Shown one piece after another: positions 1-64,000 of a stretch of DNA of 64,000 nt. The DNA comes from Spirochaetia bacterium. GTDB lineage: Bacteria; Spirochaetota; Spirochaetia; SZUA-6; Bin103. Under the pieces are notes generated by a model. That model was not told the DNA's origin and made no database searches. It was given only the letters and a program-made list of their open reading frames with translations. Location: the NCBI GenBank assembly GCA_965203905.1, contig CBDBDQ010000005.1:5312001-5376000 (forward strand), given 5' to 3'. The translations under genes and the position numbers were made by a program. Position 1 is the stretch's first letter, and every line of letters begins with the position of its first letter.

Positions 1-886
1 GGGTCTCCGCTTCGACGTGCACGGTTACCTGGAAGCGGTCGCCGGGCCTGCCCGGATCGAGCCCGCCGGCCAGCGCGCTCTCGGCCACCAGCCCCAGCGC
101 ATCCGCACGCCGCTGCGCGATGCCCGCTTCTTCTCCCTCGGCCCCCGCCGGCACCTGCTCCAGCGCCGCCTCCAGGGCGCGCAGCACTACCGCGCCCACC
201 TCGGGAGTCAGCCGCGCCCGCAGCACCACCATACCATCCTCGTCCACCCGCGTGCTCAGCGCGCGTCGCGCCAGGCGCGCCTTCTCGGCGTCCGGCAACG
301 CCTCCCGGTCCGCCTGCCGCCACGCACGCACCAGGCGCTCCACCTGCGCGCCGGTGGCACAGCAGGCAATGGCGACCAGGTGCGCCTCGTTGTCGGGGGT
401 AGCCACCCGCGTCAGGCCGCGTACCACGGAATAGGACAGCCGGCCGCAGGCCATGGCCGCGGAAAGGTGGTTGAGATCGGCCAGGGCGGCGGCGACGCGC
501 AGCTTCTCGCGCGCGGCGCCCAGGTCGAGGCCGGTGCGCCAGTTGAGCCAGTGCGCACAGGAGCGGAAGCCCTCCCAGCCGTAATGGCAGTCGAACTCGC
601 GCAGGTAGCAAAGCAACTCGTAGGTGGCGGCCTGGATGCGCGCGGACAGCTCCGCGATGCAGTTGCCGAGCCGGCCCAGGTCGGGTGGTTGCTGCGGATC
701 GGACGGCGCCGGGCGCTCGCTGTCGGCGGCGGCGGGCGCGCTCACGGCACCGGCGGGCGGAGTCCCAGTTGTGACTGGCGCTTCCAACGTGGTGGCCGCC
801 GTGACCGCGGTCGGCTCGGTGGTCGCCGAGTCGGGCGAAGCTGTCGGGATCGGCGGGCAGGCAAGGGTGCTGGTGCGGGGTGTCAT
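1..886 (-). CDS. DUF222 / 13E12-repeat-family HNH endonuclease-like protein (3' part runs off the left edge)
   Basis: Translated manually from ATG 886 (absent from the ORF track because it has no stop in the window): MTPRTSTL...IAELSARIQAATYELLCYLREFD..GWEGFRSCAHWLNWRTGLDLGAAREKLRVAAAL..LSYSVVRGLTRVATPDNE, a typical DUF222 N-terminal domain. Confidence 0.85.
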   Translation of the reverse strand, partial: MTPRTSTLACPPIPTASPDSATTEPTAVTAATTLEAPVTTGTPPAGAVSAPAAADSERPAPSDPQQPPDLGRLGNCIAELSARIQAATYELLCYLREFDCHYGWEGFRSCAHWLNWRTGLDLGAAREKLRVAAALADLNHLSAAMACGRLSYSVVRGLTRVATPDNEAHLVAIACCATGAQVERLVRAWRQADREALPDAEKARLARRALSTRVDEDGMVVLRARLTPEVGAVVLRALEAALEQVPAGAEGEEAGIAQRRADALGLVAESALAGGLDPGRPGDRFQVTVHVEAET

Positions 887-892
887 GCCACC

Positions 893-1095
893 ATGGTACA
901 CCCGGTTTCCGGCGCCCCCGTGCTGGCCAGTGGACGAGCCGATCGTCCAATTTCGGCTTTCCGACCCGATAACGGGCGCGGCGTACCGACAGCGTGCGGT
1001 GAGGGCCGAAAAGAGACCATAGTCTGCAGGGTCGGGAACATGCCGAAGTCGCGCGCTCAGATCCATGTCAACCCCTTCAGCCAAAAAACAGCGAC
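893..1095 (-). promoter_or_regulatory. Hairpin-rich leader/promoter region upstream of the DUF222 gene
   Basis: TTGACA at 1071-1066 and TACCAT at 898-893; perfect hairpin TGGACGA-N5-TCGTCCA at 931-949 plus several shorter stems. Confidence 0.4.
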
Positions 1096-1299
1096 AATTT
1101 CAGCTATTCTCGCACCCTTTGGCGGCATGGTGATCTACGAACCGGACATCGTCAGATCGAATTCGGCTGGCATCGCAGAATCGGTGCGTCTCGGCTCCGC
1201 ACTGAGCTGCATTGTCGCGGCCCATCGGGGCGCGGCATGATCCGGGTGCGAGACAAGTCAAGCTCGACACGCCGATGCAGCATGACAGTCACGACGTCT

Positions 1300-2171
1300 A
1301 TCCGTTTGGAGCGGACGGCGCGCGACGTCGACGTGTGCGCGCTGCTGCCGCACGTCGCGGTGCGGGTGTACGTGATGGGCGCGCATGCCCTGGCGCTGGA
1401 ACGGCCACCGCGGACGACATCGCCCGGATGCGGGAGATCACCGCCGCCGCCGCGCGCGCGGGCGCGTTCGGGGTGTCGACCAGCCGCACCACCAGCCACC
1501 GGAGCCTGAACGGCGAGTTCATACCCACGCTGCGCGCCTACCAGGAGGAGCTCCAGGAGCTGGCGCTGGGGGTACGCGACGGCGGTCGCGGTCTGCTGGA
1601 AGTGGTCACCGAGTGGATCCCGCCGAACCCGGCCGAAGAGTTCGGGATGCTGTGCCGGATCGCCGAGCGCAGCGGCCGGCCGGTGCTCTACTCGCTCACC
1701 CAGTACCACGAACAGCCGGACGACTACCGCGTGATCCTCGGCCTCAACCGGCAGGCGGCGGCGCGCGGGGTGCCGATTCGCCCGGTGGTGGCGCCGCGTG
1801 CGATCGGGGGTGCTGCTCGGCCTGCAGGCCAGCCAGACGCCGTTCTCCGGTTGCCCCACCTTCCGGGCGCTGGCCGGCCTGCCGCTGCCCGCCCGCGTGG
1901 CCAGACTGCGCGACCCCGGGGTGCGCGCCGCCATCCTGGCGGAGGACCCGGTCAGGGACAGCACCTTCCCCCTGCTGCGTTCGAGCCGCCCCGTGTCGAG
2001 CACGACCTGCCGGCCGGCGGTTCCCGCCTGATGCAGGGCGCGCGCGGCTACCGCTGCACGGTGGTGGCAGGCCGGGTGACCTGGCGCGACGGCCAGCCCA
2101 CCGGCGTACTGCCCGGCAAGCTGGTGCGCGGCATGCGCGTGGCGGCCGCGACCGTTGACAAAGGTGGCTAA
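1300..2171 (+). pseudogene. N-acyl-D-amino-acid deacylase (amidohydrolase) remnant
   Basis: Homologous segments are spread over three frames (LLPHVAVRVYVMG / ATADDIARMREI..GVSTSRT..HRS / VLLGLQASQTPF..RLRDP / DLPAGGSRLMQGARGY..TGVLPGKLVRG); N-terminus and an internal block are missing. Confidence 0.8.
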
Positions 2172-2191
2172 CTTAGCTACTTATACCGGTT

Positions 2192-2497
2192 ATGAAATCT
2201 GTCGGCATCAAGGTACTCAAGGATAATCTCAGCAAGTATCTGAGGATGGTCCGCGACGGCGAGATCGTTCTGGTGACCGACCGCGACGAGGTGATCGCGG
2301 AGATCCAGAGCCCACAACGACTTGTCTCCGCCTCCGTGACGCGTTGGGACCTGTTTCTCAGACAGGAAGAGCGCCGCGGTAGTGTGCGGCGCGCGAAGGC
2401 CGGGCCGGTCCCCTCGATCGACGATCTCCGTAAGCTGCCACGTCCGGTCGAGAAGGTCGATCTCCAACGGTTGCTCGACCAGATCCGCGCGGATTGA
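2192..2497 (+). CDS. Phd/YefM-family antitoxin
   Basis: MKSVGIKVLKDNLSKYLRMVRDGEIVLVTDRDEVIAEI; overlaps the downstream PIN gene. Confidence 0.85.
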   Translation: MKSVGIKVLKDNLSKYLRMVRDGEIVLVTDRDEVIAEIQSPQRLVSASVTRWDLFLRQEERRGSVRRAKAGPVPSIDDLRKLPRPVEKVDLQRLLDQIRAD

Positions 2498-2961
2498 TGA
2501 TCTGCTACTTCGATACCAGCTTCATACTCTCTGCCGTGCTGGAGGAGCGCCCGCAGGAAGACCATGCCGCTTGGGACCAGGCCAGCGAGCGGCTGGCGTC
2601 TGACCTGCTGCGCTTCGAGTGTTGGGCGGGTCTGCGACAGGCCGCGCTGCTGGAGCCCAACGCCGGGCGCGACGCATGGACCTCCGCCCGCGGTACTCAG
2701 ATCGACCGGTTCCTGGACAAGATGACATTCAAGTCCATCGACGACGCGATAGAACGGATAGTCCGTGGCGAGAGTGGACTGGCAGGCTGCCGGACCCTGG
2801 ATGCCATCCACGTCGCGACGGCGCTCTACTTTGCGCCTCATCTTGACCAACCGCTGATCATCTGTAGCTTCGATCGGCGGCTGCGCAGTGTAGCTGAGGG
2901 ACTGAAGTTGCAGACTCACCCGAGACTCGGCGACGGCGCCGAGGAGGAGGCCGGAGGATAG
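2494..2961 (+). CDS. vapC: VapC/PIN-domain toxin
   Basis: YFDTSFIL, RTLDAIHVATAL and SFDRRL PIN motifs; translationally coupled to the antitoxin. Confidence 0.85.
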   Translation: MMICYFDTSFILSAVLEERPQEDHAAWDQASERLASDLLRFECWAGLRQAALLEPNAGRDAWTSARGTQIDRFLDKMTFKSIDDAIERIVRGESGLAGCRTLDAIHVATALYFAPHLDQPLIICSFDRRLRSVAEGLKLQTHPRLGDGAEEEAGG

Positions 2962-3037
2962 CTCGTAGAGCGGCGATCGCGAAACCGGACACAGGCACAC
3001 AGCGCTCGACGCGGGCCTGTGGGTATGCTGTGGTGGA

Positions 3038-3874
3038 ATGGAAGTTAGCGAAGGAGCAGTACGAGTGGCGTCACAATGCAGACGATTCGAGGGAAAGTCG
3101 GCCCTGGTGACTGGCGGTGCCAATGGCTTCGGACGCGCGACCGTGCATCGACTGGTCGACGAGGGACTGGATCAGGTCATTATCGTCGACCGTGACGGTG
3201 CGGCGGCCGCCGCCGAGGTCGAGAAGGTCAGAGCGAACGGCGGCCGCGGATTCGCCATCGAGTGCGACGTGTCGGACGTGGGGGCCGTCGAGGAGATGGC
3301 ACGCGAGGTCGCGTCCCGTTGCGAACGGCTGCATGTCCTGGTCAACAGCGCGGGGATCAGCGGAAGCAGTCAGGGGCGGCTCGAAGGCGACTTCCTGCCC
3401 ACGTGGGACGCGGTGATGAACGTCAACCTGCGCGGTACCGTGCTGGTGGCACGGGCGCTGCTCCCGCTGTTGAAGATGGGCGGCGGAGCGATCGTCAATA
3501 TCTCTTCCGACGGCGGCCACTGCGGCCGGCGCGGCGCCCTGGTGTATGACGCAAGCAAGGCCGGTGTGGCTCAGGCCACCAAGTCGATGGCCTGTGAATT
3601 GGTCGACTACGGCATTCGGGTCAACGACGTGGCGCCCGGATATGCCATCACCGAGTTCCACTTCGCGCACGCCCCGGATCCCGCCGCTCGCAAGCGGGAG
3701 CTGGAGGAGATGCAGCCGGATTCCTGTCTCATGCAGCGTCTGGCGCGGCCGCACGAAGTGGCTGCGGGCATCGCGTTCCTGGCCAGCGAGGACGCCTCGT
3801 TCGTCACCGGCACCACGCTCTGCATCGACGGTGGCCGAGTCGGCCTCGACACCCGCAGGCCGGCCCAGACGTAA
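3038..3874 (+). CDS. SDR family NAD(P)-dependent oxidoreductase
   Basis: TGGANGFG, VNSAG, NISS, YDASK, IDGG motifs. Confidence 0.92.
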   Translation: MEVSEGAVRVASQCRRFEGKSALVTGGANGFGRATVHRLVDEGLDQVIIVDRDGAAAAAEVEKVRANGGRGFAIECDVSDVGAVEEMAREVASRCERLHVLVNSAGISGSSQGRLEGDFLPTWDAVMNVNLRGTVLVARALLPLLKMGGGAIVNISSDGGHCGRRGALVYDASKAGVAQATKSMACELVDYGIRVNDVAPGYAITEFHFAHAPDPAARKRELEEMQPDSCLMQRLARPHEVAAGIAFLASEDASFVTGTTLCIDGGRVGLDTRRPAQT

Positions 3875-3965
3875 TCACTCGAAGTCCCGCAGAGCACGAT
3901 CCATCGCGTCGGCCTGCTCACGCGTCCAACTGCCGATGAAGTAATCCAGCGACGATCCGACGGTG
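3875..3965 (-). pseudogene. C-terminal remnant of a VapB-like antitoxin
   Basis: SSLDYFIGSWTREQADAMDRALRDFE* resembles the L..L.GTW..E.A..F...L..FE tail of small antitoxins; the 5' part is replaced by the truncated ABC gene. Confidence 0.45.
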
Positions 3966-4967
3966 CCGCTCGCGCCGTGCTCGGCGGCGAGACCGGCACC
4001 GCGCCGGAGGAGGCCCAGCAGCGCGCTCGTTCTCGGCGACCACCTGGTGCTGGCGGGGGCCATTACCGTCGGCTCGGTGTTCGCAACCGTGCGGCTGTTG
4101 GATCTCATTATGAGGCCGTTGGAGACGATCAATCGGCAGGCGGCGAGCATTGCAAAGGCGCTGGCCAGCACGAGTCGGATCGAGTCCCTCCTGGAGGGCA
4201 GCCGCCCGGCCTCGGCACAGTCGGCGGGCACCCGGATCAGCAGCGCTCCAAGGATCGGGTTGCAGGGCGTGAGTTTCGCATACCCGGACGGAACCACGGC
4301 GCTTTCCGGCATCAGCTTCGAGCTGGCAGCGGGAGGATCGCTGGGGATTGCGGGCGCCACCGGGAGCGGGAAGTCGACCCTGTTGGCGTTGCTGTCCCGA
4401 ATCAATGCGGCGGACGAGGGCTCGGTTACCCTGGATGGGATCGATATCGGCCGCTACGCGGCGGAGGATTTCGGGTGCAGCGTAGTCAGCATCGGTCAGT
4501 CACCGTGGGTATTCCACGGAACGGTTCGCGACAACATCCGCATCTTTGCGGATGTCGAGGCTGCTGGGCTCAAGCGCGTTGTTCAAAGACTCAATTTCGA
4601 GAGTTGGATATCGACACTCTCGCGTGGCCTCGATACGGAGATTTCCCCCGACAGCGTGTCGCGCGGTGAGCAACAGTTGATCGCCGTTGCCAGGGCATTC
4701 GTCAGCGATCCTGCGCTGGTGCTGCTGGACGAACCTACCGGCGCACTGGATGGCGTAACGGCCGCCAGCGTCGCCGAGGCGGCGTTGGCCTTGCGTGGCG
4801 GCCGCACCACCGTGATCGCGTCGCACGACCTTGGGCTGCTCGACCGGATGGACAACATCGTGGTGCTCGCGCGCGGCAGGATCGTCGAGATGGGATCGCC
4901 TCGGGCTCTGAAGGCGCAACCGGGATCCGCCTACTACCGCATGATCAGGACGCGAGTCATCTCTTGA
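3963..4967 (+). pseudogene. ABC exporter ATPase/permease, N-terminally truncated
   Basis: Only the last TM helix (ITVGSVFA) precedes the NBD (GATGSGKST, SRGEQQLIAVARA, LLDEPT); no convincing start codon. Confidence 0.7.
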
Positions 4968-6673
4968 CTGGGCCGCTGTGTGCCACCGTCGCCAGCTTCG
5001 TGCGGCTGCGATTCGGCCTCTATGTTCTGTGCATCGGCATGGCCGGCATCATCTTCTATTTGCTGCCGCTGCTGCCCGGGCCTGTCCTGAAGCTGGCGTT
5101 CGACGGGCTGGCCGCCGGCCAATCACGAGCCGTGACGGCGGCCGCTGCCGCCCTCGTGCTGGTCGAAACGGTGCGCGTCATCTCGCTGTGCCTGTCGAAT
5201 CTGGCCATCACGAGTTTGGGTTACCGCATCACCAACGACGTCCGGCAGACCGTGTTGGGCCGCCTCTACGCCGACCCTGGCGCGGCGGTGTCGGGCGCAC
5301 GCTGGCTGCATCGCCTGTCGACGGATGCGGAGGCGGTCAGCCGCTTCGTGGCGAGCACCTACGGCCCGGTGGGACAGGTGTTCGCAATCGGCGTAGCCGT
5401 CGCCGTCCTCGCGAACGTGGACTACCGCATGAGCGTAGCCGCGATCCTCCCGGTGCTTATCGTCGCCATTGGCGGCCGGGCGCTCGGCAAGTGGGTGCGC
5501 CGCACGCAGGTACGAGAACGGACGGCCAGCGACCGCTTGATCACTTGGCTGGCCGACGTATTTCGCGGTATCGCCGCGGTAAGGCGCGGGATGCCAAGCC
5601 GGATACTGGCGCGCTTGGAACAGCTCTCGGCGGGGCGCGCGCAGGCCGCCCGGACAGCAGCCATCGCACAGTCCATGCTGGAGCATCTCTTTGCAGCAGT
5701 TGCGTATTGGGCCACCGCCGGGATGGCGCTGGTGGCCGCGACGATGCTCTCCGGCACCGGCGAGTCAGCGGGGGAGCTGGCATTGTTCGTGTCGTACGTC
5801 GCATGGATGTGCCGGGTCGCGGCAGAGACGGCCTCGTTCCTGTCGCAGGCGGCCGCGACCGAAGTGGCGCTCGGTCGGCTGGGCCTTGGACCCGGTAGCG
5901 TTGCACGTCCAGGCGGCGAGGTGCCGGCGCCCGGCGGTGACTGGCGGCCGGGCGACGAGCTGCGCGCGATCGAGCTCGATGGGATATACGTGTCGCCGGA
6001 GGGAGAAGAGCAACTCAGAGATGTCTCGTTCGCCGTGGAACGCGGCTCACTGGTCGTGGTCACCGGCCGGGTAGGGGCCGGCAAGTCGACGTTGATCGGC
6101 TGCCTCGCAGGGTTCGAGGACGTTACGGCGGGCGAAGTACGCTGGAACGGACGCCCGATCGTGATTGGCGGTCACGCCTCCCGCCCTCCGTGCATGGCGT
6201 TCCTGCTGCCGCGGCCGTTCATCTTCGCTGGATCGGTCGGTGACAACATCCTGCTGGGACGCGGGGAGTCGGAGGACGCGCGGGAAGCGCTGCGACAAGC
6301 GCAGTTCGACCTGGCGGCGGAGGGAATGGTACGCGGCCTCGCAACCAGAGTCGGCGCGAACGGATCGAAGCTTTCGGGCGGCCAGAGTCGCCGGCTGGCG
6401 TTGGCGCGGGCCCTGTCCAAGCGAGCCCAGATGTACGTCCTCGACGAACCGACTACCGGGCTGGACGTCGAAACCGAGCGCCGGCTCATGACGGGACTTC
6501 GAGCCAGCAATACGACGGCTATCATCGCTTCGTCGAGCCCTGGGGTGCTCCGGTTTGCCGATCAGGTCGTGCTGCTGTCCGGCGGCACCGTCCGAGCGGT
6601 CGGTTCGGTGGCGGAGCTGCGCGCGAGCTCGGAGGAGTTCCGACGCCTGCTACTGGGCGCGGGTCAGAAATGA
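4964..6673 (+). CDS. ABC exporter permease/ATPase (partner subunit of a heterodimer)
   Basis: TM domain plus GRVGAGKST, LSGGQ, VLDEPT; H-switch appears replaced (IIASSS). Confidence 0.85.
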   Translation: MTGPLCATVASFVRLRFGLYVLCIGMAGIIFYLLPLLPGPVLKLAFDGLAAGQSRAVTAAAAALVLVETVRVISLCLSNLAITSLGYRITNDVRQTVLGRLYADPGAAVSGARWLHRLSTDAEAVSRFVASTYGPVGQVFAIGVAVAVLANVDYRMSVAAILPVLIVAIGGRALGKWVRRTQVRERTASDRLITWLADVFRGIAAVRRGMPSRILARLEQLSAGRAQAARTAAIAQSMLEHLFAAVAYWATAGMALVAATMLSGTGESAGELALFVSYVAWMCRVAAETASFLSQAAATEVALGRLGLGPGSVARPGGEVPAPGGDWRPGDELRAIELDGIYVSPEGEEQLRDVSFAVERGSLVVVTGRVGAGKSTLIGCLAGFEDVTAGEVRWNGRPIVIGGHASRPPCMAFLLPRPFIFAGSVGDNILLGRGESEDAREALRQAQFDLAAEGMVRGLATRVGANGSKLSGGQSRRLALARALSKRAQMYVLDEPTTGLDVETERRLMTGLRASNTTAIIASSSPGVLRFADQVVLLSGGTVRAVGSVAELRASSEEFRRLLLGAGQK

Positions 6674-6824
6674 CTGGCCGCTGGTCAAGCCGGTCGCGGC
6701 AGGGCAGGTCCGCTGGCGCGCGCGTGGAGATTTTGACAGCGGCGCAGCCCGGCTACTATGCTATCCGACCCGTGGGCGTCTGTTGGCGCATGACCGGCGT
6801 TGACCTCGCCCGAAGGAGGCCAGC

Positions 6825-8135
6825 ATGGCAAAGGTTGTCATCATTGGGGCGGGCAGCGGCTTTGGCAGCCGGCTGTCGATCGATATTCTGGCGCGGCCCA
6901 GCCTTGCCGACTCCACCATCGCCCTGTGCGACATCCACGAGGGGCGGCTGCGCCAGGTGCACGACTACGTGCAGCGCGCCATCGACGTGCACGGGCTGCC
7001 GGGCAGGGTGGTGGCCGGCACCTGCCGCGAGGAACTGCTGCCGGAGGCCGACTGCGTGGTGACCGCGGTCTCGGTGGGCGGCCCCGCGTACTGGGGCGAG
7101 CCCTACCGGTCGGAGGTGGAGATCCCGCTTCGCTACGGCGTGGTGCAGACGGTGGCCGATACCGTCGGGGTGGGCGGCGTGTTCCGCTTCCTGCGCACCG
7201 CCGGCCAGCATCTGCAGTTCGCACGCGACATGGAGCGGCTGTGTCCCGACGCCATCATGCTCAACTACACCAACCCGATGTGCATGTTGACCTGGCTGCA
7301 CTCGGTCGGCTCCTCGGTCCACAACGTGGGGTTGTGCCACAGCGTGCAGAGCACGACCAAGAAGCTGGCCGGGGCGGTCGGCGCCGCGTACGAGGAGGTC
7401 AGCTACCTGGTGGCCGGGATCAACCACCAGGCGTGGGTGCTGAAGCTGCGCCGCGGCAAGCAGGACCTGTATCCCCGGCTGCGGGAGATCCTCGACACCC
7501 ACGAGGCGTTCGCCGAGGACCGCGTGCGCGCCGAGATGACGCGCCAGTTCGGCTACTTCGTTACCGAGAGCACGCGCCACAACTCCGAGTACCTGCCTTA
7601 CTTCAACCGCACCCCGGAGCTGCGCGAGCAGTACGGCGTGGTCGGAACGGCGCCGGTCCCGATGGAGAACACGCGGGTGCGCGCATGGATGAAGGATAGC
7701 GGTGTCGACTCCGCGGGCGACGAAGAGATCCCGCCGCTGGCGCCCTCCCACGAGTACGCCTCGATGATCATCGAAGCGCGCCTCATCGGCACGCCCTTCG
7801 CCTTCAACGGCAACGTGATGAACCACGGCTCGATCACCAACCTGCCCGACCGCTGCTGCGTGGAGGTGCCGTGCCTGGCGGACGCGGAGGGGATCCATCC
7901 CACCTACGTGGGAGCCCTTCCGGCGCAGTGCGCGGCGATGAACATGAGCAACATCGCGGTGCAGGAGCTGGCGGTGCAGGCGGTGCTGGAACGCGACCGG
8001 GAGGCGGCCTTCCACGCCTGCGCGCTCGACCCGCTGACCGCGGCGGTGGTTCCGCTGCCGCGGATCAGGGAGATGTTCGAAGAGCTGTGGGCCGCGGAAG
8101 GCGACCGGCTGGCATACTTCGACCAGGAGGAATGA
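6825..8135 (+). CDS. melA: GH4 NAD-dependent alpha-galactosidase
   Basis: IIGAGSGF, QTVADTVGVGG, LNYTNP, GLCHSVQ, AGINH, TESTRHNSEYLPYF; GGAGG RBS. Confidence 0.9.
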   Translation: MAKVVIIGAGSGFGSRLSIDILARPSLADSTIALCDIHEGRLRQVHDYVQRAIDVHGLPGRVVAGTCREELLPEADCVVTAVSVGGPAYWGEPYRSEVEIPLRYGVVQTVADTVGVGGVFRFLRTAGQHLQFARDMERLCPDAIMLNYTNPMCMLTWLHSVGSSVHNVGLCHSVQSTTKKLAGAVGAAYEEVSYLVAGINHQAWVLKLRRGKQDLYPRLREILDTHEAFAEDRVRAEMTRQFGYFVTESTRHNSEYLPYFNRTPELREQYGVVGTAPVPMENTRVRAWMKDSGVDSAGDEEIPPLAPSHEYASMIIEARLIGTPFAFNGNVMNHGSITNLPDRCCVEVPCLADAEGIHPTYVGALPAQCAAMNMSNIAVQELAVQAVLERDREAAFHACALDPLTAAVVPLPRIREMFEELWAAEGDRLAYFDQEE

Positions 8136-8950
8136 GCATGCGGATAGCCCACGTACGGCGTGAGGAGATGGTGCTCGGCGTCAGTCACGAGGGCGCCGGG
8201 CCCAGCTACTTCAAGAGCTGTTTCGATAGTGACCTGGAGAAGCCGTGGAACTTCATCCACGCGGTGTTCTTTCCGCCCGGCAGCGGCATCGGCCACCACA
8301 CCCATACCCACGCCGAGGAGATCTTCGTCAGCGTCGACAACGCGATGCAATTCACCCACAACGGGCGTACCGCGGAGGTGGTTGGCGGCGCCGCGGTGCC
8401 GCTGCGTTCCGGCGAGTCTCACGGCATCTACAACCACACCGACCGCGATACCCTGTTCTTCAACTTCCAGTGCTTCGACAACACCCGTGAGCCGAGCTCC
8501 GAGGACTTCGGCGACAACCGCGTGGGCGTACCCCTGGAATCCACCGATCGACTGCCGGTCGGGCGCTTCGACCGCTCGCTGCTGGCGCCGGTGCGCTGCC
8601 ATGGAGGCAGGGGCGAGGTGGGATTCCGCGAAGTGTGGGGCACGCGCGATTTCTCCACAAACTTCGAGTACCTGAGCCACCTGCTGCTGCCGCCGGGCGC
8701 CTCCGTCGGCTATCACCGGCATGACGGCGTCCAGGAGGCCTACATAATCATGAGCGGGAGCGGACGGGTGACGGTGGATGAGGAGACCGCGGAGGTGGGG
8801 CGCGGCGACGTGATTCCCAACCGCCTGGGCGGCGCGCACGGCATCTTCAACCACGGCCCCGCCGACCTGGAGCTGTTCGTAGTCGGCGTCAGCCGCAGCA
8901 AGGGACAGGTGGACGCCACCGACCTGGGAGACGACCTGGCGGCCCGATAG
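8132..8950 (+). CDS. Two-domain cupin protein
   Basis: Two cupin motifs (GHHTHTHAEE..HGIYN and GYHRHDGVQE..HGIFN); ATGA-coupled to the GH4 gene. Confidence 0.85.
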   Translation: MSMRIAHVRREEMVLGVSHEGAGPSYFKSCFDSDLEKPWNFIHAVFFPPGSGIGHHTHTHAEEIFVSVDNAMQFTHNGRTAEVVGGAAVPLRSGESHGIYNHTDRDTLFFNFQCFDNTREPSSEDFGDNRVGVPLESTDRLPVGRFDRSLLAPVRCHGGRGEVGFREVWGTRDFSTNFEYLSHLLLPPGASVGYHRHDGVQEAYIIMSGSGRVTVDEETAEVGRGDVIPNRLGGAHGIFNHGPADLELFVVGVSRSKGQVDATDLGDDLAAR

Positions 8951-8962
8951 ACTGGTCCGCCG

Positions 8963-11900
8963 CTACGCGGGCGCGGGGGGAGGGCGGCCTTCCAGGGCCG
9001 CGAGCACGGTGGGGACGTAGCGCATCTGCTGCGACAGGCGTTTGCCGAGGTCGCGGTGGCCTTCCAGGTCCGGGAGCTGGCTCAGCGCCGGCAGCGCCCG
9101 CCGCAGGCAGTCCCCCAGCTCGGTGTCGCCGGAGAGCGCGTAGGCGTCGGCGATGCCCTCGATCACGATCTGGGTGTTGCCGGCCTCGCCGCGGCTCAGC
9201 CGCTGCATGGTGGCGCAACTGCCGCCGATGAACAGGCCGTTTTCGCGGTCCAGCGTCTCCCGGATCAGCCAGCGGGCGCCGGCCACGATCGACTCCGCCA
9301 CCGCGGGATCGCCAGTGAGGTCGTGGTAGCGCTTCATGCCCGACAGCAGCACCGTGACCATGAAGGCGATGTTGCCGCGGCAGTGGGGGTAGCCGCACCA
9401 GCAGTGGCCGGAGGTGAGCATCCGGGTCCAGGCGCCGCCGGCGTCCTGCTTCTCGAGGATCCGGCGTACCACGATGGCGGCGCCGTTGCGGGCGCGCGGG
9501 TCGCCGGTGGCGGCGGCCAGGGTGGAGAGGTGGATCAGGTGCCAGCCGGCTTCGCGCACCGCGCTGAACTCGTAGTGGTCGAGCCGCTCCGGCTGCAGCA
9601 GCCAGTCGGCGGTGCGGGAGAGCGAGTCGCGCACGCCCTCGTCGCCGCTCAGCAGGTAGTGCAGCAGGGCGCCCTCCAGCCAGGTGTGGGACGGGATGCC
9701 GCGGGTGCCGTTGACCTTGCTGCGGAACAGCGGCGGCAGGTAGCCGCCGACGTGGGCCGGCATGTGCAGCGCCTGCAGGCCGACGCAGGAGGGGGTCGAG
9801 AAACAGTTCACCGTGTCCACGTCGGCCAGGTGGCGGGCGGCGGCGGCGCCCCAGCGGGCCCAGGCGGGGTCGCCGCCGCGCAGGAACTCCCAGTAGGCGC
9901 CGTAGGGGGTGTCGTACTCGTTGTTGCCCCAGCACCAGTCGCCCTCGCCGTACCAGTCGCCGAAATTCAGGTGGCCGTAGGCGCGGTTGGCTTCGCGGTC
10001 CTCCTGCAGCAGGCGCAACGCCTGCGCGGTCAGGGCCTCGTAGTCGGGCAGCGGCGAGCCATCCTTGGCGGCCAGGCGCGGCAGGGCGCCGGTGCCGTTG
10101 CTGTAGGCCGGCAGCGGGCGCACCACCGGCGGCTCCTCCAGCCAACGGAACAGCGGCTCCGCCGCGGCAGCGGCGGCGGGGAAGCCGATCAGGACCTCGG
10201 TGGTCAGGGCCAATCCTTCGCGCAGCAGGTAGCGGTCGCCGTCGAGCCAACGGTACAGCCGGTGCCATGCCTCGGCGTCCCCGGGCAGCTCGGCGTCGGA
10301 TCGCGGCGCCAGCAGTTCCAGCATGACCTCGCCGGCGTTGACGCGGAGGCCCTTGGGGTAGGTCTGCCAGAAGTTGCGCACTCCCAGGGCCAGCAGCCCA
10401 CTGGCCCCCTCGACCACGACGTGGCCGTGCGCTCGTCCCGAGCGCTCACTCGGAGCGGCGGCCGGACCGACGCGGTGCCCCAGGTCATGCTCGTGGCGCA
10501 GCAGCCACGGTTGTTCCTGTTCGACCGAGTGCAGGCGGCCATCGAACCGCACGGCGCCGGCGCCGCTCCACGGCAGTCGCAGTGCGCAGCAGCGCACCGG
10601 CAGCAGGGTCTCCCGCTCGTCCGTGGCTTCGGCCTCGTACGGCGCCGCGCCGGGGTCGGCGCACACGACCAGCAGGCGGTGGACCAGCCTGCAGAACGGT
10701 TGGCCGGCATGGACGTGCAGCCGCAGGTCGCTCCGCAGGCGCTCGTGTCCAGCGCGGTCGCGGTGCGCGACGAGCAGCTGCACCACCGCATGGACGCCAC
10801 CGGCGTGCTCAAGCGCTGGCGGCCTGGCGGCCGAGCTACTCAGCGGAGTCCCGTCGCCCAGCCGCACCTCGCAGGCTTCCGCGAGCGGCCCGCCGGCCAG
10901 CAGCTCCTTCCATCCGCCGGCTTCGGTGCGCCGTTCCAGGCGCAGCCACGAATCGCCGGCCGGCGGCGTTCCGTCCGCTTGCGGCGGCGTGCCGCGCACG
11001 GTGACTCTCAGGCGGTCGCCGCGTACCGTCACGGCGTCCGCGTCGCAGGAGCAGGTGAGGGGGCCTGCCGGCTCCGCGCCGCCGGCGCCGCCCAGGTGGA
11101 GCCGCAGTAAGCGGAAGCCCTGTGCGGTGCCGTCCGGCGCCGCTTCCGGGACGGTGGCGTCCACCAGCACCCAGCGCGCGGAACCGTCGGGCCAACGGCT
11201 GTGGATGCGGGTCTGCGCGCCGCGGGGCGCGGCTCCCTCCGCCTCGAGCGTGGCACCGGGAGCACGATGCAGCATGGCGCGTGGGACCGGCACGCCGAAC
11301 CGCAGCGGCAGCCCGGCCAGGGCAGCGGCGGCGCCGCCGGTGGGGGCAGCCAACTCCAGCTCCGCCGTGAGCGGCCGGTCCGGCGGCGCCCCCTCCCGGC
11401 CGGTGTTGACCGTCCGGGTGACCTCCGAGGCGGCTCCAGCCTGCTCGATCGCCTTGACCCGCACGGTATAGGTGCGCGCGGGCAGCAGTGCCGGCAGCGC
11501 CAAGGCGTGCAGTGTCGAGCGTCCCTCTTCCACGGCCCGGACCGGCGCAGCGCCCGGAGTGCGCGCCGTCACCTCCAGGCGCGCGGGCGGGTAGGTGACG
11601 CAGTGCACGGTGGCTGCGCCTCGTGCGCCGTCCGCGCCGCTTGCGGCGGCCACCTCCAGGGCTTCGATCGCCGGTTTGAACGAGCTCGCGCGCGGACACT
11701 CGGCCAGCAATGCCAGGCGCTCCAGGCGGCACGCGCCGCGGCAGGTGGCGGCGGCCTGCACCCACTTAACCGTGGAGTCGAAGCGGATCGCACGCTCCAG
11801 CACCAGCAGGTGGCGGCGGTTGTCGTGGCGGTGCGCCGCGACGACGCCCACCGGGTCGGCACCGAGGCCGATCTCGAAGGCCAGCTCTTCGCCGGCGGCG

Positions 11901-12175
11901 TCGTACACCAGCAACGCCAGGAAATAGGTTCCCGGCAGCTTGGGGTTCTTCACCGGTACCCGGAACCGGTGCCGCACGGTCGACCGCACGCCCGCCCGCA
12001 CCACGCTCGGCGGGCGGTATACGCTCGGGTTGGCGTAGCCGGTCAGCCCCAGGTCGGGTACGAACCCGTCCAGTGCCTCGCAGTCGAGCGCCGGCCAGAA
12101 GTGGTTTCGCGGATCGTCGAGCAGCGCCTGGATCCGCGCTTCCTCGGCGACGTCGACGCAGCCGGGCAGCGGCAT
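8963..12175 (-). CDS. Large YetA/PcRGLX-like (exo-rhamnogalacturonan lyase-like) protein
   Basis: FGVPVPR..SRWPDGSARWVLVD N-terminal motif, VRNFWQTYPKGL, YGHLNFGDW..WGNNEYD, helical toroid C-terminus; probable start MPLPGC at 12175. Confidence 0.65.
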   Translation of the reverse strand: MPLPGCVDVAEEARIQALLDDPRNHFWPALDCEALDGFVPDLGLTGYANPSVYRPPSVVRAGVRSTVRHRFRVPVKNPKLPGTYFLALLVYDAAGEELAFEIGLGADPVGVVAAHRHDNRRHLLVLERAIRFDSTVKWVQAAATCRGACRLERLALLAECPRASSFKPAIEALEVAAASGADGARGAATVHCVTYPPARLEVTARTPGAAPVRAVEEGRSTLHALALPALLPARTYTVRVKAIEQAGAASEVTRTVNTGREGAPPDRPLTAELELAAPTGGAAAALAGLPLRFGVPVPRAMLHRAPGATLEAEGAAPRGAQTRIHSRWPDGSARWVLVDATVPEAAPDGTAQGFRLLRLHLGGAGGAEPAGPLTCSCDADAVTVRGDRLRVTVRGTPPQADGTPPAGDSWLRLERRTEAGGWKELLAGGPLAEACEVRLGDGTPLSSSAARPPALEHAGGVHAVVQLLVAHRDRAGHERLRSDLRLHVHAGQPFCRLVHRLLVVCADPGAAPYEAEATDERETLLPVRCCALRLPWSGAGAVRFDGRLHSVEQEQPWLLRHEHDLGHRVGPAAAPSERSGRAHGHVVVEGASGLLALGVRNFWQTYPKGLRVNAGEVMLELLAPRSDAELPGDAEAWHRLYRWLDGDRYLLREGLALTTEVLIGFPAAAAAAEPLFRWLEEPPVVRPLPAYSNGTGALPRLAAKDGSPLPDYEALTAQALRLLQEDREANRAYGHLNFGDWYGEGDWCWGNNEYDTPYGAYWEFLRGGDPAWARWGAAAARHLADVDTVNCFSTPSCVGLQALHMPAHVGGYLPPLFRSKVNGTRGIPSHTWLEGALLHYLLSGDEGVRDSLSRTADWLLQPERLDHYEFSAVREAGWHLIHLSTLAAATGDPRARNGAAIVVRRILEKQDAGGAWTRMLTSGHCWCGYPHCRGNIAFMVTVLLSGMKRYHDLTGDPAVAESIVAGARWLIRETLDRENGLFIGGSCATMQRLSRGEAGNTQIVIEGIADAYALSGDTELGDCLRRALPALSQLPDLEGHRDLGKRLSQQMRYVPTVLAALEGRPPPAPA

Positions 12176-12179
12176 GCGG

Positions 12180-13595
12180 TCAGAACGGGCTGTCCGGCGT
12201 GGTGATCGGGCACCAGCGCGCCACCGCCAGCCAGTCCAGCAGCAGCTCGGTGGCGGCGGGCGTTCGCAGCCGCCGCAGCGCCTCCGCGGTGAGGCCGCGC
12301 AGGTAACGGTTGCGGCTCTCCAGGTAAGGCGCAAGCAGCCCGGTGATGCGGGCGCCGGCGGCGGCATCGAGCCGCGGCGCCAAGCGGACGATGGCCTGCG
12401 CGGCAATCTGACGCCGGTAGCCGTGGTCTGGAAGATCCGCATCCAGGGTTGCTTCCAGCGCCACGATGGATGCTTCCGCATCGCCGTCGGAACAGGTGCC
12501 GAGGGCCGTGGCGGCCCAGGTGCGTACCTGTTCATCGTCGTCGGCCAGCGCCCGGCGTAGCGCCTGCGCCGCAGGCGCGATGGGGCCTCCCATCTCGGCC
12601 AGCGCCTGCGCGGCGCGGCCGCGGACCTGGGAGGAGGCATGTTCCAGGGCTGCTTCCAGCGCCGGCACGGCGGCGGCGCCCAGGGCCGCCAGCGCGTAGA
12701 CGGAGCGGTTGACCGTGGCCGCGCAGTCGCCGGCCAGCGCGTCGCTCAGTTGCGCGGCGACCGTGGAGGCGTCGCCGTTGGCCGCCGCCGCGACCGCATA
12801 CGCGGCTTCCATGCCGCACTGAACGTGGGGGTCGGCCAACCCCGTGAGGTCGGCGGCGGCGGCGCCGTTGGCGGCCGCCGAGGCCCCGTTGCCCGCGGGT
12901 ACGGCCTCGCCTGCCGCTTCGCCGCGATGCCAGCACCACATGGCGCGCCAGAGCGAGCACTCGGTATCCCAGTCGGGATCGGCCGCGTCCCATTCCGGCG
13001 CCTGCGGTTCCTGCATCCGGTGAAGCAGGAACTTCATCATGTAGCGCGGGCGCTGCGCGCGGTTGGCGGTGGCGCCGTGCCACAGCTCGTAGTGGGTGAT
13101 GGTGACCGTACCGGCGGTGCCGGTCAGCGACAGCACGTCCACATCCTCGGGACGGTCCCGGTAGTACTGGCTGCCCGGCAGTACGCCAGTGGGCCCCAGA
13201 CGCTCCGGGGTGTCCTGGGGATAGTAGAGCAGCAGCACCTTGCGGGTGCGGTGATCACCCTGGCTGCCGCCATCCTGGTGGATGCGCTGCGGCTCGCTGC
13301 CCGGCTGGTTGGCGTGGCAGTAGCGGTGATCGTCCAGCAGGTAGCCCGGTCCGAGAATGCTGGTCAGGGCGCCGTGCACCGCCGGGTCCGCGAGCATCCT
13401 CGACAGCTCCGGGATCCGCGGCAGCAGGTTGTTGCCGGGATTCGGCTCGGCGCCGAGCAGCGCGTCGGTTTGACGGCAGATCGAGGTGTGGAACTCGTCC
13501 GGCAACGAGGTCTGCACCGTCACGTAACCGTTGCGGATGAAGTCCTGCATCTGCCGGTCCGAGAGCAGAGGCGCGGTCTGACTGTTGGCGGCCAT
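12180..13595 (-). CDS. Phytanoyl-CoA dioxygenase (PhyH) fused to HEAT repeats
   Basis: FIRNGYV, IHQDG, YYPQD, GPTGVLPGSQY, LWHGA, followed by VRGRAAQALAEMG and VRTWAATALG HEAT repeats; GGAGG RBS before ATG 13595. Confidence 0.85.
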   Translation of the reverse strand: MAANSQTAPLLSDRQMQDFIRNGYVTVQTSLPDEFHTSICRQTDALLGAEPNPGNNLLPRIPELSRMLADPAVHGALTSILGPGYLLDDHRYCHANQPGSEPQRIHQDGGSQGDHRTRKVLLLYYPQDTPERLGPTGVLPGSQYYRDRPEDVDVLSLTGTAGTVTITHYELWHGATANRAQRPRYMMKFLLHRMQEPQAPEWDAADPDWDTECSLWRAMWCWHRGEAAGEAVPAGNGASAAANGAAAADLTGLADPHVQCGMEAAYAVAAAANGDASTVAAQLSDALAGDCAATVNRSVYALAALGAAAVPALEAALEHASSQVRGRAAQALAEMGGPIAPAAQALRRALADDDEQVRTWAATALGTCSDGDAEASIVALEATLDADLPDHGYRRQIAAQAIVRLAPRLDAAAGARITGLLAPYLESRNRYLRGLTAEALRRLRTPAATELLLDWLAVARWCPITTPDSPF

Positions 13596-13656
13596 GGCGG
13601 TCCCTCCCGGCTCCATTCTACCGTTCAGCGGCCGAAGGGCCACCCCGTGTCGCGGT

Positions 13657-14184
13657 TCACATCTTCATGATGACACCGCAGGCGATGCGTCCGCCCGCAC
13701 CGCCGATCGGCTGAGTGAGGTGGTCGTCGGGGTTTTCGTGAATGATCACCGTCGAGCCGTCCTCGTCCAGCAGCGCCGGCATGTCGCCGTCGGCGACCGA
13801 CACCAGCACGGTGAAGAACTCCGCCCGCGCGGAGCCGTCGGCGGCGACGTACAGGTTGGGCAGGTCGCCGTGGTCAGGGCCCTCCGGATGCCGCAGGCCG
13901 TGCGGCACGCCATCCGGGTTGATGTGTCCGGTTGCCGCCGTGAAATCCGGCGTGCAGGCGCCGACGGCGTGCAGGTGAATGCCGTGCGCGCCCGGAGGCA
14001 GGCCCGTAACCTCGACGTACATCAGTACGCCGTGGGGCGTCTGCTCGAACGTGGCCTTGCCAATCACGGCGCCTCCCGTATCGATCATCTCCGCTGCGGC
14101 CGTGTCGGCCGCCAGCAGGCCGGGAGCCGCAAGGGCCGCCAGCATCAGGACCATCGTCACCAGGCACTTTCTGTTGAGTTGCAT
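13657..14184 (-). CDS. sodC: Cu/Zn superoxide dismutase with signal peptide
   Basis: HGIHLH, GHINP, HGDLPNL, IIHENPDD, GGRIACGVI. Confidence 0.93.
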   Translation of the reverse strand: MQLNRKCLVTMVLMLAALAAPGLLAADTAAAEMIDTGGAVIGKATFEQTPHGVLMYVEVTGLPPGAHGIHLHAVGACTPDFTAATGHINPDGVPHGLRHPEGPDHGDLPNLYVAADGSARAEFFTVLVSVADGDMPALLDEDGSTVIIHENPDDHLTQPIGGAGGRIACGVIMKM

Positions 14185-14299
14185 CTTCTCCGTCCTCCGG
14201 GTCGATTAAAGACATGCCGTCCTGAACCAGTCAACCGGCACCCATGCGACGCGCACGATCGTCAGTTAGACTGGGCGCTACCCGCAAGGAGGTATCCGC

Positions 14300-15718
14300 A
14301 TGTCGCAGCAGCAACCGTCCGCTTCCGAGCAGTCGCGTTCCCCGAACTTCGTGGTCATCTTCTGCGACGACCTGGGCTACGGCGACCTGGGCTGCTACGG
14401 GTCGCGCGACCATGACACGCCGCGGCTCGACCGGATGGCGGCCGAGGGCACCCGCTTCACCAACTTCTACGTGCCGTCGCCGGTGTGCACGCCGTCGCGT
14501 GCCGGGCTGCTCACCGGCTGCTACCCGAAACGGGTGGGGCTGGACAGCGGCGACCGATTCGCGGTCCTGCTGCCCGGCGACCCCATCGGGCTGTCCACCG
14601 ACGAGCAGACCATCGCCTCGCTGCTGCGCGGGCAGGGCTACGCTACCAAGATGGTGGGCAAGTGGCACCTCGGGGATCAGCCGGAGTTCCTCCCCGACCG
14701 CCACGGCTTCGGCGACTACTTCGGGCTGCCCTACAGCAACGACATGCTGCCCGACCACGGCATTGCCGGCCACAAGCCGTTTCCGCCGCTGATGCTGCTG
14801 CGCAACGAGAAGGTGGTGGAGACCGACCCCAACCAGGTGTCGCTCACCGACCGCTACCTGGTCGACGCGCTGCGCTTCATCCACGACAACCGCGACCGGC
14901 CGTTCTTCCTCTACCTGGCACACATGTACGTGCACGTGCCGATCTATACGCCGATGAACTACCACCGGGACTCGCGCAACGGCCCGTACGGGGCCGCCGT
15001 GGCGCACCTGGACTTCACCACCGGGGCCATCCTCGACACCCTGCGCGACCTGGGACTGGACGACAACACCATCGTGCTGTTTACCTCCGACAACGGCGCC
15101 GGGGTGCCGCGCACGCCCGACGGGGTGGACGCGCTGCGCCTCAGCCGCGGCGGCGTCGGCAGCAACCTGCCGTTGCGCGGCGGCAAGGGCAGCACCTGGG
15201 AAGGCGGCATGCGCGAACCGTTCATCGCCTGGGGACCGGGCCTGGTGCCGGCGGGCGCCACCTGCGACGAGATGTGCTCCACGCTCGACCTCCTGCCCAC
15301 CCTCGCGCGCCTGGCCGGCACCACCGAGCCGCGCGACCGGATCATCGACGGCGCCGACATCGGACCGCTGCTCACCGGGCAGCCCGGCGCCGCCACGCCC
15401 CACGAGCAGTTCTTCTACTACGGCACCGGCAGCCACACCCTCGATGCCGTGCGCGCCGGGCGCTGGAAGCTGCACCTGGACAAGGACGAGCTGTACGACC
15501 TGGACGCCGACGTCGGCGAGACCACCAACCTCTTCGACCGCCACCCTCAGGTAGTGAGCGAGTTGCGCGACCGCGCCGACGCCTGCCGCGACGACCTGGG
15601 AGACGCCCGCACCGGCATCGCCGGTGCCAACTGCCGGCCCGTCGGCCGGGTGGAGAATCCCCGCACCCTGCTGCCGGTTACGGAAGACGATATCTGGGTG
15701 CGCGCGGTCTACGACTGA
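14300..15718 (+). CDS. Formylglycine-dependent sulfatase
   Basis: DDLGYGD, CTPSRAGLLTG, GKWHLG, FTSDNG. Confidence 0.93.
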   Translation: MSQQQPSASEQSRSPNFVVIFCDDLGYGDLGCYGSRDHDTPRLDRMAAEGTRFTNFYVPSPVCTPSRAGLLTGCYPKRVGLDSGDRFAVLLPGDPIGLSTDEQTIASLLRGQGYATKMVGKWHLGDQPEFLPDRHGFGDYFGLPYSNDMLPDHGIAGHKPFPPLMLLRNEKVVETDPNQVSLTDRYLVDALRFIHDNRDRPFFLYLAHMYVHVPIYTPMNYHRDSRNGPYGAAVAHLDFTTGAILDTLRDLGLDDNTIVLFTSDNGAGVPRTPDGVDALRLSRGGVGSNLPLRGGKGSTWEGGMREPFIAWGPGLVPAGATCDEMCSTLDLLPTLARLAGTTEPRDRIIDGADIGPLLTGQPGAATPHEQFFYYGTGSHTLDAVRAGRWKLHLDKDELYDLDADVGETTNLFDRHPQVVSELRDRADACRDDLGDARTGIAGANCRPVGRVENPRTLLPVTEDDIWVRAVYD

Positions 15719-16707
15719 GCCGTGGTCGGTGCAGTGGCCGCACGACCGTTGCCAGCGGCCCCGCCGTTCGCCGTCGCCCCCGCACCGGCTTGCGGCGGGC
15801 CGTCGGCGAACGCGAACCCGCGCATGGCGTCGATCTCGCGCCGGCTGCGGGCGATGTAGTCGCGCAGCTCCTCCAGGCCGTAGGCGCGCGCGAGTTGGCG
15901 CGCGCTCACGCCGGACTGCCGTGCCCTGAGCACGAACCAGCTCTCCAGCTCCATCCACAGTTCCTGTTCGACCGCGTCGCCGTGCTCGGCGAGCAGGCGG
16001 TCACGCTTGTCGAGGTTGTAGTTGCTGTGGTAGATGCCGCGATCCAGGTCCAGGGTGATCCGCGACACGTTGAACCCGGCGGTCTGCTCGTAGAGGAGCT
16101 GCCGGCCGGTGATGTCGTACACGAGGCAGTCGCAGGTATGGGTGGAGGTCACGATGTAGAAGTGGTGGTTCAGCGCGTGCGCCTGCAGGGAAGTCCCGGC
16201 CGAGTAGGCACTCGGCCAGATCACCAGATCGGCCTCCTGCTCGGCCAGCCGCTGCCACACTTCCGGGAAGTTGACGTCGAAGCAGGTGGTCATGCCGATG
16301 CGCCCCAAGTCGGTGTCGAACACCGGCACCGTGGTGCCGACCCCCACCGGCGGGGTCACGTCGAACTCCGACCAGTAGGTGAACACCTTGTCGTAGCAGC
16401 CGGCGACCTCCCCGCCGCGGTCGATCAGCACCGCCGTGTTCAGCCGCCGGGATCCTTCGATCCGATCGATGGGGCATACCACGTAGGCCGCGTGGCGGCG
16501 TGCCAACTCGCCCATCAGGGTGACGCTCGGGCCGTTCAGATCCTCGGGCTCGTGGTCGGCCTGTCCCATCCAGGTCTCGGGCAGGGCGATCAGGTCGCAG
16601 CCGCGCGCGCCCTCGGCGTCCACCGCCGCGGCGACCCGCCGCGGGTCGGTGCCGACCGGGAAGCTGAGCGACGCGATCCGTACCGGCCGTCCTGCGTTGG
16701 TTGCCAT
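15709..16707 (-). CDS. Carbon-nitrogen hydrolase (nitrilase family)
   Basis: LPETW, YDKV, TCFDVNFPE (E-K-C triad); GAGGAG RBS before ATG 16707. Confidence 0.88.
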   Translation of the reverse strand: MATNAGRPVRIASLSFPVGTDPRRVAAAVDAEGARGCDLIALPETWMGQADHEPEDLNGPSVTLMGELARRHAAYVVCPIDRIEGSRRLNTAVLIDRGGEVAGCYDKVFTYWSEFDVTPPVGVGTTVPVFDTDLGRIGMTTCFDVNFPEVWQRLAEQEADLVIWPSAYSAGTSLQAHALNHHFYIVTSTHTCDCLVYDITGRQLLYEQTAGFNVSRITLDLDRGIYHSNYNLDKRDRLLAEHGDAVEQELWMELESWFVLRARQSGVSARQLARAYGLEELRDYIARSRREIDAMRGFAFADGPPQAGAGATANGGAAGNGRAATAPTTAQS

Positions 16708-16732
16708 CTGCTCCTCCTCGGTTCCGGCGCCG

Positions 16733-17716
16733 TCACTCCCCGGCCAGCGTGGCAATGGCCAGGATCTTCTCGGCGACGTCCATGGTCTTGACGCAGTCGC
16801 GGAACGGCGAGCTGGTCACCTCCCGGCCGCTCTTCAGCGAGTCGATGAACTCGCGGTTCTTGGCCTGGAAGCCGCCCAACACGAAGCGCTCGCTGCTGCC
16901 GGCGACTTCCTCGGTGGCATACTCCACTCCGTCGTAGTCGCCGTCCGCGTAGAGGTAGGCCTTGGCCTCCAGCTCGGCGTCGACGTAGATGCGGGGCGCG
17001 TGCATCTGCACGCGGAACACGCGCCGGCCGCTGGACCAGCTATTGATCACGAACCCGGTGGCGCCGTTGTCGAAGTAGAGCATCGCCCCGATCCAGTTGA
17101 TGTCCGGGGTGCCGACCCGACGGCAGCGGCTGTCCAGGTCCTCCACCTCGCCGCCGCACATCCAGCGCACCGTGTCGATGGAGTGGGTGCAATCGTCCAT
17201 CATGTGGTCGCGGGCGGTGTAGTGAGGGTCCGGCTCGCACTTGTAGAACTCGCACACCGAGTGAGTGATCGGTCCGCGTTTCAGGCACTCCTCCCGCATC
17301 TTCACCAGGAGCGGGGCGCTGCGGCGCTGGTGACTCACCTGGGTGACCGCGCCGTGCTTCTCCGCCAGCTCGGTCAGGATCAGGGCCTGGTGGCGGCTGA
17401 GTCCCATCGGCTTCTCGATGTAGAGATTGAGCCCCTGCTGCAGGCACCAGATCCAGATGTCGATCATGATGTTCGGATGCCCGATCGCGTACACGCCGTC
17501 GGGCTTCACCTCTTCCACCATCTTGCGGTAGTCGGTGTAGCGGCGCTCGATTCCGTAGGAGTCGGCAGTCTTGGCCAGCCGGCTCTCGTCGAGGTCGCAG
17601 ATGCCGCCGAATTCGACATCCGGAAACGAGGCCAGCGACGGGTAGTGGACGTTATTGGCCATGCTGCCGGCACCGATCATTGCGACTCGCACCACGTCGC
17701 GTCCCTGCTGCGCCAT
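16733..17716 (-). CDS. Gfo/Idh/MocA oxidoreductase
   Basis: IGAGSMA, IEKPMG, DDCTHSID. Confidence 0.9.
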   Translation of the reverse strand: MAQQGRDVVRVAMIGAGSMANNVHYPSLASFPDVEFGGICDLDESRLAKTADSYGIERRYTDYRKMVEEVKPDGVYAIGHPNIMIDIWIWCLQQGLNLYIEKPMGLSRHQALILTELAEKHGAVTQVSHQRRSAPLLVKMREECLKRGPITHSVCEFYKCEPDPHYTARDHMMDDCTHSIDTVRWMCGGEVEDLDSRCRRVGTPDINWIGAMLYFDNGATGFVINSWSSGRRVFRVQMHAPRIYVDAELEAKAYLYADGDYDGVEYATEEVAGSSERFVLGGFQAKNREFIDSLKSGREVTSSPFRDCVKTMDVAEKILAIATLAGE

Positions 17717-17874
17717 CCGTTGGCACCTCCTGCGAGCGTGGGTAAGTATATCATCAATCCTCGAGGAACATGGAGGATAGAAAAGCCTGATATGCCCGTA
17801 CCGACACGGATGCTTCCCCTACGCCGCGCTCGCGCCGGGGCGCACGCCCGAACAGCTTCGCGAAGAGCAGAAGG

Positions 17875-18087
17875 TCAGCAGCCGCCGTCAGCCGTGTCCA
17901 GTTGCTGCTTCAGGCGCCGGAATGCGGCCTCGTCGATCCCGGTAGCCGCCTCGATGGCGGACCACGGCAAATCCTGTCGCAGGAAGCCCTCGATCGTTTG
18001 GATCTGGCCTTCCTGTCGGCCCTCCTGCCGGCCTTCCTGCCGGCCTTCCTTTCGGCCCTGCTCAATCAGCTCCTCAACGTAGTTCAT
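17875..18087 (-). CDS. Putative intragenic small Rpn product (RpnS-like antitoxin)
   Basis: Internal GGAGGAG RBS immediately before an in-frame ATG (MNYVEELIEQGRKEGRQEG...). Confidence 0.55.
   Translation of the reverse strand: MNYVEELIEQGRKEGRQEGRQEGRQEGQIQTIEGFLRQDLPWSAIEAATGIDEAAFRRLKQQLDTADGGC
18006..18060 (-). repeat. 12-bp tandem repeat encoding EGRQ/EGRK
   Basis: About four imperfect GGCCTTCCTGCC-type units on the + strand. Confidence 0.8.
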
Positions 18088-18508
18088 CAGGTCTCCTCCC
18101 CGTCCCGGCACGTTTCTCCGCAACGCCTCGGCAAAGTATTTCCGGTTTTCTTCCGGCTGCGTCGCCAATACGTACTCCACGTACAGCAGCACCGGCACCT
18201 CGTCGCCGCCTTCCCGTTCCACCGAGAACAGCAGGTCCGCCTCGCTGTCGTGCCAGTCGTCGCTGACGAAGCGGCCCGGCAGGTGGGTGAGCGTCGACCA
18301 GCGCAGCGTCCGCCCGAGCGCCGGCGGCACGCAGGAGCGCAGCAGGCTGGCGGCGTCCTCGGTATCGGAGAACACCTTCTGGAAGTACTTGTCATGCGGT
18401 CGGCTGACCTCCGGCTGCGGTGCGCCGGGGTCCGCCTGCTCCGATGCCGGTTGGTCGGCCATGGGCGGAGCGCGAACGTAGCCACGGGTTGCCCCGCTGT
18501 CAACGTGA

Positions 18509-18543
18509 GGCAAAAGGGCAAAAGGGCAAAAGGGCAACAGGGC
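18509..18543 (+). repeat. 8-bp tandem repeat (GGGCAAAA) x3-4 upstream of rpn
   Basis: ggcaaaagggcaaaagggcaaaagggcaacagggc. Confidence 0.8.
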
Positions 18544-18790
18544 GGCAGCGGCAGCAACGGTGCATTCCCATCTTGTGGTAGCCACGCTGGTACTCGCCGC
18601 GATCCAATCCCGCGCGTGCTCTGGCGGCTGGCGCCACAATACCGGAATGCGCCCGCCATCCATCGCCATCCACGCGTTTCGTTGAGCGGCCAATTCACCC
18701 GTGGTAGGCTGCCGGCCAGCCGTCGTGGCGACGGCCAATCTTTGCAGCTCCGAGCGCAACGAATCGCGCCGGGGCCCTGAGGAGGCGCTC

Positions 18791-20845
18791 ATGTCGTGCC
18801 TGAGAAAGCCCGGATTCGCCGGGTTTGCAGTGGCGGCCACGCTGCTGTTCGCAATCCTGACCGTCGACGCAATCGCCAGCGGGGACGATGAGTCCGCGGG
18901 TGCTACGGCGGCCGCCGCATCCACCGCGGCAATGACAGATTTTGCGCTGGCGCCGGGACACTACAACCTGGACACCTACGAGCAGGCGGCGGGAGCCAAG
19001 ATCGCGAGCTTCCAGCAGTCGCCGTTTCTGGAGGGTCGCGGCCTGCCGCCGGTCGAGGATCGGCTTCCCGACAATCCACTGGTGATGGTGCCGTGGGAGC
19101 AGCTCGGCACGTTCGGCGGCACCATGCGGATCCAGAACTTCACCGCCGAGATGCGGCGCATGGGCTCGGCACCGCTCTACGAGACCCGCCCCGGACCCGG
19201 CGTGGGCCGCGAGGGCAAGCGCCTGCAGGCCAAGCTGGAGCCGGGCGTCATGGAGTGGTGGGAGGTCAGCGCCGACGGCAAGACGGTCACCACCCGCATC
19301 CGCAAGGGGCTCAAGTGGTCGGACGGCAACCCGGTCACCACCACCGACGTCGAGTACTACTGGCACGACGTGCTGAACAACGAGGACCTGACGCCGGTGC
19401 TGCCGCAGGCGTTCCTGGTGCGCGCGCCGGTCTCCCTCGACATCATCGATGAGCAGACCTTCCGGCTGGACTTCACCTCGCCGTTCGGCCCCTTTCCCAA
19501 CGCCATCGACAACTTCTTCCTGGAGCCGTTCTACCTGTTGCGCCCGGCTCACTACGCCAAGACCTTCCACCAGGACCACGTGCCGGAGAAGGAGCTGCAG
19601 GATCGCATGAAGGCCGAAGGCTACGCGCTCGACAACTGGCCCAAGTACTACCTCGACATGCAGGGGCGGTCCTACCCGGCGGGTCAATTGATCGCCAGCC
19701 CCGTGGGAACCGAGATGCCGAACCTGTTCCCGTGGTACCCGGTGGCGATCGAGGAGGGCGTTGCGGTCCAGTGGGAGCGCAATCCGTACTACTACAAGAT
19801 CGATCCGGCGGGAAACCAGCTTCCTTACGTCGACAAGATCCAGATGGACCTGGGGGGCCGCAACCTCGAGAACATCAACCTGAAGATCATCAACGGGCAG
19901 ATCGACTACATCGCCGAGGGGCTGCCGCTGGAGAACCTGCCGCTGTACACCGAGAACGAGGAGTCGGGCGGCTACAAGGTGATGCTGCTGCCCTATTGGC
20001 GCAGCTTTCCCAACCTCGTCTTCTTCAACTACGTGGCGCCCGACGATCCCGAGCTGACCGGGATTTTTCAGGATCTGCGGTTCCGGCAGGCGGTGTCGCT
20101 GGCTATCGACCGTGAAGAGATGAACGAGGCGCTGTACCTGAACCTGGGCAAGCCGATCCAGTACTCGCCGTCTCCGTCCAGTCCCTGGTACCGGGAGGAG
20201 TTCTCCCAGGCCTCGGCCGCCTACGATCCCGACAAGGCGAACGCCCTGCTGGACGAGATGGGCATCACGTGGGAGGAAGGGAAGGAGTTCCGCACGCGGC
20301 CCAACGGTGAGCCCTTCATAATCGACTTCACCGCGGTGAACTACGATCCATGGCGGCGCGATCACGAGATGCTGCAGCAGTACTGGAAGGAAATCGGAAT
20401 CGACGTGCAGATGAGGACGGTGGACGGTGGCGCCTACTGGTCGATGTACGGGGGGCAGCAGATCGAAGCCACCATCAACTGGTCGGCCGAGCCCGAGCCT
20501 ACCGACCGCGGCATATTCTCGCACCCGGCGCGCGTGGTGCCGGGCTGGGCCACCTGGGTGTCAACCAACGGCGAGCGCGGCGTGGAGCCGCCGCAGTGGG
20601 TGCAGGACGTGTACACGGCGCGCGACGTGATGTTTTCGACCGCGGACAAGCAGGAGCAGCTCGAGGCCGGCTTCAAGATCTCCGAGGCCCAGGCCAAGTA
20701 CCTGTGGTACATCGGCACGGTAGGCAGACTTCCGGTGCCGGCGGTCTACTCCCTGCGGATGGGCAACATCAGCGTCGCCGAGGAGATGGGAGTGCACTCC
20801 TACCTGGTGCAGGAGTTCGCCCCGCAGTGGTTCATCAAGCAGTAA
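18791..20845 (+). CDS. ABC transporter substrate-binding protein, family 5 (copy 1)
   Basis: Signal peptide, LPPVEDRLP.NP, KWSDG.PVT, ERNPYYYKID.AGNQLPYVD, FRQAVSLAIDR; GGAGG RBS before ATG 18791. Confidence 0.92.
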   Translation: MSCLRKPGFAGFAVAATLLFAILTVDAIASGDDESAGATAAAASTAAMTDFALAPGHYNLDTYEQAAGAKIASFQQSPFLEGRGLPPVEDRLPDNPLVMVPWEQLGTFGGTMRIQNFTAEMRRMGSAPLYETRPGPGVGREGKRLQAKLEPGVMEWWEVSADGKTVTTRIRKGLKWSDGNPVTTTDVEYYWHDVLNNEDLTPVLPQAFLVRAPVSLDIIDEQTFRLDFTSPFGPFPNAIDNFFLEPFYLLRPAHYAKTFHQDHVPEKELQDRMKAEGYALDNWPKYYLDMQGRSYPAGQLIASPVGTEMPNLFPWYPVAIEEGVAVQWERNPYYYKIDPAGNQLPYVDKIQMDLGGRNLENINLKIINGQIDYIAEGLPLENLPLYTENEESGGYKVMLLPYWRSFPNLVFFNYVAPDDPELTGIFQDLRFRQAVSLAIDREEMNEALYLNLGKPIQYSPSPSSPWYREEFSQASAAYDPDKANALLDEMGITWEEGKEFRTRPNGEPFIIDFTAVNYDPWRRDHEMLQQYWKEIGIDVQMRTVDGGAYWSMYGGQQIEATINWSAEPEPTDRGIFSHPARVVPGWATWVSTNGERGVEPPQWVQDVYTARDVMFSTADKQEQLEAGFKISEAQAKYLWYIGTVGRLPVPAVYSLRMGNISVAEEMGVHSYLVQEFAPQWFIKQ

Positions 20846-20856
20846 TTCGGTAAGCA

Positions 20857-20900
20857 CCGGCGGGGGCAGGTACACGGTGCCGTCCATCGGTCCCCGCCGG
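20857..20900 (+). terminator. GC-rich hairpin after SBP copy 1
   Basis: CCGGCGGGG...CCCCGCCGG; no U-tract, so possibly an mRNA-stabilising stem. Confidence 0.5.
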
Positions 20901-21036
20901 GTGCTGCTAGGTGCTGCTCCAGCTTCGTTGCGTGGCGAATCGGCCCGTGGTAGTCTGGCAGCCAGCCGTCGTGACGACGGCCCAATCTTTGCAACTCCGA
21001 GCGCAACGAATCGCGCCGGGGCCGAAGGAGGCGCTC

Positions 21037-23091
21037 ATGTCGTGCCTGAGAAGACCCGGACTCGCCGGGTTCGCAGTGACAGCCGTGCTGCTGTTCGCAA
21101 TCCTTACCGTCGACGCAATTGCCAGCGGGGACGATGAGTCCGCGGAAGGTACGGCGCCGGCCGCGGACGCCGCCATGGCCATGGAGTTTGCGCTGCCGCC
21201 GGGGCACTACAACCTGGACACCTACGAGCAGGCGGCGGGAGCCAAGATCGCGAGCTTCCAGCAGTCGCCGTTTCTGGAGGGGCGCGGCCTGCCGCCGGTC
21301 GAGGACCGGCTCCCGGACAATCCGCTGGTGATGGTGCCGTGGGAGGAGCTCGGCGTGTTTGGCGGCACCATGCGGATCCAGAACTTCACCGCGGAGATGC
21401 GGCGCATGGGCTCGGCACCGTTCTACGAGACCCGTCCCGGACCCGGCGTGGGCCGCGAGGGCAAACGCCTGCAGGCGGAGCTGGAACCGGGCGTCATGGA
21501 GTGGTGGGAGGTCAGCGCCGACGGCAAGACGGTCACCACCCGCATCCGCCAGGGACTCAAGTGGTCGGACGGCAACCCGGTCACCACCGCCGACATCGAG
21601 TACTACTGGAACGACGTGCTCAACAACGAGGACCTGACCCCGGTGCTGCCGCAGGCGTTCCTGGTGCGCGCACCGGTCTCCCTCAACGTCATAGATGAGC
21701 AGACCTTCGGGCTGGATTTCACTTCGCCCTTCGGCACCTTTCCCAACGCCATCGACAACTTCTATCTGCAGCCGTTCTACCTGTTGCGCCCGGCTCATTA
21801 CGCCAAGACCTTCCACCAGGACCACGCGCCGGAGAAAGAGCTGCAGGACCGCATGAAGGCGGAGGGCTACGCGCTCGACAACTGGCCCAAGTACTACCTC
21901 GACATGCAGGGGCGGTTCTATCCCGCGGGTGGATTGATCAGCAGCCCCGTGGGAACCGAGATGCCGAACCTGTTCCCGTGGTACCCGGTGGCGATCGAGG
22001 AGGGCGTCGCGGTCCGGTGGGAGCGCAATCCCTACTACTACAAGATCGATCCGGCGGGGAACCAGCTTCCCTACGTCGACGAGATCCAGATGGACCTGGG
22101 GGGCCGCAACCTCGAGAACATCAACCTGAAGATCATCAACGGACAGATCGACTACATCGCCGAGGGGCTGCCGCTGGAAAACCTGCCGCTGTACACCGAG
22201 AACGAGGAGTCGGGCGGCTACAGGGTGATGCTGCTGCCCTATTGGCGCAGCTTTCCCAATCTCGCCTTCTTCAACTACGTGGCGCCCGACGATCCCGAGC
22301 TGACCGAGATTTTTCAGGATCTGCGGTTCCGGCAGGCGGTGTCGCTGGCCATCGACCGTGAAGAGATGAACGAGGCGCTGTACCTGAACCTGGGTGAGCC
22401 GATCCAGTACTCGCCGTCTCCGTCCAGTCCCTGGTACCGGGAGGAATTCGCCCAGGCCTCGGCTGCCTACGATCCGGACAAGGCGAACGCCCTGCTGGAC
22501 GAGATGGGCATCACGTGGGAAGCCGGCGAGGAGTTCCGCACGCGGCCCAACGGCGAACCCTTCAAGATCGACTTCACCGCGGTGAACTACGATCCATGGC
22601 GGCGCGATCACGAGATGCTGCAGCAGTACTGGAAGGAAATCGGAATCGACGTGCAGATGAGGACGGTGGACGGCGGCGCCTACTGGTCGTTGTACGGGGG
22701 CCAGCAGATCGAGGCCACCGTCAACTGGTCGAACGAGCCGGAGCCTACCGACCGCGGCCAGTACTCGCACCCGGCGCGGCTGGTGCCGGGCTGGGCCACC
22801 TGGGTGTCAACCAACGGCGAGCGCGGCGTGGAGCCGCCGCAGTGGGTGCAGGACGTGTACACGGCGCGCGACGTGATGTTCTCTTCCGCGGACAAGCAGG
22901 AGCAGCTCGAGGCCGGCTTCAAGATCTCCGAGGCCCAGGCCAAGTACCTGTGGTACATCGGTACCGTCGGACGACTGCCGGTGCCTTCGGTCTACTCCCT
23001 GCGGATGGGCAACATCGGCATCGCCGAGGAGATGGGAGTGCACTCCTACATGGTGCAGGAGTTCGCCCCGCAGTGGTTCATCAAGCAGTAA
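21037..23091 (+). CDS. ABC transporter substrate-binding protein, family 5 (copy 2, tandem paralogue)
   Basis: Nearly identical to 18791-20845, including the upstream leader. Confidence 0.92.
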   Translation: MSCLRRPGLAGFAVTAVLLFAILTVDAIASGDDESAEGTAPAADAAMAMEFALPPGHYNLDTYEQAAGAKIASFQQSPFLEGRGLPPVEDRLPDNPLVMVPWEELGVFGGTMRIQNFTAEMRRMGSAPFYETRPGPGVGREGKRLQAELEPGVMEWWEVSADGKTVTTRIRQGLKWSDGNPVTTADIEYYWNDVLNNEDLTPVLPQAFLVRAPVSLNVIDEQTFGLDFTSPFGTFPNAIDNFYLQPFYLLRPAHYAKTFHQDHAPEKELQDRMKAEGYALDNWPKYYLDMQGRFYPAGGLISSPVGTEMPNLFPWYPVAIEEGVAVRWERNPYYYKIDPAGNQLPYVDEIQMDLGGRNLENINLKIINGQIDYIAEGLPLENLPLYTENEESGGYRVMLLPYWRSFPNLAFFNYVAPDDPELTEIFQDLRFRQAVSLAIDREEMNEALYLNLGEPIQYSPSPSSPWYREEFAQASAAYDPDKANALLDEMGITWEAGEEFRTRPNGEPFKIDFTAVNYDPWRRDHEMLQQYWKEIGIDVQMRTVDGGAYWSLYGGQQIEATVNWSNEPEPTDRGQYSHPARLVPGWATWVSTNGERGVEPPQWVQDVYTARDVMFSSADKQEQLEAGFKISEAQAKYLWYIGTVGRLPVPSVYSLRMGNIGIAEEMGVHSYMVQEFAPQWFIKQ

Positions 23092-23104
23092 CCCGTTAAC
23101 CGTT

Positions 23105-23142
23105 GGTGGGGGCTGGTGCGGCGCCGTTCGCCAGCCCCCGCC
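23105..23142 (+). terminator. GC-rich hairpin after SBP copy 2
   Basis: GGTGGGGGCTGG...CCAGCCCCCGCC 12-bp stem. Confidence 0.55.
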
Positions 23143-23197
23143 TGGTGATGCACGGGATTCCGTTGCCCGATCCACAAGCGGCCTGCCGATCTGACTC

Positions 23198-24202
23198 ATG
23201 TGGTCGTACCTGAGCCGACGTTTCCTCTACATGGTGATCCTGCTGGTGGTCATCTCGATGATCGCGTTCGCCATCATCGAGCTGCCGCCGGGAGACTACC
23301 TCGACACCTACCTGAACGAGCTGGAGAACCGCGGCACCATGTTCGACGAGGCCCAGATCGCGGCGTTGCGCAAGCAGTTCGGCCTCGACCTCCCCCTGTA
23401 CCAGCGCTACCTGCAATGGGTGACCGGAATCATGCGCGGCAACTTCGGACGCTCCTTCCAGTGGAACCGTTCGGTCGGCGAGCTGATCGCCAAGCGGCTG
23501 CCGTGGACGGTGATGATCTCGATCCTCACCCTCCTGTTCACCTACCTGGTCGCGATCCCGGTGGGAATATACTCGTCGCTGCGCCAGTACACGTTCTCCG
23601 ACCACTTCATCACGGCCTTCAGTTTCCTGGGCCTGGCGACGCCGAATTTCCTCCTCGCCCTGGTGCTGATGTTCCTCACCTTCAACCTGTTCGGGTTCAA
23701 TCCCAGCGGGCTGTTCTCGCCCGAGTACAAGATCGCGCCGTGGAGCGTGGCGCGCTTCATCGACCTGCTGAAGCACCTGCCGATCCCGGTAATCGTCATT
23801 GGCACCGCCGGGATCGCCGGCCTGATCCGCGTGATGCGCGGACTCATGCTCGATGAATTGCGCAAGCACTACGTGGTCACCGCCCGCGCCAAGGGGCTGC
23901 CCGAGCGCGAGCTGCTGTTCAAGTACCCGGTGCGGGTGGCGATCAACCCGATCGTCAGCACCATCGGCTGGAGCCTCGCGGCCATCGTGTCGGGGGAGGC
24001 GATCACGTCGATCGTGCTCGATCTTCCGACCATCGGCAACATGCTCTACCAGGCGCTGTTGAGCCAGGACACCTTCTTCGCCGGCACCACCGTGCTGCTC
24101 CTGAGTCTGCTCACCGTGGTCGGCACCTTTCTCTCGGACGTGCTGCTGGTGATCGTGGACCCGCGCATCCGGCTGGACAAGGCGAGCGCGGAGACCGCAT
24201 GA
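23198..24202 (+). CDS. ABC permease (DppB/OppB-like)
   Basis: LPPGDY, GNFGRSF, YVVTARAKGL EAA-like loop. Confidence 0.92.
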   Translation: MWSYLSRRFLYMVILLVVISMIAFAIIELPPGDYLDTYLNELENRGTMFDEAQIAALRKQFGLDLPLYQRYLQWVTGIMRGNFGRSFQWNRSVGELIAKRLPWTVMISILTLLFTYLVAIPVGIYSSLRQYTFSDHFITAFSFLGLATPNFLLALVLMFLTFNLFGFNPSGLFSPEYKIAPWSVARFIDLLKHLPIPVIVIGTAGIAGLIRVMRGLMLDELRKHYVVTARAKGLPERELLFKYPVRVAINPIVSTIGWSLAAIVSGEAITSIVLDLPTIGNMLYQALLSQDTFFAGTTVLLLSLLTVVGTFLSDVLLVIVDPRIRLDKASAETA

Positions 24203-25323
24203 GGGCGACCACCGGCCAGATGCGCGCCGCGCGCCAGCGCGAGGACTACTACGTCGCCTCGCAGTGGCGCCTCATGCGCCAGAAATTCGTGCGTCACAAG
24301 CTGGCGGTGGTCGGCGCCGTGCTGCTCGGCTGTTTCTACCTGGCGGCATTGTTCGCGGAGTTCGTGGCGCCCTACGACCCCATCCAGCGCAGCAGCGCCC
24401 ACTACTATCCGCCGACCCGGATCCACTTCTTCGACCAGGAGGGAAGATTCCACCCGCTCGGCTACGTGTACGACGTCAAGAAGACCTTCGACGTCAAGAC
24501 GCGGCGCGCCCGCTTCGTCGAGGACCTGGAGCAGGGGGCGCCGATCCGATTGTTCGTGCGCGGCGACGAGTACAAGCTGTGGGGGGTGTTCCCCGGCGAC
24601 CTGCACCTTTTCGGCGTTGCCGGCGAGCCGCGGGTGTTCCTGTTCGGCACCGAGAGCCTGGGGCGCGACCTGTTCTCGCGTATCGTCATCGCGGCGCGGA
24701 TCTCGCTCTCGATCGGCCTGGTCGGCGTGCTGCTGAGCTTCCTGTTAGGGTCGCTCCTGGGCGGTCTGTCGGGGTTCTACGGGGGCGCGGTCGACAACCT
24801 GATTCAGCGCACCATCGAGCTGCTGCGCTCGATCCCGACCATTCCGCTGTGGATGAGCCTGGCGGCGATCATCCCGCGCGACTGGCCGATCCTGCGCACC
24901 TACTTCATGATCACGGTGGTGCTGTCGTTCGTCGGCTGGACCGGCCTCGCGCGGGTGGTGCGCGGCAAGCTGATCAGCCTGCGCGAGGAGGACTTCGTGC
25001 TCGCGGCCAAGCTCGCCGCCACCCCGGACTGGCGTATCATCGTCGTGCACCTGATCCCCTCTTTTTTCAGTTACCTGATCGTGGATCTGACCCTGGCGAT
25101 TCCCTACATGATCCTGGGCGAGACCGCGCTCAGCTTCCTCGGCCTCGGCATTCAGCCTCCCGCGGTGAGCTGGGGCACGCTGCTGATCGACGCGCAGCGG
25201 GTCACCGTGGTGGCGCACCACCCCTGGCTGCTGATCCCGGGCGCGTTCATCGTGGTGGCGGTGCTCGGCTTCAACTTCCTCGGCGACGGCCTGCGCGACG
25301 CGGCCGATCCCTACCACGTGTGA
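24199..25323 (+). CDS. ABC permease (DppC/OppC-like)
   Basis: FGTESLGRDLFSR, REEDFVLAA, ETALSFLGLG, GDGLRDAADP. Confidence 0.92.
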   Translation: MRATTGQMRAARQREDYYVASQWRLMRQKFVRHKLAVVGAVLLGCFYLAALFAEFVAPYDPIQRSSAHYYPPTRIHFFDQEGRFHPLGYVYDVKKTFDVKTRRARFVEDLEQGAPIRLFVRGDEYKLWGVFPGDLHLFGVAGEPRVFLFGTESLGRDLFSRIVIAARISLSIGLVGVLLSFLLGSLLGGLSGFYGGAVDNLIQRTIELLRSIPTIPLWMSLAAIIPRDWPILRTYFMITVVLSFVGWTGLARVVRGKLISLREEDFVLAAKLAATPDWRIIVVHLIPSFFSYLIVDLTLAIPYMILGETALSFLGLGIQPPAVSWGTLLIDAQRVTVVAHHPWLLIPGAFIVVAVLGFNFLGDGLRDAADPYHV

Positions 25324-26258
25324 CGGGGTCAGATCCGTTCCCCGGATTCGGCGGCTTTTCCTACCGTCCGGCACTGCGGTACGAGGCGGGCGTGAGCCGG
25401 CGCGACCCGAGCCCGGTGGTGCGCGCGGGCGGCCGCTACCACGCGTGGTACTCGCGCTCCACCCACGACGCCAGCGGCTACCGGGCCACCGTCTGGTACG
25501 CCACCTCGGGGGACGGGTTGCTCTGGGAGGAGCGCGGCGAGGCGCTGGGGCGGGGAGGGCGCGGCGCGTTCGACGAGCACGCGGTGTTCACGCCCACCGT
25601 GATGCTGGCCGAGGGCCGCTGGTGGCTGTTCTACACCGCGGTGCCGGAGCCGTTCACCAACGCCGGCGGCGGCCCGGCTGGCACCGCGACCCGGATCGGC
25701 GTGGCGGCCGCCTCCGCGCCGGACGGGCCGTGGGAACGCGTGGGGGCGGATCCGATCCTGGAGCCGAGCGCGGCGGCCGAGGGCTTCGACAGCCATCGCG
25801 TGGACGACGCCTGCCTGGTGCGCTGGGGCATGGAGTACCGCCTCTACTACAAGGGCCGGCAGCGCGGCCTGGCGCCGAATCAGACCCGGATGGGCCTGGC
25901 CATCGCCTCGCGTCCCGAGGGTCCTTACACCCGCCACCCGGGCAACCCGGTGCTCGACTCCGGCCACGAGGTGTGCGTGTGGCCGCACGGCACCGGCGTG
26001 GGCTGCATCGTCGCTCCGAGCGGCCCCCAGGGCAGCACGCTGCAGTACAGCGAAGACGGCCTGCGCTTCCGGCGCGTGCGCGCCATCGAGCCGCCGCGCG
26101 CCCCCGGCCCCTGCCGCGAGGACCGCTGGCAGGAGGGCTGCGCTCCGGGCATCTCCTGGGGCCTGTGCCAGGACACCGCCTCCCCCTGGCCCTGCCTGCT
26201 GCGCTTCGACACCGACCTCCGAGCCCCGCGCGGCGCCGCCGCTACCGCAGCCCGGTAA
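25320..26258 (+). CDS. GH117-like (GH43-related beta-propeller) glycoside hydrolase
   Basis: SRRDPS, WYATS.DG..W.E.G, VFTP, FDSHRVDD, LYYKG, NPVLDSGHEV; GTG start overlapping the permease stop. Confidence 0.75.
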   Translation: MTGSDPFPGFGGFSYRPALRYEAGVSRRDPSPVVRAGGRYHAWYSRSTHDASGYRATVWYATSGDGLLWEERGEALGRGGRGAFDEHAVFTPTVMLAEGRWWLFYTAVPEPFTNAGGGPAGTATRIGVAAASAPDGPWERVGADPILEPSAAAEGFDSHRVDDACLVRWGMEYRLYYKGRQRGLAPNQTRMGLAIASRPEGPYTRHPGNPVLDSGHEVCVWPHGTGVGCIVAPSGPQGSTLQYSEDGLRFRRVRAIEPPRAPGPCREDRWQEGCAPGISWGLCQDTASPWPCLLRFDTDLRAPRGAAATAAR

Positions 26259-26336
26259 CTGCGCTGCCGCTCAAGTAGCGCCGCGCGCCGCGGCCGGCGA
26301 GCACGAAGCAGGGCCGCCCTGCCGGCGGCGTGCGGC

Positions 26337-28022
26337 TCATCTTGACGGCGGGCGCGGGATCACCGGCAGGCGCAGGTGCGATGGGCGGCGCGGGCCGTGG
26401 TACACGGTCTGGCGCGCGGTGCGGAGTTCCCGGTCCACTCCGAACTCGTTTCCCGTGTTGGGGTTGCGGTCGAAGCGCGGGAAGTTGGAGGAGGACACCT
26501 CCAGCCGGATGCGGTGGCCGGCGCGGAACAGGTTGCCGGTCACGCCTACCTCGATCCGGTACTCGCAGACCGCCCCCGGCTCCAGCAGCGCGGTGTCCGC
26601 CATGCCCTCGCGGTAGCGCGCGCGGATGATGCCGTCGCACAGGTTCCTGGCATACCCGGTCGGCGCCACGTCGACCAGCTTCGCCGTCCAGTCGGTGTCG
26701 CGTCCGTCGGTGGCGGCATACAGAACCAGCTCGACCGGCCCGGTCACCTCCAGGTCCTCGGCCAGCGGGTGCGACGTGTAGCACAGCACGTCGGGTCTCA
26801 TCTCCACGCCGCGCTGGTCGTACGGCCCCCAGGGCACGATCTCGGGCGAGCAGCAGTTGTTGCCGCCTACCGTCTGCACCGGGTAGCGGGGCTCGTAGGT
26901 GAAGCGGTCTTCCGCATCGTCCGCCGGCGCGGCGAACGTCAGCCGGCCATCGCCGCGCAGGGTGTTGGCGCTACCGCCCGAGTCGAGGTAGGCGCAACGC
27001 CACTCGGTGCGGGCCAGCGGCCACTCCCACTCGTCGCGCCACTCGCCGGCGCCCATGATGAACAGCTTCAACGGCGGCTCGTCGGCGATGCCGTTGGCCT
27101 CCCCCTTGAGCCAGTAGTCCAGCCAGCGCAGTTCCTCGGCCTCGAGGTCCCACCGCGACTGCGGCCCGAAGTCCACGTCGCCGACGCGGTCCGATGCGCT
27201 CAGGGCATGCACCCACGGACCGACGATCAGCCGGCTGCGCCGCGCCTCGGCCGTGCGTCCGTGCCGCCGCATGCCGGCGAAGCTGCGAAAGCTGTCGTTC
27301 ACGAACAGGTCGTACCAGCCGCCCATGACGTAGGCGGGCGCCGCGATCTCCGGGTACGGCTCGGGGTTGGCCAGATCCCGCCAATAGTCGTCGAACAGCG
27401 GGTGCCGCACCCAGTCCTTCCAGAACGCCACGTCGCGCCCGGCGGCCTGGTCGAGGGCGATGATCGGCAGGGTGTGGAACGCCTCGGTCCAGTTGTGGTA
27501 GTCGATGCTCTGGCCGGTGCGGGCGTTGGTACGCATGCCCCAGGTGAGCATCACGCCCAACTGGAAGGCGCCCCCCGGATAGGCGAGGCCGCCGTGGAAG
27601 TCGGGGCTTATCACGCGCGGGGCCATGCACGCCAGGTGGCTGCTGCGCAGCGGCGCCGCGGTCCACTGCACCATGCCCAGGTAGGAGGCGCCGACGGTGC
27701 CCAGCCTGCCGTTGCACCACGGCTGCCGCCCCACCCACTCCTGGGTGTCGTAGCCGTCGGCCGCCTCGCGGAACGGGTAGAACTCGCCGTCCGAATCCCA
27801 ACGCCCGCGGCAGTCCTGGATCACGCACGCGTAGCCGTTGGCCGCCAGCCGCCGTCCCTGTTCGATCAGCGAGTCGTTGTTGTTGCTGTAGGGGGTGCGG
27901 ATCAGCACCGCGGGAGCGGGCGGCGCGCCGCGCGGCAGGTAGATGTCCGCCGACAGGCGCACCCCGTCGCGCATCGGCACCTTGACATCCAGGTTCATCG
28001 CGATGTCGTAACTTGCCATCAT
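26337..28022 (-). CDS. CocE/NonD family hydrolase
   Basis: MRDGVRLSAD, IRTPY, QDCRG, GASYLG, GWYD, GPWVH, SSSNFPRFDRN. Confidence 0.92.
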   Translation of the reverse strand: MMASYDIAMNLDVKVPMRDGVRLSADIYLPRGAPPAPAVLIRTPYSNNNDSLIEQGRRLAANGYACVIQDCRGRWDSDGEFYPFREAADGYDTQEWVGRQPWCNGRLGTVGASYLGMVQWTAAPLRSSHLACMAPRVISPDFHGGLAYPGGAFQLGVMLTWGMRTNARTGQSIDYHNWTEAFHTLPIIALDQAAGRDVAFWKDWVRHPLFDDYWRDLANPEPYPEIAAPAYVMGGWYDLFVNDSFRSFAGMRRHGRTAEARRSRLIVGPWVHALSASDRVGDVDFGPQSRWDLEAEELRWLDYWLKGEANGIADEPPLKLFIMGAGEWRDEWEWPLARTEWRCAYLDSGGSANTLRGDGRLTFAAPADDAEDRFTYEPRYPVQTVGGNNCCSPEIVPWGPYDQRGVEMRPDVLCYTSHPLAEDLEVTGPVELVLYAATDGRDTDWTAKLVDVAPTGYARNLCDGIIRARYREGMADTALLEPGAVCEYRIEVGVTGNLFRAGHRIRLEVSSSNFPRFDRNPNTGNEFGVDRELRTARQTVYHGPRRPSHLRLPVIPRPPSR

Positions 28023-28211
28023 CGTGCCTCCTCCGCCCGGAGCCATACTACCAGACGGCCTGTTCGGACGCGTGTTCGACGCAACCTATCTGGAACGCAA
28101 GATCCTCCACGGCTTTCGCCACTCGACGGCGTGCTCAGCCCATTATGTTCCCTCCGCACTCATCTGCTTCCAGCTACCCATGCTCCCCGGAGCGCTATCC
28201 GATTTCCCGCT

Positions 28212-29462
28212 TCATGGCGGCCGCCGAAACTGCTTCTCCGGGGCTTGGTTCGCCGGCGTGACCCGGGCACGGTTGTGAGCAGCGCAGAGTAGACGCAAGT
28301 TGTCGGCGCTTGCCGATCCACCTGTCGAATACGGCTGAATGTGATCGATCTGAACCAGGTGCCGCGATCCGCAGCACCGGCCGGACTCCGGATCCCGGTA
28401 GGTGCACCGCCCACGATCTCGCAACCAGATGTGCCGTCTGACCGCTGCCGGAACCGTGCGCGTCACCGTCGCTGCCGGGCGACGGCCGTCTGAGCCACGG
28501 CTGCACTGCGAAGAAGCATCGCTGCGCTTTTGCGCAAAAGCGCGGCGTGCGTCGGCATCTTTGCGCTGCCGTTCGGGCGTGTCAGGTGGGCCAGTCTCGG
28601 TTGGCGAGGCAGACGACGCGGCCGACTTTCGCCTGCGCCGAACCGGCTGTCGCGCCGGGTCGTACTTTGCCACGGCGTCCGCCACCAGCCTCTGCAGGAG
28701 TTCGCCGTGCTCCATCGCCGGGTTGACGTGCGACAGCCATTGGCGGAGTTGCTCCAGCCCGCGCCGGCACTCTCCATCGACCACCGCCTTCAGTTCCCAC
28801 CGGTCGTGTCCCAGCGCCCGCAGCCGCTCTCGCGGTCGTATCAGATCCGGATCGAACTCTGCGATCAGCTCGTTCACCTGCCGCGTCGTCTTGCCCCGCG
28901 CCCGCTCGATCAGGTCCCGCTTGACTCTGTCGCTCAGCGGCGTTCCGGCCGACTCGGCCGGCATTGATGCTTCCAAGTCGGTGCCGAGGGCCCGGGCCGC
29001 TTTCGCGGCGTCGCCCGGCGGCAGCGCAGCGGACGCCTCAGCGACGCCATCCGGCTGCCGGCCTCCCGCTCCACTCTTGCGCTGCTCCCGCACCAGTTGC
29101 CGATGCCGCCGGTCGTGGCGGTCGAAAGCGCTCTGGAGGGATCCCATGGAGGTTATTGACAGTTCCCCGTCCTGGAGGTCCTGCTTCAATTCCGGGTATT
29201 CGGTACACAGCTTCAGCGCCTGGATCCGCTGGTAGGCGGAGCCCTCGCCGAACCCCAACTCCTTCACCGCGTAGTCGAACAGGCCCGAGAACCCGGCCCG
29301 AAGATGCAGGCCGCGAGCGGCGATTTCGCGGAGATGATCGATGATCTGGGTGTTGATCCAGCGCTCCTGACGCGCAAGCTCTTTGATGTTGGCGAGCAGT
29401 TGCTGGTCGTTTAGGCGCGACACGTCGAGCGTCCCTGTGATAGTCATCACTGTCGTCGTCAT
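28212..29462 (-). CDS. HNH endonuclease (DUF222-related N-terminus, zinc-finger HNH C-terminus)
   Basis: GFSGLFDYAVKELGFGEGSAYQRIQA; VRRHIWLRDRGRCTY..C....QIDHI.P...GG....NLRLLCAAHN. Confidence 0.88.
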   Translation of the reverse strand: MTTTVMTITGTLDVSRLNDQQLLANIKELARQERWINTQIIDHLREIAARGLHLRAGFSGLFDYAVKELGFGEGSAYQRIQALKLCTEYPELKQDLQDGELSITSMGSLQSAFDRHDRRHRQLVREQRKSGAGGRQPDGVAEASAALPPGDAAKAARALGTDLEASMPAESAGTPLSDRVKRDLIERARGKTTRQVNELIAEFDPDLIRPRERLRALGHDRWELKAVVDGECRRGLEQLRQWLSHVNPAMEHGELLQRLVADAVAKYDPARQPVRRRRKSAASSASPTETGPPDTPERQRKDADARRAFAQKRSDASSQCSRGSDGRRPAATVTRTVPAAVRRHIWLRDRGRCTYRDPESGRCCGSRHLVQIDHIQPYSTGGSASADNLRLLCAAHNRARVTPANQAPEKQFRRPP

Positions 29463-29487
29463 CGGATACCTCTGCCGTAATTTGTTA

Positions 29488-29697
29488 TGACGTAATTATA
29501 CACATGGATTCCTCGGTGCCACTTTGGAGAGTTCCCGGAGCATCGGGCACCAAGCGCGTAGCAACGTGCCAGGGCCTGTTGATGGCTCTTGGAGAGTGCA
29601 AGTGGGGTTCCGGAAACCAAACTGGACCACAAGGCCGTCATGGGGCCGGGACGGAAGGGACAAACTTGCGTCAAGTGTTTTCTTCGAATTTCTTTGG
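29488..29697 (-). promoter_or_regulatory. Conserved ~210-nt leader of the HNH gene (candidate ncRNA or element end)
   Basis: A-tract plus TTGACG (29674), TGTGTATAAT (TATAAT at 29500), 9-bp stem at 29512-29554; aligns by eye with 40999-41195. Confidence 0.55.
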
Positions 29698-29823
29698 TTT
29701 TGTTCGAAAATACTGAAGTTGCCGGTGGCCAACCGGGCGTTGCCGGCACGTGCCTCTCGAATTGGCAGCGCGTTGCGCGCGACGACCCGGCGCGCTTGCA
29801 GCAGGCTGGCGCCCGCGGATCCG

Positions 29824-31029
29824 TCAGGCGAAGCCGATGCAATGCAGCGGGACACGGTGGCCCGGGGTGTAGTCCTGGTCGTCAGCATGGAACAGCACCA
29901 CCTTGCGGTCGTAGGTCAGGCCCTTGAACTGGGAGCGTCCCTTGCTGCGGCCGCCCACCTCGATGACGTGGTCGCGGCCGTCGAGAGCGACCACGAAGTC
30001 GGGAGTCTTGGCGCCGCGGGTCGACTTGGCGTAGCGAAACGGCATCCCATGCTGAGCCATCGCCAGGGCGAAGAAATCCTCGCGCAGTGCTCCGATGCAG
30101 TCCTCGTAGGAGCGGTACAGGAGCCGGTAGGGGGGCTCCATGAAGACCTTCGGCTCGCGCAGGACGTTGGCGCCCGCGGGAAACGCCTGCCGCAGCAGAA
30201 ACGCCCGTTCGAGGGCACCGACGTACTGCGCCGCCTTGTACTTGGTGATCGCCAGGTTGCGCGCCAGCGAGGTGTAGTTGATGCCGTCGATGGGCGAGCG
30301 ACCGACGAACTTGAGGAGTTGCTCGATGTTGGCGAGGTCCGCTCCGGTGAGATTGGGATCGTGCGCCGGCAGATCACTGCGGATCACCTTCTCGGCGATG
30401 TTGCCGAACAGGTCGAGTCCATTGCCGGCCTCCAGCACGAACGGATAGAGACCGCCGGCCAGGTACTCCGTGAAGCGGAACGAGGTTCGCAGGTATGCCG
30501 CCGGGATATCAGCGCCCAACGCGGTGGCGAGCGGAAGAGATGGCAGGGGCTCGCCGCCGGCGAACTCCAGGAACTCACGGAATGCGAACGGCAGCAGCTC
30601 CAGGATGCGCACGCGGCGCGACAGGTCAGCCGCCGAGCCGTACAACGAGACGGCCACGGAGCTGGTGAACCAGATGCGCACCGGCAGGAAGTCATGGATC
30701 TCCTTGAGCTCGGCGGCGTAGTCGCGCAGGTAGTGAATCTCGTCGACGAAGAACGCTTGCACCCGGTACCGATCCAGGAACGAACGCACCAGGTCGACCA
30801 GTCGGTCGCCTCGATCCAGGGTATCCGCGGAGACGTAGAGTGCGTCCTTGGTACGCGCCCGCAACTGGCGTAACATGACGGTCTTGCCGGTCCCCCGTGG
30901 TCCAACGAGCGCAACGAACGGTCTGCCCGATGTCTGTTGGAGTTCCTGGAACAGGAGCCGGGTTCGCGGGTACCGGCGGGCGTCCCGAACGGCCAGCGCG
31001 TCGCGGTCCAGCAGGTGGTTTGCGTTCAC
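29824..31029 (-). CDS. AAA_14 / DUF4143 ATP-binding protein
   Basis: GPRGTGKT, VDEIHY, TSS....ADLSRR, GGLYP, and a C-terminal PD-(D/E)XK-like TPDFV..IEVGG; start codon uncertain. Confidence 0.8.
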   Translation of the reverse strand: MNANHLLDRDALAVRDARRYPRTRLLFQELQQTSGRPFVALVGPRGTGKTVMLRQLRARTKDALYVSADTLDRGDRLVDLVRSFLDRYRVQAFFVDEIHYLRDYAAELKEIHDFLPVRIWFTSSVAVSLYGSAADLSRRVRILELLPFAFREFLEFAGGEPLPSLPLATALGADIPAAYLRTSFRFTEYLAGGLYPFVLEAGNGLDLFGNIAEKVIRSDLPAHDPNLTGADLANIEQLLKFVGRSPIDGINYTSLARNLAITKYKAAQYVGALERAFLLRQAFPAGANVLREPKVFMEPPYRLLYRSYEDCIGALREDFFALAMAQHGMPFRYAKSTRGAKTPDFVVALDGRDHVIEVGGRSKGRSQFKGLTYDRKVVLFHADDQDYTPGHRVPLHCIGFA

Positions 31030-31165
31030 TATCGAGCACTTTAGCAAACCGCTTACCAAAATGATAGCCACTATAGACATCAATTTGCCAAAATGCGCGG
31101 ATGTCGAGCGGTATGCCGCCGTCGCGACGATTGATCCATTAGCGCAGTCATGTTCAAACTGCTGC

Positions 31166-31408
31166 ATGGTGTGGATGCAGATTCAGCTTCCGAATGCGCT
31201 GTACGAAGAGGCGAAGCGGGTAGCGCGCGAACGTGAGATGTCGCTGGCGGAAGTGGTGCGCCGCGGGGTCGAGTACATCACGCAGGTGTATCCGCCCCTT
31301 GGGAGCGGCGAACCGTGGCGCCCGCCGGCGCCCAGCGACGTTGGCCCCTTCAAGGCGCCGCAGGAGGATTGGCGTCGGATCGTGAACGATCCGGCGGAGT
31401 ACGATTGA
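31166..31408 (+). CDS. Ribbon-helix-helix antitoxin (CopG/VapB-like)
   Basis: QIQLPNALYEEAKRVAREREMSLAEVVRRGVE. Confidence 0.75.
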   Translation: MVWMQIQLPNALYEEAKRVAREREMSLAEVVRRGVEYITQVYPPLGSGEPWRPPAPSDVGPFKAPQEDWRRIVNDPAEYD

Positions 31409-31412
31409 CGCA

Positions 31413-31445
31413 GTGGTATCGATCGATACCAATCGGATTCTCGCG
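31413..31445 (+). pseudogene. First codons of a truncated PIN toxin
   Basis: GTG-GTA-TCG-ATC-GAT-ACC-AAT (VVSIDTN) 4 nt after the antitoxin stop; PIN proteins begin x-x-x-DTN; the rest is absent. Confidence 0.45.
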
Positions 31446-31518
31446 CGTGTGGAATCCCGCGGCAGTCGGCAAGAACAGTAACGAGAGCACGCCCCCGCGG
31501 TCGTAATAACATACGCCC

Positions 31519-33513
31519 ATGAGCGCGATCGAGATCCTGTGGGACGAGTACGGCATTCCGCACATCTTTGCGCCGGACCACCGTGGCCTGTTCTATGCCT
31601 ACGGCTACGCGCAGATGGAGGCCCACGGCGAGCTGCTGGCGCGGCTGTATGCGCAGGGGAGGGGACGTGCCGGCGAGTTCTACGGCCCCGCCTGGCTGGA
31701 GGATGACCGCTGGGTGCGCACCAACGGCATCACGCGGCGGGCCGCGCGCTGGGCCGCGCAGCAGAGCGCCGGGTTCGCCGCGTTGCTGGGCGCCTTCGTC
31801 GCCGGGCTGAACGCGTCTGCGACGGCTCAGGGCGAGTCGCTTGGTCCGGCGGCGCGCCGGGTGTTGCCGTTTACGGTGACCGACGTGCTGGCGCACACGA
31901 TGCGCGTGATCCACTTCGACTGGCTGGCGCGCCGGCAGCGAGTGGCACGCAGCGAATCGAATGGCTGGGCCATCGGCCCGTCCAGGTCCGCCTCCGGCCA
32001 CGCCATGCTGCTGAGCAACTCGCACCTGCAGTGGGGTGACCGCCACACCTACTTCGAGGTGCAGCTCTCGGCTCCGGGAGTGACCTCGTACGGCGCGGTG
32101 TGGGTCGGGTTCCCGGTGCTGCGGCAGTGCTTCACCGGGTACCTGGGCTGGACCCAGACCACCAATGGCCCCTACCTCGCCACCCTTTACCGGCTGTCCC
32201 TGAAGGGCGGAGGGTACGAGCTGGACGGGAGCGCGCAGCCATTCGCGGAGGAGCGCCAGGTGATCAAAGTGCTGCAGGAGGATGGCACGCTGCGCGACGA
32301 GCCGCTGACCATTCGCCGCTCCGCCCACGGTCCGGTGGTGGCCGAGGAGGAGGGTGGGGCGCTGGCGCTGCGGGTGGCGGGCACGGCCCGGCCGCGGATG
32401 CTGGAGCAGTTCTGGCGCATGGGGCTGGCGCGCGACCTGGAGCAGTTCCACGCCGCCATGCGCATGCAGCAGCTCCCGCTGTTCAACACCATGTATGCCG
32501 ACCGCGACGGGCACATCATGTACCTGTACAACGCGGCGCTGCCGCAGCGCGAGCCGCGCGACGCGCGCTTCTGGAGCGAGTCGGTGCCGGGTAACGACTC
32601 GGCACTGATCTGGTCCGCGGACGTGGTGCCCTACGCCGAACTGCCCAAGGTGATCGATCCTCCCGGCGGCTGGGTGCAGAACTGCAACGACTCGCCCTGG
32701 ACCTGCACCCACCCCATGGTGTTGGACCCCGCGGACTGGACCCCGCACATCGACCCCGAGCCCAGACATACGGCGCGCGCGCAGCGCAGCATCCGGCTGC
32801 TGTCACGGCCGGGCAGGATCAGCCTCGACGACCTCAAGGCAATGAAGCTGTCGACCCGCGTCGAGTTGGCCGATCACTTCGTGGACGACCTGGTGGCGGC
32901 CGCGCAACGGTCCGGCGGCGAGCGCACGCGCCGGGCCGCCGGCGTCCTGCAGCGCTGGGACCGCACCACCGAGAACGGCAGCGACGGCGCGCTCCTGTTC
33001 TACCGCTTCGTGGGCGCTGCCGGCGAGGACTTCACGGGCATCGGTGGGTACGGCGTGCCCCCGGATCCTGGGCAACCGCTGACCACGCCGCGCGGCTTCG
33101 CGGCACCGGAGCGGGCGGTCGCGGCGCTCGACGCCGTTGCGGAGGGCCTGGAGCGGGAGTACGGCACCCTGCAGGTACGCTGGGGCAACGTGGTGCGCCT
33201 GCGCCGCGGTTCGCTGGACCTGCCCGGCAACGGCGCGCCCAACGAGCTGGGGGCGATCCGCACCTCGGGCCTGGGCCCGTTCGCCGGCGGCAGCGCGGAG
33301 ATCGTGAGCGGCGACACCTTCTACGCCGTGGTGGAGTTCTCCGATCCGGTGCGGGGCGAGGCGCTGATCGGGTACGGCAACTGGTCACGTGCCGGGTCGA
33401 GGCACGTCAGCGACCAACTGGAGCTGGCCTCGCAGAAGCGGATGCGACCGATCCTGCGGCAGCGCCGGGAGATCGAGGCGGCCCTGGAACACCGGCAGGG
33501 ACTCCGCTACTGA
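31519..33513 (+). CDS. Penicillin/cephalosporin acylase family Ntn-hydrolase
   Basis: WDEYGIPHI, YGYAQ, SNGWAIGP (nucleophilic Ser), LLSNSH, HGPVV, FNTMYAD, QNCND. Confidence 0.9.
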   Translation: MSAIEILWDEYGIPHIFAPDHRGLFYAYGYAQMEAHGELLARLYAQGRGRAGEFYGPAWLEDDRWVRTNGITRRAARWAAQQSAGFAALLGAFVAGLNASATAQGESLGPAARRVLPFTVTDVLAHTMRVIHFDWLARRQRVARSESNGWAIGPSRSASGHAMLLSNSHLQWGDRHTYFEVQLSAPGVTSYGAVWVGFPVLRQCFTGYLGWTQTTNGPYLATLYRLSLKGGGYELDGSAQPFAEERQVIKVLQEDGTLRDEPLTIRRSAHGPVVAEEEGGALALRVAGTARPRMLEQFWRMGLARDLEQFHAAMRMQQLPLFNTMYADRDGHIMYLYNAALPQREPRDARFWSESVPGNDSALIWSADVVPYAELPKVIDPPGGWVQNCNDSPWTCTHPMVLDPADWTPHIDPEPRHTARAQRSIRLLSRPGRISLDDLKAMKLSTRVELADHFVDDLVAAAQRSGGERTRRAAGVLQRWDRTTENGSDGALLFYRFVGAAGEDFTGIGGYGVPPDPGQPLTTPRGFAAPERAVAALDAVAEGLEREYGTLQVRWGNVVRLRRGSLDLPGNGAPNELGAIRTSGLGPFAGGSAEIVSGDTFYAVVEFSDPVRGEALIGYGNWSRAGSRHVSDQLELASQKRMRPILRQRREIEAALEHRQGLRY

Positions 33514-34469
33514 CGCCGCTCCGTCAGCAGCCGCAGAAAGTCCGCCTCGTCACGGCATTCCAGCGCCGCCTGGACCAGCGCCCCGGTGGAGATGTTCCCA
33601 AGTTCCGGAAGGCGCCGGGACAGTGTTGCCGACACGCTCAGGCCCCGCGTATCGAGCACCTGCAGTACGGCTGCGCTCGCCGCTTCCACCCGGCCCTCCG
33701 TCCGGCCCTCCTGGCGCTCGGCGTGCAGGAACGGATCGTCATCCGGGCCCGTGCCCTCCGCGGCACCGAGCGCGCGCCCGATCCGGCGCAGGGCCGCCGT
33801 GGTTGCGCCGGACAGCTCCGGCTCGTTCAGCGCCAGGTGAATCTCCTCCGCCGTCCAGCCCGGGAACGCCCGGCTGGTCGGCGCGGTGCGAAAGCCCTCG
33901 TCTTCCGCCAACAGGTAGATCGTCAAGCCGGGTCGCAGTCCCGCCGGCCGGCTCGGCGTCGCCATGTCAGGCACTTCCACCCATACCTCGGGGAAGCCCC
34001 AGGACTTGTAGATGCCCAGCTTGCCGCGGCGTACGTCGGTGGTGTTGTCCACCTCCAGGACCACGTCCGGCAACTGGTCGCTGCCAACTTCGATCGCGGG
34101 GCCCCAGGGGCGCGCCGCGCGCGGCCGCAGGTACACGGTCTGATCGGCCTGCAGGATGCGCAGGTGACGCCCGTGCGCGTCGCGCACCAGGAGATCCGAC
34201 GCGCCGAACGTCTCGATCGGAGAGCCACGGGTCTGGGCGATGCGATCGATCAGGCGGACGAGGCGCTGCGGCGGGTGTTCGTGGTAGAGGCTGACCGAAT
34301 CGCACACCATTGCGACCTCGGTGTCGGCGCTCCAGTACTCGATGCGGCCTTCGTAGTCGGCGATCTCGTCGCGCGAAATGCGTACCGGCCGACAGCCCGG
34401 AAACTGTAACGGCTCCGGCTCGCCGTACTGTATCCGCCGCGGCATCGAGGCAACGCTGTATTCGGCCAT
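33507..34469 (-). CDS. Uma2/DUF820-like PD-(D/E)XK protein
   Basis: LPDVVLEVDNTT, KLGIYKSWGFPEVWV, SRAFPG; EGRTEG tail. Confidence 0.7.
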   Translation of the reverse strand: MAEYSVASMPRRIQYGEPEPLQFPGCRPVRISRDEIADYEGRIEYWSADTEVAMVCDSVSLYHEHPPQRLVRLIDRIAQTRGSPIETFGASDLLVRDAHGRHLRILQADQTVYLRPRAARPWGPAIEVGSDQLPDVVLEVDNTTDVRRGKLGIYKSWGFPEVWVEVPDMATPSRPAGLRPGLTIYLLAEDEGFRTAPTSRAFPGWTAEEIHLALNEPELSGATTAALRRIGRALGAAEGTGPDDDPFLHAERQEGRTEGRVEAASAAVLQVLDTRGLSVSATLSRRLPELGNISTGALVQAALECRDEADFLRLLTERRQ

Positions 34470-34558
34470 GGCGCGATTTTATCACAGTGGCCGGAGATCG
34501 GAGTGCAGTCCGGCCGGCCGGATACAGTGCGCCTTCGCGTGGTAGCATCGCGCGGCTT

Positions 34559-35818
34559 ATGAGTATGGAAACACCCCTCAAGCTGGCCCTGATCGGGGCC
34601 GGCAATCGCGCTTCGACCGTCTACGGTCCCGTCCTCCCTCACCTGAAGCGGTGGGTGGAGGTGGCGGCGGTATGCGATCCGGTGGCCGAGCACGCGGAAG
34701 CGCTCGCAGCTCGGCTCGGCGCGCGGCCCTTCACGTCGATTCGGGACCTGGTCGCGGCGGAGCTGGTGGAGGCCGCGCTGGTGGTGGCGCCGGTGCCGCT
34801 GCACCACTCGATATCGGTGTTCCTGGCGCAGCATGGCATTCATCACGAGGTGGAGACCTCGATCGCCAGCACGCTGGGGCAGGCGGAGGACATGGTGGCG
34901 CAGGCGCGGAGCGCCGGGATCGTGCTGCGTATCGGCGAGAACTTCTTTCGCTTCTCCACCGACCGCATCATGAAGGCGGTGGCCGCCAGCGGGGTGATCG
35001 GGGAGGTGCGCCGCATCCTCTGCATGTACGATCACACCGGGTACCACAACAACTCGCGCTGGATCGTATTCCACGAGGGACCGGCGCTCACCGCCCGTTC
35101 CTTCGCCCACGAGATGCCGACCGCGCCCTACAACTCGATGCCGCATCGCCATCACACCAGCGAGCGGTTCCACTGCAACGTGTTCACCTTCGCCGGAGAG
35201 CGCCTGGTGGTCGACCTGGCGGGCAACATCAAGGGCAACCTGGGGCGCTATCCGCGGCCCGGCTACACCGAGGTGGCCGGCGCCCGCGGCACCGTGGTGC
35301 AGGAGGCCACCGCCCAGTGGACCGGCCGCGCCGAGGTGCAGCGCTGCAGCGACCACGCGCTGCAGAACGGCGGCCGCGCCGACGAGGTGGCCCCGGTGGT
35401 GGAGGAGGTGGTGGACGACGTGTGGACCCGTTCCTACGTGGACGTCGCCGGCCACCACGTCGAATACGTCAACGAGTACCGGGTGCCGGCCGCCAACCAG
35501 CGCGCCTACTACGGTCCCTCGGTGGCCGGTCACATCGCCGACTTCGCGCGCGCGGTGTGGCGGGCCCGCGGCTCGCGGCAGGCCGCGGCCGAGCTGGAGG
35601 CCGCGGGCTTCGAGTACACCGACCAGGAGGCGCTGGCGGCGCTGTACATGGACGTCGGCTGCCACGAATCGCTGCGCCGCGGCGGGGTGGAGCTGAGCCT
35701 GCCGGTCCGTGGCGAGCTGGAGTCGGAGCGGGAGAGCGAAGCCACGTTCCGCGCCACCTACGGCGTCGATCACCTGGACGTGGAGGGCATGCTCGCGTAC
35801 AAGCATCCGCGGCCGTGA
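34559..35818 (+). CDS. Gfo/Idh/MocA oxidoreductase
   Basis: LALIGAGNRA, AVCDP, IGENF. Confidence 0.8.
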   Translation: MSMETPLKLALIGAGNRASTVYGPVLPHLKRWVEVAAVCDPVAEHAEALAARLGARPFTSIRDLVAAELVEAALVVAPVPLHHSISVFLAQHGIHHEVETSIASTLGQAEDMVAQARSAGIVLRIGENFFRFSTDRIMKAVAASGVIGEVRRILCMYDHTGYHNNSRWIVFHEGPALTARSFAHEMPTAPYNSMPHRHHTSERFHCNVFTFAGERLVVDLAGNIKGNLGRYPRPGYTEVAGARGTVVQEATAQWTGRAEVQRCSDHALQNGGRADEVAPVVEEVVDDVWTRSYVDVAGHHVEYVNEYRVPAANQRAYYGPSVAGHIADFARAVWRARGSRQAAAELEAAGFEYTDQEALAALYMDVGCHESLRRGGVELSLPVRGELESERESEATFRATYGVDHLDVEGMLAYKHPRP

Positions 35819-35852
35819 GCCGGCCGGCTGAATGCCGCGCGCCGGGACCCGC

Positions 35853-38042
35853 TCAGGCGTGGGTCAGGGTCTGGGCGTCAGCCAGGGCGCGCTGTGCCTC
35901 GACCATGCGCCGGTAGCGGCCGCCCAGGGCCAGCAGTTCGGCGTGGGTGCCCAACTCCGCGATCCGGCCCGCCTCCATCACCACCAGCCGCCCGGCGCGG
36001 CGCAGCGTTGCCAGCCGGTGGGCGATCGCGATCACGGTGCGGCCGGCGGTGAGTGCCGCCAGCGCGGCGTGGATGCGTTCCTCGGTTTCCAGGTCCAGGG
36101 CCGAGGTCGCCTCGTCGAGGATCAGGATGCGCGGATCGCGCAGGATGGCGCGGGCGATGGAGATGCGCTGGCGCTCGCCGCCCGAGAGCCGCTGGCCGCG
36201 CTCTCCCACCACGGTATCGAAGCCGTCGGGAAACCCCATCACGAAGTCATACGCCTGGGCGATGCGCGCCGCCTGCAGCACCTCGGCGTCGGCGGCGTCC
36301 GGCCTGGCGTAATGGATGTTGTCGGCCACCGTGCCCGAGAACAGGAACGGGTCCTGCAGCACCACGCTCACTTGGCGCCGCAGCGCGGCGGGCTCCAGGT
36401 CGCGCAGGTCGACGCCGTCCAGGGTGACGGCCCCGCCGTCGACGTCGTAGAGCCGCAGCAGCAGGTTGATCACGGTGGACTTGCCGGCCCCCGAGGCCCC
36501 CACCAGGCCCACCATCTCGCCCGCCGCGATGCGCAGCGAGAAGTCGCGCAGCACCGGCTCCCCCGGCCGGTAGGCGAAGTCCACGCCCGCGAACTCCACG
36601 GCGCCGCTCAGATCGCGGCTCACCGGCCGCGCCGGGGCCGTGATCTCGGGCTCCTGGTCGATCGCCTCGAACACGCGCTCGGCCGAGGTCAGCGCCTCCA
36701 CCAGCCGTTGCGGCATCTCCCCGGCCCACGCCAGCGGCTCCACCAGCAGCACCACGTAGGCCGCGAACTGCACCAGCTCGCCCACGCTCAGCTCGCCGGC
36801 GAGCACCAGGGCGCCGCCGACCAGCAGCACCAGAAGCTCGCCCAGGCGGGTAGCGAACTCCACCAGCGGTCCCATGACGCGCCAGATCTTCTGGTTGCGC
36901 ACGTCGATCACGTACTTGCGGGCGGTCCAGTGATGGTAGCGGGAGATCTCGGCCTGCTCGCGGCGGAACGCCTTGACCACGCGGATGCCGGCCAGCACGT
37001 CGTGCACGAAGCTGCCGATCTTGTCGTGCAGGCGGTGATGGGTGCGCTCCATCCAGCGCGCCAGCCGCCACACCGCCACCGCGAGCAGCGCCGCGAGCGG
37101 AATGGTGGAGATGGTGAGCAGTGCCAGCAGCCAGTTCTGGGCGAAGGCCACCGCGCATAGCAGCGCGAACAGCAGCACCTGGCTCACGCCGTCGGTGGCC
37201 CAGCTCTGCAGGAAGCGACGCAGGTTGGTGGTGTCGGCGGCCACCCGGTTGAGCACGTCGCCCGGCGGCTTGGCGGCGATGAAGCGCAGCGACATCGCCT
37301 GCACGCTGGCGTAGACCGCCTGCCGCAGGTCGTACACCAGCCCGGCGCTGAGCCGCGCCACGCCGCGGTTGCGCAGCACCAGGATTCCGGCCCGCAGCAC
37401 GTAGCTGGCCGCCATCGCCGTTAGCAGCCACGCTACCGGTCCCGGCTGGACGTTGCGCGGCACCAGCCAGTCGTCGATCAGCACGCGGGTGAGCTGCGGC
37501 AGCAGCAGGGTGAGCAGGTTGGCGGCGATGAACAGCAGCAGGGTCAGCAGCACGGTCCCGCGGTGGGGCCGGAGAAAAACCAGCAGGCGCCGCAGCACGC
37601 CGCGCGGGTCGCGCAGCGGCTCGGCCACCCAGTCGCGGGCGAAGCCGCCGCGCTGCTGCGCGGCCAGGCCGTCGGCCGGCGCGGCGTCCCGCTCCTGGTG
37701 CGCCACGCGGGCGCTGCCGTCGAGGGCGGCCGCCAGGCGCAGGTGGGCGCTGGCGTGGCGGCGGCTGAACCAGGCGAGGGTGCGGCCGGCGCCTCCTTGC
37801 GGGGTGACCAGGAACATGCCGGAGCCGGTCATTACCTGGGCGGCGAAGCGCTCGCCGGGGGTGCGCCTGTAGTGCAGCACGGCGCGCCCGCCGGCGACCG
37901 CGAGCACGCTTTTTTCAGTGATCACCAGGTGGCCGTCCTGGTAGCGGGCGCGTGCGTCGAGGTCCGCCGTCACGCAGTGCAGCGGCGTCTCGCTCGGAGC
38001 GGCGGCCGATACCGCGGCGGCCACCCCGGATGGCAGCGTCAA
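35853..38042 (-). CDS. ABC exporter permease/ATPase with an N-terminal extension
   Basis: GASGAGKST, LSGGERQR, ILDEATS, IAHRL; probable TTG start overlapping the DUF1854 stop. Confidence 0.88.
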   Translation of the reverse strand: MTLPSGVAAAVSAAAPSETPLHCVTADLDARARYQDGHLVITEKSVLAVAGGRAVLHYRRTPGERFAAQVMTGSGMFLVTPQGGAGRTLAWFSRRHASAHLRLAAALDGSARVAHQERDAAPADGLAAQQRGGFARDWVAEPLRDPRGVLRRLLVFLRPHRGTVLLTLLLFIAANLLTLLLPQLTRVLIDDWLVPRNVQPGPVAWLLTAMAASYVLRAGILVLRNRGVARLSAGLVYDLRQAVYASVQAMSLRFIAAKPPGDVLNRVAADTTNLRRFLQSWATDGVSQVLLFALLCAVAFAQNWLLALLTISTIPLAALLAVAVWRLARWMERTHHRLHDKIGSFVHDVLAGIRVVKAFRREQAEISRYHHWTARKYVIDVRNQKIWRVMGPLVEFATRLGELLVLLVGGALVLAGELSVGELVQFAAYVVLLVEPLAWAGEMPQRLVEALTSAERVFEAIDQEPEITAPARPVSRDLSGAVEFAGVDFAYRPGEPVLRDFSLRIAAGEMVGLVGASGAGKSTVINLLLRLYDVDGGAVTLDGVDLRDLEPAALRRQVSVVLQDPFLFSGTVADNIHYARPDAADAEVLQAARIAQAYDFVMGFPDGFDTVVGERGQRLSGGERQRISIARAILRDPRILILDEATSALDLETEERIHAALAALTAGRTVIAIAHRLATLRRAGRLVVMEAGRIAELGTHAELLALGGRYRRMVEAQRALADAQTLTHA

Positions 38043-38527
38043 AACATCGCCTCCAGCCGGCGCCGGATGCGCGGCGGCAGCTCGGCGCGCGGCGCCAGCC
38101 GGTAGCGGTTGCCGTCCACGTCGACCAGCAGCAGCGTCCCATCCGGGAGGTCGCGCAGGTTGGCGTGCTCGTTCTGCACCGTGAACCGGGTCGCCCCGGC
38201 CTCCGTATCGACCTGCCAGTGCGACTGGCCGAAGCGCTCCTCCAGCGCCGTGATGGCGGTGATCCGCGGGGCGAAGTAGCGGCGCCGCAGCTCGCCCTCG
38301 ATCAGCTCGCGGTCGGCGGACGGGAAGGTCTCCAGCGGTGCCAGCAGCCCCAGCTCGGCGCCGGCCGCGTCCCGCACGGCGACCAGGTCGTCCGGCGCCG
38401 AGAACGGGAATGCGCGGTAGAAGTCCACCGGCTCGTGGCGCGTGCCACCGGCCAGCAGCGCCCGCACCAGGTCGCCCTCGGTGCGCTCGAACCGTATCTG
38501 CTCGGGTCCCAGCCGGGAACCAATCAT
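38039..38527 (-). CDS. DUF1854-like protein
   Basis: RAFPFSAPD, ELRRRYFAPRI, WQVDTEAG, VDVDGNRY; coupled to both flanking ABC genes. Confidence 0.8.
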   Translation of the reverse strand: MIGSRLGPEQIRFERTEGDLVRALLAGGTRHEPVDFYRAFPFSAPDDLVAVRDAAGAELGLLAPLETFPSADRELIEGELRRRYFAPRITAITALEERFGQSHWQVDTEAGATRFTVQNEHANLRDLPDGTLLLVDVDGNRYRLAPRAELPPRIRRRLEAMF

Positions 38528-40710
38528 TCGCCAACTCCGATCACGTGCAGCGCCTCCTGCTGGCGCTCCACCAGGCGTTGATAGAAGCCGCCATTGCGCA
38601 TCAGGTGCGCGTGCGGCCCGCTCTCCACGACCCTGCCGCCGGCCAGCACGTAGAGCCGCGCCGCCAGGCGCAGCGTGGACAGCCGATGGGCGATCACCAC
38701 CACCGTGCGGCCGTGCACCAGCCGCTCGATGGCGGCCTGGATGCGCAGCTCGGTCTCGGTGTCCACGCTCGCGGTGGCCTCGTCCAGCAGCAGGATCGGC
38801 GGGTCCAGCAGCAGGGCGCGGGCGATCGCGAGGCGCTGCCGCTGGCCGCCCGACAGGCCGTGGCCACCGGGTCCGAGCTCGGTGTCGTATCCGTCCGGCA
38901 GTTGCAGAATGAAGTCGTGGGCGTCGGCGGCCATGGCGGCGGCCACGATCCGGTCGCGGCCGGCGTCGGGACGGGCGTAGCCGATGTTGGCGGCCACGCT
39001 GCCCAGAAACAGGTAGCTGTCCTGCAGCACCACCCCGATCTGCGCGCCGAGGTCGGCAGCCGCCAGGGAGCGCACGTCGGTTCCGCCGATGCGCACCGCC
39101 CCCTGGTCGGGGTCGTAGAGCCGCGCCAGCAGGTTGATCACCGTGGACTTGCCGGCCCCGGTATGGCCGACCAGGCCGATCATCTCGCCGGGCGCCGCGC
39201 GCAGGCTCACCTCGCGCAGTGCCGGCTGTCCGGGGGTGTAGCTGAACGACACCCGTTCCAGGGCAATTCCGCCCTGATTGGGGGTTATATGCCCCGTACG
39301 GGGCGTTTGCGGTAGGTCGGGCGGGGCGTCGATCAGCGTCAGCAGGCGGCGTGCGGCGGTGGCGACGCGGGCCCAGTCCTGAGCCAGCTCCACCAGCCCT
39401 CCGACCGGCCAGAAGAAGCGCCCGAGGTAGCCGGCGAAGGTCACCAGCACCCCGACGCTCACCTGGTCGCGCGCCACCGCCCAGGCGCCCGCGGCCCACA
39501 CCGCCACCAGCACCAGCTCGGTGACGAGCTGCATCGGTGGCTGGGTGGTCCCTACCATGGCGTCGGCCAGGTAGCCGAGGCGCGCCGCCGCGCGGTTGGG
39601 CGCCGCGAACCGCTCCAACTCGCGTTGCTGGCGGCCGAAGGCGCGTACCACTCGCGCCCCGGTCAGGGAGTCGCTGGTGACGGTGCGCAGCTCCGCCTCG
39701 GCCCGGAACAGGCGGTCGAAGTAGGAGTTGACCTCGGGAATGATGCGCCGGAACACGATGAACAGCAGCGGGAAGGGGAGGATGGCCGCGGCCGCGAGCT
39801 GCCAGTCGAGCGCCAGCATGGCGATCAGCGAGCCCGCCAGGAACAGGCCGCCGGTGAGCGCCGACGGGGCGATGATGTGGAACAGCAGCGCGATGTCGGA
39901 GGCGTCCTGCTCCAGCCGGGTCATCATCTCGCCGGTATGGCGGGCACTGTAGAAGCGCATCGAGAGGCGCTGCAGCGACCCGAACGCGGAGCGCTTGAGG
40001 GTGACCTCCAGGTCGTGGATGAAGGCGGCGTTGGTCCAGCCCCAGGTGACCCTGGCGCCCACCTCGGCCAGCAGCGCCAGCAGGATCAGGCCCACCGCCA
40101 GCAGCAGCCGGCCGGCGAAGCGGCCATCGGGAGCCAGCACCTCGTCGAACAGGAACTGCCCCGCCAGCAGCGGCGCCATCACCGCCGCCCCCGCGCCCGC
40201 GGCCAGCGCCACGGCGATCACCGGCAGGCGCCAGTACTTGCTCGCCGGCATCATGGTGAACAGCCGCGGCAGCACGCGCCCGCCGGCCGCCGGCGTCTCC
40301 TCCGGCGCTGGCTCCGCGTCCGCCTCGTCCGCCGGGACCGCCGCGCGCTCCGGGGCGTCCGGCGCGTCCCGCGCGCCGCTCCGCAGCACCCGATTCGCCG
40401 CCTGCACGAAATCCTCCGCCGCGGCCGCCCGCGCACCGGAGTAGCGCGCCAGCAGCCGCACGCTCCCGGCGCCGTGCGCGGTCAGGCGGCCGCCGCTCAA
40501 GTACCGATGGGTATCCAGGCGGTCGATCTCGTCCGCCGCCAGCAGAGTCACGGCGCCGTCACGGACCAGCGCCACCCCGGCCGGCCCCGCGACCAGCCAG
40601 GCGGTCGTCAGGTGCCCGTCCGGGGTGATGTCCGCGGCGAAGGAAGCGACCGCCTCGAAGTCAGGCTGAACTCGTCTCAGCAGCCGGTTAATGTCGGAGG
40701 GCAGGGTCAC
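38524..40710 (-). CDS. ABC exporter permease/ATPase with an N-terminal extension
   Basis: GHTGAGKST, LSGGQRQR, LLDEATAS, IAHRLST. Confidence 0.9.
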   Translation of the reverse strand: MTLPSDINRLLRRVQPDFEAVASFAADITPDGHLTTAWLVAGPAGVALVRDGAVTLLAADEIDRLDTHRYLSGGRLTAHGAGSVRLLARYSGARAAAAEDFVQAANRVLRSGARDAPDAPERAAVPADEADAEPAPEETPAAGGRVLPRLFTMMPASKYWRLPVIAVALAAGAGAAVMAPLLAGQFLFDEVLAPDGRFAGRLLLAVGLILLALLAEVGARVTWGWTNAAFIHDLEVTLKRSAFGSLQRLSMRFYSARHTGEMMTRLEQDASDIALLFHIIAPSALTGGLFLAGSLIAMLALDWQLAAAAILPFPLLFIVFRRIIPEVNSYFDRLFRAEAELRTVTSDSLTGARVVRAFGRQQRELERFAAPNRAAARLGYLADAMVGTTQPPMQLVTELVLVAVWAAGAWAVARDQVSVGVLVTFAGYLGRFFWPVGGLVELAQDWARVATAARRLLTLIDAPPDLPQTPRTGHITPNQGGIALERVSFSYTPGQPALREVSLRAAPGEMIGLVGHTGAGKSTVINLLARLYDPDQGAVRIGGTDVRSLAAADLGAQIGVVLQDSYLFLGSVAANIGYARPDAGRDRIVAAAMAADAHDFILQLPDGYDTELGPGGHGLSGGQRQRLAIARALLLDPPILLLDEATASVDTETELRIQAAIERLVHGRTVVVIAHRLSTLRLAARLYVLAGGRVVESGPHAHLMRNGGFYQRLVERQQEALHVIGVGE

Positions 40711-40998
40711 GAAGCACGGAACCTACCGCCCCCCGCAGCACGCGGTCAACGCCGGAGTTCACGGTACGCGGGGCATCGCCATCAGGGCCATCCCATGCTG
40801 AACGACCTCTGAATCCCGCGTGGACAAGCGGCGGTGATGGCCCCGACCCCTGCCAGATTCGCTGCTCTCAGGGTACGGGTTCGTTCGCTGTACGACATGT
40901 CCACGAACGGGTGGGTTGCCACCCAACCGCAGCGCGCCGTTCTCCGCCGATACATTGCTGCCACGTCGGCGCCGCGGTGCAGGATTGTGCGACAAGTG

Positions 40999-41195
40999 CC
41001 AAAAAAATGCGCTGAGCACTTGACGGGTTTGGCGCCGCTCGTAGTGGCCCCCTGCCGCCCGGTCCGGCCTTCAAACATCCCGCCACGCCCTCCAGGCCTG
41101 TCAGCACCCCGCCAGCGCCGGCCTACACTCTTTCAGGTGCCGGTCCGGGACTTGCCTAAACCGGGCATTTCTTAGCCATGCTTATATTTGCGCCA
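40999..41195 (+). promoter_or_regulatory. Orphan homologue of the HNH leader element
   Basis: CCAAAAAAATGCG..CACTTGACG..GTTTG..GGCCCC.TG.CG..GGTCC..GGTGCC..CCGGGA..GGCA..CCATG..TATATT, colinear with the reverse complement of 29488-29697. Confidence 0.55.
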
Positions 41196-41257
41196 CGGCT
41201 ACCGATTCTATTTTATCCTGCTCGGTTCTGATTCACTCTGTTCTGAGGAGTTGACAC

Positions 41258-41460
41258 GTGCCTGCACAGTTCCATTCTGGTGCATCACCGACACCGGTCC
41301 TTGATGGCTACCCCGTAATCTTGCGGACGCGAGCGGTGCTGGAGTTGACGGATCTGTCGCGTACTACATTATGGCGACGCGAACGAACTGGCGACTTTCC
41401 AAGGTTAGTCAAGCTCGGAGGTCCGGAATCGCGCGCAGTCGGTTTGGCTGCGTTCGGATT
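41258..41460 (+). pseudogene. alpA: AlpA-family phage regulator/excisionase, 3' end disrupted
   Basis: ILRTRAVLELTDLSRTTLWRRERTGDFPRLVKLG..RAVG, after which similarity is lost. Confidence 0.75.
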
Positions 41461-41609
41461 TAGAACGATAGCTGGAGGCTATGTCGAAGGCGTAAGCCGT
41501 TATCGTGAGGACGCGGGGACCGGAGGGAACCGGACAGGATGCAGCCCCTTCCATCTTAGCCGAGGCGGTCGCAAAAAATGCCCTTGTCGGACGTTAGGAA
41601 ACGGCGAAA

Positions 41610-42104
41610 CTAGTTTTTCTTGCGGCGTCGAATACGACGTCGAGCTCGTTCAAGGAATTCGAGAGAGTCAAGAGCATCAAATATCGGTCTGCTTATAACT
41701 AAGCCGAATCTGGGGGAGTTTTGGTTAGTCTGAAGATCGTCATAGATCCCTATAGCCTTGCGCAATCCCAAGATTTGAGTCCCCGTCATAGCGTCTGACC
41801 TGAAATCAAGAGCTTGCTCTACATATCGTTTTGTCGCGTAAAACAGCTTGTGACGGAAATCCTCTCCAGTCACTATTAAGTGGCCCGTTGGAGCGCGTTG
41901 ATCGGGAACTGATTCTGCGAGTAGCGTGTCTCGATGTGCCTCAATTAATGAGGCGATATACTGGATCTGCCCTCTCCGTTTGCAGAGCAGCGTAAGATAT
42001 TGAATGCCGGATAGAACAATTCCCGCTGAAACACCGATAACGACGCCTTCCAGCAATGCAATCGGATCGACTACGAGGGAAGATAGGAGCTGGTCGTCGG
42101 ACAT
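41610..42104 (-). CDS. Hypothetical protein with an N-terminal transmembrane helix
   Basis: 164-aa ORF in lower-GC DNA; hydrophobic IALLEGVVIGVSAGIVLSGI followed by basic residues. Confidence 0.55.
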   Translation of the reverse strand: MSDDQLLSSLVVDPIALLEGVVIGVSAGIVLSGIQYLTLLCKRRGQIQYIASLIEAHRDTLLAESVPDQRAPTGHLIVTGEDFRHKLFYATKRYVEQALDFRSDAMTGTQILGLRKAIGIYDDLQTNQNSPRFGLVISRPIFDALDSLEFLERARRRIRRRKKN

Positions 42105-42329
42105 GATGGAAGTGTAACAAGGAACGCTGCGCCGGCGTCAAGCTGGAATCCACGCCGCCGCGCCAGCCCGAGCGACAGAACGGCAGTTTAAAGAAGCGGC
42201 TGGGAGGGGTGGGATTGGCTTGGCGCTTTCGCGGGGACAAGGCGATACTGAGACGGTGGCAGAGCTTGTCGACCGCCACGGCAACGAGCCGTCTAGATCT
42301 GCCGAAACCAGATTCGCGGACCAGTCGGA

Positions 42330-43100
42330 CACGCCCAGCGACCAGAATCCCGCCGCCATCTTGAGAGCCTCCACCCGTCCGGGCGCCGCAGCCTGCGCCG
42401 GGAACTCGACCGCGCGGTCGCAATCTTCACTGACTAGGCCGTCACAGATGTGACGGCCTTCGACTGGTCGCAGATAGACCTGCAGCAGGTCGAAAGGCTG
42501 CGCTCGGCTATGGTCGACAGCGACGCCGCAGCCAGTACCGTCAACCACATGCTTTCGGGCGCCCAGAGTATGATGCGCATAGCATGGGAACACGGGCTGG
42601 TAGACGACAAGACGCGGATTCAATATCGAGAACGTACGGAACGAGGAGCCGCAACGGCGTCGGCGTGCAGGACGATACGTCAAACGAAACGAGCTCCGGC
42701 GCCTGTTCGCGGCGGCCCGGAACCGACTTTATCGGCGCCCTTCGATGCAGCCGTGCTCGCTTTGCTCTACGGCGCCGGCCTTCAGCGCTCGGAAGCAGTC
42801 GCGCTGCAGCTCGCGGACTACGATCAGGTGTCCGGGGCCATCACGGTTCGCCACGACGAGCGGCAGGTATACGCAACAAACAGCGGCAAGGAAGCGATCG
42901 AAGCCTGGATATCGCGATCCGTGGCGCCTGGCCGGGCGTTTGGCTATGCCCGGTCGCCAAGGGCGGAAGCATCCAGACGCGGGACATGACCGCTCAGGCC
43001 GTGATGGTGCGAGTGCGCAGCATCGCAGAGCAGGGAGGCGTCGACCCGGTTGCCCCAAACGATCTGCGCCTGACGTACTTGACCGACTTGGCGAGGCAGA
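42330..43100 (+). pseudogene. Tyrosine recombinase remnant, copy 1
   Basis: NPAAI..., STVNHML, DAAVLALLYGAGLQRSEAV, MTAQAV, PNDLRLTY spread over several frames. Confidence 0.8.
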
Positions 43101-43383
43101 AGCGCGAAAGTTGGAGTGTCGCCGGTACTCCAGATTGCTTTCCGACGAACGCCCTCTGGAAATTGAGATTGATACGTCGTGAAAAAACGCCTGTATCGCC
43201 TGGCGACTGTCTATGGTACACAACAGAGTGCAGATGCTAGTCGGACGCGCCACAGCACTTAACCTGCTGCGGTCCCGTGCCGAGATGCTCCGATGTCACT
43301 ACCATGACATTCCGTCCCAGTTGTCGAACGGGCACCTGCTGCACCAACCGGCGCTTCCGTGTACGAAGTCATCCCAACAGCAC

Positions 43384-46300
43384 TTAACTACTCACTCCAG
43401 ACGGTGCGACCTCGTCTAGTGTCGACACCCGGCGCCATATGTGGGATCCAGATACATAAATCTTCCGCACGGACTCAGGGATGTCGTCCGGATCCCGACC
43501 GAAATCGAAATTTCTTTCGCCCCAGACAATCCATACTAGCGCGTAGTCATGCGCCTCGCAATAACTATTCAGGAGACGCTCCTTTATGTAAAGAAGATTA
43601 CCACTCTCAAACCCTACAGGCGATCCAACCGTCATCGATACTCTCTCGCCTTTATCATCGCACCAATCCAGACTGTTGGGTATGGCCCTCAGGTCAAACT
43701 TGTCCGCAAACGTTATAGCTGGAATCGCGCCACCACCAGAATCGTTCACGCAGGAATGATACGCCTCCCATAGATACTCATGAACTGGAATCTCAACAGT
43801 GATTTCCCTACCGGAACCGGTCCGAATGGTACCCAAGTACAACCCTCGAAGATCCTTCGAACCGCGCCACTGTCGCGCCCCCGCGCTCCAGGGCATTTCG
43901 CCAGCGAACGAGTAGTACGACACCGGAGGATCAGGAAGCCAATGGTTTCCAGGATAGCGCCGTGAATGAAGCGCATCTTTCAATTCATGAATGTCGCTCC
44001 TTCGAACGAGAATCGCCTTCAGGAAACCGAACACCTCACGCCTATGGACAACGTTTTTCTTCCGAAGAAAACCGTGGAGGGCTAACCAGTGACCACGTTG
44101 TCCGTTAAGATACTCCGACCTCAGTATTTCATCAGGGACCTTCACTAACGCCCGTTTCGTCCATGCTTCAGGATCTAGAGGTTCACAAGGGAGCCAGCCA
44201 TCGATACTTGTACGAAGCGCTGGCGGCGACCGCGGGAATGACGGATCGATGTCGATATCCGAAAGTCGACCATCATCGACATGAAGTGGCAAACGTCCCT
44301 CCTCGTGTAATCTGCCGGCGGCTTCATAGAAACCGATCCATCCATACTTCTTGGCATACGGATCTAGGTGACTCGGATCTATCCGGCCGGCATACCCGCG
44401 AGACTCGGAAATCTCTCGCTCCGCCTCCTCGAATCGGTCCGCTCGCCATCCGAGGTCCCACACACGGCCCCGAATCCAAGATAGTACTTCCTGGTATCCG
44501 GGATGATCGTAGTCATAGTTCCGACGATCAGGAACCAAGCGGCCGACCGTATAATTCTTGAAATCGAAACCGTATAACAGATCGCCGTCTTCATTCCTCT
44601 TGTCATCAGATAGGATAGGACGGACTCTGTTCGGCATAGTAAAGCGCGAGTTTCGTGCGCACCTGCTCTGACGGAAAGTGTGAGGAAAGTAACGTTCCGT
44701 GATCTCCATTATGCCACGCACGTACTCACGAATCAGGGCATGGCTCGTGGGCTTCGCAGCATTCGCGGTGTAATATGTCGTCCAAACTCTGTCGAGAAAC
44801 CCAATTACACCGTCATCAAGGTCGAGATTCTTGCTAGACTCTGCCATCATCACGCCAAACGTAGCTGCGAGTAAGCGCTCCGGAACATACGGATCGTTCT
44901 CGGTAAGGCTGGACATCGTGAGTTGCAGAAGTGTGCTAAGGTCTCCGCGACCGCACCAATACAGTGCCAAGGTCGCCGTATCGCGAAGACAGCGAGCCGT
45001 GCTAGTAAGAAGCCACTTCGTCCAGACAGCCTGCAGCTGATCCTTTTGTGTGTGAGCATGTTCGCTTCGCCACTGGTCTATATACGAGCGCAGTTGAATC
45101 AGTGTGTTTTCTTCCCGTTTCCTAATCCACTCGGTCCATCTGAGGTCACGATCAGGAACTGAAGTTTCACTGAGGATCTGATTTAGGAATTCGGCATTAA
45201 GCGGATGTGTAGGGACGTCGTGGACCTCAAGGAATCGATCGAATAAGTCCCGCTCGAACCGCGGTAGAGGTAACATTGCTATACGCCCGATCTGGGTCAC
45301 TGTTTCATCGTCCAACAACGAGGCTTCCAGATCGGCCGCGGCCACAATCGCGTCGTGTCGTAGCGTCCCGTTGAGCAGCGTCCAGAGTTGGATCCGGTAC
45401 CTTCGCGGAGTCAAAGCTGATAGGGCTGCGCGGATGTCAGCGGATAGCGGGTGAGCTTGGCTTACAACTGTACCAAGACGTGATAAGACGCAATCATTAG
45501 CAATCCACTCCACAAAATCATCCTGACTCATCCGCCCTAAGAGCTCATCAGCTACGAGAAAGCCGGCGAATGCGTCAAATAGGATCACTGTATGGTGAGC
45601 ACCTTTGTGATCTGTATCTCGGCTGAGGATACCCTCATCGACGAACGCTTGCGCTAAGCTACTCGACCAGTCCTGACTAGTGTCGTGGATCAGGGCGCGG
45701 AGTTCGTCGAACGGTATTGCTCGGCGGCGTGTATCCCATAGAGACCGGGCAATAGATTCTAGCGCGGTGCGAATATCCGACGGGAGTCGCCGTGGGCCGC
45801 CGGGACGCTCTGCAATTCGGATGAGTGCCCGGTCGCGGAATAGACGGAACGCGACGACGAGCGACCCTGGAACCTCCTCGGCTCTCTTCCAACGTACGCG
45901 GTCTGCATTCGTCGCCTCGCAGAAGATTCTCAGGAAAAGAGGATTATTAAAGCGCAGAAGGGGTATATGCAGACCACTGCGATCGATCTTGTAGTAATCG
46001 AAGTATCTGTTAACTGCCTTCGCGGTAAACCGCGAAAATCCTCGCAACATAACCTCCGAAATTCCTTGAGGTAGCGTCATACTCCTCGCCGATGGCCTGA
46101 GCGTCACGACGAGAACGACACTGGGAAAACGCTGCAGTACGACTCTCAGAGTCTCGAGCTCCGACTTCCAAGCTGCAGGATCCTCGGAGTCGGATAGTCC
46201 GTCGATCATCACAGGTAGCCGTGCTCCGGCCCGCACCGCAGCTGACTCCGCAGCATCGAGGACCTCCTCGAACGTGTTCGCCGACAGCCCACGCAAACGT

Positions 46301-47414
46301 GGCACAAGATCATCGACAGTATCCCGCCTCCCAAGCGGCCACGCTTCAAGATAGATCCCGCTCGGACGCCCTTTAGTCTCTGCGGTTAATGATGCTCCAA
46401 GATGTGTTTTTCCGCTCCCAGCTTCACCGACAACTGCGACCAACCTCGTCATGTACGTCCGTCGCATCATTGAGAATCGGCGCCGAACTTGATGGTGCCT
46501 GGAAATCGCTGCCTGCACACCAAACGCGCTTAGATGTCCCGACCGCCTTAGCGCTCGACCAAGACGCCGTCCCCTTGCGCGGGTGAACATAAAGCGGTGC
46601 TCGGCTGTATACTCCTCTGTCAAAGTCAGAAAGTCGAGAAACGCTGATCCCGACATCTTGCACAACTTTGCGTGTGACCGTACCAGGTCGTCCAACAAGA
46701 CGTGCATATCATCTCTGTAACGCTCCTCGATCTCTCCGGTCACTGTCCTCAGCTGCTCGACCGAGACGCCGATGGAACTCTCCAAAACCTGCACCTCAGG
46801 CCAATAGCGTAACTCACCTAGCAATCTCCTAATCTGCTGCTCTACCTCCACCACAACATGCACTTCCGGCATCCAGCGTTCCCGAACGGGAGCAAGCGTC
46901 CGTCTACGCAACTCGCGTAGATCATCGGGGGCCAGCACGAGGTTTCCAAATAGGTCCTACGAAAAATCTCACACTCCCCCACCAAATGTGCCTCTAAATG
47001 TTCCTCCGTCCATAAATGTAACCGCATAGTCGATTTCACAGCATAGAACCACTCTTGATCCGTGGGTGTCAGCGGTCTTCTTGTCCACAAGACCCAATCC
47101 GTAATCCCCGGTACATACTTCTGAGCTTTCTGAATCGCATCCTCGATCTTACTACGGCGACCACTACCAATCTGCCGCCCCGGAGGAAGTCCGTACCAGC
47201 GACACTGCCAACCCCAACACCTTCCCTTTTTGCCAAGAGTCGACGAGTCTGCATCTAGCGTGAGGTGGAACTCCACCCCAGGCTGCATCGCCACCGCGCG
47301 AAACAAACCTAGTGCTCCGAAGCTCCGAATGATGACCGACCGACACAGCCTCTCCCAATTGTCGGCCGGCGAACTAGGCAAACTCTCGAACAAGCCCCAG
47401 TCGAGTGCGCTCAT
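43384..47414 (-). CDS. avs2: Avs2-like STAND NTPase with a putative N-terminal nuclease domain, split by a 1-nt frameshift near 46949
   Basis: N-part WGWQCRWY..WVLWT; C-part Walker A GEAGSGKTHL, IDGL, NPLFLRIFCE, WTEWIR, DPYVPERLLAA, KKYGWIGFYE, DIDPS. Adding one T (TAT TT[T] GGA) joins the two ORFs as RRTYFGNLVLAP. Confidence 0.7.
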
Positions 47415-47429
47415 AGTGAGTCCCGCTTC

Positions 47430-47843
47430 TTAACACTCCGTGTCGTCTGGCGGACCATCGGGAAAGTCGTGAAGCGAGTACACCTCCACGTGAGCGCCTT
47501 TTCCGATTAAGAACTTCAAAAAACCTCCGATATCTAACTCCTCCGTTCGAATCACCACCCGAGACCCCTCAGCTTGCACAGAACTTTGCCTATTCAGTTG
47601 CTCTAGTTCCTCGCCCGACACACTGTGGAGATTCAGTTCCTTCAACACTTCCACAAGCGGTTCGATCGTAAACACTGACATTGGATCGTCGTCAAACTCT
47701 TCGTAATCGAACTCACGCTGAACGACGTCGACGATCTTCAGTATCTCCTGCGCAGCTACCTGCGCATCTCCCGATGAGACGAAGTGGCCTATGAGAACTA
47801 GATTAGAAGAGTGCTCGGCACCAAACCCATACCACACTTTCAT
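47430..47843 (-). CDS. DUF6375-like hypothetical protein
   Basis: MKVWYGFGAEHSSNLVLIGHF...KFLIGKGAHVEVYSLHD; family name is from recall; ATGA-coupled to the radical SAM gene. Confidence 0.65.
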   Translation of the reverse strand: MKVWYGFGAEHSSNLVLIGHFVSSGDAQVAAQEILKIVDVVQREFDYEEFDDDPMSVFTIEPLVEVLKELNLHSVSGEELEQLNRQSSVQAEGSRVVIRTEELDIGGFLKFLIGKGAHVEVYSLHDFPDGPPDDTEC

Positions 47844-48745
47844 TCTACTAAATCCGATCTCCTACCGCGTAGTATAGCGAGTGCGTCTTGAACGGACGAC
47901 CGAATCCTTACCCGCTCACTCGAGAAAGACGACTGACGAAGATTACCTGATGCATCGATGTGCGCGTACGCCGTAAGTCCATCCGAGTCGCTAAACGGAC
48001 TCAATATCGGTATACCCTCGAGCGACGGTGTATCTGACAATGCTATCCGATAATCCTGATTCCGCTTGATCCAATCCAGAAGTCTCTCCCACGTTAATGA
48101 ATGTAACGGCTTCCGGTTCCCAACAGGGCGCTCCGGAAGTAAGAGTAGCTCGACTGCTCCAAGATCAAATATGATCTGCGCTGCCGAGTCTAGATGTTGT
48201 ATCGTTTTGTCGTTCACGACGTAGTTTATTCCGAACGGAGCAATCGTCTTAGCTAGTTTTATTTTCTCGAGAAATGCTGGAAAACTACGGCCTCTGAGCT
48301 GCGCATATGTCTCACCATAGCCATCCATAGATAGACGCAGAAAATGTACAGAGCCGTACAGTTCACTGGCTGTAGCGGATGTAAGGTGATGGCCGTGGGT
48401 CGTGAACGAAACTGCAAGGTTCGTCTCCGTTGAGAGTTTCTTACATATTGCAACAAAATCTGGATGCAGGGTCGGCTCGCCGCCGCCTAGGCCGATACCC
48501 ATGCACCCTCCATCGTCCAGCTCCATCGCCCATCGAATAACGGTTTTAATTGGTAGCCTCCCGATGTGCTTCGGGGCGTAACAAAACGAACATTGGAGAT
48601 CACATGCATTCGTGAGTGCCATTGAGACAAACCGTGGTGCTGGGTGTATTCTAGAATCCGGCACTACGATCTCGTCAAATAGCAGGTTTAATCCGCTGAG
48701 CCGGTCGAATAGATGGACTCCGTTATTATCAAGTCGTATTTTCAT
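47840..48745 (-). CDS. Radical SAM protein
   Basis: TNACDLQCSFCY (CxxxCxxC), GGGEPTLHP, TTHG, LSMDG; probable start MKIRLD at 48745. Confidence 0.88.
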   Translation of the reverse strand: MKIRLDNNGVHLFDRLSGLNLLFDEIVVPDSRIHPAPRFVSMALTNACDLQCSFCYAPKHIGRLPIKTVIRWAMELDDGGCMGIGLGGGEPTLHPDFVAICKKLSTETNLAVSFTTHGHHLTSATASELYGSVHFLRLSMDGYGETYAQLRGRSFPAFLEKIKLAKTIAPFGINYVVNDKTIQHLDSAAQIIFDLGAVELLLLPERPVGNRKPLHSLTWERLLDWIKRNQDYRIALSDTPSLEGIPILSPFSDSDGLTAYAHIDASGNLRQSSFSSERVRIRSSVQDALAILRGRRSDLVE

Positions 48746-48759
48746 TTGTCGATGAGCGG

Positions 48760-49150
48760 CCAGACGGACTGCAGGATCGCGTCGTCTATCCTCAGCCACT
48801 GAGTGACGCTCTTGCTAGACGAAAGAGGCCAGTACGAACCGCTAATGTACGAACCCGGTGGCTTGCTATCTCCGTGCTTCTTAAAAAAGTGAGCGGCCCA
48901 CAACAACAGAGCGTCGCCCAACTGGTCTTGCATCGGAGTCGTGATCCGTAGTTTCGTGCTCAGAGTGGAGTGGACGGCGCAGGAGCGGCACGATCGATTG
49001 ATGTCGTCGGTGCGCTGCCGTGTGGCCGCGGTCGCGAACGACTTGTGACAGCGAGCACGCATCCGCGCTGCCTCTTGCGGCTCGAACGCTTCCAGCAGGA
49101 ACAGGCACCCTAATTCGTTGAACTGCCGTACGTGCTCCTTGCTTAGCACC
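48760..49150 (-). pseudogene. PhyH dioxygenase remnant
   Basis: LSKEHVRQFNELG..LGDALLLWAAHFFKK..SYWPLSSSKSVTQWLRIDDA; the HQD motif and C-terminus are lost. Confidence 0.6.
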
Positions 49151-49814
49151 CGCGGGCCGGGCACCCAAGGTGAAAAGGCGCACATTACTTGGTGATCGTT
49201 TGTCGCACCGGACATCACGGCGCTGATTCAGACACCGTTGCCGTGTTGTAGTCAAGACCTCCATTGCTTGCGCAGCTTGGCGCGGTTCGGCGGAAGGGCA
49301 GTCGGTTGCGTCGCGGTCGCCTCCCGATGTGCACGCCAATAGCTTGGCGTGGCCGTACTCTTAGACGTGATTGTCGGCTTCAACGGCGCGGTGGTGAGAA
49401 ATGCGGGTTGCATGTGCACAGCTGCGCATCGGCACCACCAACCCTGGCCCACGTCGAGGCCAAGATCGCCCGCGCCGGGGAAGGCCGGTTGCGGGAGGAC
49501 CAGCTGCCCGCGCTACGCAGCGACTTCGCCGGCGCCGAGAGCGCTTCCGGCGACGCGTGGACCGGCGGACGTCACGGTGGCGATGCGATTCGGTCGTCCC
49601 GCAAGAGCCAAGTGGATCCGAAGGCGGGCGTGGGGGAGCGTGGGGCGTCGCGCAAGCGAAGCCGGCTATGTAGGTGGGATTGGCTTGGTGCGTTCGAGAG
49701 AACAGGGGGGTACTACTTCTCTATGCACCAACCACGTCGCTTCCGCCCGCACGGCTGGATTGACTGTGTAACTGCGGGCGGCTCGACTGTCGCCGAGCTT
49801 CTGGAGCTGCCGAA

Positions 49815-50640
49815 ATGAGTGCCGCGGACGAGTCGGTTGCGCACAGCGACATCGCGCCGGTACAGAACCCCGCCGCCATCTGTCTCGAACGGCTCCACCC
49901 ATCCGGGCGCCGCAGCCTGCGCCGGGTACTCGACCGCGCGGTCGCAATCTTCACTGACGGGGCCGTCACAGATGCGACGGCCTTCGACTGGTCACAGATA
50001 GACCTGCAGCAGGTCGAAGAGCTGCGCTCGGCATTGGTCGACCGCAGCGCCGCAGCCGGCACCGTCAACCACATGCAATCAGGGGTCCGGAGTAAGGCGC
50101 GCACAGCATGGGCCCACGGGTTGGTAGACGACAGGACGCGGTCAAAATCGAGAACGTACGGAACGAGAAGCCGCAACGGCGTCGGCGCAGGCAGATACGT
50201 CAAACGAAACGAGGGTCGGGGCTTGTTCGCGGCGGTGCTCGGTACCGATCCTATCCGTGCGTGATGCAGCCATGCTCGCTTTGCTCTACGGCGCCGGCCT
50301 TAAGCGCTCGAAAGCAGTCACGCACCGGCTCGCGGACTACGACCAGGTGTCCGGGGCCATCACCGTTCGCCACGACGAGCGGCAGTCTACGCGACAGACG
50401 GCGGCAAGGAACAGATCGACGCCTGGATTGCGCATCGCGGCGACTGGCCGGGCGCTGCTGTGTCCCGTCGCTAAGGGCGGGCGCAGCCGGCAGCGGGCCA
50501 TGACCGCCCAGGCCGTGATGTTGCAGTACGCACCATCGGAGAGCAGGCGGGCATCGACCAAGTTACTCCGAACGATCTGCGCCATCTGCGCCTGAGGTAC
50601 TTGACCGAGCTGGAGCTGGAGAGGCAGCGACTCGACGCTT
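49815..50640 (+). pseudogene. Tyrosine recombinase remnant, copy 2 (diverged direct repeat of 42330-43100)
   Basis: Long shared nucleotide runs such as GACCGCGCGGTCGCAATCTTCACTGAC and CAGATAGACCTGCAGCAGGTCGAA; frameshifts differ between copies. Confidence 0.8.
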
Positions 50641-51438
50641 GGACGACAGGCAAGGCCGAAGGGCTACCGGTACCCGTGATGTTGCCCGTTCCGTGCCAAG
50701 CGCCCTGATTCGACGATCAAGCCGGCGGCGGGGGCGCCACGCGGCGCTACGGGCGACAGAAGCGGTCCTATCGGTAGCCGCACAGGTCAGTCGGCGGTGG
50801 TCTCCGGGCGGCCCTTGGGCGCCTCCGCAGGCCAGCCGTTCGTTGGCCAACAGGGCGGGCCGGGCGGCGCACCCTCGATGCGGGCCACACGATTCGCTTC
50901 AGGCCGTACAGGTCGTGGCGCGCACTTCGGCGACGCTCGCACGTAACCGGTCGATCTCCCGGTGCATGGAAGCGCCCTGCGATTCTACTATTGGCGCTGC
51001 ACAGCTCGTCCAGGCTAACTCTGTTTGTAGCCACTTCTACCGGAGCATGCAGGAGCGGAGCCCCCGAAAAGGCGCAGACCCTCTGCACCGGAGCACCGGA
51101 CACGCGATCGTTGTCCTCCAAGTCCACCACGCCCCCGGACCCGTGACCCCAGGTCCAGCGCAGCGGCTTGGCTTGCGAGGAGCTCGTCGCCATAGCCCGT
51201 AGCGCTCAGTTACCGGTCAACCTGCGCCTATTAGCCGCTGCATCCTACGCTGACATCGCAGGCGCCGCTCTAGCCGGGTTGTTTCAGATGTAGTTCTGCA
51301 CGATTGCCCATCTAATGATCGAACAGATACGGCCCTTCACTCGGCGCGCCGGCGCCATCCTGGTGTGCCAGATAGGCACGATTCGTAGCGAGCACATTCC
51401 GCAGTCGTGATTCTGGCTCACCGGCATGTGGCTGTGCG

Positions 51439-52340
51439 TCAACCCGGCGCCAAACGCGTCAGGTAATCCGCCCACGCCTGCATCAGTCTCCGCCGCCGCT
51501 CGAACAGGTCGGAGCGCATGTAGGCGCCTTCGACACCCGCGACAACATGCGCAAGCGCAGAGTCGGCTAACTCCCTTGATTCGTCGTTCTCCGCGCACCA
51601 AGGACCGGAACGACGTACGGAACCCGTGCATCGTGGCGTCGATGCCCGACCCAATCAACAGCGATCTTGTCGTCACGCTACTCAGCGCCTTGCCGGTCGG
51701 CGACGGAAACAGTAGGCCCGAGCCATCCGACAGCTTCTGCGCTTCGATCAGCAACTCAAGCGCCCGAGTTGACAACGGTACCCGATGCTCACGACCGGAT
51801 TTCATTCTCTCTGCAGGTAAGGTCCAGACCCCAGCATGTAGACCCACCTCGCTCCAAGTAGCAAGCCGAGCCTCTCCGGATTGAGCCGCCGTCAAGATCG
51901 TGTACTCCATCAGCAGCTTGGTCGCTGCTTAGGCGTTTGACGCCCGAATCTTGCCTGGCGCACTCGCCACCTCTCGACGATGGAGCGCCCGCCGGTGTCT
52001 TCTCGGGGCAGTCCCGTTCTTGGGCAGCACCTGCGAAACGGCGTCTCCGGCCGGATTGTCACTCCTATACCCTACGCCAATCGACCACCGCATCACCGCT
52101 CCGATCCAATGCCGCAGTCGCCTCGCCGTCTCCTGCCTCCCATCGTTCCAGATCGGCGTCACCACGGACAGAATGTCTGCGCTGGTGACGGCGCCGATCG
52201 GTTGCTCCCCATAATCGGAGAGACGAACCGCCTGAACGATGAACACCAGATGTCGGCGATACGCGGATTGCGCCAAGTGGTGGCGTGCATCTCGACGACA
52301 GTCTCTGACGCCTTGTCGAAGCTCGGTGTGGCGGACCCCT
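51439..52340 (-). pseudogene. P4-type phage integrase pseudogene
   Basis: TPIWND..ETARRLR, DNPA, in-frame TAA at 51929, LTAAQSGEAR (catalytic R to Q), RMKSGREHRVPLS, HGFRTSFR, a frameshift, then LAHVV..VEGAYMRSDLFERRR. Confidence 0.88.
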
Positions 52341-52931
52341 TACTCGGGTCGTGCCCCTGGTGGAGGCTCGTGCGTTCTCCAGCGCCGCCTCACGGGCTTC
52401 CGCCACGCAAGAGCAACCTGGAGTGCCGCCGCCGGAGGGCACGGTCGCCGGTGGCAGCACCACGGCGCCGGCAGCGCCGCCGTCGGGGCTGAGAGACTTG
52501 CTCCGGCAGCACCCCGGTGAGTGCCAAGCCTGCGGCGATTGCGCCCGGCACCGCTACGTCGGCGGCGAAGTCGGCGCCAGACCGCGGGTCCCACGCCACC
52601 GTACCGACGCCACGGCCGACGCCGCCAGCAGACCAGGGCATGCAGGTCGCTCTGGCAGCGGGGGATCGTGGTCGCAACGGTCCTTCGCCAGCGAAGCGGG
52701 CAGGGGAGGCGCACCTTGATGGCCGTTCGCGGCCGCAGCGGCGGCTGCTGCAGTTACGTCGATCCGCACAGCGGGCGGCGCTGCGGGTCGCGCTTCCTGC
52801 TGGAGCTCGACCACATCGTTCCCTTCGCGCTTGGCGGCAGCGCCGAGCCCGGGAATCTCCGGCTCCTTTGCGCTGCCCACAACCGCTTCCGGCATCGGGA
52901 GTACCGACCACGGCCAGACGGGACCACGTGA
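52341..52931 (+). pseudogene. C-terminal remnant of an HNH endonuclease (same family as 28212-29462)
   Basis: Low-complexity linker, then CSYVDPHSGRRCGSRFLLELDHIVPFALGGSAEPGNLRLLCAAHNR. Confidence 0.8.
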
Positions 52932-53108
52932 TCCGCGCCGGGGTGCGAGTCGGGCGGTCGGGCGGTCGGGCGTCGGTCCGATGGCAACGGTAGTTACGAT
53001 TGCAGCCGGCTTCTCGCGTAGCGTGGGATAGTTCTGGCATCGCCATCCGGCGCAGCGTTCATCGCTGCCGACCTGTGATAGGATCGCGCGGGGTTCCCGA
53101 GGCGCATC

Positions 53109-54107
53109 ATGCTGACCTACGTCGCTCGCCGGATCATCTACATGCTCATCATCATGTTGGCGGTGTCGTTGGTCGCGTTCATCATCATCCAACTGCCGCC
53201 GGGTGACTATCTCACCATTGTCATCCAGACGTTGAAGACCAGGGGCATCCAGGTGGATGCGGCCATGATCCGGGCACTCGAAGATCATTACGGGCTGAAT
53301 CTTCCCTGGTACACCCAGTACCTCAAGTGGATGTGGAACATGCTGCAGGGCGATTTCGGCAGGTCCTTTCAATGGAACAAGCCGGTGAGCGAGCTGATTG
53401 CCGAGCGGCTTCCCCTTACCGTCACCATCTCGGTCCTCACCTTGCTCTTCGTCTACGTTGTTTCCATACCGCTGGGGATCTACTCCGCTACCCATCAATA
53501 CTCCCCCGGGGACTACGTGTTCACGGTAGCCGGCTTCGCCGGCCTGGCGATACCGAACTTTCTGCTCGCGCTGATCCTGATGTTCCTGTTCTACAAGTTT
53601 CTCGGGCTCAGCGCCGGCGGCCTGTTTTCGCCCGACTACCAGACCGCTCCCTGGAGCATCGCCAAGGTCTGGGACATGCTGAAACACCTTCCCATTCCCA
53701 TCATCGTCATCGGCACGGCCGGCACCGCGGGGCTGATCCGCATCATGCGCGGCGGCCTCCTCGACGAGCTGCAGAAGCAGTACGTCATCACCGCCCGCAC
53801 CAAGGGTGTTTCCGAGCGGCGGCTGCTGTTCAAGTACCCGGTGCGGCTGGCGATCAACCCCATCATCAGCACCGTGGGATGGACCCTGCCGGCGATTGTC
53901 TCGGGAGAAACCATTACCGCGATCGTGCTGAGCCTTCCCACCACGGGTCCGCTCCTGTATCGAGCCCTGGTCGCCCAGGACATGTACCTGGCCGGCAGCA
54001 CGGTCATGTTCCTGACCTTTCTGACGGTGATAGGAACGCTTCTCTCCGACATTCTGCTGGTTCTGCTCGATCCTCGGATCAGGTACGAAAAGAGCGTGGT
54101 GGCCTAA
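53109..54107 (+). CDS. ABC permease (DppB/OppB-like)
   Basis: Paralogue of 23198-24202. Confidence 0.92.
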   Translation: MLTYVARRIIYMLIIMLAVSLVAFIIIQLPPGDYLTIVIQTLKTRGIQVDAAMIRALEDHYGLNLPWYTQYLKWMWNMLQGDFGRSFQWNKPVSELIAERLPLTVTISVLTLLFVYVVSIPLGIYSATHQYSPGDYVFTVAGFAGLAIPNFLLALILMFLFYKFLGLSAGGLFSPDYQTAPWSIAKVWDMLKHLPIPIIVIGTAGTAGLIRIMRGGLLDELQKQYVITARTKGVSERRLLFKYPVRLAINPIISTVGWTLPAIVSGETITAIVLSLPTTGPLLYRALVAQDMYLAGSTVMFLTFLTVIGTLLSDILLVLLDPRIRYEKSVVA

Positions 54108-55211
54108 ATGCGAAGATCGGAGGCAGCCGCAGAAGAACAATACTTCGTCGCTTCCCAGTGGCAGCTCATGCGGCGCAAGTTCAGGAAGCACCGGCTGGCG
54201 TTGTTCGGAATCAGCGTATTGGGGGTGCTCTACACCACCGCCCTGTTCTGCGAGTTTTTTTCTCCCTATGACATCTACGAGCGGTATCCCGACTACATCT
54301 TCGCCGCGCCGCAACGACTCCGGTTCTTCGACGAGGGCAGGTTTCAGTTGCGGCCGTTCGTCTACGGACTCAAGGGCGAGCGCCATCCGGAGACGTTTCG
54401 CCGTATCTATACCGAGGACAGATCCAGGAAACTTCCGATCCGTTTCTTCGTCTCAGGCAGCGAGTACAAGCTGTGGACGGTGTTCCCCGGCCGCATCCAC
54501 CTGTTCGGCGTAGAGGACGGGCAGGTGTTTCTGTTCGGGACCGACAAGCTGGGCCGGGACCTCTTTTCCCGCGTGCTGTTCGCCAGCCGGATCTCGCTGT
54601 CCATCGGGCTGGTCGGGGTGAGCATCAGTTTCGTGCTGGGCTGCATCCTGGGGGGCATCTCGGGATACTACGGCAGAGCCTTCGATACGGTCATCCAGAG
54701 GGTCATCGAGTTCCTGATATCCATTCCCACCATTCCCCTGTGGATGGCCCTGAGCGCGGCGCTGCCGCCCGACTGGCCGCCGATCAGGATCTACTTCGGC
54801 ATCACGGTGATCCTGTCGATAATCGGCTGGACCGAGTTGGCCCGGGTGGTGCGGGGGAGGATCCTGCAACTGCGCGAGGAAGACTTCGTCATGGCCGCCA
54901 AGTTGAGCAACGCGACCAATCTCAGCATCATCCTCAGACACCTGCTCCCCTCCTTCATCAGTTACCTCATCGTCTATCTGACCCTGTCGATACCGGGCAT
55001 GATTCTGGGCGAGACCGCGCTCAGCTTTCTGGGCCTCGGAATCCGTCCGCCGGCGGTGAGTTGGGGTGCGCTCCTCAAGGAGGGCCAGAACATCCGCACG
55101 ATCGTGCAGAATCCGTGGTTGCTGATCCCCGGCATGTTCGTGGTGGTCGCGGTGCTGGCCTTCAATTTCCTGGGCGACGGCCTGCGCGACGCGGCCGATC
55201 CCTACAAGTGA
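54108..55211 (+). CDS. ABC permease (DppC/OppC-like)
   Basis: Paralogue of 24199-25323. Confidence 0.92.
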   Translation: MRRSEAAAEEQYFVASQWQLMRRKFRKHRLALFGISVLGVLYTTALFCEFFSPYDIYERYPDYIFAAPQRLRFFDEGRFQLRPFVYGLKGERHPETFRRIYTEDRSRKLPIRFFVSGSEYKLWTVFPGRIHLFGVEDGQVFLFGTDKLGRDLFSRVLFASRISLSIGLVGVSISFVLGCILGGISGYYGRAFDTVIQRVIEFLISIPTIPLWMALSAALPPDWPPIRIYFGITVILSIIGWTELARVVRGRILQLREEDFVMAAKLSNATNLSIILRHLLPSFISYLIVYLTLSIPGMILGETALSFLGLGIRPPAVSWGALLKEGQNIRTIVQNPWLLIPGMFVVVAVLAFNFLGDGLRDAADPYK

Positions 55212-55296
55212 CCGTGGCGCTGCAGGCGCTCCCGACCGTCTGTTGACAGTCAGCTCTGCTCCGTTACCCTTGGTCAATCCACTGTAGGAGGATGGT

Positions 55297-57276
55297 ATGA
55301 CAAGATCTGCCACGTTTGGCGTTCTGGTGATGTTGTGCGGCTCGGTGCTCGCATTCGGCGCCGGTACGACCGCTACGGAGTCGGAACCGGCGGCCGAGCC
55401 GATGGCCGCATCCGGCGAATTCAACGAGGCCCCGATGCTGGCCGCGATGGTGGCCGCGGGAGACCTGCCACCCTTGGCAGACAGGCTGCCCGAGGAGCCG
55501 GCCGTGCTGTGGCCGTTTGCGGTCGACAACCCGGAGATCGGTAAGTACGGGGGCACCATCCAGGTGTTCGCGGTCGACAACAACCCCTGGGGCGACCTGC
55601 TGGAAGAGACGGAGCGCGGCAGCTACATCTTCCGCACCAACGAAGACGGCGAGATCCTTCCCGACCTGATCCGAGACTACGAAGTGTCCGATGACGAGAC
55701 GGTCTTCACGCTGCACCTGAGAAAGGGAATGAAATGGTCCGACGGCGCGCCTTTTGTCGCGGACGACTTCGTCTTCATGTGGAAGGACATGGCGCTCAAC
55801 GAGGAAGTCAAGTCGTGGTTCAACAACGATGAACCCCTGGAGCGCATCGTGAAGGTCGACGACTACACGCTGCGCTACGAGTTCGAGGTGCCGTACCCGA
55901 CGTTCGTGCTCAACGCGGTCTCCTGGCGAGGCGGTGACTGGATGCGCTTTGCGCCCAAGCACTACCTGGAGAAGTGGCACATAGAATACAATGATGATGC
56001 CAACGAACTCGCCAAGAGCGAGGGATTCGAGAACTGGTGGGAGGCCTTCAACCATCACTGGCAGGTCGCCCCTTCCAACGACATCGAAAAGCCGATGGTG
56101 CAACCATGGATATTCGAGGAGTTCACCAGCACCTATCGAACGTTCGTGCGCAATCCCTACTACTACGCGGTAGACCGGGCTGGAAACCAGTTGCCGTACA
56201 TCGACCGGGTCGTCTCCTCGATCGTCGATCCGGAGGTCTACAACCTGAAGATCATGAGTGGCGAAGCCGATCTCGCCTTCATGAATACGTCGTTCCAGAA
56301 CTATCCGCTCTACAAGGAGAACGAGGAGCAGGGCGGCTACCGGGTCGTGCTGATACCGGGGATGACCGGGGCGGCGGTCGCCTACCATCTCAATCAGAAC
56401 CACTCCGACCCGGTGCAGCGTGAGCTGTATCAGGATGTGCGGTTCCGGCGCGCGCTCTCGACCGCGATCAACCGGGAAGAGATCAACGAAAGCGTGTACT
56501 TCGGGGTCGCCACGCCGCGCCAGGCGACGATTCCGAGCGCCGCCAGCTACTACAAGCCGGAGTGGGGCGAGGATCATCCCTACGCCGGTTACGACCCGGA
56601 TGCGGCCAACCGGCTGCTCGACGAGATCGGTCTGACCGAGCGCGACGGAGACGGCTTTCGCAAGCGCTCCGACGGCAAGACCGTGCAGCTCATCGTGGGC
56701 TATTCGAGCGGCATCTCGGGGGCGGAGGAGACCGTTCACGAGCTGATCAAGGAGTACTGGGAAGAGATCGGTCTGAAGGTGCTGCTGAAGCCGGAGGAAT
56801 ACGCCATCTACTTCGAGCGGGTGCAGGCCGGCGAGCACGACGTCATCGGCACGGCGGAGGGCTTCGAGCACGAGTTCAAGTACTTCATCGTCAGTCCCGA
56901 GACCATCAGGTTCGGTCCGCTGTGGCACCAGTGGCTGAGGGCGAACCAGTCGGTACAGGACGGCAAGACGACCCTCGCGGACTACGAGGGCGGCACGCTG
57001 CCCGGCGAAGAGCCGCCCCAGAAGATCAAGGACTTCTACGATCTGCAGGCGCGCAAGTACGCCTCCAGGTACCGCTCTCCCGAGTACATGGCACTGAGCC
57101 AGGAGATCTTCGACTGGTACGCCGAGGAAACGGTGCTGATCGGCACCGTGGGAATGGTGCCCACCCCGCTGATAGCCGCCGACAACCTGGGCAACGTCAA
57201 CGTGGAAGTCTTCTGGAGCGCCGCCGGGCTCTACGAGTCAGGCAACTACCTGAGCAAGTTCCTGTTCTTCAAATAG
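55297..57276 (+). CDS. ABC substrate-binding protein, family 5
   Basis: Signal peptide, LPPLADRLP, KWSDG, RNPYYY.VD.AGNQLPYID; AGGAGG RBS. Confidence 0.92.
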   Translation: MTRSATFGVLVMLCGSVLAFGAGTTATESEPAAEPMAASGEFNEAPMLAAMVAAGDLPPLADRLPEEPAVLWPFAVDNPEIGKYGGTIQVFAVDNNPWGDLLEETERGSYIFRTNEDGEILPDLIRDYEVSDDETVFTLHLRKGMKWSDGAPFVADDFVFMWKDMALNEEVKSWFNNDEPLERIVKVDDYTLRYEFEVPYPTFVLNAVSWRGGDWMRFAPKHYLEKWHIEYNDDANELAKSEGFENWWEAFNHHWQVAPSNDIEKPMVQPWIFEEFTSTYRTFVRNPYYYAVDRAGNQLPYIDRVVSSIVDPEVYNLKIMSGEADLAFMNTSFQNYPLYKENEEQGGYRVVLIPGMTGAAVAYHLNQNHSDPVQRELYQDVRFRRALSTAINREEINESVYFGVATPRQATIPSAASYYKPEWGEDHPYAGYDPDAANRLLDEIGLTERDGDGFRKRSDGKTVQLIVGYSSGISGAEETVHELIKEYWEEIGLKVLLKPEEYAIYFERVQAGEHDVIGTAEGFEHEFKYFIVSPETIRFGPLWHQWLRANQSVQDGKTTLADYEGGTLPGEEPPQKIKDFYDLQARKYASRYRSPEYMALSQEIFDWYAEETVLIGTVGMVPTPLIAADNLGNVNVEVFWSAAGLYESGNYLSKFLFFK

Positions 57277-57390
57277 GCGCGTGGCGCGCGGTCAGGCGCC
57301 CGATTCAACGAGCGGCGGGCAGGGTCACTCGCCGCCATTGGACGGAACGGGCGCCGCCGCGCGGCATGTCGGTTGCCAGGCGTTGTCACC

Positions 57391-58329
57391 ATGTACGTTG
57401 AGCGTGTCCTCGACCGAGCGGATTGCGGACGTTCCCTAGAACGTGTCGCCTCGTCGGGTGCCTATTGGGAACTCGATGTGGGCGAATCGCTCATTTGCAC
57501 GACTCCCGGTAATGAGCCATGCACCATCGATTTGCTGCACGTTGACGAGAGATCCGCTACCGTGCGGATAGACGGCGCGGCGATCCCGATCCCGCTGGGA
57601 CACTTTGCCAGCAGATCGCTTGGCAATCCGGCGGACGACGTGGTCAGCATGGTCAACCGGGAGGGGCTCCGCATCGGCGCCGACATGACCCGCAACTACA
57701 TGAGCGGGAGCAAATACTCCCTCAGCCTGGTAAACCTCAAGAAGGATGCCCGCATCTACCTGGGACCTGCCGATCAGCCCCTCGCTACACCCGGCAGTTA
57801 CGCATTCCCGTTGCCGGATTACGACTGGAACTTCGGCGAGAACTGGCTCCACCCCGTACCCTATGGCTGGCATCTCGGGGTTGATCTGGATGGCGAGCAG
57901 GGTCACCCCCTGGCAGCCGTAACCGACGGCACCGTGGTGGCAGTCAGGCACTTCGACGCCGCGCACCACGAGGAAGACTTCTGGGGCAACGGCCTGGCTC
58001 TGCTCGGCGATGACCGCCGGCTTTATATCTACATGCACTGGGACAGCCTGGCCGAAGGAGTGTCGGAGGGTAGCCGCGTCCGCGCCGGAGTTGAACTAGG
58101 CCGGATGGGACGGTCCGGGTTTGCATCGAGACCATTCCCCACCCACCTTCACTTCGAGATCATGGTGCTCCGACATCCGGAAGAGTTCCGCTTTGCCTTT
58201 GAGCTTGAGCCTGATGTTCTGCCCACGCCGAACCGCGTGTTGCCGCCCGAAACAGAGGGAAACGCGGTGAATCCATACCCCTACCTGGTGGAATGGTACC
58301 TGAACGCACAGATCCACAGATCATCCTGA
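57391..58329 (+). CDS. M23 family metallopeptidase
   Basis: HLGVD (HxxxD), YMH, HLHFEI, VNPYPYL. Confidence 0.82.
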   Translation: MYVERVLDRADCGRSLERVASSGAYWELDVGESLICTTPGNEPCTIDLLHVDERSATVRIDGAAIPIPLGHFASRSLGNPADDVVSMVNREGLRIGADMTRNYMSGSKYSLSLVNLKKDARIYLGPADQPLATPGSYAFPLPDYDWNFGENWLHPVPYGWHLGVDLDGEQGHPLAAVTDGTVVAVRHFDAAHHEEDFWGNGLALLGDDRRLYIYMHWDSLAEGVSEGSRVRAGVELGRMGRSGFASRPFPTHLHFEIMVLRHPEEFRFAFELEPDVLPTPNRVLPPETEGNAVNPYPYLVEWYLNAQIHRSS

Positions 58330-58480
58330 ATCCTGGTCCACCTGCCGCGGCAGTGTAATCAGCGCCGGCCTCCAGATCGCGGCATCAGGTGCGGCACCCC
58401 GGCGGGTGGTCCCGCACGGAAGTGAAACGCCGACGCCGACCATTCGTTACCCGACGATGCTGTTAGAATCCGCGTAGCGT

Positions 58481-58684
58481 ATGGATGGTATCGGCAGTGC
58501 CCTGACCACTCAGGTCCGCGCACGGGTGGATGCGGATGAACAGCTTGACGTGGAGGCGAGATTGCTCGTGCTCTCGGCACTGGAAGGCGACGAGGCGCTG
58601 GACCGGGTAACGGGACCGGGTGCCCCCCGGTCAAGGCTTGGGAGCCGGAACTGGGGCGTGGGGGAGGGGAGTGCTTACCTGTAA
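58481..58684 (+). pseudogene. Possible N-terminal stub of an SMC-like AAA ATPase
   Basis: LLVLSALEGDEALD...SAYL resembles the start of ATPases that continue ..AYLxSIxVxGFRGIG (from recall); cut exactly where the low-GC cassette begins. Confidence 0.35.
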
Positions 58685-59082
58685 GGCAACGCTCGCTTCT
58701 CTGCCTTGTTACGCAAATGCTCAGCCGCCTTTCTCGCTCTGTTCTTGGATATCTCGAATAGCTTACGAAAATCAATCAAGACGTGATCCGGTGCAAACGG
58801 CTGTGGATCCGATTTTACAGGTAAGCATTTCTCCTGGCAGTCTTCAGGTGTGACAGCCATAATTCCGTCCGGTGGCTCTCTTTCCGGATCCGCTGAGTAG
58901 CGTCGGTACAACTCTTTGGCGGCAATCAACCTACTGTTAGAAACCGACAACTGATAATCGTCTTCGTCCCGAAACGGGAGAAATGCGTGCGTACCTACCT
59001 TTCTTTTATTTGGATCGTAACAACCAAACGGAATCACTCTATAGAGAATAAGCCGTGGATCAAATTGTTGAGACGGTTCCAT
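58675..59082 (-). CDS. Hypothetical protein, putative ADP-ribosyltransferase-fold toxin
   Basis: LYR..AF..LSVS..G..V..DP..HV.I pattern (R and SxS motifs). Confidence 0.5.
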   Translation of the reverse strand: MEPSQQFDPRLILYRVIPFGCYDPNKRKVGTHAFLPFRDEDDYQLSVSNSRLIAAKELYRRYSADPEREPPDGIMAVTPEDCQEKCLPVKSDPQPFAPDHVLIDFRKLFEISKNRARKAAEHLRNKAEKRALPYR

Positions 59083-59606
59083 CCTTTCCTATTATATAGC
59101 TCGAGAGTCTCTTCGAAATCCCTTTCGTCATGATTGTCTTCAGAAAAAAAGGAATACCATGCTCCGGTCTTTGAAATGAGAGAAACAGTAAGGACTGAAG
59201 ATTTTGCAGCATTTTGCCATTCCATCTCAACATCACCATCAGGATTCAAGAAGACTGCCGGTGTTGAGTGCTGTTCAAAATGCGCCACAAATGATTCCGC
59301 TAACCACTCCAGCCCGGAGACATCGGGAGCCTTGCTTCCCTCACCCATCCAACCATCCTGATAATCACGGAATGAAAGAATACGCTCTTTAACCTCAGAA
59401 ATATCATCCGGATTCCTTGAGGAAAGGACAGGTCGAGTAATGCCGCAGTCAGATCCCGATTCAGGCCACACGACACTGGTCAACGAGCCCGTTCCTGATA
59501 TCTTGTGTATCGACGCCTTGACCTCCGCCTTCTTCGGTGGTACCAAGAAATGAGACAACTCGAACCTTGACTCTCGCGAAGAATAGACATCAGGCACTAC
59601 CGTCAT
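59034..59606 (-). CDS. Hypothetical protein, candidate antitoxin
   Basis: DGWMGEGSKAP..P.VF..PDGDVEMEW motif; overlaps both neighbouring genes. Confidence 0.55.
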   Translation of the reverse strand: MTVVPDVYSSRESRFELSHFLVPPKKAEVKASIHKISGTGSLTSVVWPESGSDCGITRPVLSSRNPDDISEVKERILSFRDYQDGWMGEGSKAPDVSGLEWLAESFVAHFEQHSTPAVFLNPDGDVEMEWQNAAKSSVLTVSLISKTGAWYSFFSEDNHDERDFEETLELYNRKGWNRLNNLIHGLFSIE

Positions 59607-59950
59607 GTAGTCTCCTCCTCTATTTTACCATCCTGTAATTTGAAAAATTTCGAAGGCTCGTCAGGAATGGGAATCCCTTCTCGATCGACTCGGCGCATCT
59701 CAAGAACATGATCCAGTACACCGTCTATCAACACACCGATTCCTGGTAAAGGAGAGACAAACCAAGGGGTCCATACATCTTCGTCAGACTTTCTTACCCG
59801 CGTACTGTACATGCAACTCGGTCTACTGGTAATGACGGTCTGACCCTCTTCTACTTCTTCAAATCTAACACCTTGAAGGGTTACACGAAATTGAACCTCT
59901 TCCGGATCCCAGGTGATGAATGGTGCATTCTGCTTCAGTTCCAGAGTCAC
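59603..59950 (-). CDS. Hypothetical beta-rich protein, first gene of the low-GC cassette
   Basis: GAGGA RBS before GTG 59950; ATGA overlap with the next gene. Confidence 0.5.
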   Translation of the reverse strand: MTLELKQNAPFITWDPEEVQFRVTLQGVRFEEVEEGQTVITSRPSCMYSTRVRKSDEDVWTPWFVSPLPGIGVLIDGVLDHVLEMRRVDREGIPIPDEPSKFFKLQDGKIEEETT

Positions 59951-60325
59951 ACTATCCTCTCGATGCAACAGCGCTGGACCTTTCTAAGCGACGAACTTGG
60001 TGGTATGCGAGCATTTAACTTCGTCACCAGACATAACGTCGACGTTCGCACGTTCCGGACGCATATGCTCGCTCATTCTAGCCTGCCTTGCGCTCCACGG
60101 CCTTCAGGCGGCGTTCATGGTCCGACTAACGCCTTCCGACTCGACACGTGCAGCCGCCAACCCTTGTACGGTACCGAGGACACGTTTAACATCTCGCTTG
60201 AGTTCATCGTGTCTTGAACTCCAGCAGCAGCCCATCTCGCTCACGCTCAGTCATCGCGCCACCTCACCCCAGGCTCCCATTGTACCGGATCCGCGTTAAC
60301 TCGTGAACTCGCAAGGAGCTACAAA

Positions 60326-60364
60326 ACCATATCAATCTCGCGCAAAAAATGTCAACCGTTGACA
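60326..60364 (-). promoter_or_regulatory. Sigma70-like promoter with a palindromic operator over the -35 box
   Basis: TTGACA-N18-TATGGT with an extended TGn; TGTCAAC-C-GTTGACA inverted repeat at 60350-60364. Confidence 0.5.
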
Positions 60365-60605
60365 CTGCGCTAACAATCGTCCCTGCCGGGTCCGTTGCTG
60401 TAACTGACTAACCTATCACGATTTATCGCCATTCTATTTAGAGTTGTAATCCCCGTCCAAGCCGGATCCGTTCGCAGATTCCGGCACACGTCATCGAACT
60501 GGTGCGGCGACCGGGCACGCGCAGGTGGTGCGACCTCCTGGACATCGCCAAACACTTCGCCGAAGTCGGCCGCCAAACCGCCACCCACCGATCGCGGTCC
60601 GGCCA

Positions 60606-61475
60606 CTACCGCTCCTTCACCCAGGGCTGCGGCGTGGTGTATCCCAGATCGGCATAGGGGTCCTCCCCGCGTACCTGCACGACGCCGCGGAAGTTCCGCT
60701 CGCCGCCCCAGGTCAGCCACGTGGAAGCGCTGCAGTAGTGGAAGGTGAGGGCCGGGCGGTACCGGTCGCTCTGGTTCTTGTGCGAGCTGTGCAGCAGGTA
60801 GCCACTGAAGAACAGGACACTGCCGGCGGGCATCTCGACCGGGATGGCCCCGGACTCGTCGAAGCCACGCGCGACCGGATTGGTGTCGACGCCCGGCAGG
60901 TCGTGGGCGTAGCGTTCGTAGATGACCCCCGACTTGTGGCTGTCCGGCAGGATCCATAGGCATCCGTTCGCCACCGTCGCGTCGGTCAGCGCGATCCACA
61001 CTCCGGTCAGCGAGCGGTCGCGAGTCGGGATGGGGTGCTCGTCCTGGTGCCACGGGCTGCCGCTGCCGCCGGGAGGCTTCACCACGAACATGCTCTGCAT
61101 GCACTTGTAGGCGCCATCCCAGAATGGCACGTAGGCGCCAACGACGTGGTCCAGGACGCGGCAGATGCCGGGATGGGTCATGGCGGCACGGACGACCGTG
61201 CTGTAGACATGCGGCTGCCCCAGGTACATGTGGCGGCCGAGGAGCCGTTCGTCATCCTCGGGCCAGTCGACCGGCTCGATTTCGTCGCGCCAGGTCACCC
61301 CCTCGATGGGCGAGCTCGAGTAGTCGCCCCGATTGATCCTCCGCAACTCACGGGTAATCTCGGCGCGGGCGGCCTCGTCCACCAGGCCGGTGACCAGCAC
61401 GTACCCGCTCTCGATGTAGGATCGCCGCAACTCGTCGCCCGACGTCTGCGTCGGATCGAACGTCGCGATTGTCAT
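60606..61475 (-). CDS. Phytanoyl-CoA dioxygenase (PhyH) family protein
   Basis: KPPGG..PWHQDE, WIALTDAT..NGCL..PDSH, LLHSS..N; GGAGGTG RBS before ATG 61475. Confidence 0.9.
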   Translation of the reverse strand: MTIATFDPTQTSGDELRRSYIESGYVLVTGLVDEAARAEITRELRRINRGDYSSSPIEGVTWRDEIEPVDWPEDDERLLGRHMYLGQPHVYSTVVRAAMTHPGICRVLDHVVGAYVPFWDGAYKCMQSMFVVKPPGGSGSPWHQDEHPIPTRDRSLTGVWIALTDATVANGCLWILPDSHKSGVIYERYAHDLPGVDTNPVARGFDESGAIPVEMPAGSVLFFSGYLLHSSHKNQSDRYRPALTFHYCSASTWLTWGGERNFRGVVQVRGEDPYADLGYTTPQPWVKER

Positions 61476-61919
61476 CGAATCGTCACCTCCCGCAACCACA
61501 CCGCATGGACAAGGGGCCACGAAGCAGCCGGTCACGTCAACGCCGGCATGGGACGAGTCGGCAGCATGCCTGCAACCTCCGCCGCGTGGTGATACCTGAG
61601 CCGCTCCCGGCACCACTACCGTACGAGCTTTGCCCCGACGCGGACGAATCGCGCGACCTCCTGGACGTCGCCCGCCAAGCCGCCTCCCGCCGATCCCGAG
61701 AAGCCGGAAAGGACGGAGACCGCACGCGACCGTGTTGCAGGGCGTCCGCTCGGCACCTACACTCGGATGGGTAAGACCATGGCATGGTACGGACGGCAAA
61801 GCTTGCCGGTCCCTCGGATGATGGCCAGCGCGCGGCTTACCCAAATGCGCGCTCCGTGACACCGGGAATCGTAGAGCTATAGAATCAAAGTGCCTTTGAC
61901 TGATGGCGAGTTTGTGGTG

Positions 61920-62699
61920 ATGAACAACTGTTGCGTGTACCAAGATCTGCAGCGAGAGGTCGGCGCCTTGTTCACCTGTTCAGAGCACGGTGAGTATCAG
62001 AGAATACGTACACCCTTTCTTTACCCAGACGGCGATTACATCGATCTATTCTGTAAGGTTGTCGATGACGTAGTGACGGTAAGCGACCTCGCTGAGACCA
62101 CCGGTTGGCTGCGCATGCAGTCGCTGGGCATGCGCCGTTCTCCGAAGCAAAGGCGACTCATAGAAGATACTTGTGTGACACATGGGATAGAGCTCTACCG
62201 CGGAATGCTTCAGGCGCGGTGCCGTAGCGGGGACGAATTGGCTTCCGTCGTTACGCGGGTTGCACAGGCGGCTTTGCGGGTTTCCGACTTGTGGTTCACG
62301 TTTCGAGCGCAGGCCGTCCAGTCCATCACGGATGAAGTAGCAGATTTTCTCGAGGACCGCGAACTACGATTCGAGCGCTCCGAAAGGCTCGCCGGCCGGT
62401 CGGGACGTGGCTGGATGGTCGATTTCCACGTTCGGGCCGAGTCTCGAAGTTCACTGCTTCAGGTGCTGAGCACCGGGAATCGGGCGGCAGCCGACCGAGT
62501 CTCCGAGCACGTGTTGGCGGCGTGGCACGATCTGAATCACCTTGCAGCCGGCCCGGAAGCGCTAACCTTCGTCTCACTGTTCGACGACACCGCCGACGTA
62601 TGGGCGGATGAGGATTTTCGGTTGGTCGAGCCGCTGTCGACGGTGTCACGCTGGTCGCGGCCGGACGAGCTCGCCGCGATTCTGAGCGGGGCAGCGTGA
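61920..62699 (+). CDS. DUF1828/DUF1829 domain protein
   Basis: IRTPFLYPDGDYIDLF, VSDLAET, GRSG....DF, SLFDD. Confidence 0.78.
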   Translation: MNNCCVYQDLQREVGALFTCSEHGEYQRIRTPFLYPDGDYIDLFCKVVDDVVTVSDLAETTGWLRMQSLGMRRSPKQRRLIEDTCVTHGIELYRGMLQARCRSGDELASVVTRVAQAALRVSDLWFTFRAQAVQSITDEVADFLEDRELRFERSERLAGRSGRGWMVDFHVRAESRSSLLQVLSTGNRAAADRVSEHVLAAWHDLNHLAAGPEALTFVSLFDDTADVWADEDFRLVEPLSTVSRWSRPDELAAILSGAA

Positions 62700-63208
62700 C
62701 AAGCACGGCGGGGTGAGGTGGAATGGCGGCGTATTCCACGACTACGACCGAATAGAGTCGATTTGGTGCGGCTCGCGGCGTTCCTGCACGCCATCCGGCC
62801 GTAGGCCACCGAGACGGCGTGGGCGCTGTCCGACGGCGGTCCCATCTGGCGTGCTTAGCCTGACCCGGCTGATGGACGAGGTCACCCGGCGCGGCAAGCA
62901 CGGGATGTTGCACGGCATGGTTTCGGTCTCGCGCGCTCCAAGGGCTGGTCGTGGTCGAGCCGCGCATTCTGCTCCCGCGGACGGAACAACCAAGGGCCGC
63001 GTCGGCAGAGTTGTGCGCGGCAGGCGAGGCGGCTCGGGCCGCGGAGCAGACGGATGCCGGCCGCTCGCTAGCCGTGCACGCGTCGGTACACTCGCACTTC
63101 TACCATCCCCGCCGATTACGTACACTGAACCGCGTGGTCGCTGGATAAGTTCCGAGATTGCCGGAACCGGATCCGGTCACTGGCGGGTGAGGCCGTGGGA
63201 GTGATTAC

Positions 63209-63544
63209 ATGAAAACGGAGACTGCGAATCAGCACATCGAGATCACTCCGGGCGTGTGCGGAGGAAAGCCCCGCATTAGCGGACATCGGATTACCGTTGC
63301 GAACATCGTTATCTGGCATGAGCGTCTTGGCAGGAGCGCCGATGAGATCGCCACCGAGTATGACCTGACTCTATCCGACGTGTATGCGGCCTTGGTTTAT
63401 TACTTCGATAACCGTGCGGCAATTGACGGCTCCATCGCGAAGAGCAACGCTCTCGTTGCCAGCTTGCGGAAGAAGAACGTTTCCCCACTCGCCGAGAGGT
63501 TTCAGGAACCAACCAGACATGGCGAGGATCCGGTTCTACACTGA
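63209..63544 (+). CDS. DUF433 antitoxin
   Basis: IEITPGVCGGKPRISGHRITV..LTLSDVYAALVYY. Confidence 0.88.
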   Translation: MKTETANQHIEITPGVCGGKPRISGHRITVANIVIWHERLGRSADEIATEYDLTLSDVYAALVYYFDNRAAIDGSIAKSNALVASLRKKNVSPLAERFQEPTRHGEDPVLH

Positions 63545-63718
63545 TGAACAGATTGCCAGAGCAGTGGTCAGGGGCCTTCGTCGGCGCGGAGTGGATGTCC
63601 TGACTATTCCAGAGGCAGGAACTCTGGAGTGTCGGACGCGGAGCAGTTGCAACGGGCGAGAAAGAACGGGTCATCTTCACCCAGGACGACGATTTTCTTC
63701 GACTGGCGGCGGCAACGC
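63519..63718 (+). pseudogene. DUF5615 PIN-like toxin, frameshifted and truncated
   Basis: MARIRFYTDEQI..LRRRGVDV / SDAEQLQRA / RVIFTQDDDFLRL lie in three different frames. Confidence 0.8.
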
Positions 63719-63799
63719 ATCAGGACGTTCAACGAGGTCAACCGCGAGATGGGATACGGCCCGCTCGACATTCGAAGCCCCAGGGAGGTAGGAACATGA
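63719..63799 (+). pseudogene. C-terminal remnant of a second PIN toxin
   Basis: IRTFNEVNREMGYGPLDIRSPREV*, ATGA-coupled to the next small ORF. Confidence 0.6.
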
Positions 63800-64000
63800 T
63801 GACCACGCGAGAGAAGAAAGAGTTCGACTGCGTGAAAACCACGCGCGAGATTCGTGATCGCGTCAGTGTCGAGTTGGCCGGGATGTCCTCTGAAGACCGG
63901 ATCCAGTGGCTCAATAGCAGGGGTTTCTCGGACCCGCTCCTGCGCCGCCTCGTCAACCGGCTGCGGCCACAGGAAGGTCGAGACGGCGAGTCCGCTCCGG
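63796..64000 (+). CDS. Small PIN-associated putative antitoxin (runs off the right edge)
   Basis: GGAGG RBS; MMTTREKKEFDCVKTTREIRDRVSVELAGMSSEDRIQWL. Confidence 0.6.
   Translation, partial: MMTTREKKEFDCVKTTREIRDRVSVELAGMSSEDRIQWLNSRGFSDPLLRRLVNRLRPQEGRDGESAP

Follow-up and report, generated by a model that had tools for sequence, protein, structure and literature searches.

Introduction

The REP13E12/DUF222 repeats of mycobacteria are multicopy chromosomal units of about 1.4 to 2 kb, whose sole gene encodes an HNH protein with a long helical N-terminus, and the prophage-like phiRv1 integrates into REP13E12 copies. The family described here is similar by description, being a multicopy HNH-only unit whose protein has a helical N-terminus, with an integrase-bearing island inside one of its elements. 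It differs in that Pfam DUF222 is not reported for these HNH proteins, and we know of no description of inverted-repeat ends, 9-bp duplications or a split-promoter leader for REP13E12.

A second comparison is offered by the HEARO/omega RNA of IscB, where, as at this locus, a mobile gene with an HNH domain is immediately preceded by a conserved non-coding stretch of a few hundred nt. The closest structural match to the HNH domain found here is also that of IscB (Z 6.2-6.7 over 57-58 residues). Here, however, the protein matches in its HNH part only, there is no Rfam HEARO match, and neither helices nor covariation were found. These IscB systems are of the IS200/IS605 (OMEGA) type, and to our knowledge, IS200/IS605 elements have neither inverted-repeat ends nor target duplications, whereas the present unit is bounded by inverted repeats and flanked by target duplications of 9 bp.

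Promoters can be assembled from separated halves, as in the junction promoters of circular IS intermediates, which bring together a -35 and a -10 half. Leaderless and junction promoters share with the present leader a -10 placed 6 nt before the ATG, a -35 that is held apart in the resting element, and a compact canonical form, seen here in relatives. Unlike in junction promoters, both halves lie 172-174 nt apart in one leader rather than at opposite ends of the element, and no circular or deleted form of the element was observed. Rpn/YhgA-like (Transposase_31) nucleases provide a further parallel, in that one of them is encoded by a 1290-bp element whose 17-bp ends are shared with the HNH elements, although this element has no leader of the HNH-element kind. 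One paper calls the Rpn proteins of E. coli possible eroded mobile elements (PMC5350276).

Multicopy genes labeled with the "HNH endonuclease signature motif" are common in genome annotations. In a full-text literature search, the result listings and the opening lines of the abstracts contained no description of this HNH family, its ends, leader, spread or control. An earlier note on the window, i.e., the whole stretch of 64,000 nucleotides that was analysed, had presented a segment of about 200 nt upstream of an HNH gene as a structured non-coding RNA or the structured end of a mobile element. With moderate confidence, we argue instead that the segment acts as DNA, serving a selfish, multicopy HNH gene as its promoter and control leader, and is not a structured ncRNA.

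Results

Homologous leaders precede a multicopy HNH gene family

The sequences quoted in the earlier note for the two copies, here called A and B, were found at the coordinates that it gave, and the colinear likeness noticed there by eye holds up. In a global alignment of copy A (29488-29697, minus strand, reverse-complemented) with copy B (40999-41195, plus strand), 134 of the 220 columns are identical, and the score of 29 compares with a shuffle mean of 3.4 (sd 2.0, maximum 17; 500 dinucleotide shuffles; z = 12.6). When A was left out and an nhmmer profile was made from the remaining 63 leaders, copy A was recovered colinearly over profile positions 9-230 (E 5.3e-8). The shuffle test and the profile recovery together indicate that the similarity is real, and, judged from these alignments, copies A and B are homologous. 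The features of the two elements are collected in Table 1.

Table 1. Positions in the window of the features assigned to HNH elements A and B
Feature	Coordinates	Strand	Basis
5' non-coding leader of HNH element A, containing 29488-29697	29463..29900	-	Colinear homology to other leaders
Degenerate left-end repeat, element A	29900-29884	-	11/17 positions agree with the consensus end, by eye
Distal TTGACG box, with A-rich tract before it, element A	29669..29674	-	CTTGAC invariant in six leader groups; 174 nt upstream of TATAAT
Proximal promoter-like site GTGGCA-16 nt-TATAAT, element A	29495..29522	-	Promoter scan 10/12; 0.1 sites expected in shuffles
HNH gene, copy A, 416 aa	28212..29462	-	Pfam HNH E 9e-7, residues 363-395
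Degenerate right-end repeat, element A, AGCATGGGTAGCTGG	28170..28184	-	Resembles main-subfamily right end AGCGTGGGATAGTCCTG, by eye
Left target-site duplication GCATCGCCAT, element B	40773..40782	+	Identical 10-mer after the right end, 53037-53046
Left terminal inverted repeat, element B, CAGGGCCATCCCATGCT	40783..40799	+	Exact match to consensus end; sharp boundary in 45-copy alignment
Left part of main-subfamily HNH element, with copy B 40999-41195	40783..41202	+	blastn to positions 1-437 of an intact element, 81% identity
Distal TTGACG box, copy B	41020..41025	+	Letters and leader alignment
TATATT box, copy B, 163 nt from distal box	41183..41188	+	Letters and spacing measurement
11.2-kb low-GC island in place of element positions 438-1321	41203..52405	.	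GC shift; element homology resumes at 52406
Right part of element B: 3' part of HNH gene, 3' non-coding, right inverted repeat	52406..53036	+	blastn to positions 1322-2139, 80-89% identity
Right target-site duplication GCATCGCCAT, element B	53037..53046	+	Perfect 10-mer on both sides

The two copies understate the total, which is about 55 in the surrounding genome (7.99 Mb, 66% GC). Searching this genome with B by blastn returned 54 stretches of at least 150 nt, 45 of which, B counted, are 78.6-100% identical and nine 58-61% identical; copy A represents a third leader type, present once. With A as the query, just short pieces of the nine divergent copies were matched. The proposed tie to multicopy HNH genes extends to the whole set: the 54 B-type copies and A all abut an HNH start codon, intact or visibly disrupted. 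For 47 of the 54, the gene is an open frame of 387-634 aa with the N-terminus common to the family, and for the remaining seven, the HNH frame is frameshifted, truncated or interrupted. By tblastn, the genome contains 55 N-terminal and 59 C-terminal HNH matches.

Free copies of the leader segment away from HNH genes were not found in the genome by blastn, nor was the leader motif seen there before unrelated genes. The apparent exception is copy B, which stands before an AlpA-like gene because an island has replaced most of its HNH gene. Among 8000 candidates scored, 385 are HNH homologues at E <= 0.001, and several related genomes carry dozens of copies of multicopy HNH genes.

The HNH protein

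The protein encoded by copy A is 41-42% identical to those of the two main subfamilies. An AlphaFold model of the HNH protein has a mean pLDDT of 72.3 and is confident at residues 11-130, 171-270 and 335-404. Foldseek returned no match at E <= 0.001 against the PDB, a profile search of PDB sequences found nothing beyond HNH domains, and VIA-align matched HNH domains only (IscB, McrA and Cap5, at Z 5-6.7). For the N-terminal helical part, ParB/KorB-like rows appeared at Z 4.2-5.1, which lies within the tool's stated noise for helical proteins.

Assignment of the protein to IscB was considered and rejected, because NCBIfam guided_IscB, which has a cut-off of 175 bits, scores just 15.2-24.4 bits and aligns over no more than the HNH part of the profile (positions 181-239). 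RuvC and PLMP parts were not detected, Pfam finding HNH only, and PADLOC gave weak Cas9-HNH rows only (E ~1e-3). Searches with Pfam and NCBIfam found no transposase family in the protein.

The leader belongs to a mobile unit

In this genome, the HNH gene rides in a transposon-like unit of 2.1-2.2 kb with inverted-repeat ends. In the main subfamily, the unit has 17-bp terminal inverted repeats (end consensus CAGGrCyATCCCAyGCT) and 9-bp target duplications. Similarity between the copies of this subfamily sets in abruptly at CAGGGCCATCCCATGCT, some 420 nt ahead of the ATG, and stops sharply at ...AGCGTGGGATAGTCCTG, about 130 nt past the stop codon; the two ends are imperfect inverted repeats of each other, and alignments of 45 and 25 copies show them as sharp boundaries. 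Exact direct repeats of 8-10 bp were found at 8 of the 28 paired ends, and about five more pairs match at 8 of 9 positions by eye. In eight relatives, the flanks of one HNH element lie 0-630 nt apart with the element absent; none of these eight is a base-exact empty site, the nearest one also being without 164 nt of the left flank.

The HNH protein is the sole long ORF of the unit that is under selection, which is purifying as judged from codon-position identities (96.6, 98.4 and 88.3% pairwise identity at positions 1, 2 and 3, respectively, in 37 intact copies). With regard to the proposal that the leader is a structured mobile-element end, the link to a mobile unit holds, but the segment is not its end, given that the main-subfamily inverted repeat lies about 230 nt further upstream, and no sign of structure was found in it, as described below. 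Elements of the ISAs1 family have CAGGG ends and 8-10 bp duplications. The genome has no ISAs1-family transposase (one 28-bit fragment against a cut-off of 70), and filing of the unit as an ISAs1-family element was therefore dropped.

Element B is a broken HNH element, the gene of which is split by an island. Its start codon is ACG, at 41195-41197, and homology to the family ends a few bases on; the right inverted repeat, at 53020-53036, has one mismatch. The GC content of the island is 51-56% over most of its length, compared with 69-73% in the flanks, and the island genes recognized by Pfam are an AlpA-like gene, a 1184-aa NACHT ATPase, a radical SAM protein and an integrase-family fragment.

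Split and compact forms of the probable promoter

The TTGACG and TATAAT-like boxes had been reported to start 174 nt apart in A and 163 nt apart in B, too distant to form a single promoter. Our measurements give the same values, and the judgement that follows them is not only correct but also the most informative clue to the nature of the leader. Of the 62 leaders measured, which fall into six groups with proteins ~41-65% identical, 61 have the starts of the two boxes 172-174 nt apart, and the sole outlier is the decaying copy B. When the six groups are weighted equally, 34 columns of the leader alignment are invariant and 61 agree in five groups. CTTGAC, GGAC and TATAnTTacg.CATG are the best-conserved blocks over the six groups, and the arrangement TATAyT-6 nt-ATG is nearly invariant. 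In copy A, the TATAAT (29500-29495) is homologous to the TATAyT box that elsewhere lies 6 nt before the ATG; the leaderless ATG itself has been lost, the homologous triplet being ATA, and the ORF begins 33 nt downstream, after GAGG.

The same boxes occur in a second arrangement. In a comparison set of 80 related loci taken from other genomes, about 42 (counted by eye) have a compact form consisting of AACTTGACT, 17 nt, TATACT, 6 nt and the ATG; at one of them, L014, TTGACT-17-TATACT scores 10/12 in the promoter scan, with the ATG 6 nt on. By its letters, the compact form is an ordinary sigma-70-type promoter for a predicted leaderless mRNA, and the TATAAT/TATATT box placed 6 nt before the ATG has the layout of a -10 that would drive such an mRNA. 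The split form, with about 150 bp between the boxes, was found in the three subfamilies of this genome and at nine loci elsewhere (L092, L046, L062, L065, L074, L035, L059, L052 and L067). A -35 positioned 16-18 nt from the -10 is present as TTGACT-17 in the compact relatives and, in weak form, as GTGGCA-16 in A, and the promoter scan of one subfamily-2 copy gave no site by the rules of the scan. In several groups, a TGn extended -10 can be read from the letters by eye.

The distribution of the two forms was compared with a protein tree (FastTree, 51 sequences, 338 columns, rooted on a low-GC group and without support values), from which three loci were left out by hand, along with all frames <300 aa and 19 near-identical compact-promoter copies. 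The high-GC lineages that branch early have the split form, and the clade with the compact form is nested among these lineages. From this placement, the split form therefore looks older than the compact form within the group. The DNA that precedes the compact promoters seemed by eye to be homologous to the 150-bp segment of the split leaders, but this was rejected (local alignment, 300 shuffles, z -0.55 to +1.1).

Tests for RNA structure and the possibility of an RNA product

The idea of a structured ncRNA was examined on an alignment of 64 leaders made with MAFFT, which is sequence-based and not structure-aware. RNAalifold found just three pairs in the 64 leaders (-1.93 kcal/mol), consensus folds of both strands, computed for all sequences or per group, had no common helix, and on neither strand did any pair of columns reach P > 0.3 in at least three of the six groups. 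At the exact coordinates, the folding energies of A and B are not below those of shuffled controls (z -0.06 and +0.44). Within the 45 copies of one subfamily, there were no stacked covarying pairs, with eight isolated double-change pairs per strand. The label "structured" thus fails by RNAalifold, pairing probabilities, folding z and covariation in the 45 copies, all of them negative on the sequence alignment. The terminal stem that was said to be kept despite divergence fares no better, its nine pairs being standard in 20.8% of 514 cells when the 64-sequence alignment is read in register; with the 3' partner slid by -2 or -3 columns, 48-49% are paired. The ncRNA reading finds no support in Rfam, with no match at gathering scores on the window and none even at E <= 1 on five leader loci, and the tRNA/tmRNA scan was empty. 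In 12 representatives, z ranges from -1.53 to +0.90 for the sense strand and from -2.64 to +1.30 for the antisense strand, the antisense folds of three of the 12 reaching z <= -2 (-2.01, -2.29 and -2.64); some copies may therefore have an antisense structure.

Several other features were tried and set aside. The potential for an antisense G-quadruplex is found in 79% of the main-subfamily copies and 25% of the L046 group but in none of the other groups, and is not a shared feature. As for a small ORF within the 150 bp, every group has open frames on both strands, which at ~70% GC is to be expected, and the indels between groups are not multiples of three. A C-rich Rho-loading leader was discarded as a general feature, the skew being strong only in the main subfamily and near zero in two groups.

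An RNA could nevertheless be made if the distal A-tract and TTGAC box were a working promoter and the ~170 nt downstream acted as RNA, either as a 5' leader or as a separate ncRNA, with structure that standard folding misses. Such an RNA might serve the HNH protein as guide or scaffold, or it might be a Rho-loading leader or a translational control leader. The invariance of CTTGAC and the A-tract upstream of it in six diverged groups suggests that the box is still used, and the fixed 172-174 nt could reflect a tertiary RNA architecture. A C-rich, G-poor and unfolded composition is typical of Rho-loading sites. Several groups have a sense strand that is rich in C and poor in G, with a skew of -0.26 in the main subfamily, past the 95th percentile of 150-nt windows of the genome, and of -0.16 both in A and in subfamily 2, and the sense strand folds no more strongly than shuffles; in two groups, however, the skew is close to zero (-0.04 and -0.06). 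Scans of A and of one subfamily-2 copy also reveal no -10-like hexamer (A at position 2, T at position 6) 16-18 nt after the distal box, where the candidates picked by eye are just TAACGG, TGACGG and TCCCGG. Moreover, conserved pairs, covariation and an Rfam family are all missing, and the protein matches IscB in the HNH domain alone. Finally, the compact relatives have no significant likeness to the segment upstream of their promoters (z <= 1.1), and a family-wide RNA partner is therefore not indicated. Taken together, we regard an RNA product as unlikely.

Constraint on the leader and origin of the 150-bp segment

In the main subfamily, pairwise identity is 89.5% in the leader, 76% in the other 220 nt of non-coding DNA and 88.3% at third codon positions. 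Given that the leader is no more conserved than third positions, recent constraint on most of its positions is weak. Across subfamilies, the situation is different, because a protein identity of 41-42% would leave unconstrained DNA unalignable, and yet the leader is still found and its length kept, which argues for constraint at this distance. From these identities, the targets of selection seem to be the length of the leader and a small number of blocks, and not most of its positions.

The 150-bp segment could itself be the trace of an insertion. In two of the six groups, subfamily 2 (match 6.3/9) and the L046 group (7.25/9), the 9 nt at the start of the proximal spacer recur after the distal TTGAC, where this is the best-ranking of ~150 positions. 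In A, the main subfamily and the groups of L035 and L052, no such repeat was seen (3-4.1/9, ranks 18-46). Where present, the repeat may be a trace of an old insertion that duplicated 9 bp, or may have offered a way of losing the segment precisely.

The segment may be a functionless relic, left when ~141 bp, with a 9-bp duplication, entered the 17-nt spacer of an ancestral compact promoter, then tolerated, inherited by all descendants and precisely deleted in one clade. The 9-nt repeat in subfamily 2 and the L046 group would fit this scenario, as would its length, which equals that of the target duplications of the inverted-repeat elements in this genome; recombination between the repeats would restore TTGACG-17-TATATT, and relatives with compact promoters do exist. 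The scenario is weakened by the absence of the repeat from A, the main subfamily, L035 and L052, by the lack of inverted repeats bounding the segment (by eye) and of free copies in the genome, and by the tree, in which the split form branches early and the compact form is nested. A length of 172-174 nt and conserved blocks, both kept across lineages with proteins ~41-45% identical, would be unexpected for a functionless relic. We consider such a relic doubtful and quite improbable.

A chance resemblance of A and B, as two GC-rich intergenic regions, has a negligible probability, being refuted by the shuffle test (z = 12.6, 500 shuffles), the profile made without A (E 5.3e-8) and the 54 further related copies, with nothing in its favour after testing.

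Discussion

The reading that we prefer, a promoter and control leader acting at the level of DNA, leads to the following model. The HNH gene would be transcribed from the proximal -10 as a leaderless mRNA, with the weak -35 probably aiding transcription in A and the TGn extended -10 in several groups. The fixed-length 150 bp, together with the A-tract and TTGAC box, would form a putative protein-binding control region, which may keep the expression of a nuclease gene that could do harm low or conditional. Candidate binders are a host nucleoid protein and the N-terminal helical domain of the element's own protein. The likeness between A and B reflects common descent of the leader, which would be maintained by selection on sequence blocks and length rather than on RNA pairing. 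More generally, strong colinear conservation before a multicopy gene need not imply an RNA. Promoter halves held 172-174 nt apart in six diverged lineages, while the DNA between them has mostly changed, provide a testable handle, and if the 150 bp turn out to work as a regulatory wrap or switch, this would be an unusual promoter design.

The units themselves offer two further handles for experiment, namely the clean inverted ends and target duplications that enclose a gene other than a known transposase, and the same ends around a nuclease gene of the Rpn/YhgA type, a family long suspected to be mobile. In the 1290-bp element, the ends are identical over 17 bp to those of the HNH elements, and its Transposase_31/YhgA-like (Rpn) gene is the only long ORF; beyond the 17-bp ends, the HNH and Rpn elements have no sequence in common. 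It is conceivable, though in our estimation very unlikely, that the HNH-only and Rpn-only units are autonomous transposons moved by their stand-alone nuclease (HNH or PD-(D/E)XK) and not by a known transposase, with the length-locked 150-bp segment linking the expression of the nuclease to transposition, either as a nucleoprotein switch or as an unconventional RNA partner. If the nuclease itself does move the element, this would be a new kind of transposition.

End-like matches were also surveyed at up to two mismatches, and 31 of 100 enclose neither an HNH nor an Rpn gene. A third class of element with these ends was considered and rejected: nine cases were inspected, by eye, and contained no transposase-like ORF, and the cases with zero or one mismatch are broken HNH elements.

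Interrupted HNH elements and a second element with the same ends

The 11.2-kb stretch that splits the HNH gene of element B, the main-subfamily copy in the window, looks like an integrative island which used or destroyed that gene, and is possibly a defence island; its GC content is mostly 51–56%, and its genes are listed in the table. Together with two further main-subfamily elements, of 4.4 and 4.7 kb end to end, element B makes three that are interrupted at about one spot, and the region of the leader and start codon may be a favoured integration site. In the 4.4- and 4.7-kb elements, the HNH frame is lost within the leader or directly 3' of it.

Features of the HNH elements, their inserts and neighbours (window or genome, C5, coordinates)
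Feature	Position	Strand	Remarks
AAA_14/DUF4143 ATPase gene	window 29824–31167	minus	
Island inside element B	window 41203–52405		11.2 kb
AlpA-like regulator, island	window 41258–41698		
NACHT/AAA ATPase, island	window 43384–46938	minus	1184 aa
Radical SAM protein, island	window 47840–48799	minus	
Phage-integrase-family fragment, island	window 51284–51910	minus	
Main-subfamily element	C5:4667874–4672278		4.4 kb; no HNH frame
Main-subfamily element	C5:7575718–7580434		4.7 kb; no HNH frame
Transposase_31/YhgA-like (Rpn family) element	C5:5515052–5516341 (locus L011, 501–1790)		1290 bp; 17-bp inverted repeats at ends

The inverted repeats of the HNH elements also bound the Rpn-type element, whose sole long ORF encodes a Transposase_31/YhgA-like protein (Pfam E 1e-15). 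Beyond these ends the two kinds of element have no common sequence. The genome has about 3–5 copies or fragments of the Rpn-type element, others lying near C5:3261700 and C5:1733710.

Variation at the element boundaries

Inspection by eye of the main-subfamily copies (L093–L136) revealed an additional segment of ~24 nt, ~40 nt inside the left end, in ~14 of 45, which makes CATCCC...GGGATG a hairpin; the remaining copies are cleanly without it. Six of the nine copies of the divergent subfamily 2 have in common an extra ~230 nt, 100–330 nt 5' of the distal box, the TTGAC box of the leader (L139–L145). As we read the sequence, this stretch resembles a coding-sequence fragment, and the duplication of these six copies seems to have taken in part of a host gene. 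An inverted-repeat end of the main-subfamily type was not seen in these loci.

The compact-promoter copies of one related genome (L014–L056) have no ends that resemble the 17-bp inverted repeats of the Spirochaetia bacterium genome. The repeat unit there terminates with TTGGAAATGCGCC, ~90 nt 3' of the HNH stop codon, and the same 13-mer lies within the 5' leader, ~95 nt 5' of the ATG.

At element A, the other window copy, the 3' end of the AAA_14/DUF4143 gene falls within the left end of the element (overlap 29824–29900), and the last ~25 codons and the stop codon of this gene therefore come from the element.

Follow-up and report, generated by a model that had tools for sequence, protein, structure and literature searches.

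A probable Avap1-Avap2-Avs2 anti-phage operon with an apparent frameshift, carried on a decayed integrative island of a Spirochaetia bacterium

Three minus-strand genes at positions 43384-48745 of the window (the whole 64,000-nucleotide stretch of Spirochaetia DNA analysed here) very likely form a member of the Avap1-Avap2-Avs2 (KpAvs2-type) family of anti-phage operons, and this copy is probably inactive, to judge from a frameshift in its avs2 gene. The genes encode a radical SAM protein, a DUF6375 protein and an Avs2-type STAND NTPase (Table 1). This three-gene architecture is already published (Bechon et al. 2024, Nat Commun 15:9860, PMC11564622), with the radical SAM protein named Avap1 and the DUF6375 protein Avap2; what is new is another copy.

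Identity and conservation of the operon

An earlier note on this DNA had described three packed minus-strand genes of lower GC content, joined by an ATGA overlap and a 15-nt gap, and all of these features were recovered at their positions. The stop of the radical SAM gene overlaps the DUF6375 start (ATGA), a 15-nt gap separates avap2 from the avs2 start downstream, and the operon has a GC content of 0.532, whereas positions 1-40000 of the window have 0.687. The note had also mentioned accessory genes of a similar kind beside a Klebsiella Avs2 and suspected that the architecture might not be new; both points lead to the Avap1-Avap2-KpAvs2 operon of Klebsiella pneumoniae S_15PV, which PMC11564622 reports to defend E. 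coli by abortive infection.

Table 1. Features of the operon and its surroundings, in window coordinates
Feature	Position	Strand	Support
AlpA-type excisionase/regulator gene	41258..41698	+	PF05930 E 2.4e-7; phrog_2790 E 1.5e-4
Left copy of ~0.9-kb direct repeat, frameshifted tyrosine-recombinase (integrase) pseudogene	42208..43103	+	phrog_1 E 6.6e-6
avs2 part 2, 1184-aa ORF: helical linker, STAND/NACHT NTPase, C-terminal presumed sensor	43384..46938	-	
Frameshift site, one T apparently missing from T run	46947..46952	-	Alignment with 9 intact homologues
avs2 part 1, Mrr-like (PD-(D/E)xK type) nuclease domain, residues 1-154	46953..47414	-	Aligns with full-length homologue N-termini
avap2 homologue, DUF6375, 137 aa	47430..47843	-	PF19902 E 6.5e-32, 111.4 bits vs cut-off 27.5
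avap1 homologue, radical SAM enzyme, 301 aa from ATG	47840..48745	-	PF04055 E 2.1e-14
Right copy of ~0.9-kb direct repeat, integrase-like remnant	49673..50625	+	
Partial tyrosine integrase gene, island's right edge	51284..51910	-	PF00589 E 2.3e-6; phrog_1 E 3.3e-14

The Avap1-Avap2-Avs2 cassette is strictly conserved. Of the genome loci anchored on Avap2, 80/80 have Avap1, Avap2 and the Avs2 N-domain on one strand and in the order seen here, an arrangement far beyond chance; the NTPase part was also present in 78/80, the remaining two being cut by contig ends. Metagenome loci anchored on Avap1 gave the same picture wherever the flank sufficed, with Avap2 in 69/69, the Avs2 N-domain in 57/57 and the NTPase in 43/43, and avap1 lay directly upstream of avap2 in each of the 69 loci with room. 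The 4-nt overlap of avap1 and avap2 recurs in 63 of the 80 genome loci. The related loci include Nitrospirae JdFR-85 and Syntrophobacterales Delta_02, both carrying the trio and both shown in Fig. 1B of PMC11564622, which places Avap2 with only ~5% of Avs2 homologues.

Avap2 fits its earlier description as a 137-aa acidic DUF6375-like protein, with a significant Pfam match (Table 1), a pI of 4.32 and 27 D+E residues against 9 K+R. Its N-terminal tail is invariant (MKxWxGxGSEHS; W4, H11, S12), although the tail reaches a pLDDT of only 53 in the model of Avap2 alone. Across 401 sampled genomes of the host's phylum, DUF6375 was present in one, namely this genome.

Domains of Avs2

The second avs2 frame matched six PADLOC Avs2 models (E 5.8e-113 to 5.2e-41; best PDLC02164, residues 4-748), a search that the earlier note had suggested for the NTPase. 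It also matched NCBIfam NF041813 (Avs2; E 2.9e-80, residues 165-747), with 270.7 bits against an equivalog cut-off of 1000, both values being for the 1184-aa piece as query and not the whole protein. The Avs2 HMM matches end at residue 748 and therefore leave the C-terminal 435 residues uncovered. Homologues of 1334-1399 aa were 45-50% identical over 99-100% of the 1184-aa ORF, C-terminus included, with alignments running up to residues 1144-1184; the window Avs2 is sister to a copy from an Acidobacteriota MAG (47% identity). Within this frame the NTPase (~46012-46446) carries Walker A GEAGSGKT and Walker B VMIDGLSD (NACHT E 2.1e-6), and the presumed C-terminal sensor domain occupies ~43387-44694.

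The putative N-terminal nuclease of the earlier note gained support from a profile of 29 Avs2 N-domains, which matched the N-terminus of EcAvs4 (8dgf_A residues 1-102, E 2.3e-5) with the GvEf and GWQcK motifs aligned. Its motif residues in the window protein are E21, E48, Q70 and R72, so that R stands where the nuclease motif of KpAvs2 has its catalytic lysine, K71. Across related loci this position is K in 55/71 and R in 16/71, and the R-type loci, scattered across the tree, require at least 4 changes. According to PMC11564622, the K71A mutation abolished defence by KpAvs2; K71 and the Walker-A K337 of gammaproteobacterial homologues have the same residue numbers as those mutated in KpAvs2.

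Frameshift in avs2

From ATG to stop, avs2 (43384-47414) measures 4031 nt, that is 3n+2, and reading through the frameshift gives ~1343 codons, close to the ~1340 of the earlier note. The first ORF (46842-47414, 190 aa) is out of frame past the nuclease domain, down to 46842, and the break falls inside the conserved motif RRTYFG(D/N)LVLTPD, at a T run of 3-4 bases. Contigs from run X1 (depth 11.2) and a contig from run X2 (record 4, 46716-47061, depth 4.6) match the assembly across the site without a difference or a gap, although the reads of both runs come from one study, perhaps the assembly's own source, and may share a systematic error. We regard the frameshift as fairly likely to be real. 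Because it recurs in the contigs of two runs, and because it cuts off the nuclease domain from the rest of the protein (linker, NTPase and sensor), the operon copy in this genome is probably inactive.

A sequencing or consensus error, with the operon intact and functional in the organism, is a distinctly less likely account, yet one with several observations on its side. The lesion is single, and homologues align with the remaining 1184-aa frame along its whole length; the site is a short homopolymer; and the genome, with its 5 contigs and 7.9% contamination, is consistent with a long-read metagenome assembly. Moreover, 10 of the 71 delimitable homologous Avs2 ORFs are also short, several of them from MAG assemblies, and could stem from assembly errors as much as from decay. 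Against an error speak the agreement of the separately built X1 and X2 contigs at the site and the length of the T run, which at 3-4 bases is no typical error hotspot. Continued function of the broken gene through two separate products, a nuclease domain on its own and a sensor-NTPase, is highly improbable. Both pieces are long open frames, with a GTG or ATG soon after the break, but in 61/71 delimitable homologous loci one ORF spans at least 1300 aa, the last 35 residues of the N-piece are out of frame, no clear ribosome-binding site is visible by eye ahead of the second piece, and Avs effectors act when oligomerisation of the NTPase to which they are fused brings them together.

Avap1 and its predicted partner

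Avap1 bears out its reading as a CxxxCxxC radical SAM enzyme, with cluster cysteines C48, C52 and C55 and the SAM motif GGGEP in addition to the Pfam match (Table 1), and the start at 48745 is taken as correct because homologues begin at the same MKxR residues. Its only other cysteines are C81 and C101; with none C-terminal of residue 101, the protein is therefore without a SPASM or twitch auxiliary cluster, and every SPASM-family NCBIfam model scored far under its cut-off. The structures closest to the Avap1 model were SkfB and SuiB, which matched over the full length, whereas viperins matched the core only; the lead of SkfB and SuiB amounts to only ~2-3 Z units. In these full-length matches three strands at the N-terminus of Avap1 (residues 2-23), a candidate counterpart of the RRE-like peptide-recognition element of such maturases, fall within SkfB and SuiB.

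Complex prediction for Avap1 with Avap2 gave a median score of 0.70 (runs 0.70, 0.78 and 0.47) against 0.25 for the best control, with contact agreement of at least 35% from run to run and partner pLDDT of at least 64; the score mark is reached by 58/80 solved complexes and 2/110 mismatched pairs, counts that are only rough here, where custom alignments were used. In the predicted interface, residues 1-12 and 14 of Avap2 contact residues 17-25 of Avap1 as well as its barrel edge, and the predicted pairing partner of the Avap2 tail is strand 19-23 of the N-terminal beta-sheet of Avap1. Residues conserved at 90% or more are concentrated there, both in Avap2 (interface 8/17, elsewhere 6/120; Fisher p 2e-5) and in Avap1 (17/34 and 74/267; p 0.01), although this is not independent evidence, because the predictor sees the same conservation. 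The contacted barrel residues of Avap1 sit at beta-strand starts, and the tail may therefore dock short of the SAM/cluster site. Alternatively, the invariant tail could be an Avs2-binding surface.

Taken as models, the SkfB/SuiB resemblance and the docking of the Avap2 tail favour a protein over a nucleotide as the substrate of Avap1. By homology to KpAvs2, for which these steps are established, the C-terminal domain of the window Avs2 would bind a phage protein, the STAND NTPase would then oligomerise, and the Mrr-like nuclease would degrade DNA and abort the infection; Avap2 would be bound constitutively to the helical linker that joins nuclease and NTPase, and full defence would require it, and Avap1 would be required against some phages only. 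We tentatively propose, at somewhat below even confidence, that Avap1 is a reduced radical SAM enzyme similar to RiPP maturases, which acts on protein and may grip the invariant flexible N-terminal tail of Avap2 as that tail adds a strand to its N-terminal beta-sheet. With such a grip, Avap1 would either modify Avap2 or itself be gated by Avap2, in both cases tuning Avs2 activation. In its fuller form, in which Avap1 is a minimal descendant of RiPP-type maturases without auxiliary clusters and adds or takes away a radical-mediated modification on a leader-like Avap2 tail so as to set the activation threshold of Avs2, the proposal is possible but doubtful. Any such modification would not be obligatory, since Avap1 is dispensable against one phage in KpAvs2. 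If true, the proposal would place post-translational radical chemistry within bacterial NLR-type immunity, with a folded subunit of the immune complex as substrate.

It is also conceivable, though rather unlikely, that Avap1 acts on Avs2 or on a phage protein, with Avap2 merely an adaptor or inhibitor that restrains it through the N-terminal tail. PMC11564622 reports that avap2 could not be deleted with avap1 and KpAvs2 present, while KpAvs2 and Avap1 were each tolerated without the other, which suggests that the action of Avap1 on KpAvs2 is harmful when Avap2 is missing; it also reports that Avap1 was needed only against phage T2, which would fit a phage-specific role. The predicted contacts at barrel strand starts, not clearly in the active site of Avap1, point the same way, but the docking looks like leader-peptide binding. 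A viperin-like Avap1, making a chain-terminating or other antiviral nucleotide as a chemical layer independent of Avap2, is improbable given 49.5 bits against the curated cut-off of 180 for NF038283 (viperin_w_prok), the peptide-modifying enzymes among its full-length structural matches, the constant position of avap1 immediately upstream of avap2, and the statements in PMC11564622 that pVip-type nucleotides were not detected and that the AlphaFold model shows no pocket that could accommodate an NTP. Among the three radical SAM targets that the earlier note had suggested (the small protein, the Avs sensor or a nucleotide), the small protein thus has computational support from the structural matches and the complex prediction, while the nucleotide is disfavoured.

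Mobile island

The operon is low-GC cargo (0.53 against ~0.69) of a decayed integrative island, lying between two decayed integrase copies. Direct-repeat families D1-D12, spaced ~7520 nt apart and 81-96% identical, have copies on both flanks of the operon; the left repeat copy shows integrase-like motifs in two frames on translation, and relatives of the flanking repeat occur elsewhere in the genome, with 79-80% identity to the right copy. The PF00589 match of the partial integrase at the right edge covers profile positions 38-136 of 172 only.

Comparison with known systems

The KpAvs2 operon has the same three components as the window locus, and its gammaproteobacterial relatives are ~30-31% identical to the window Avs2 over 97-99% of the length. 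The window locus differs in its nuclease motif (QCR, where the KpAvs2 type has QCK), in its frameshifted avs2 and in its host, a high-GC genome. With the canonical single-gene Avs2 (AVAST type 2; Gao et al. 2020, 2022) the window protein has the STAND NTPase core in common, as the PADLOC and NF041813 matches indicate, whereas the locus adds two accessory genes and the protein a C-terminal part beyond the Avs2 HMM matches. EcAvs4 (8dgf) shares only the N-terminal Mrr-like nuclease domain, including the G-x-E and GWQxK motifs; its sensor is different, Avap partners are absent, and the window Avs2 has R at the K position of Avs4.

Prokaryotic viperins (pVips) are set apart by the family cut-off that Avap1 falls far below, and Avap1 always occurs together with Avap2 and Avs2. 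SkfB (6efn) and SuiB (5v1q/5v1s/5v1t), which are RiPP radical SAM maturases, are just 14-20% identical to Avap1. Avap1 is ~100 residues shorter, its N-terminal domain is reduced to a three-strand remnant, and the SPASM/twitch auxiliary clusters of SkfB and SuiB are missing from it. Their substrate is a short precursor peptide, whereas the presumed substrate of Avap1 is a folded 137-aa protein; the predicted docking of the Avap2 tail would resemble the binding of leader peptides by RiPP maturases through strand addition.

The operon and its published counterpart

The operon in the window corresponds to one already described in Klebsiella pneumoniae by Bechon et al. (2024, Nat Commun 15:9860; PMC11564622), which comprises Avap1 (a radical SAM protein), Avap2 (with an HHpred match to PF19902), and KpAvs2, the latter consisting of an Mrr-like nuclease, a STAND NTPase, and, at the C-terminus, a long domain. 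An earlier note on this DNA had mentioned a Klebsiella Avs2 with similar accessory genes and cautioned that the architecture might not be new, correctly so in light of that paper. According to the same source, the operon protects E. coli via abortive infection accompanied by DNA degradation, and defence is abolished by substitution of the nuclease (K71A) or NTPase (K337A) lysine or by deletion of the KpAvs2 C-terminus, while KpAvs2 without its accessory genes confers weak defence (PMC11564622).

Features of the operon and its surroundings in the window
Feature	Coordinates	Strand	Details
Operon	43384-48745	minus	four ORFs representing three genes
avap1 homologue	47840-48745	minus	radical SAM, 301 aa; PF04055, E 2.1e-14
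avap2 homologue	47430-47843	minus	acidic, 137 aa, pI 4.32; PF19902, E 6.5e-32
avs2, N-terminal piece	46842-47414	minus	190 aa; first part of split gene
avs2, long piece	43384-46938	minus	1184 aa; second part of split gene
ABC-transporter genes	35853-40710		left of low-GC stretch
AlpA-type excisionase gene	41258-41698		
Direct repeat, ~0.9 kb, two copies	42208-43103 and 49673-50625		81-96% identical, ~7520 nt apart
Partial integrase gene	51284-51910		
Oligopeptide-type transporter	53109-57276		right of low-GC stretch

The earlier description of three tightly packed, lower-GC genes on one strand was borne out in every detail, coordinates included: avap1 and avap2 are joined by an ATGA overlap, 15 nt separates avap2 from avs2, and GC content is 0.532 in the operon versus 0.687 in window positions 1-40000. 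Avap1 carries the CxxxCxxC motif (C48/C52/C55) and GGGEP. The small protein had been called DUF6375-like, and it falls clearly within that Pfam family (score 111 bits, cut-off 27.5), with no match in PHROGs or PADLOC. The ATPase, previously called Avs2-like, matched six PADLOC Avs2 models through its 1184-aa piece (best PDLC02164, E 5.8e-113, residues 4-748), which also has a Pfam NACHT match (E 2.1e-6), a Walker A motif (GEAGSGKT), and a Walker B motif (VMIDGLSD). Among the homologues of the 1184-aa piece, one set of 1334-1399-aa proteins aligns with 99-100% of it at 45-50% identity; a second, gammaproteobacterial one (Pseudomonas, Aeromonas, Halomonas, Xanthomonas; 1339-1345 aa) shares ~31% identity over 97-99%. 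This second set has the nuclease-motif lysine at position 71 and the Walker A lysine at 337, the same numbers as in KpAvs2.

Conservation of the three-gene set

An exhaustive HMMER search of 1.84 billion proteins recovered 210 representative DUF6375 clusters at E<=0.001, from which an alignment of 81 DUF6375 proteins (A1) was built. One genome per prokaryotic species was then scanned with A1, and the best 80 of 164 relatives were examined, among them Nitrospirae JdFR-85 and Syntrophobacterales Delta_02, both named in Fig. 1B of PMC11564622. When these 80 genome loci were searched by tblastn with the window's four pieces, Avap1, Avap2, and the Avs2 nuclease domain were found in that order on one strand in all 80, and the NTPase part was also present in 78, the two exceptions ending at a contig edge. 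Because the Avap2 N-terminal motif had served as its seed, the scan was repeated on metagenome contigs with Avap1 as anchor (best 80 of 447 relatives examined). Avap2 lay directly downstream in 69/69 loci with enough downstream sequence and, where flank sufficed, the Avs2 nuclease domain and NTPase were present in 57/57 and 43/43 loci, respectively. Both scans cover the best 80 matches, and more distant relatives may differ. Failure of the three genes to co-occur in other genomes had been named beforehand as grounds for abandoning the operon; the trio instead appears obligate across many phyla in loci with enough flank, whichever of the two accessory genes serves as anchor. In the published estimate, Avap2 accompanies ~5% of Avs2 homologues, most of these also with Avap1 (PMC11564622).

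Of the three proteins, Avap1 shows the highest conservation, with ~50% identity to gammaproteobacterial copies versus ~31% for Avs2, and Avap2 identity is 33-44% across the best 80 genome loci. The avap1/avap2 overlap of 4 nt recurs in 63/80 genome loci, which suggests translational coupling of the two genes.

A probable frameshift in avs2 and the state of the nuclease domain

Both Avs2 pieces were aligned with residues 1-300 of nine homologues (1334-1399 aa). The 190-aa ORF tracks the homologues up to EIFRRTY and the 1184-aa frame resumes at FGNLVLAPDDL, placing the break inside the homologues' motif RRTYFG(D/N)LVLTPD. From ATG to stop, avs2 spans 4031 nt (3n+2), and therefore one base is apparently missing; the run at the site holds three T's, where four would preserve the frame. 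The lesion is single, the long frame aligning with homologues to its final residues. Programmed frameshifting was rejected: the site lacks a slippery heptamer, and the gene is a single ORF of 1300 aa or more in 61 of the 71 homologues that could be delimited.

Three public sequencing runs, all from one study, contain operon DNA. Across 46400-47500, the contig from run X1 (depth 11.2) shows 0 differences, and a separate contig from run X2 (record 4, 46716-47061, depth 4.6) bridges the site with 0 differences and 0 gaps; the contig from run X3 ends at 46947, short of bridging the site. On this evidence we favour a real frameshift, with fair rather than strong confidence. A systematic read error could produce the same picture and is the lesser possibility, to be weighed with the chance that the supporting runs, X1 and X2, are the assembly's own source. 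If real, the frameshift would sever the nuclease domain from the linker, NTPase, and sensor, and the system should consequently be inactive as an abortive-infection device, making the window copy of the operon probably defunct.

Avs2 ORFs below 1300 aa (214-1190 aa) were also seen in 10 of the 71 delimitable homologous loci (L010, L018, L019, L020, L035, L052, L059, L065, L083, and L084), reflecting either frequent Avs2 inactivation or assembly errors. In L035, the nuclease and NTPase parts are ~1.3 kb apart.

Although the 190-aa ORF alone has no Pfam match, a profile of 29 Avs2 N-terminal domains (A3) retrieved a single relevant protein of solved structure, EcAvs4, at its N-terminus (8dgf_A residues 1-102, E 2.3e-5), where NQSGIET pairs with the profile's nqpGvEf and GWQSKFY with GWQcKwY, supporting the N-terminal nuclease domain that had been put forward as putative. 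The window Avs2 and its closest relatives have QCR in place of QCK, which in KpAvs2 contains the lysine whose mutation abolished defence (PMC11564622), the arginine being residue 72 in the window Avs2 (about 47199-47201). Of 71 loci compared, 55 carry K here and 16 carry R. In a tree of the window's long piece and 61 full-length Avs2 proteins, built with FastTree only, R turns up in several branches and requires at least 4-6 changes, which rules out K/R as a clade marker; judged from sequence, the arginine looks like a tolerated, recurring variant and not decay. The same tree places the window Avs2 as sister to a copy from an Acidobacteriota MAG (L055; 47% identity, support 100), apart from Actinomycetota copies.

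Genomic setting

The operon lies in a low-GC stretch (~40.8-52.5 kb) between two transporter loci. The two ~0.9-kb repeats bracket it and encode frameshifted tyrosine-recombinase remnants, and related copies on contigs C3 and C5 of the source genome (79-84% identity) suggest a related set of small integrative elements having a slot for cargo. The operon had no match among the matches listed when window 40000-53000 was compared with the source genome's own contigs and 20 relatives, its flanking modules recur several times in the source genome (79-92% identity), and DUF6375 occurs in 1/401 sampled genomes of the phylum, namely the source genome, and once there. Accordingly, the operon is unique, horizontally acquired cargo among related integrative elements that are repeated and decaying. 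No RNA families were found in 40000-53500 (Rfam) and no tRNA genes in the window, and promoter and terminator scans gave chance-level results.

Several smaller features accompany the island. At its left boundary, a ~430-nt stretch (40768-41205) recurs at least 7 times in the source genome (~81-82% identity); it matched neither Rfam nor a tRNA and may represent the end of an element or an attachment region. In the low-GC part of the island, a minus-strand ORF of 164 aa (41610-42104) with a single hydrophobic, helix-like segment matched neither Pfam nor PHROGs and could be additional cargo. Just upstream of avap1, the segment 48780-49241 differs from the operon in having matches in relatives' genomes (65-67% DNA identity) and may be a remnant of the element backbone; a 158-aa ORF there (48742-49218) has no Pfam match. 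A ~155-nt element (52744-52898), with matches at dozens of sites (75-86% identity) across genomes of this genus and family, resembles dispersed short repeats of MITE or REP type.

Predicted association of Avap1 with the Avap2 tail

The AlphaFold2 model of Avap2 has a mean pLDDT of 91.6, falling to 53 for residues 1-10, yet this low-confidence tail region holds most of the invariant positions in A1 (W4, H11, and S12), with M1, K2, G8, and E10 near-invariant. No significant fold relative of Avap2 was found in the PDB. In a search for tail-less Avap2 forms, meant to show whether the tail tracks Avap1, the apparent cases among 150 representatives mostly begin at a Met inside the NLVMIG motif or are short fragments, which suggests miscalled starts or truncated records. 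Two DUF6375 proteins stand out: P0245 (246 aa) is a tandem double DUF6375 whose second copy has no N-terminal tail, and P0385 (153 aa) joins the first ~29 Avap1 residues to a tail-less Avap2 body, which looks like a deletion fusing avap1 and avap2.

The Avap1 model (pLDDT 92.8) comprises three N-terminal strands (residues 2-23), a radical SAM barrel, and a C-terminal hairpin and helix. Foldseek put two RiPP maturases at the top, SkfB with E 2.4e-15 and SuiB with E 8.5e-15, followed by DesII, viperins, and MoaA; their lead is modest (~2-3 Z units), but these peptide maturases were the only ones to cover the N-terminal strands and C-terminus of Avap1. No cysteine follows residue 101, and Avap1 therefore has neither SPASM nor twitch clusters.

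Complex prediction for Avap1 with Avap2, using our own alignments A2 and A1, gave a median score of 0.70 (runs 0.70, 0.78, and 0.47) versus 0.25 for the best control, passing the predictor's own test, with contact agreement of at least 35% between runs and partner pLDDT of at least 64. The score mark was met by 58/80 solved complexes and 2/110 mismatched pairs, counts that hold only roughly with such alignments. Avap2 residues 1-12 and 14 are confidently predicted to contact Avap1 residues 17-25, and the pairs 20:4, 22:2, and 21:3 (Avap1:Avap2) would amount to strand addition to Avap1's third N-terminal strand. Further predicted Avap1 contacts lie at the barrel edge (38-39, 82-83, 111, 113, 134-135, 170, 198-201, 226-237, and 247-250). 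As the contacted barrel residues are at strand starts in the model, the tail may dock without entering the Avap1 active site. Residues conserved at 90% or more are enriched at the predicted interface, both in Avap2 (8/17 versus 6/120 elsewhere, p 2e-5) and in Avap1 (17/34 versus 74/267, p 0.01), an enrichment that is not independent of the prediction because the predictor uses the same alignments.

Probable mechanism and comparison with the KpAvs2 system

By homology with KpAvs2, for which these steps have been shown, the Avs2 C-terminal domain would sense a phage protein, the NTPase would drive oligomerisation, and the nuclease would degrade DNA so that infection aborts, with Avap2 remaining on the Avs2 linker. 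Based on the structural models, we infer that Avap1 may be a radical SAM enzyme acting on protein: it would hold on to Avap2 through the N-terminal tail of the latter and either modify Avap2 or be gated by Avap2, thereby adjusting Avs2 activation. Such a role would fit the published genetics, in which Avap1 is required against T2 and dispensable against SECphi18, and an avap2 deletion was unobtainable with avap1 and KpAvs2 present (PMC11564622). In the published work, Avap2 has been placed on the helical bundle between nuclease and NTPase by AlphaFold-Multimer and co-immunoprecipitation (PMC11564622). The invariant tail could equally be an Avs2-binding surface. The substrate of Avap1 might also be Avs2 itself or a phage protein. 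Nucleotides of the type made by prokaryotic viperins (pVips) were not detected in the published work, and its Avap1 model has no NTP-sized pocket (PMC11564622).

The system has thus been known since the 2024 paper, and the locus described here, as a further and probably dead copy, itself adds little beyond that published, tested operon. The paper leaves the roles of both accessory proteins open, none of the 14 occurrences of 'Avap1' in the passages searched mentions an Avap1-Avap2 interaction, and a search of the available full texts found no later work on either protein. The remaining interest is the computational lead on this pair, that is, on what the radical SAM enzyme does: if true, the target of radical SAM chemistry would be a protein within an NLR-like immune complex.
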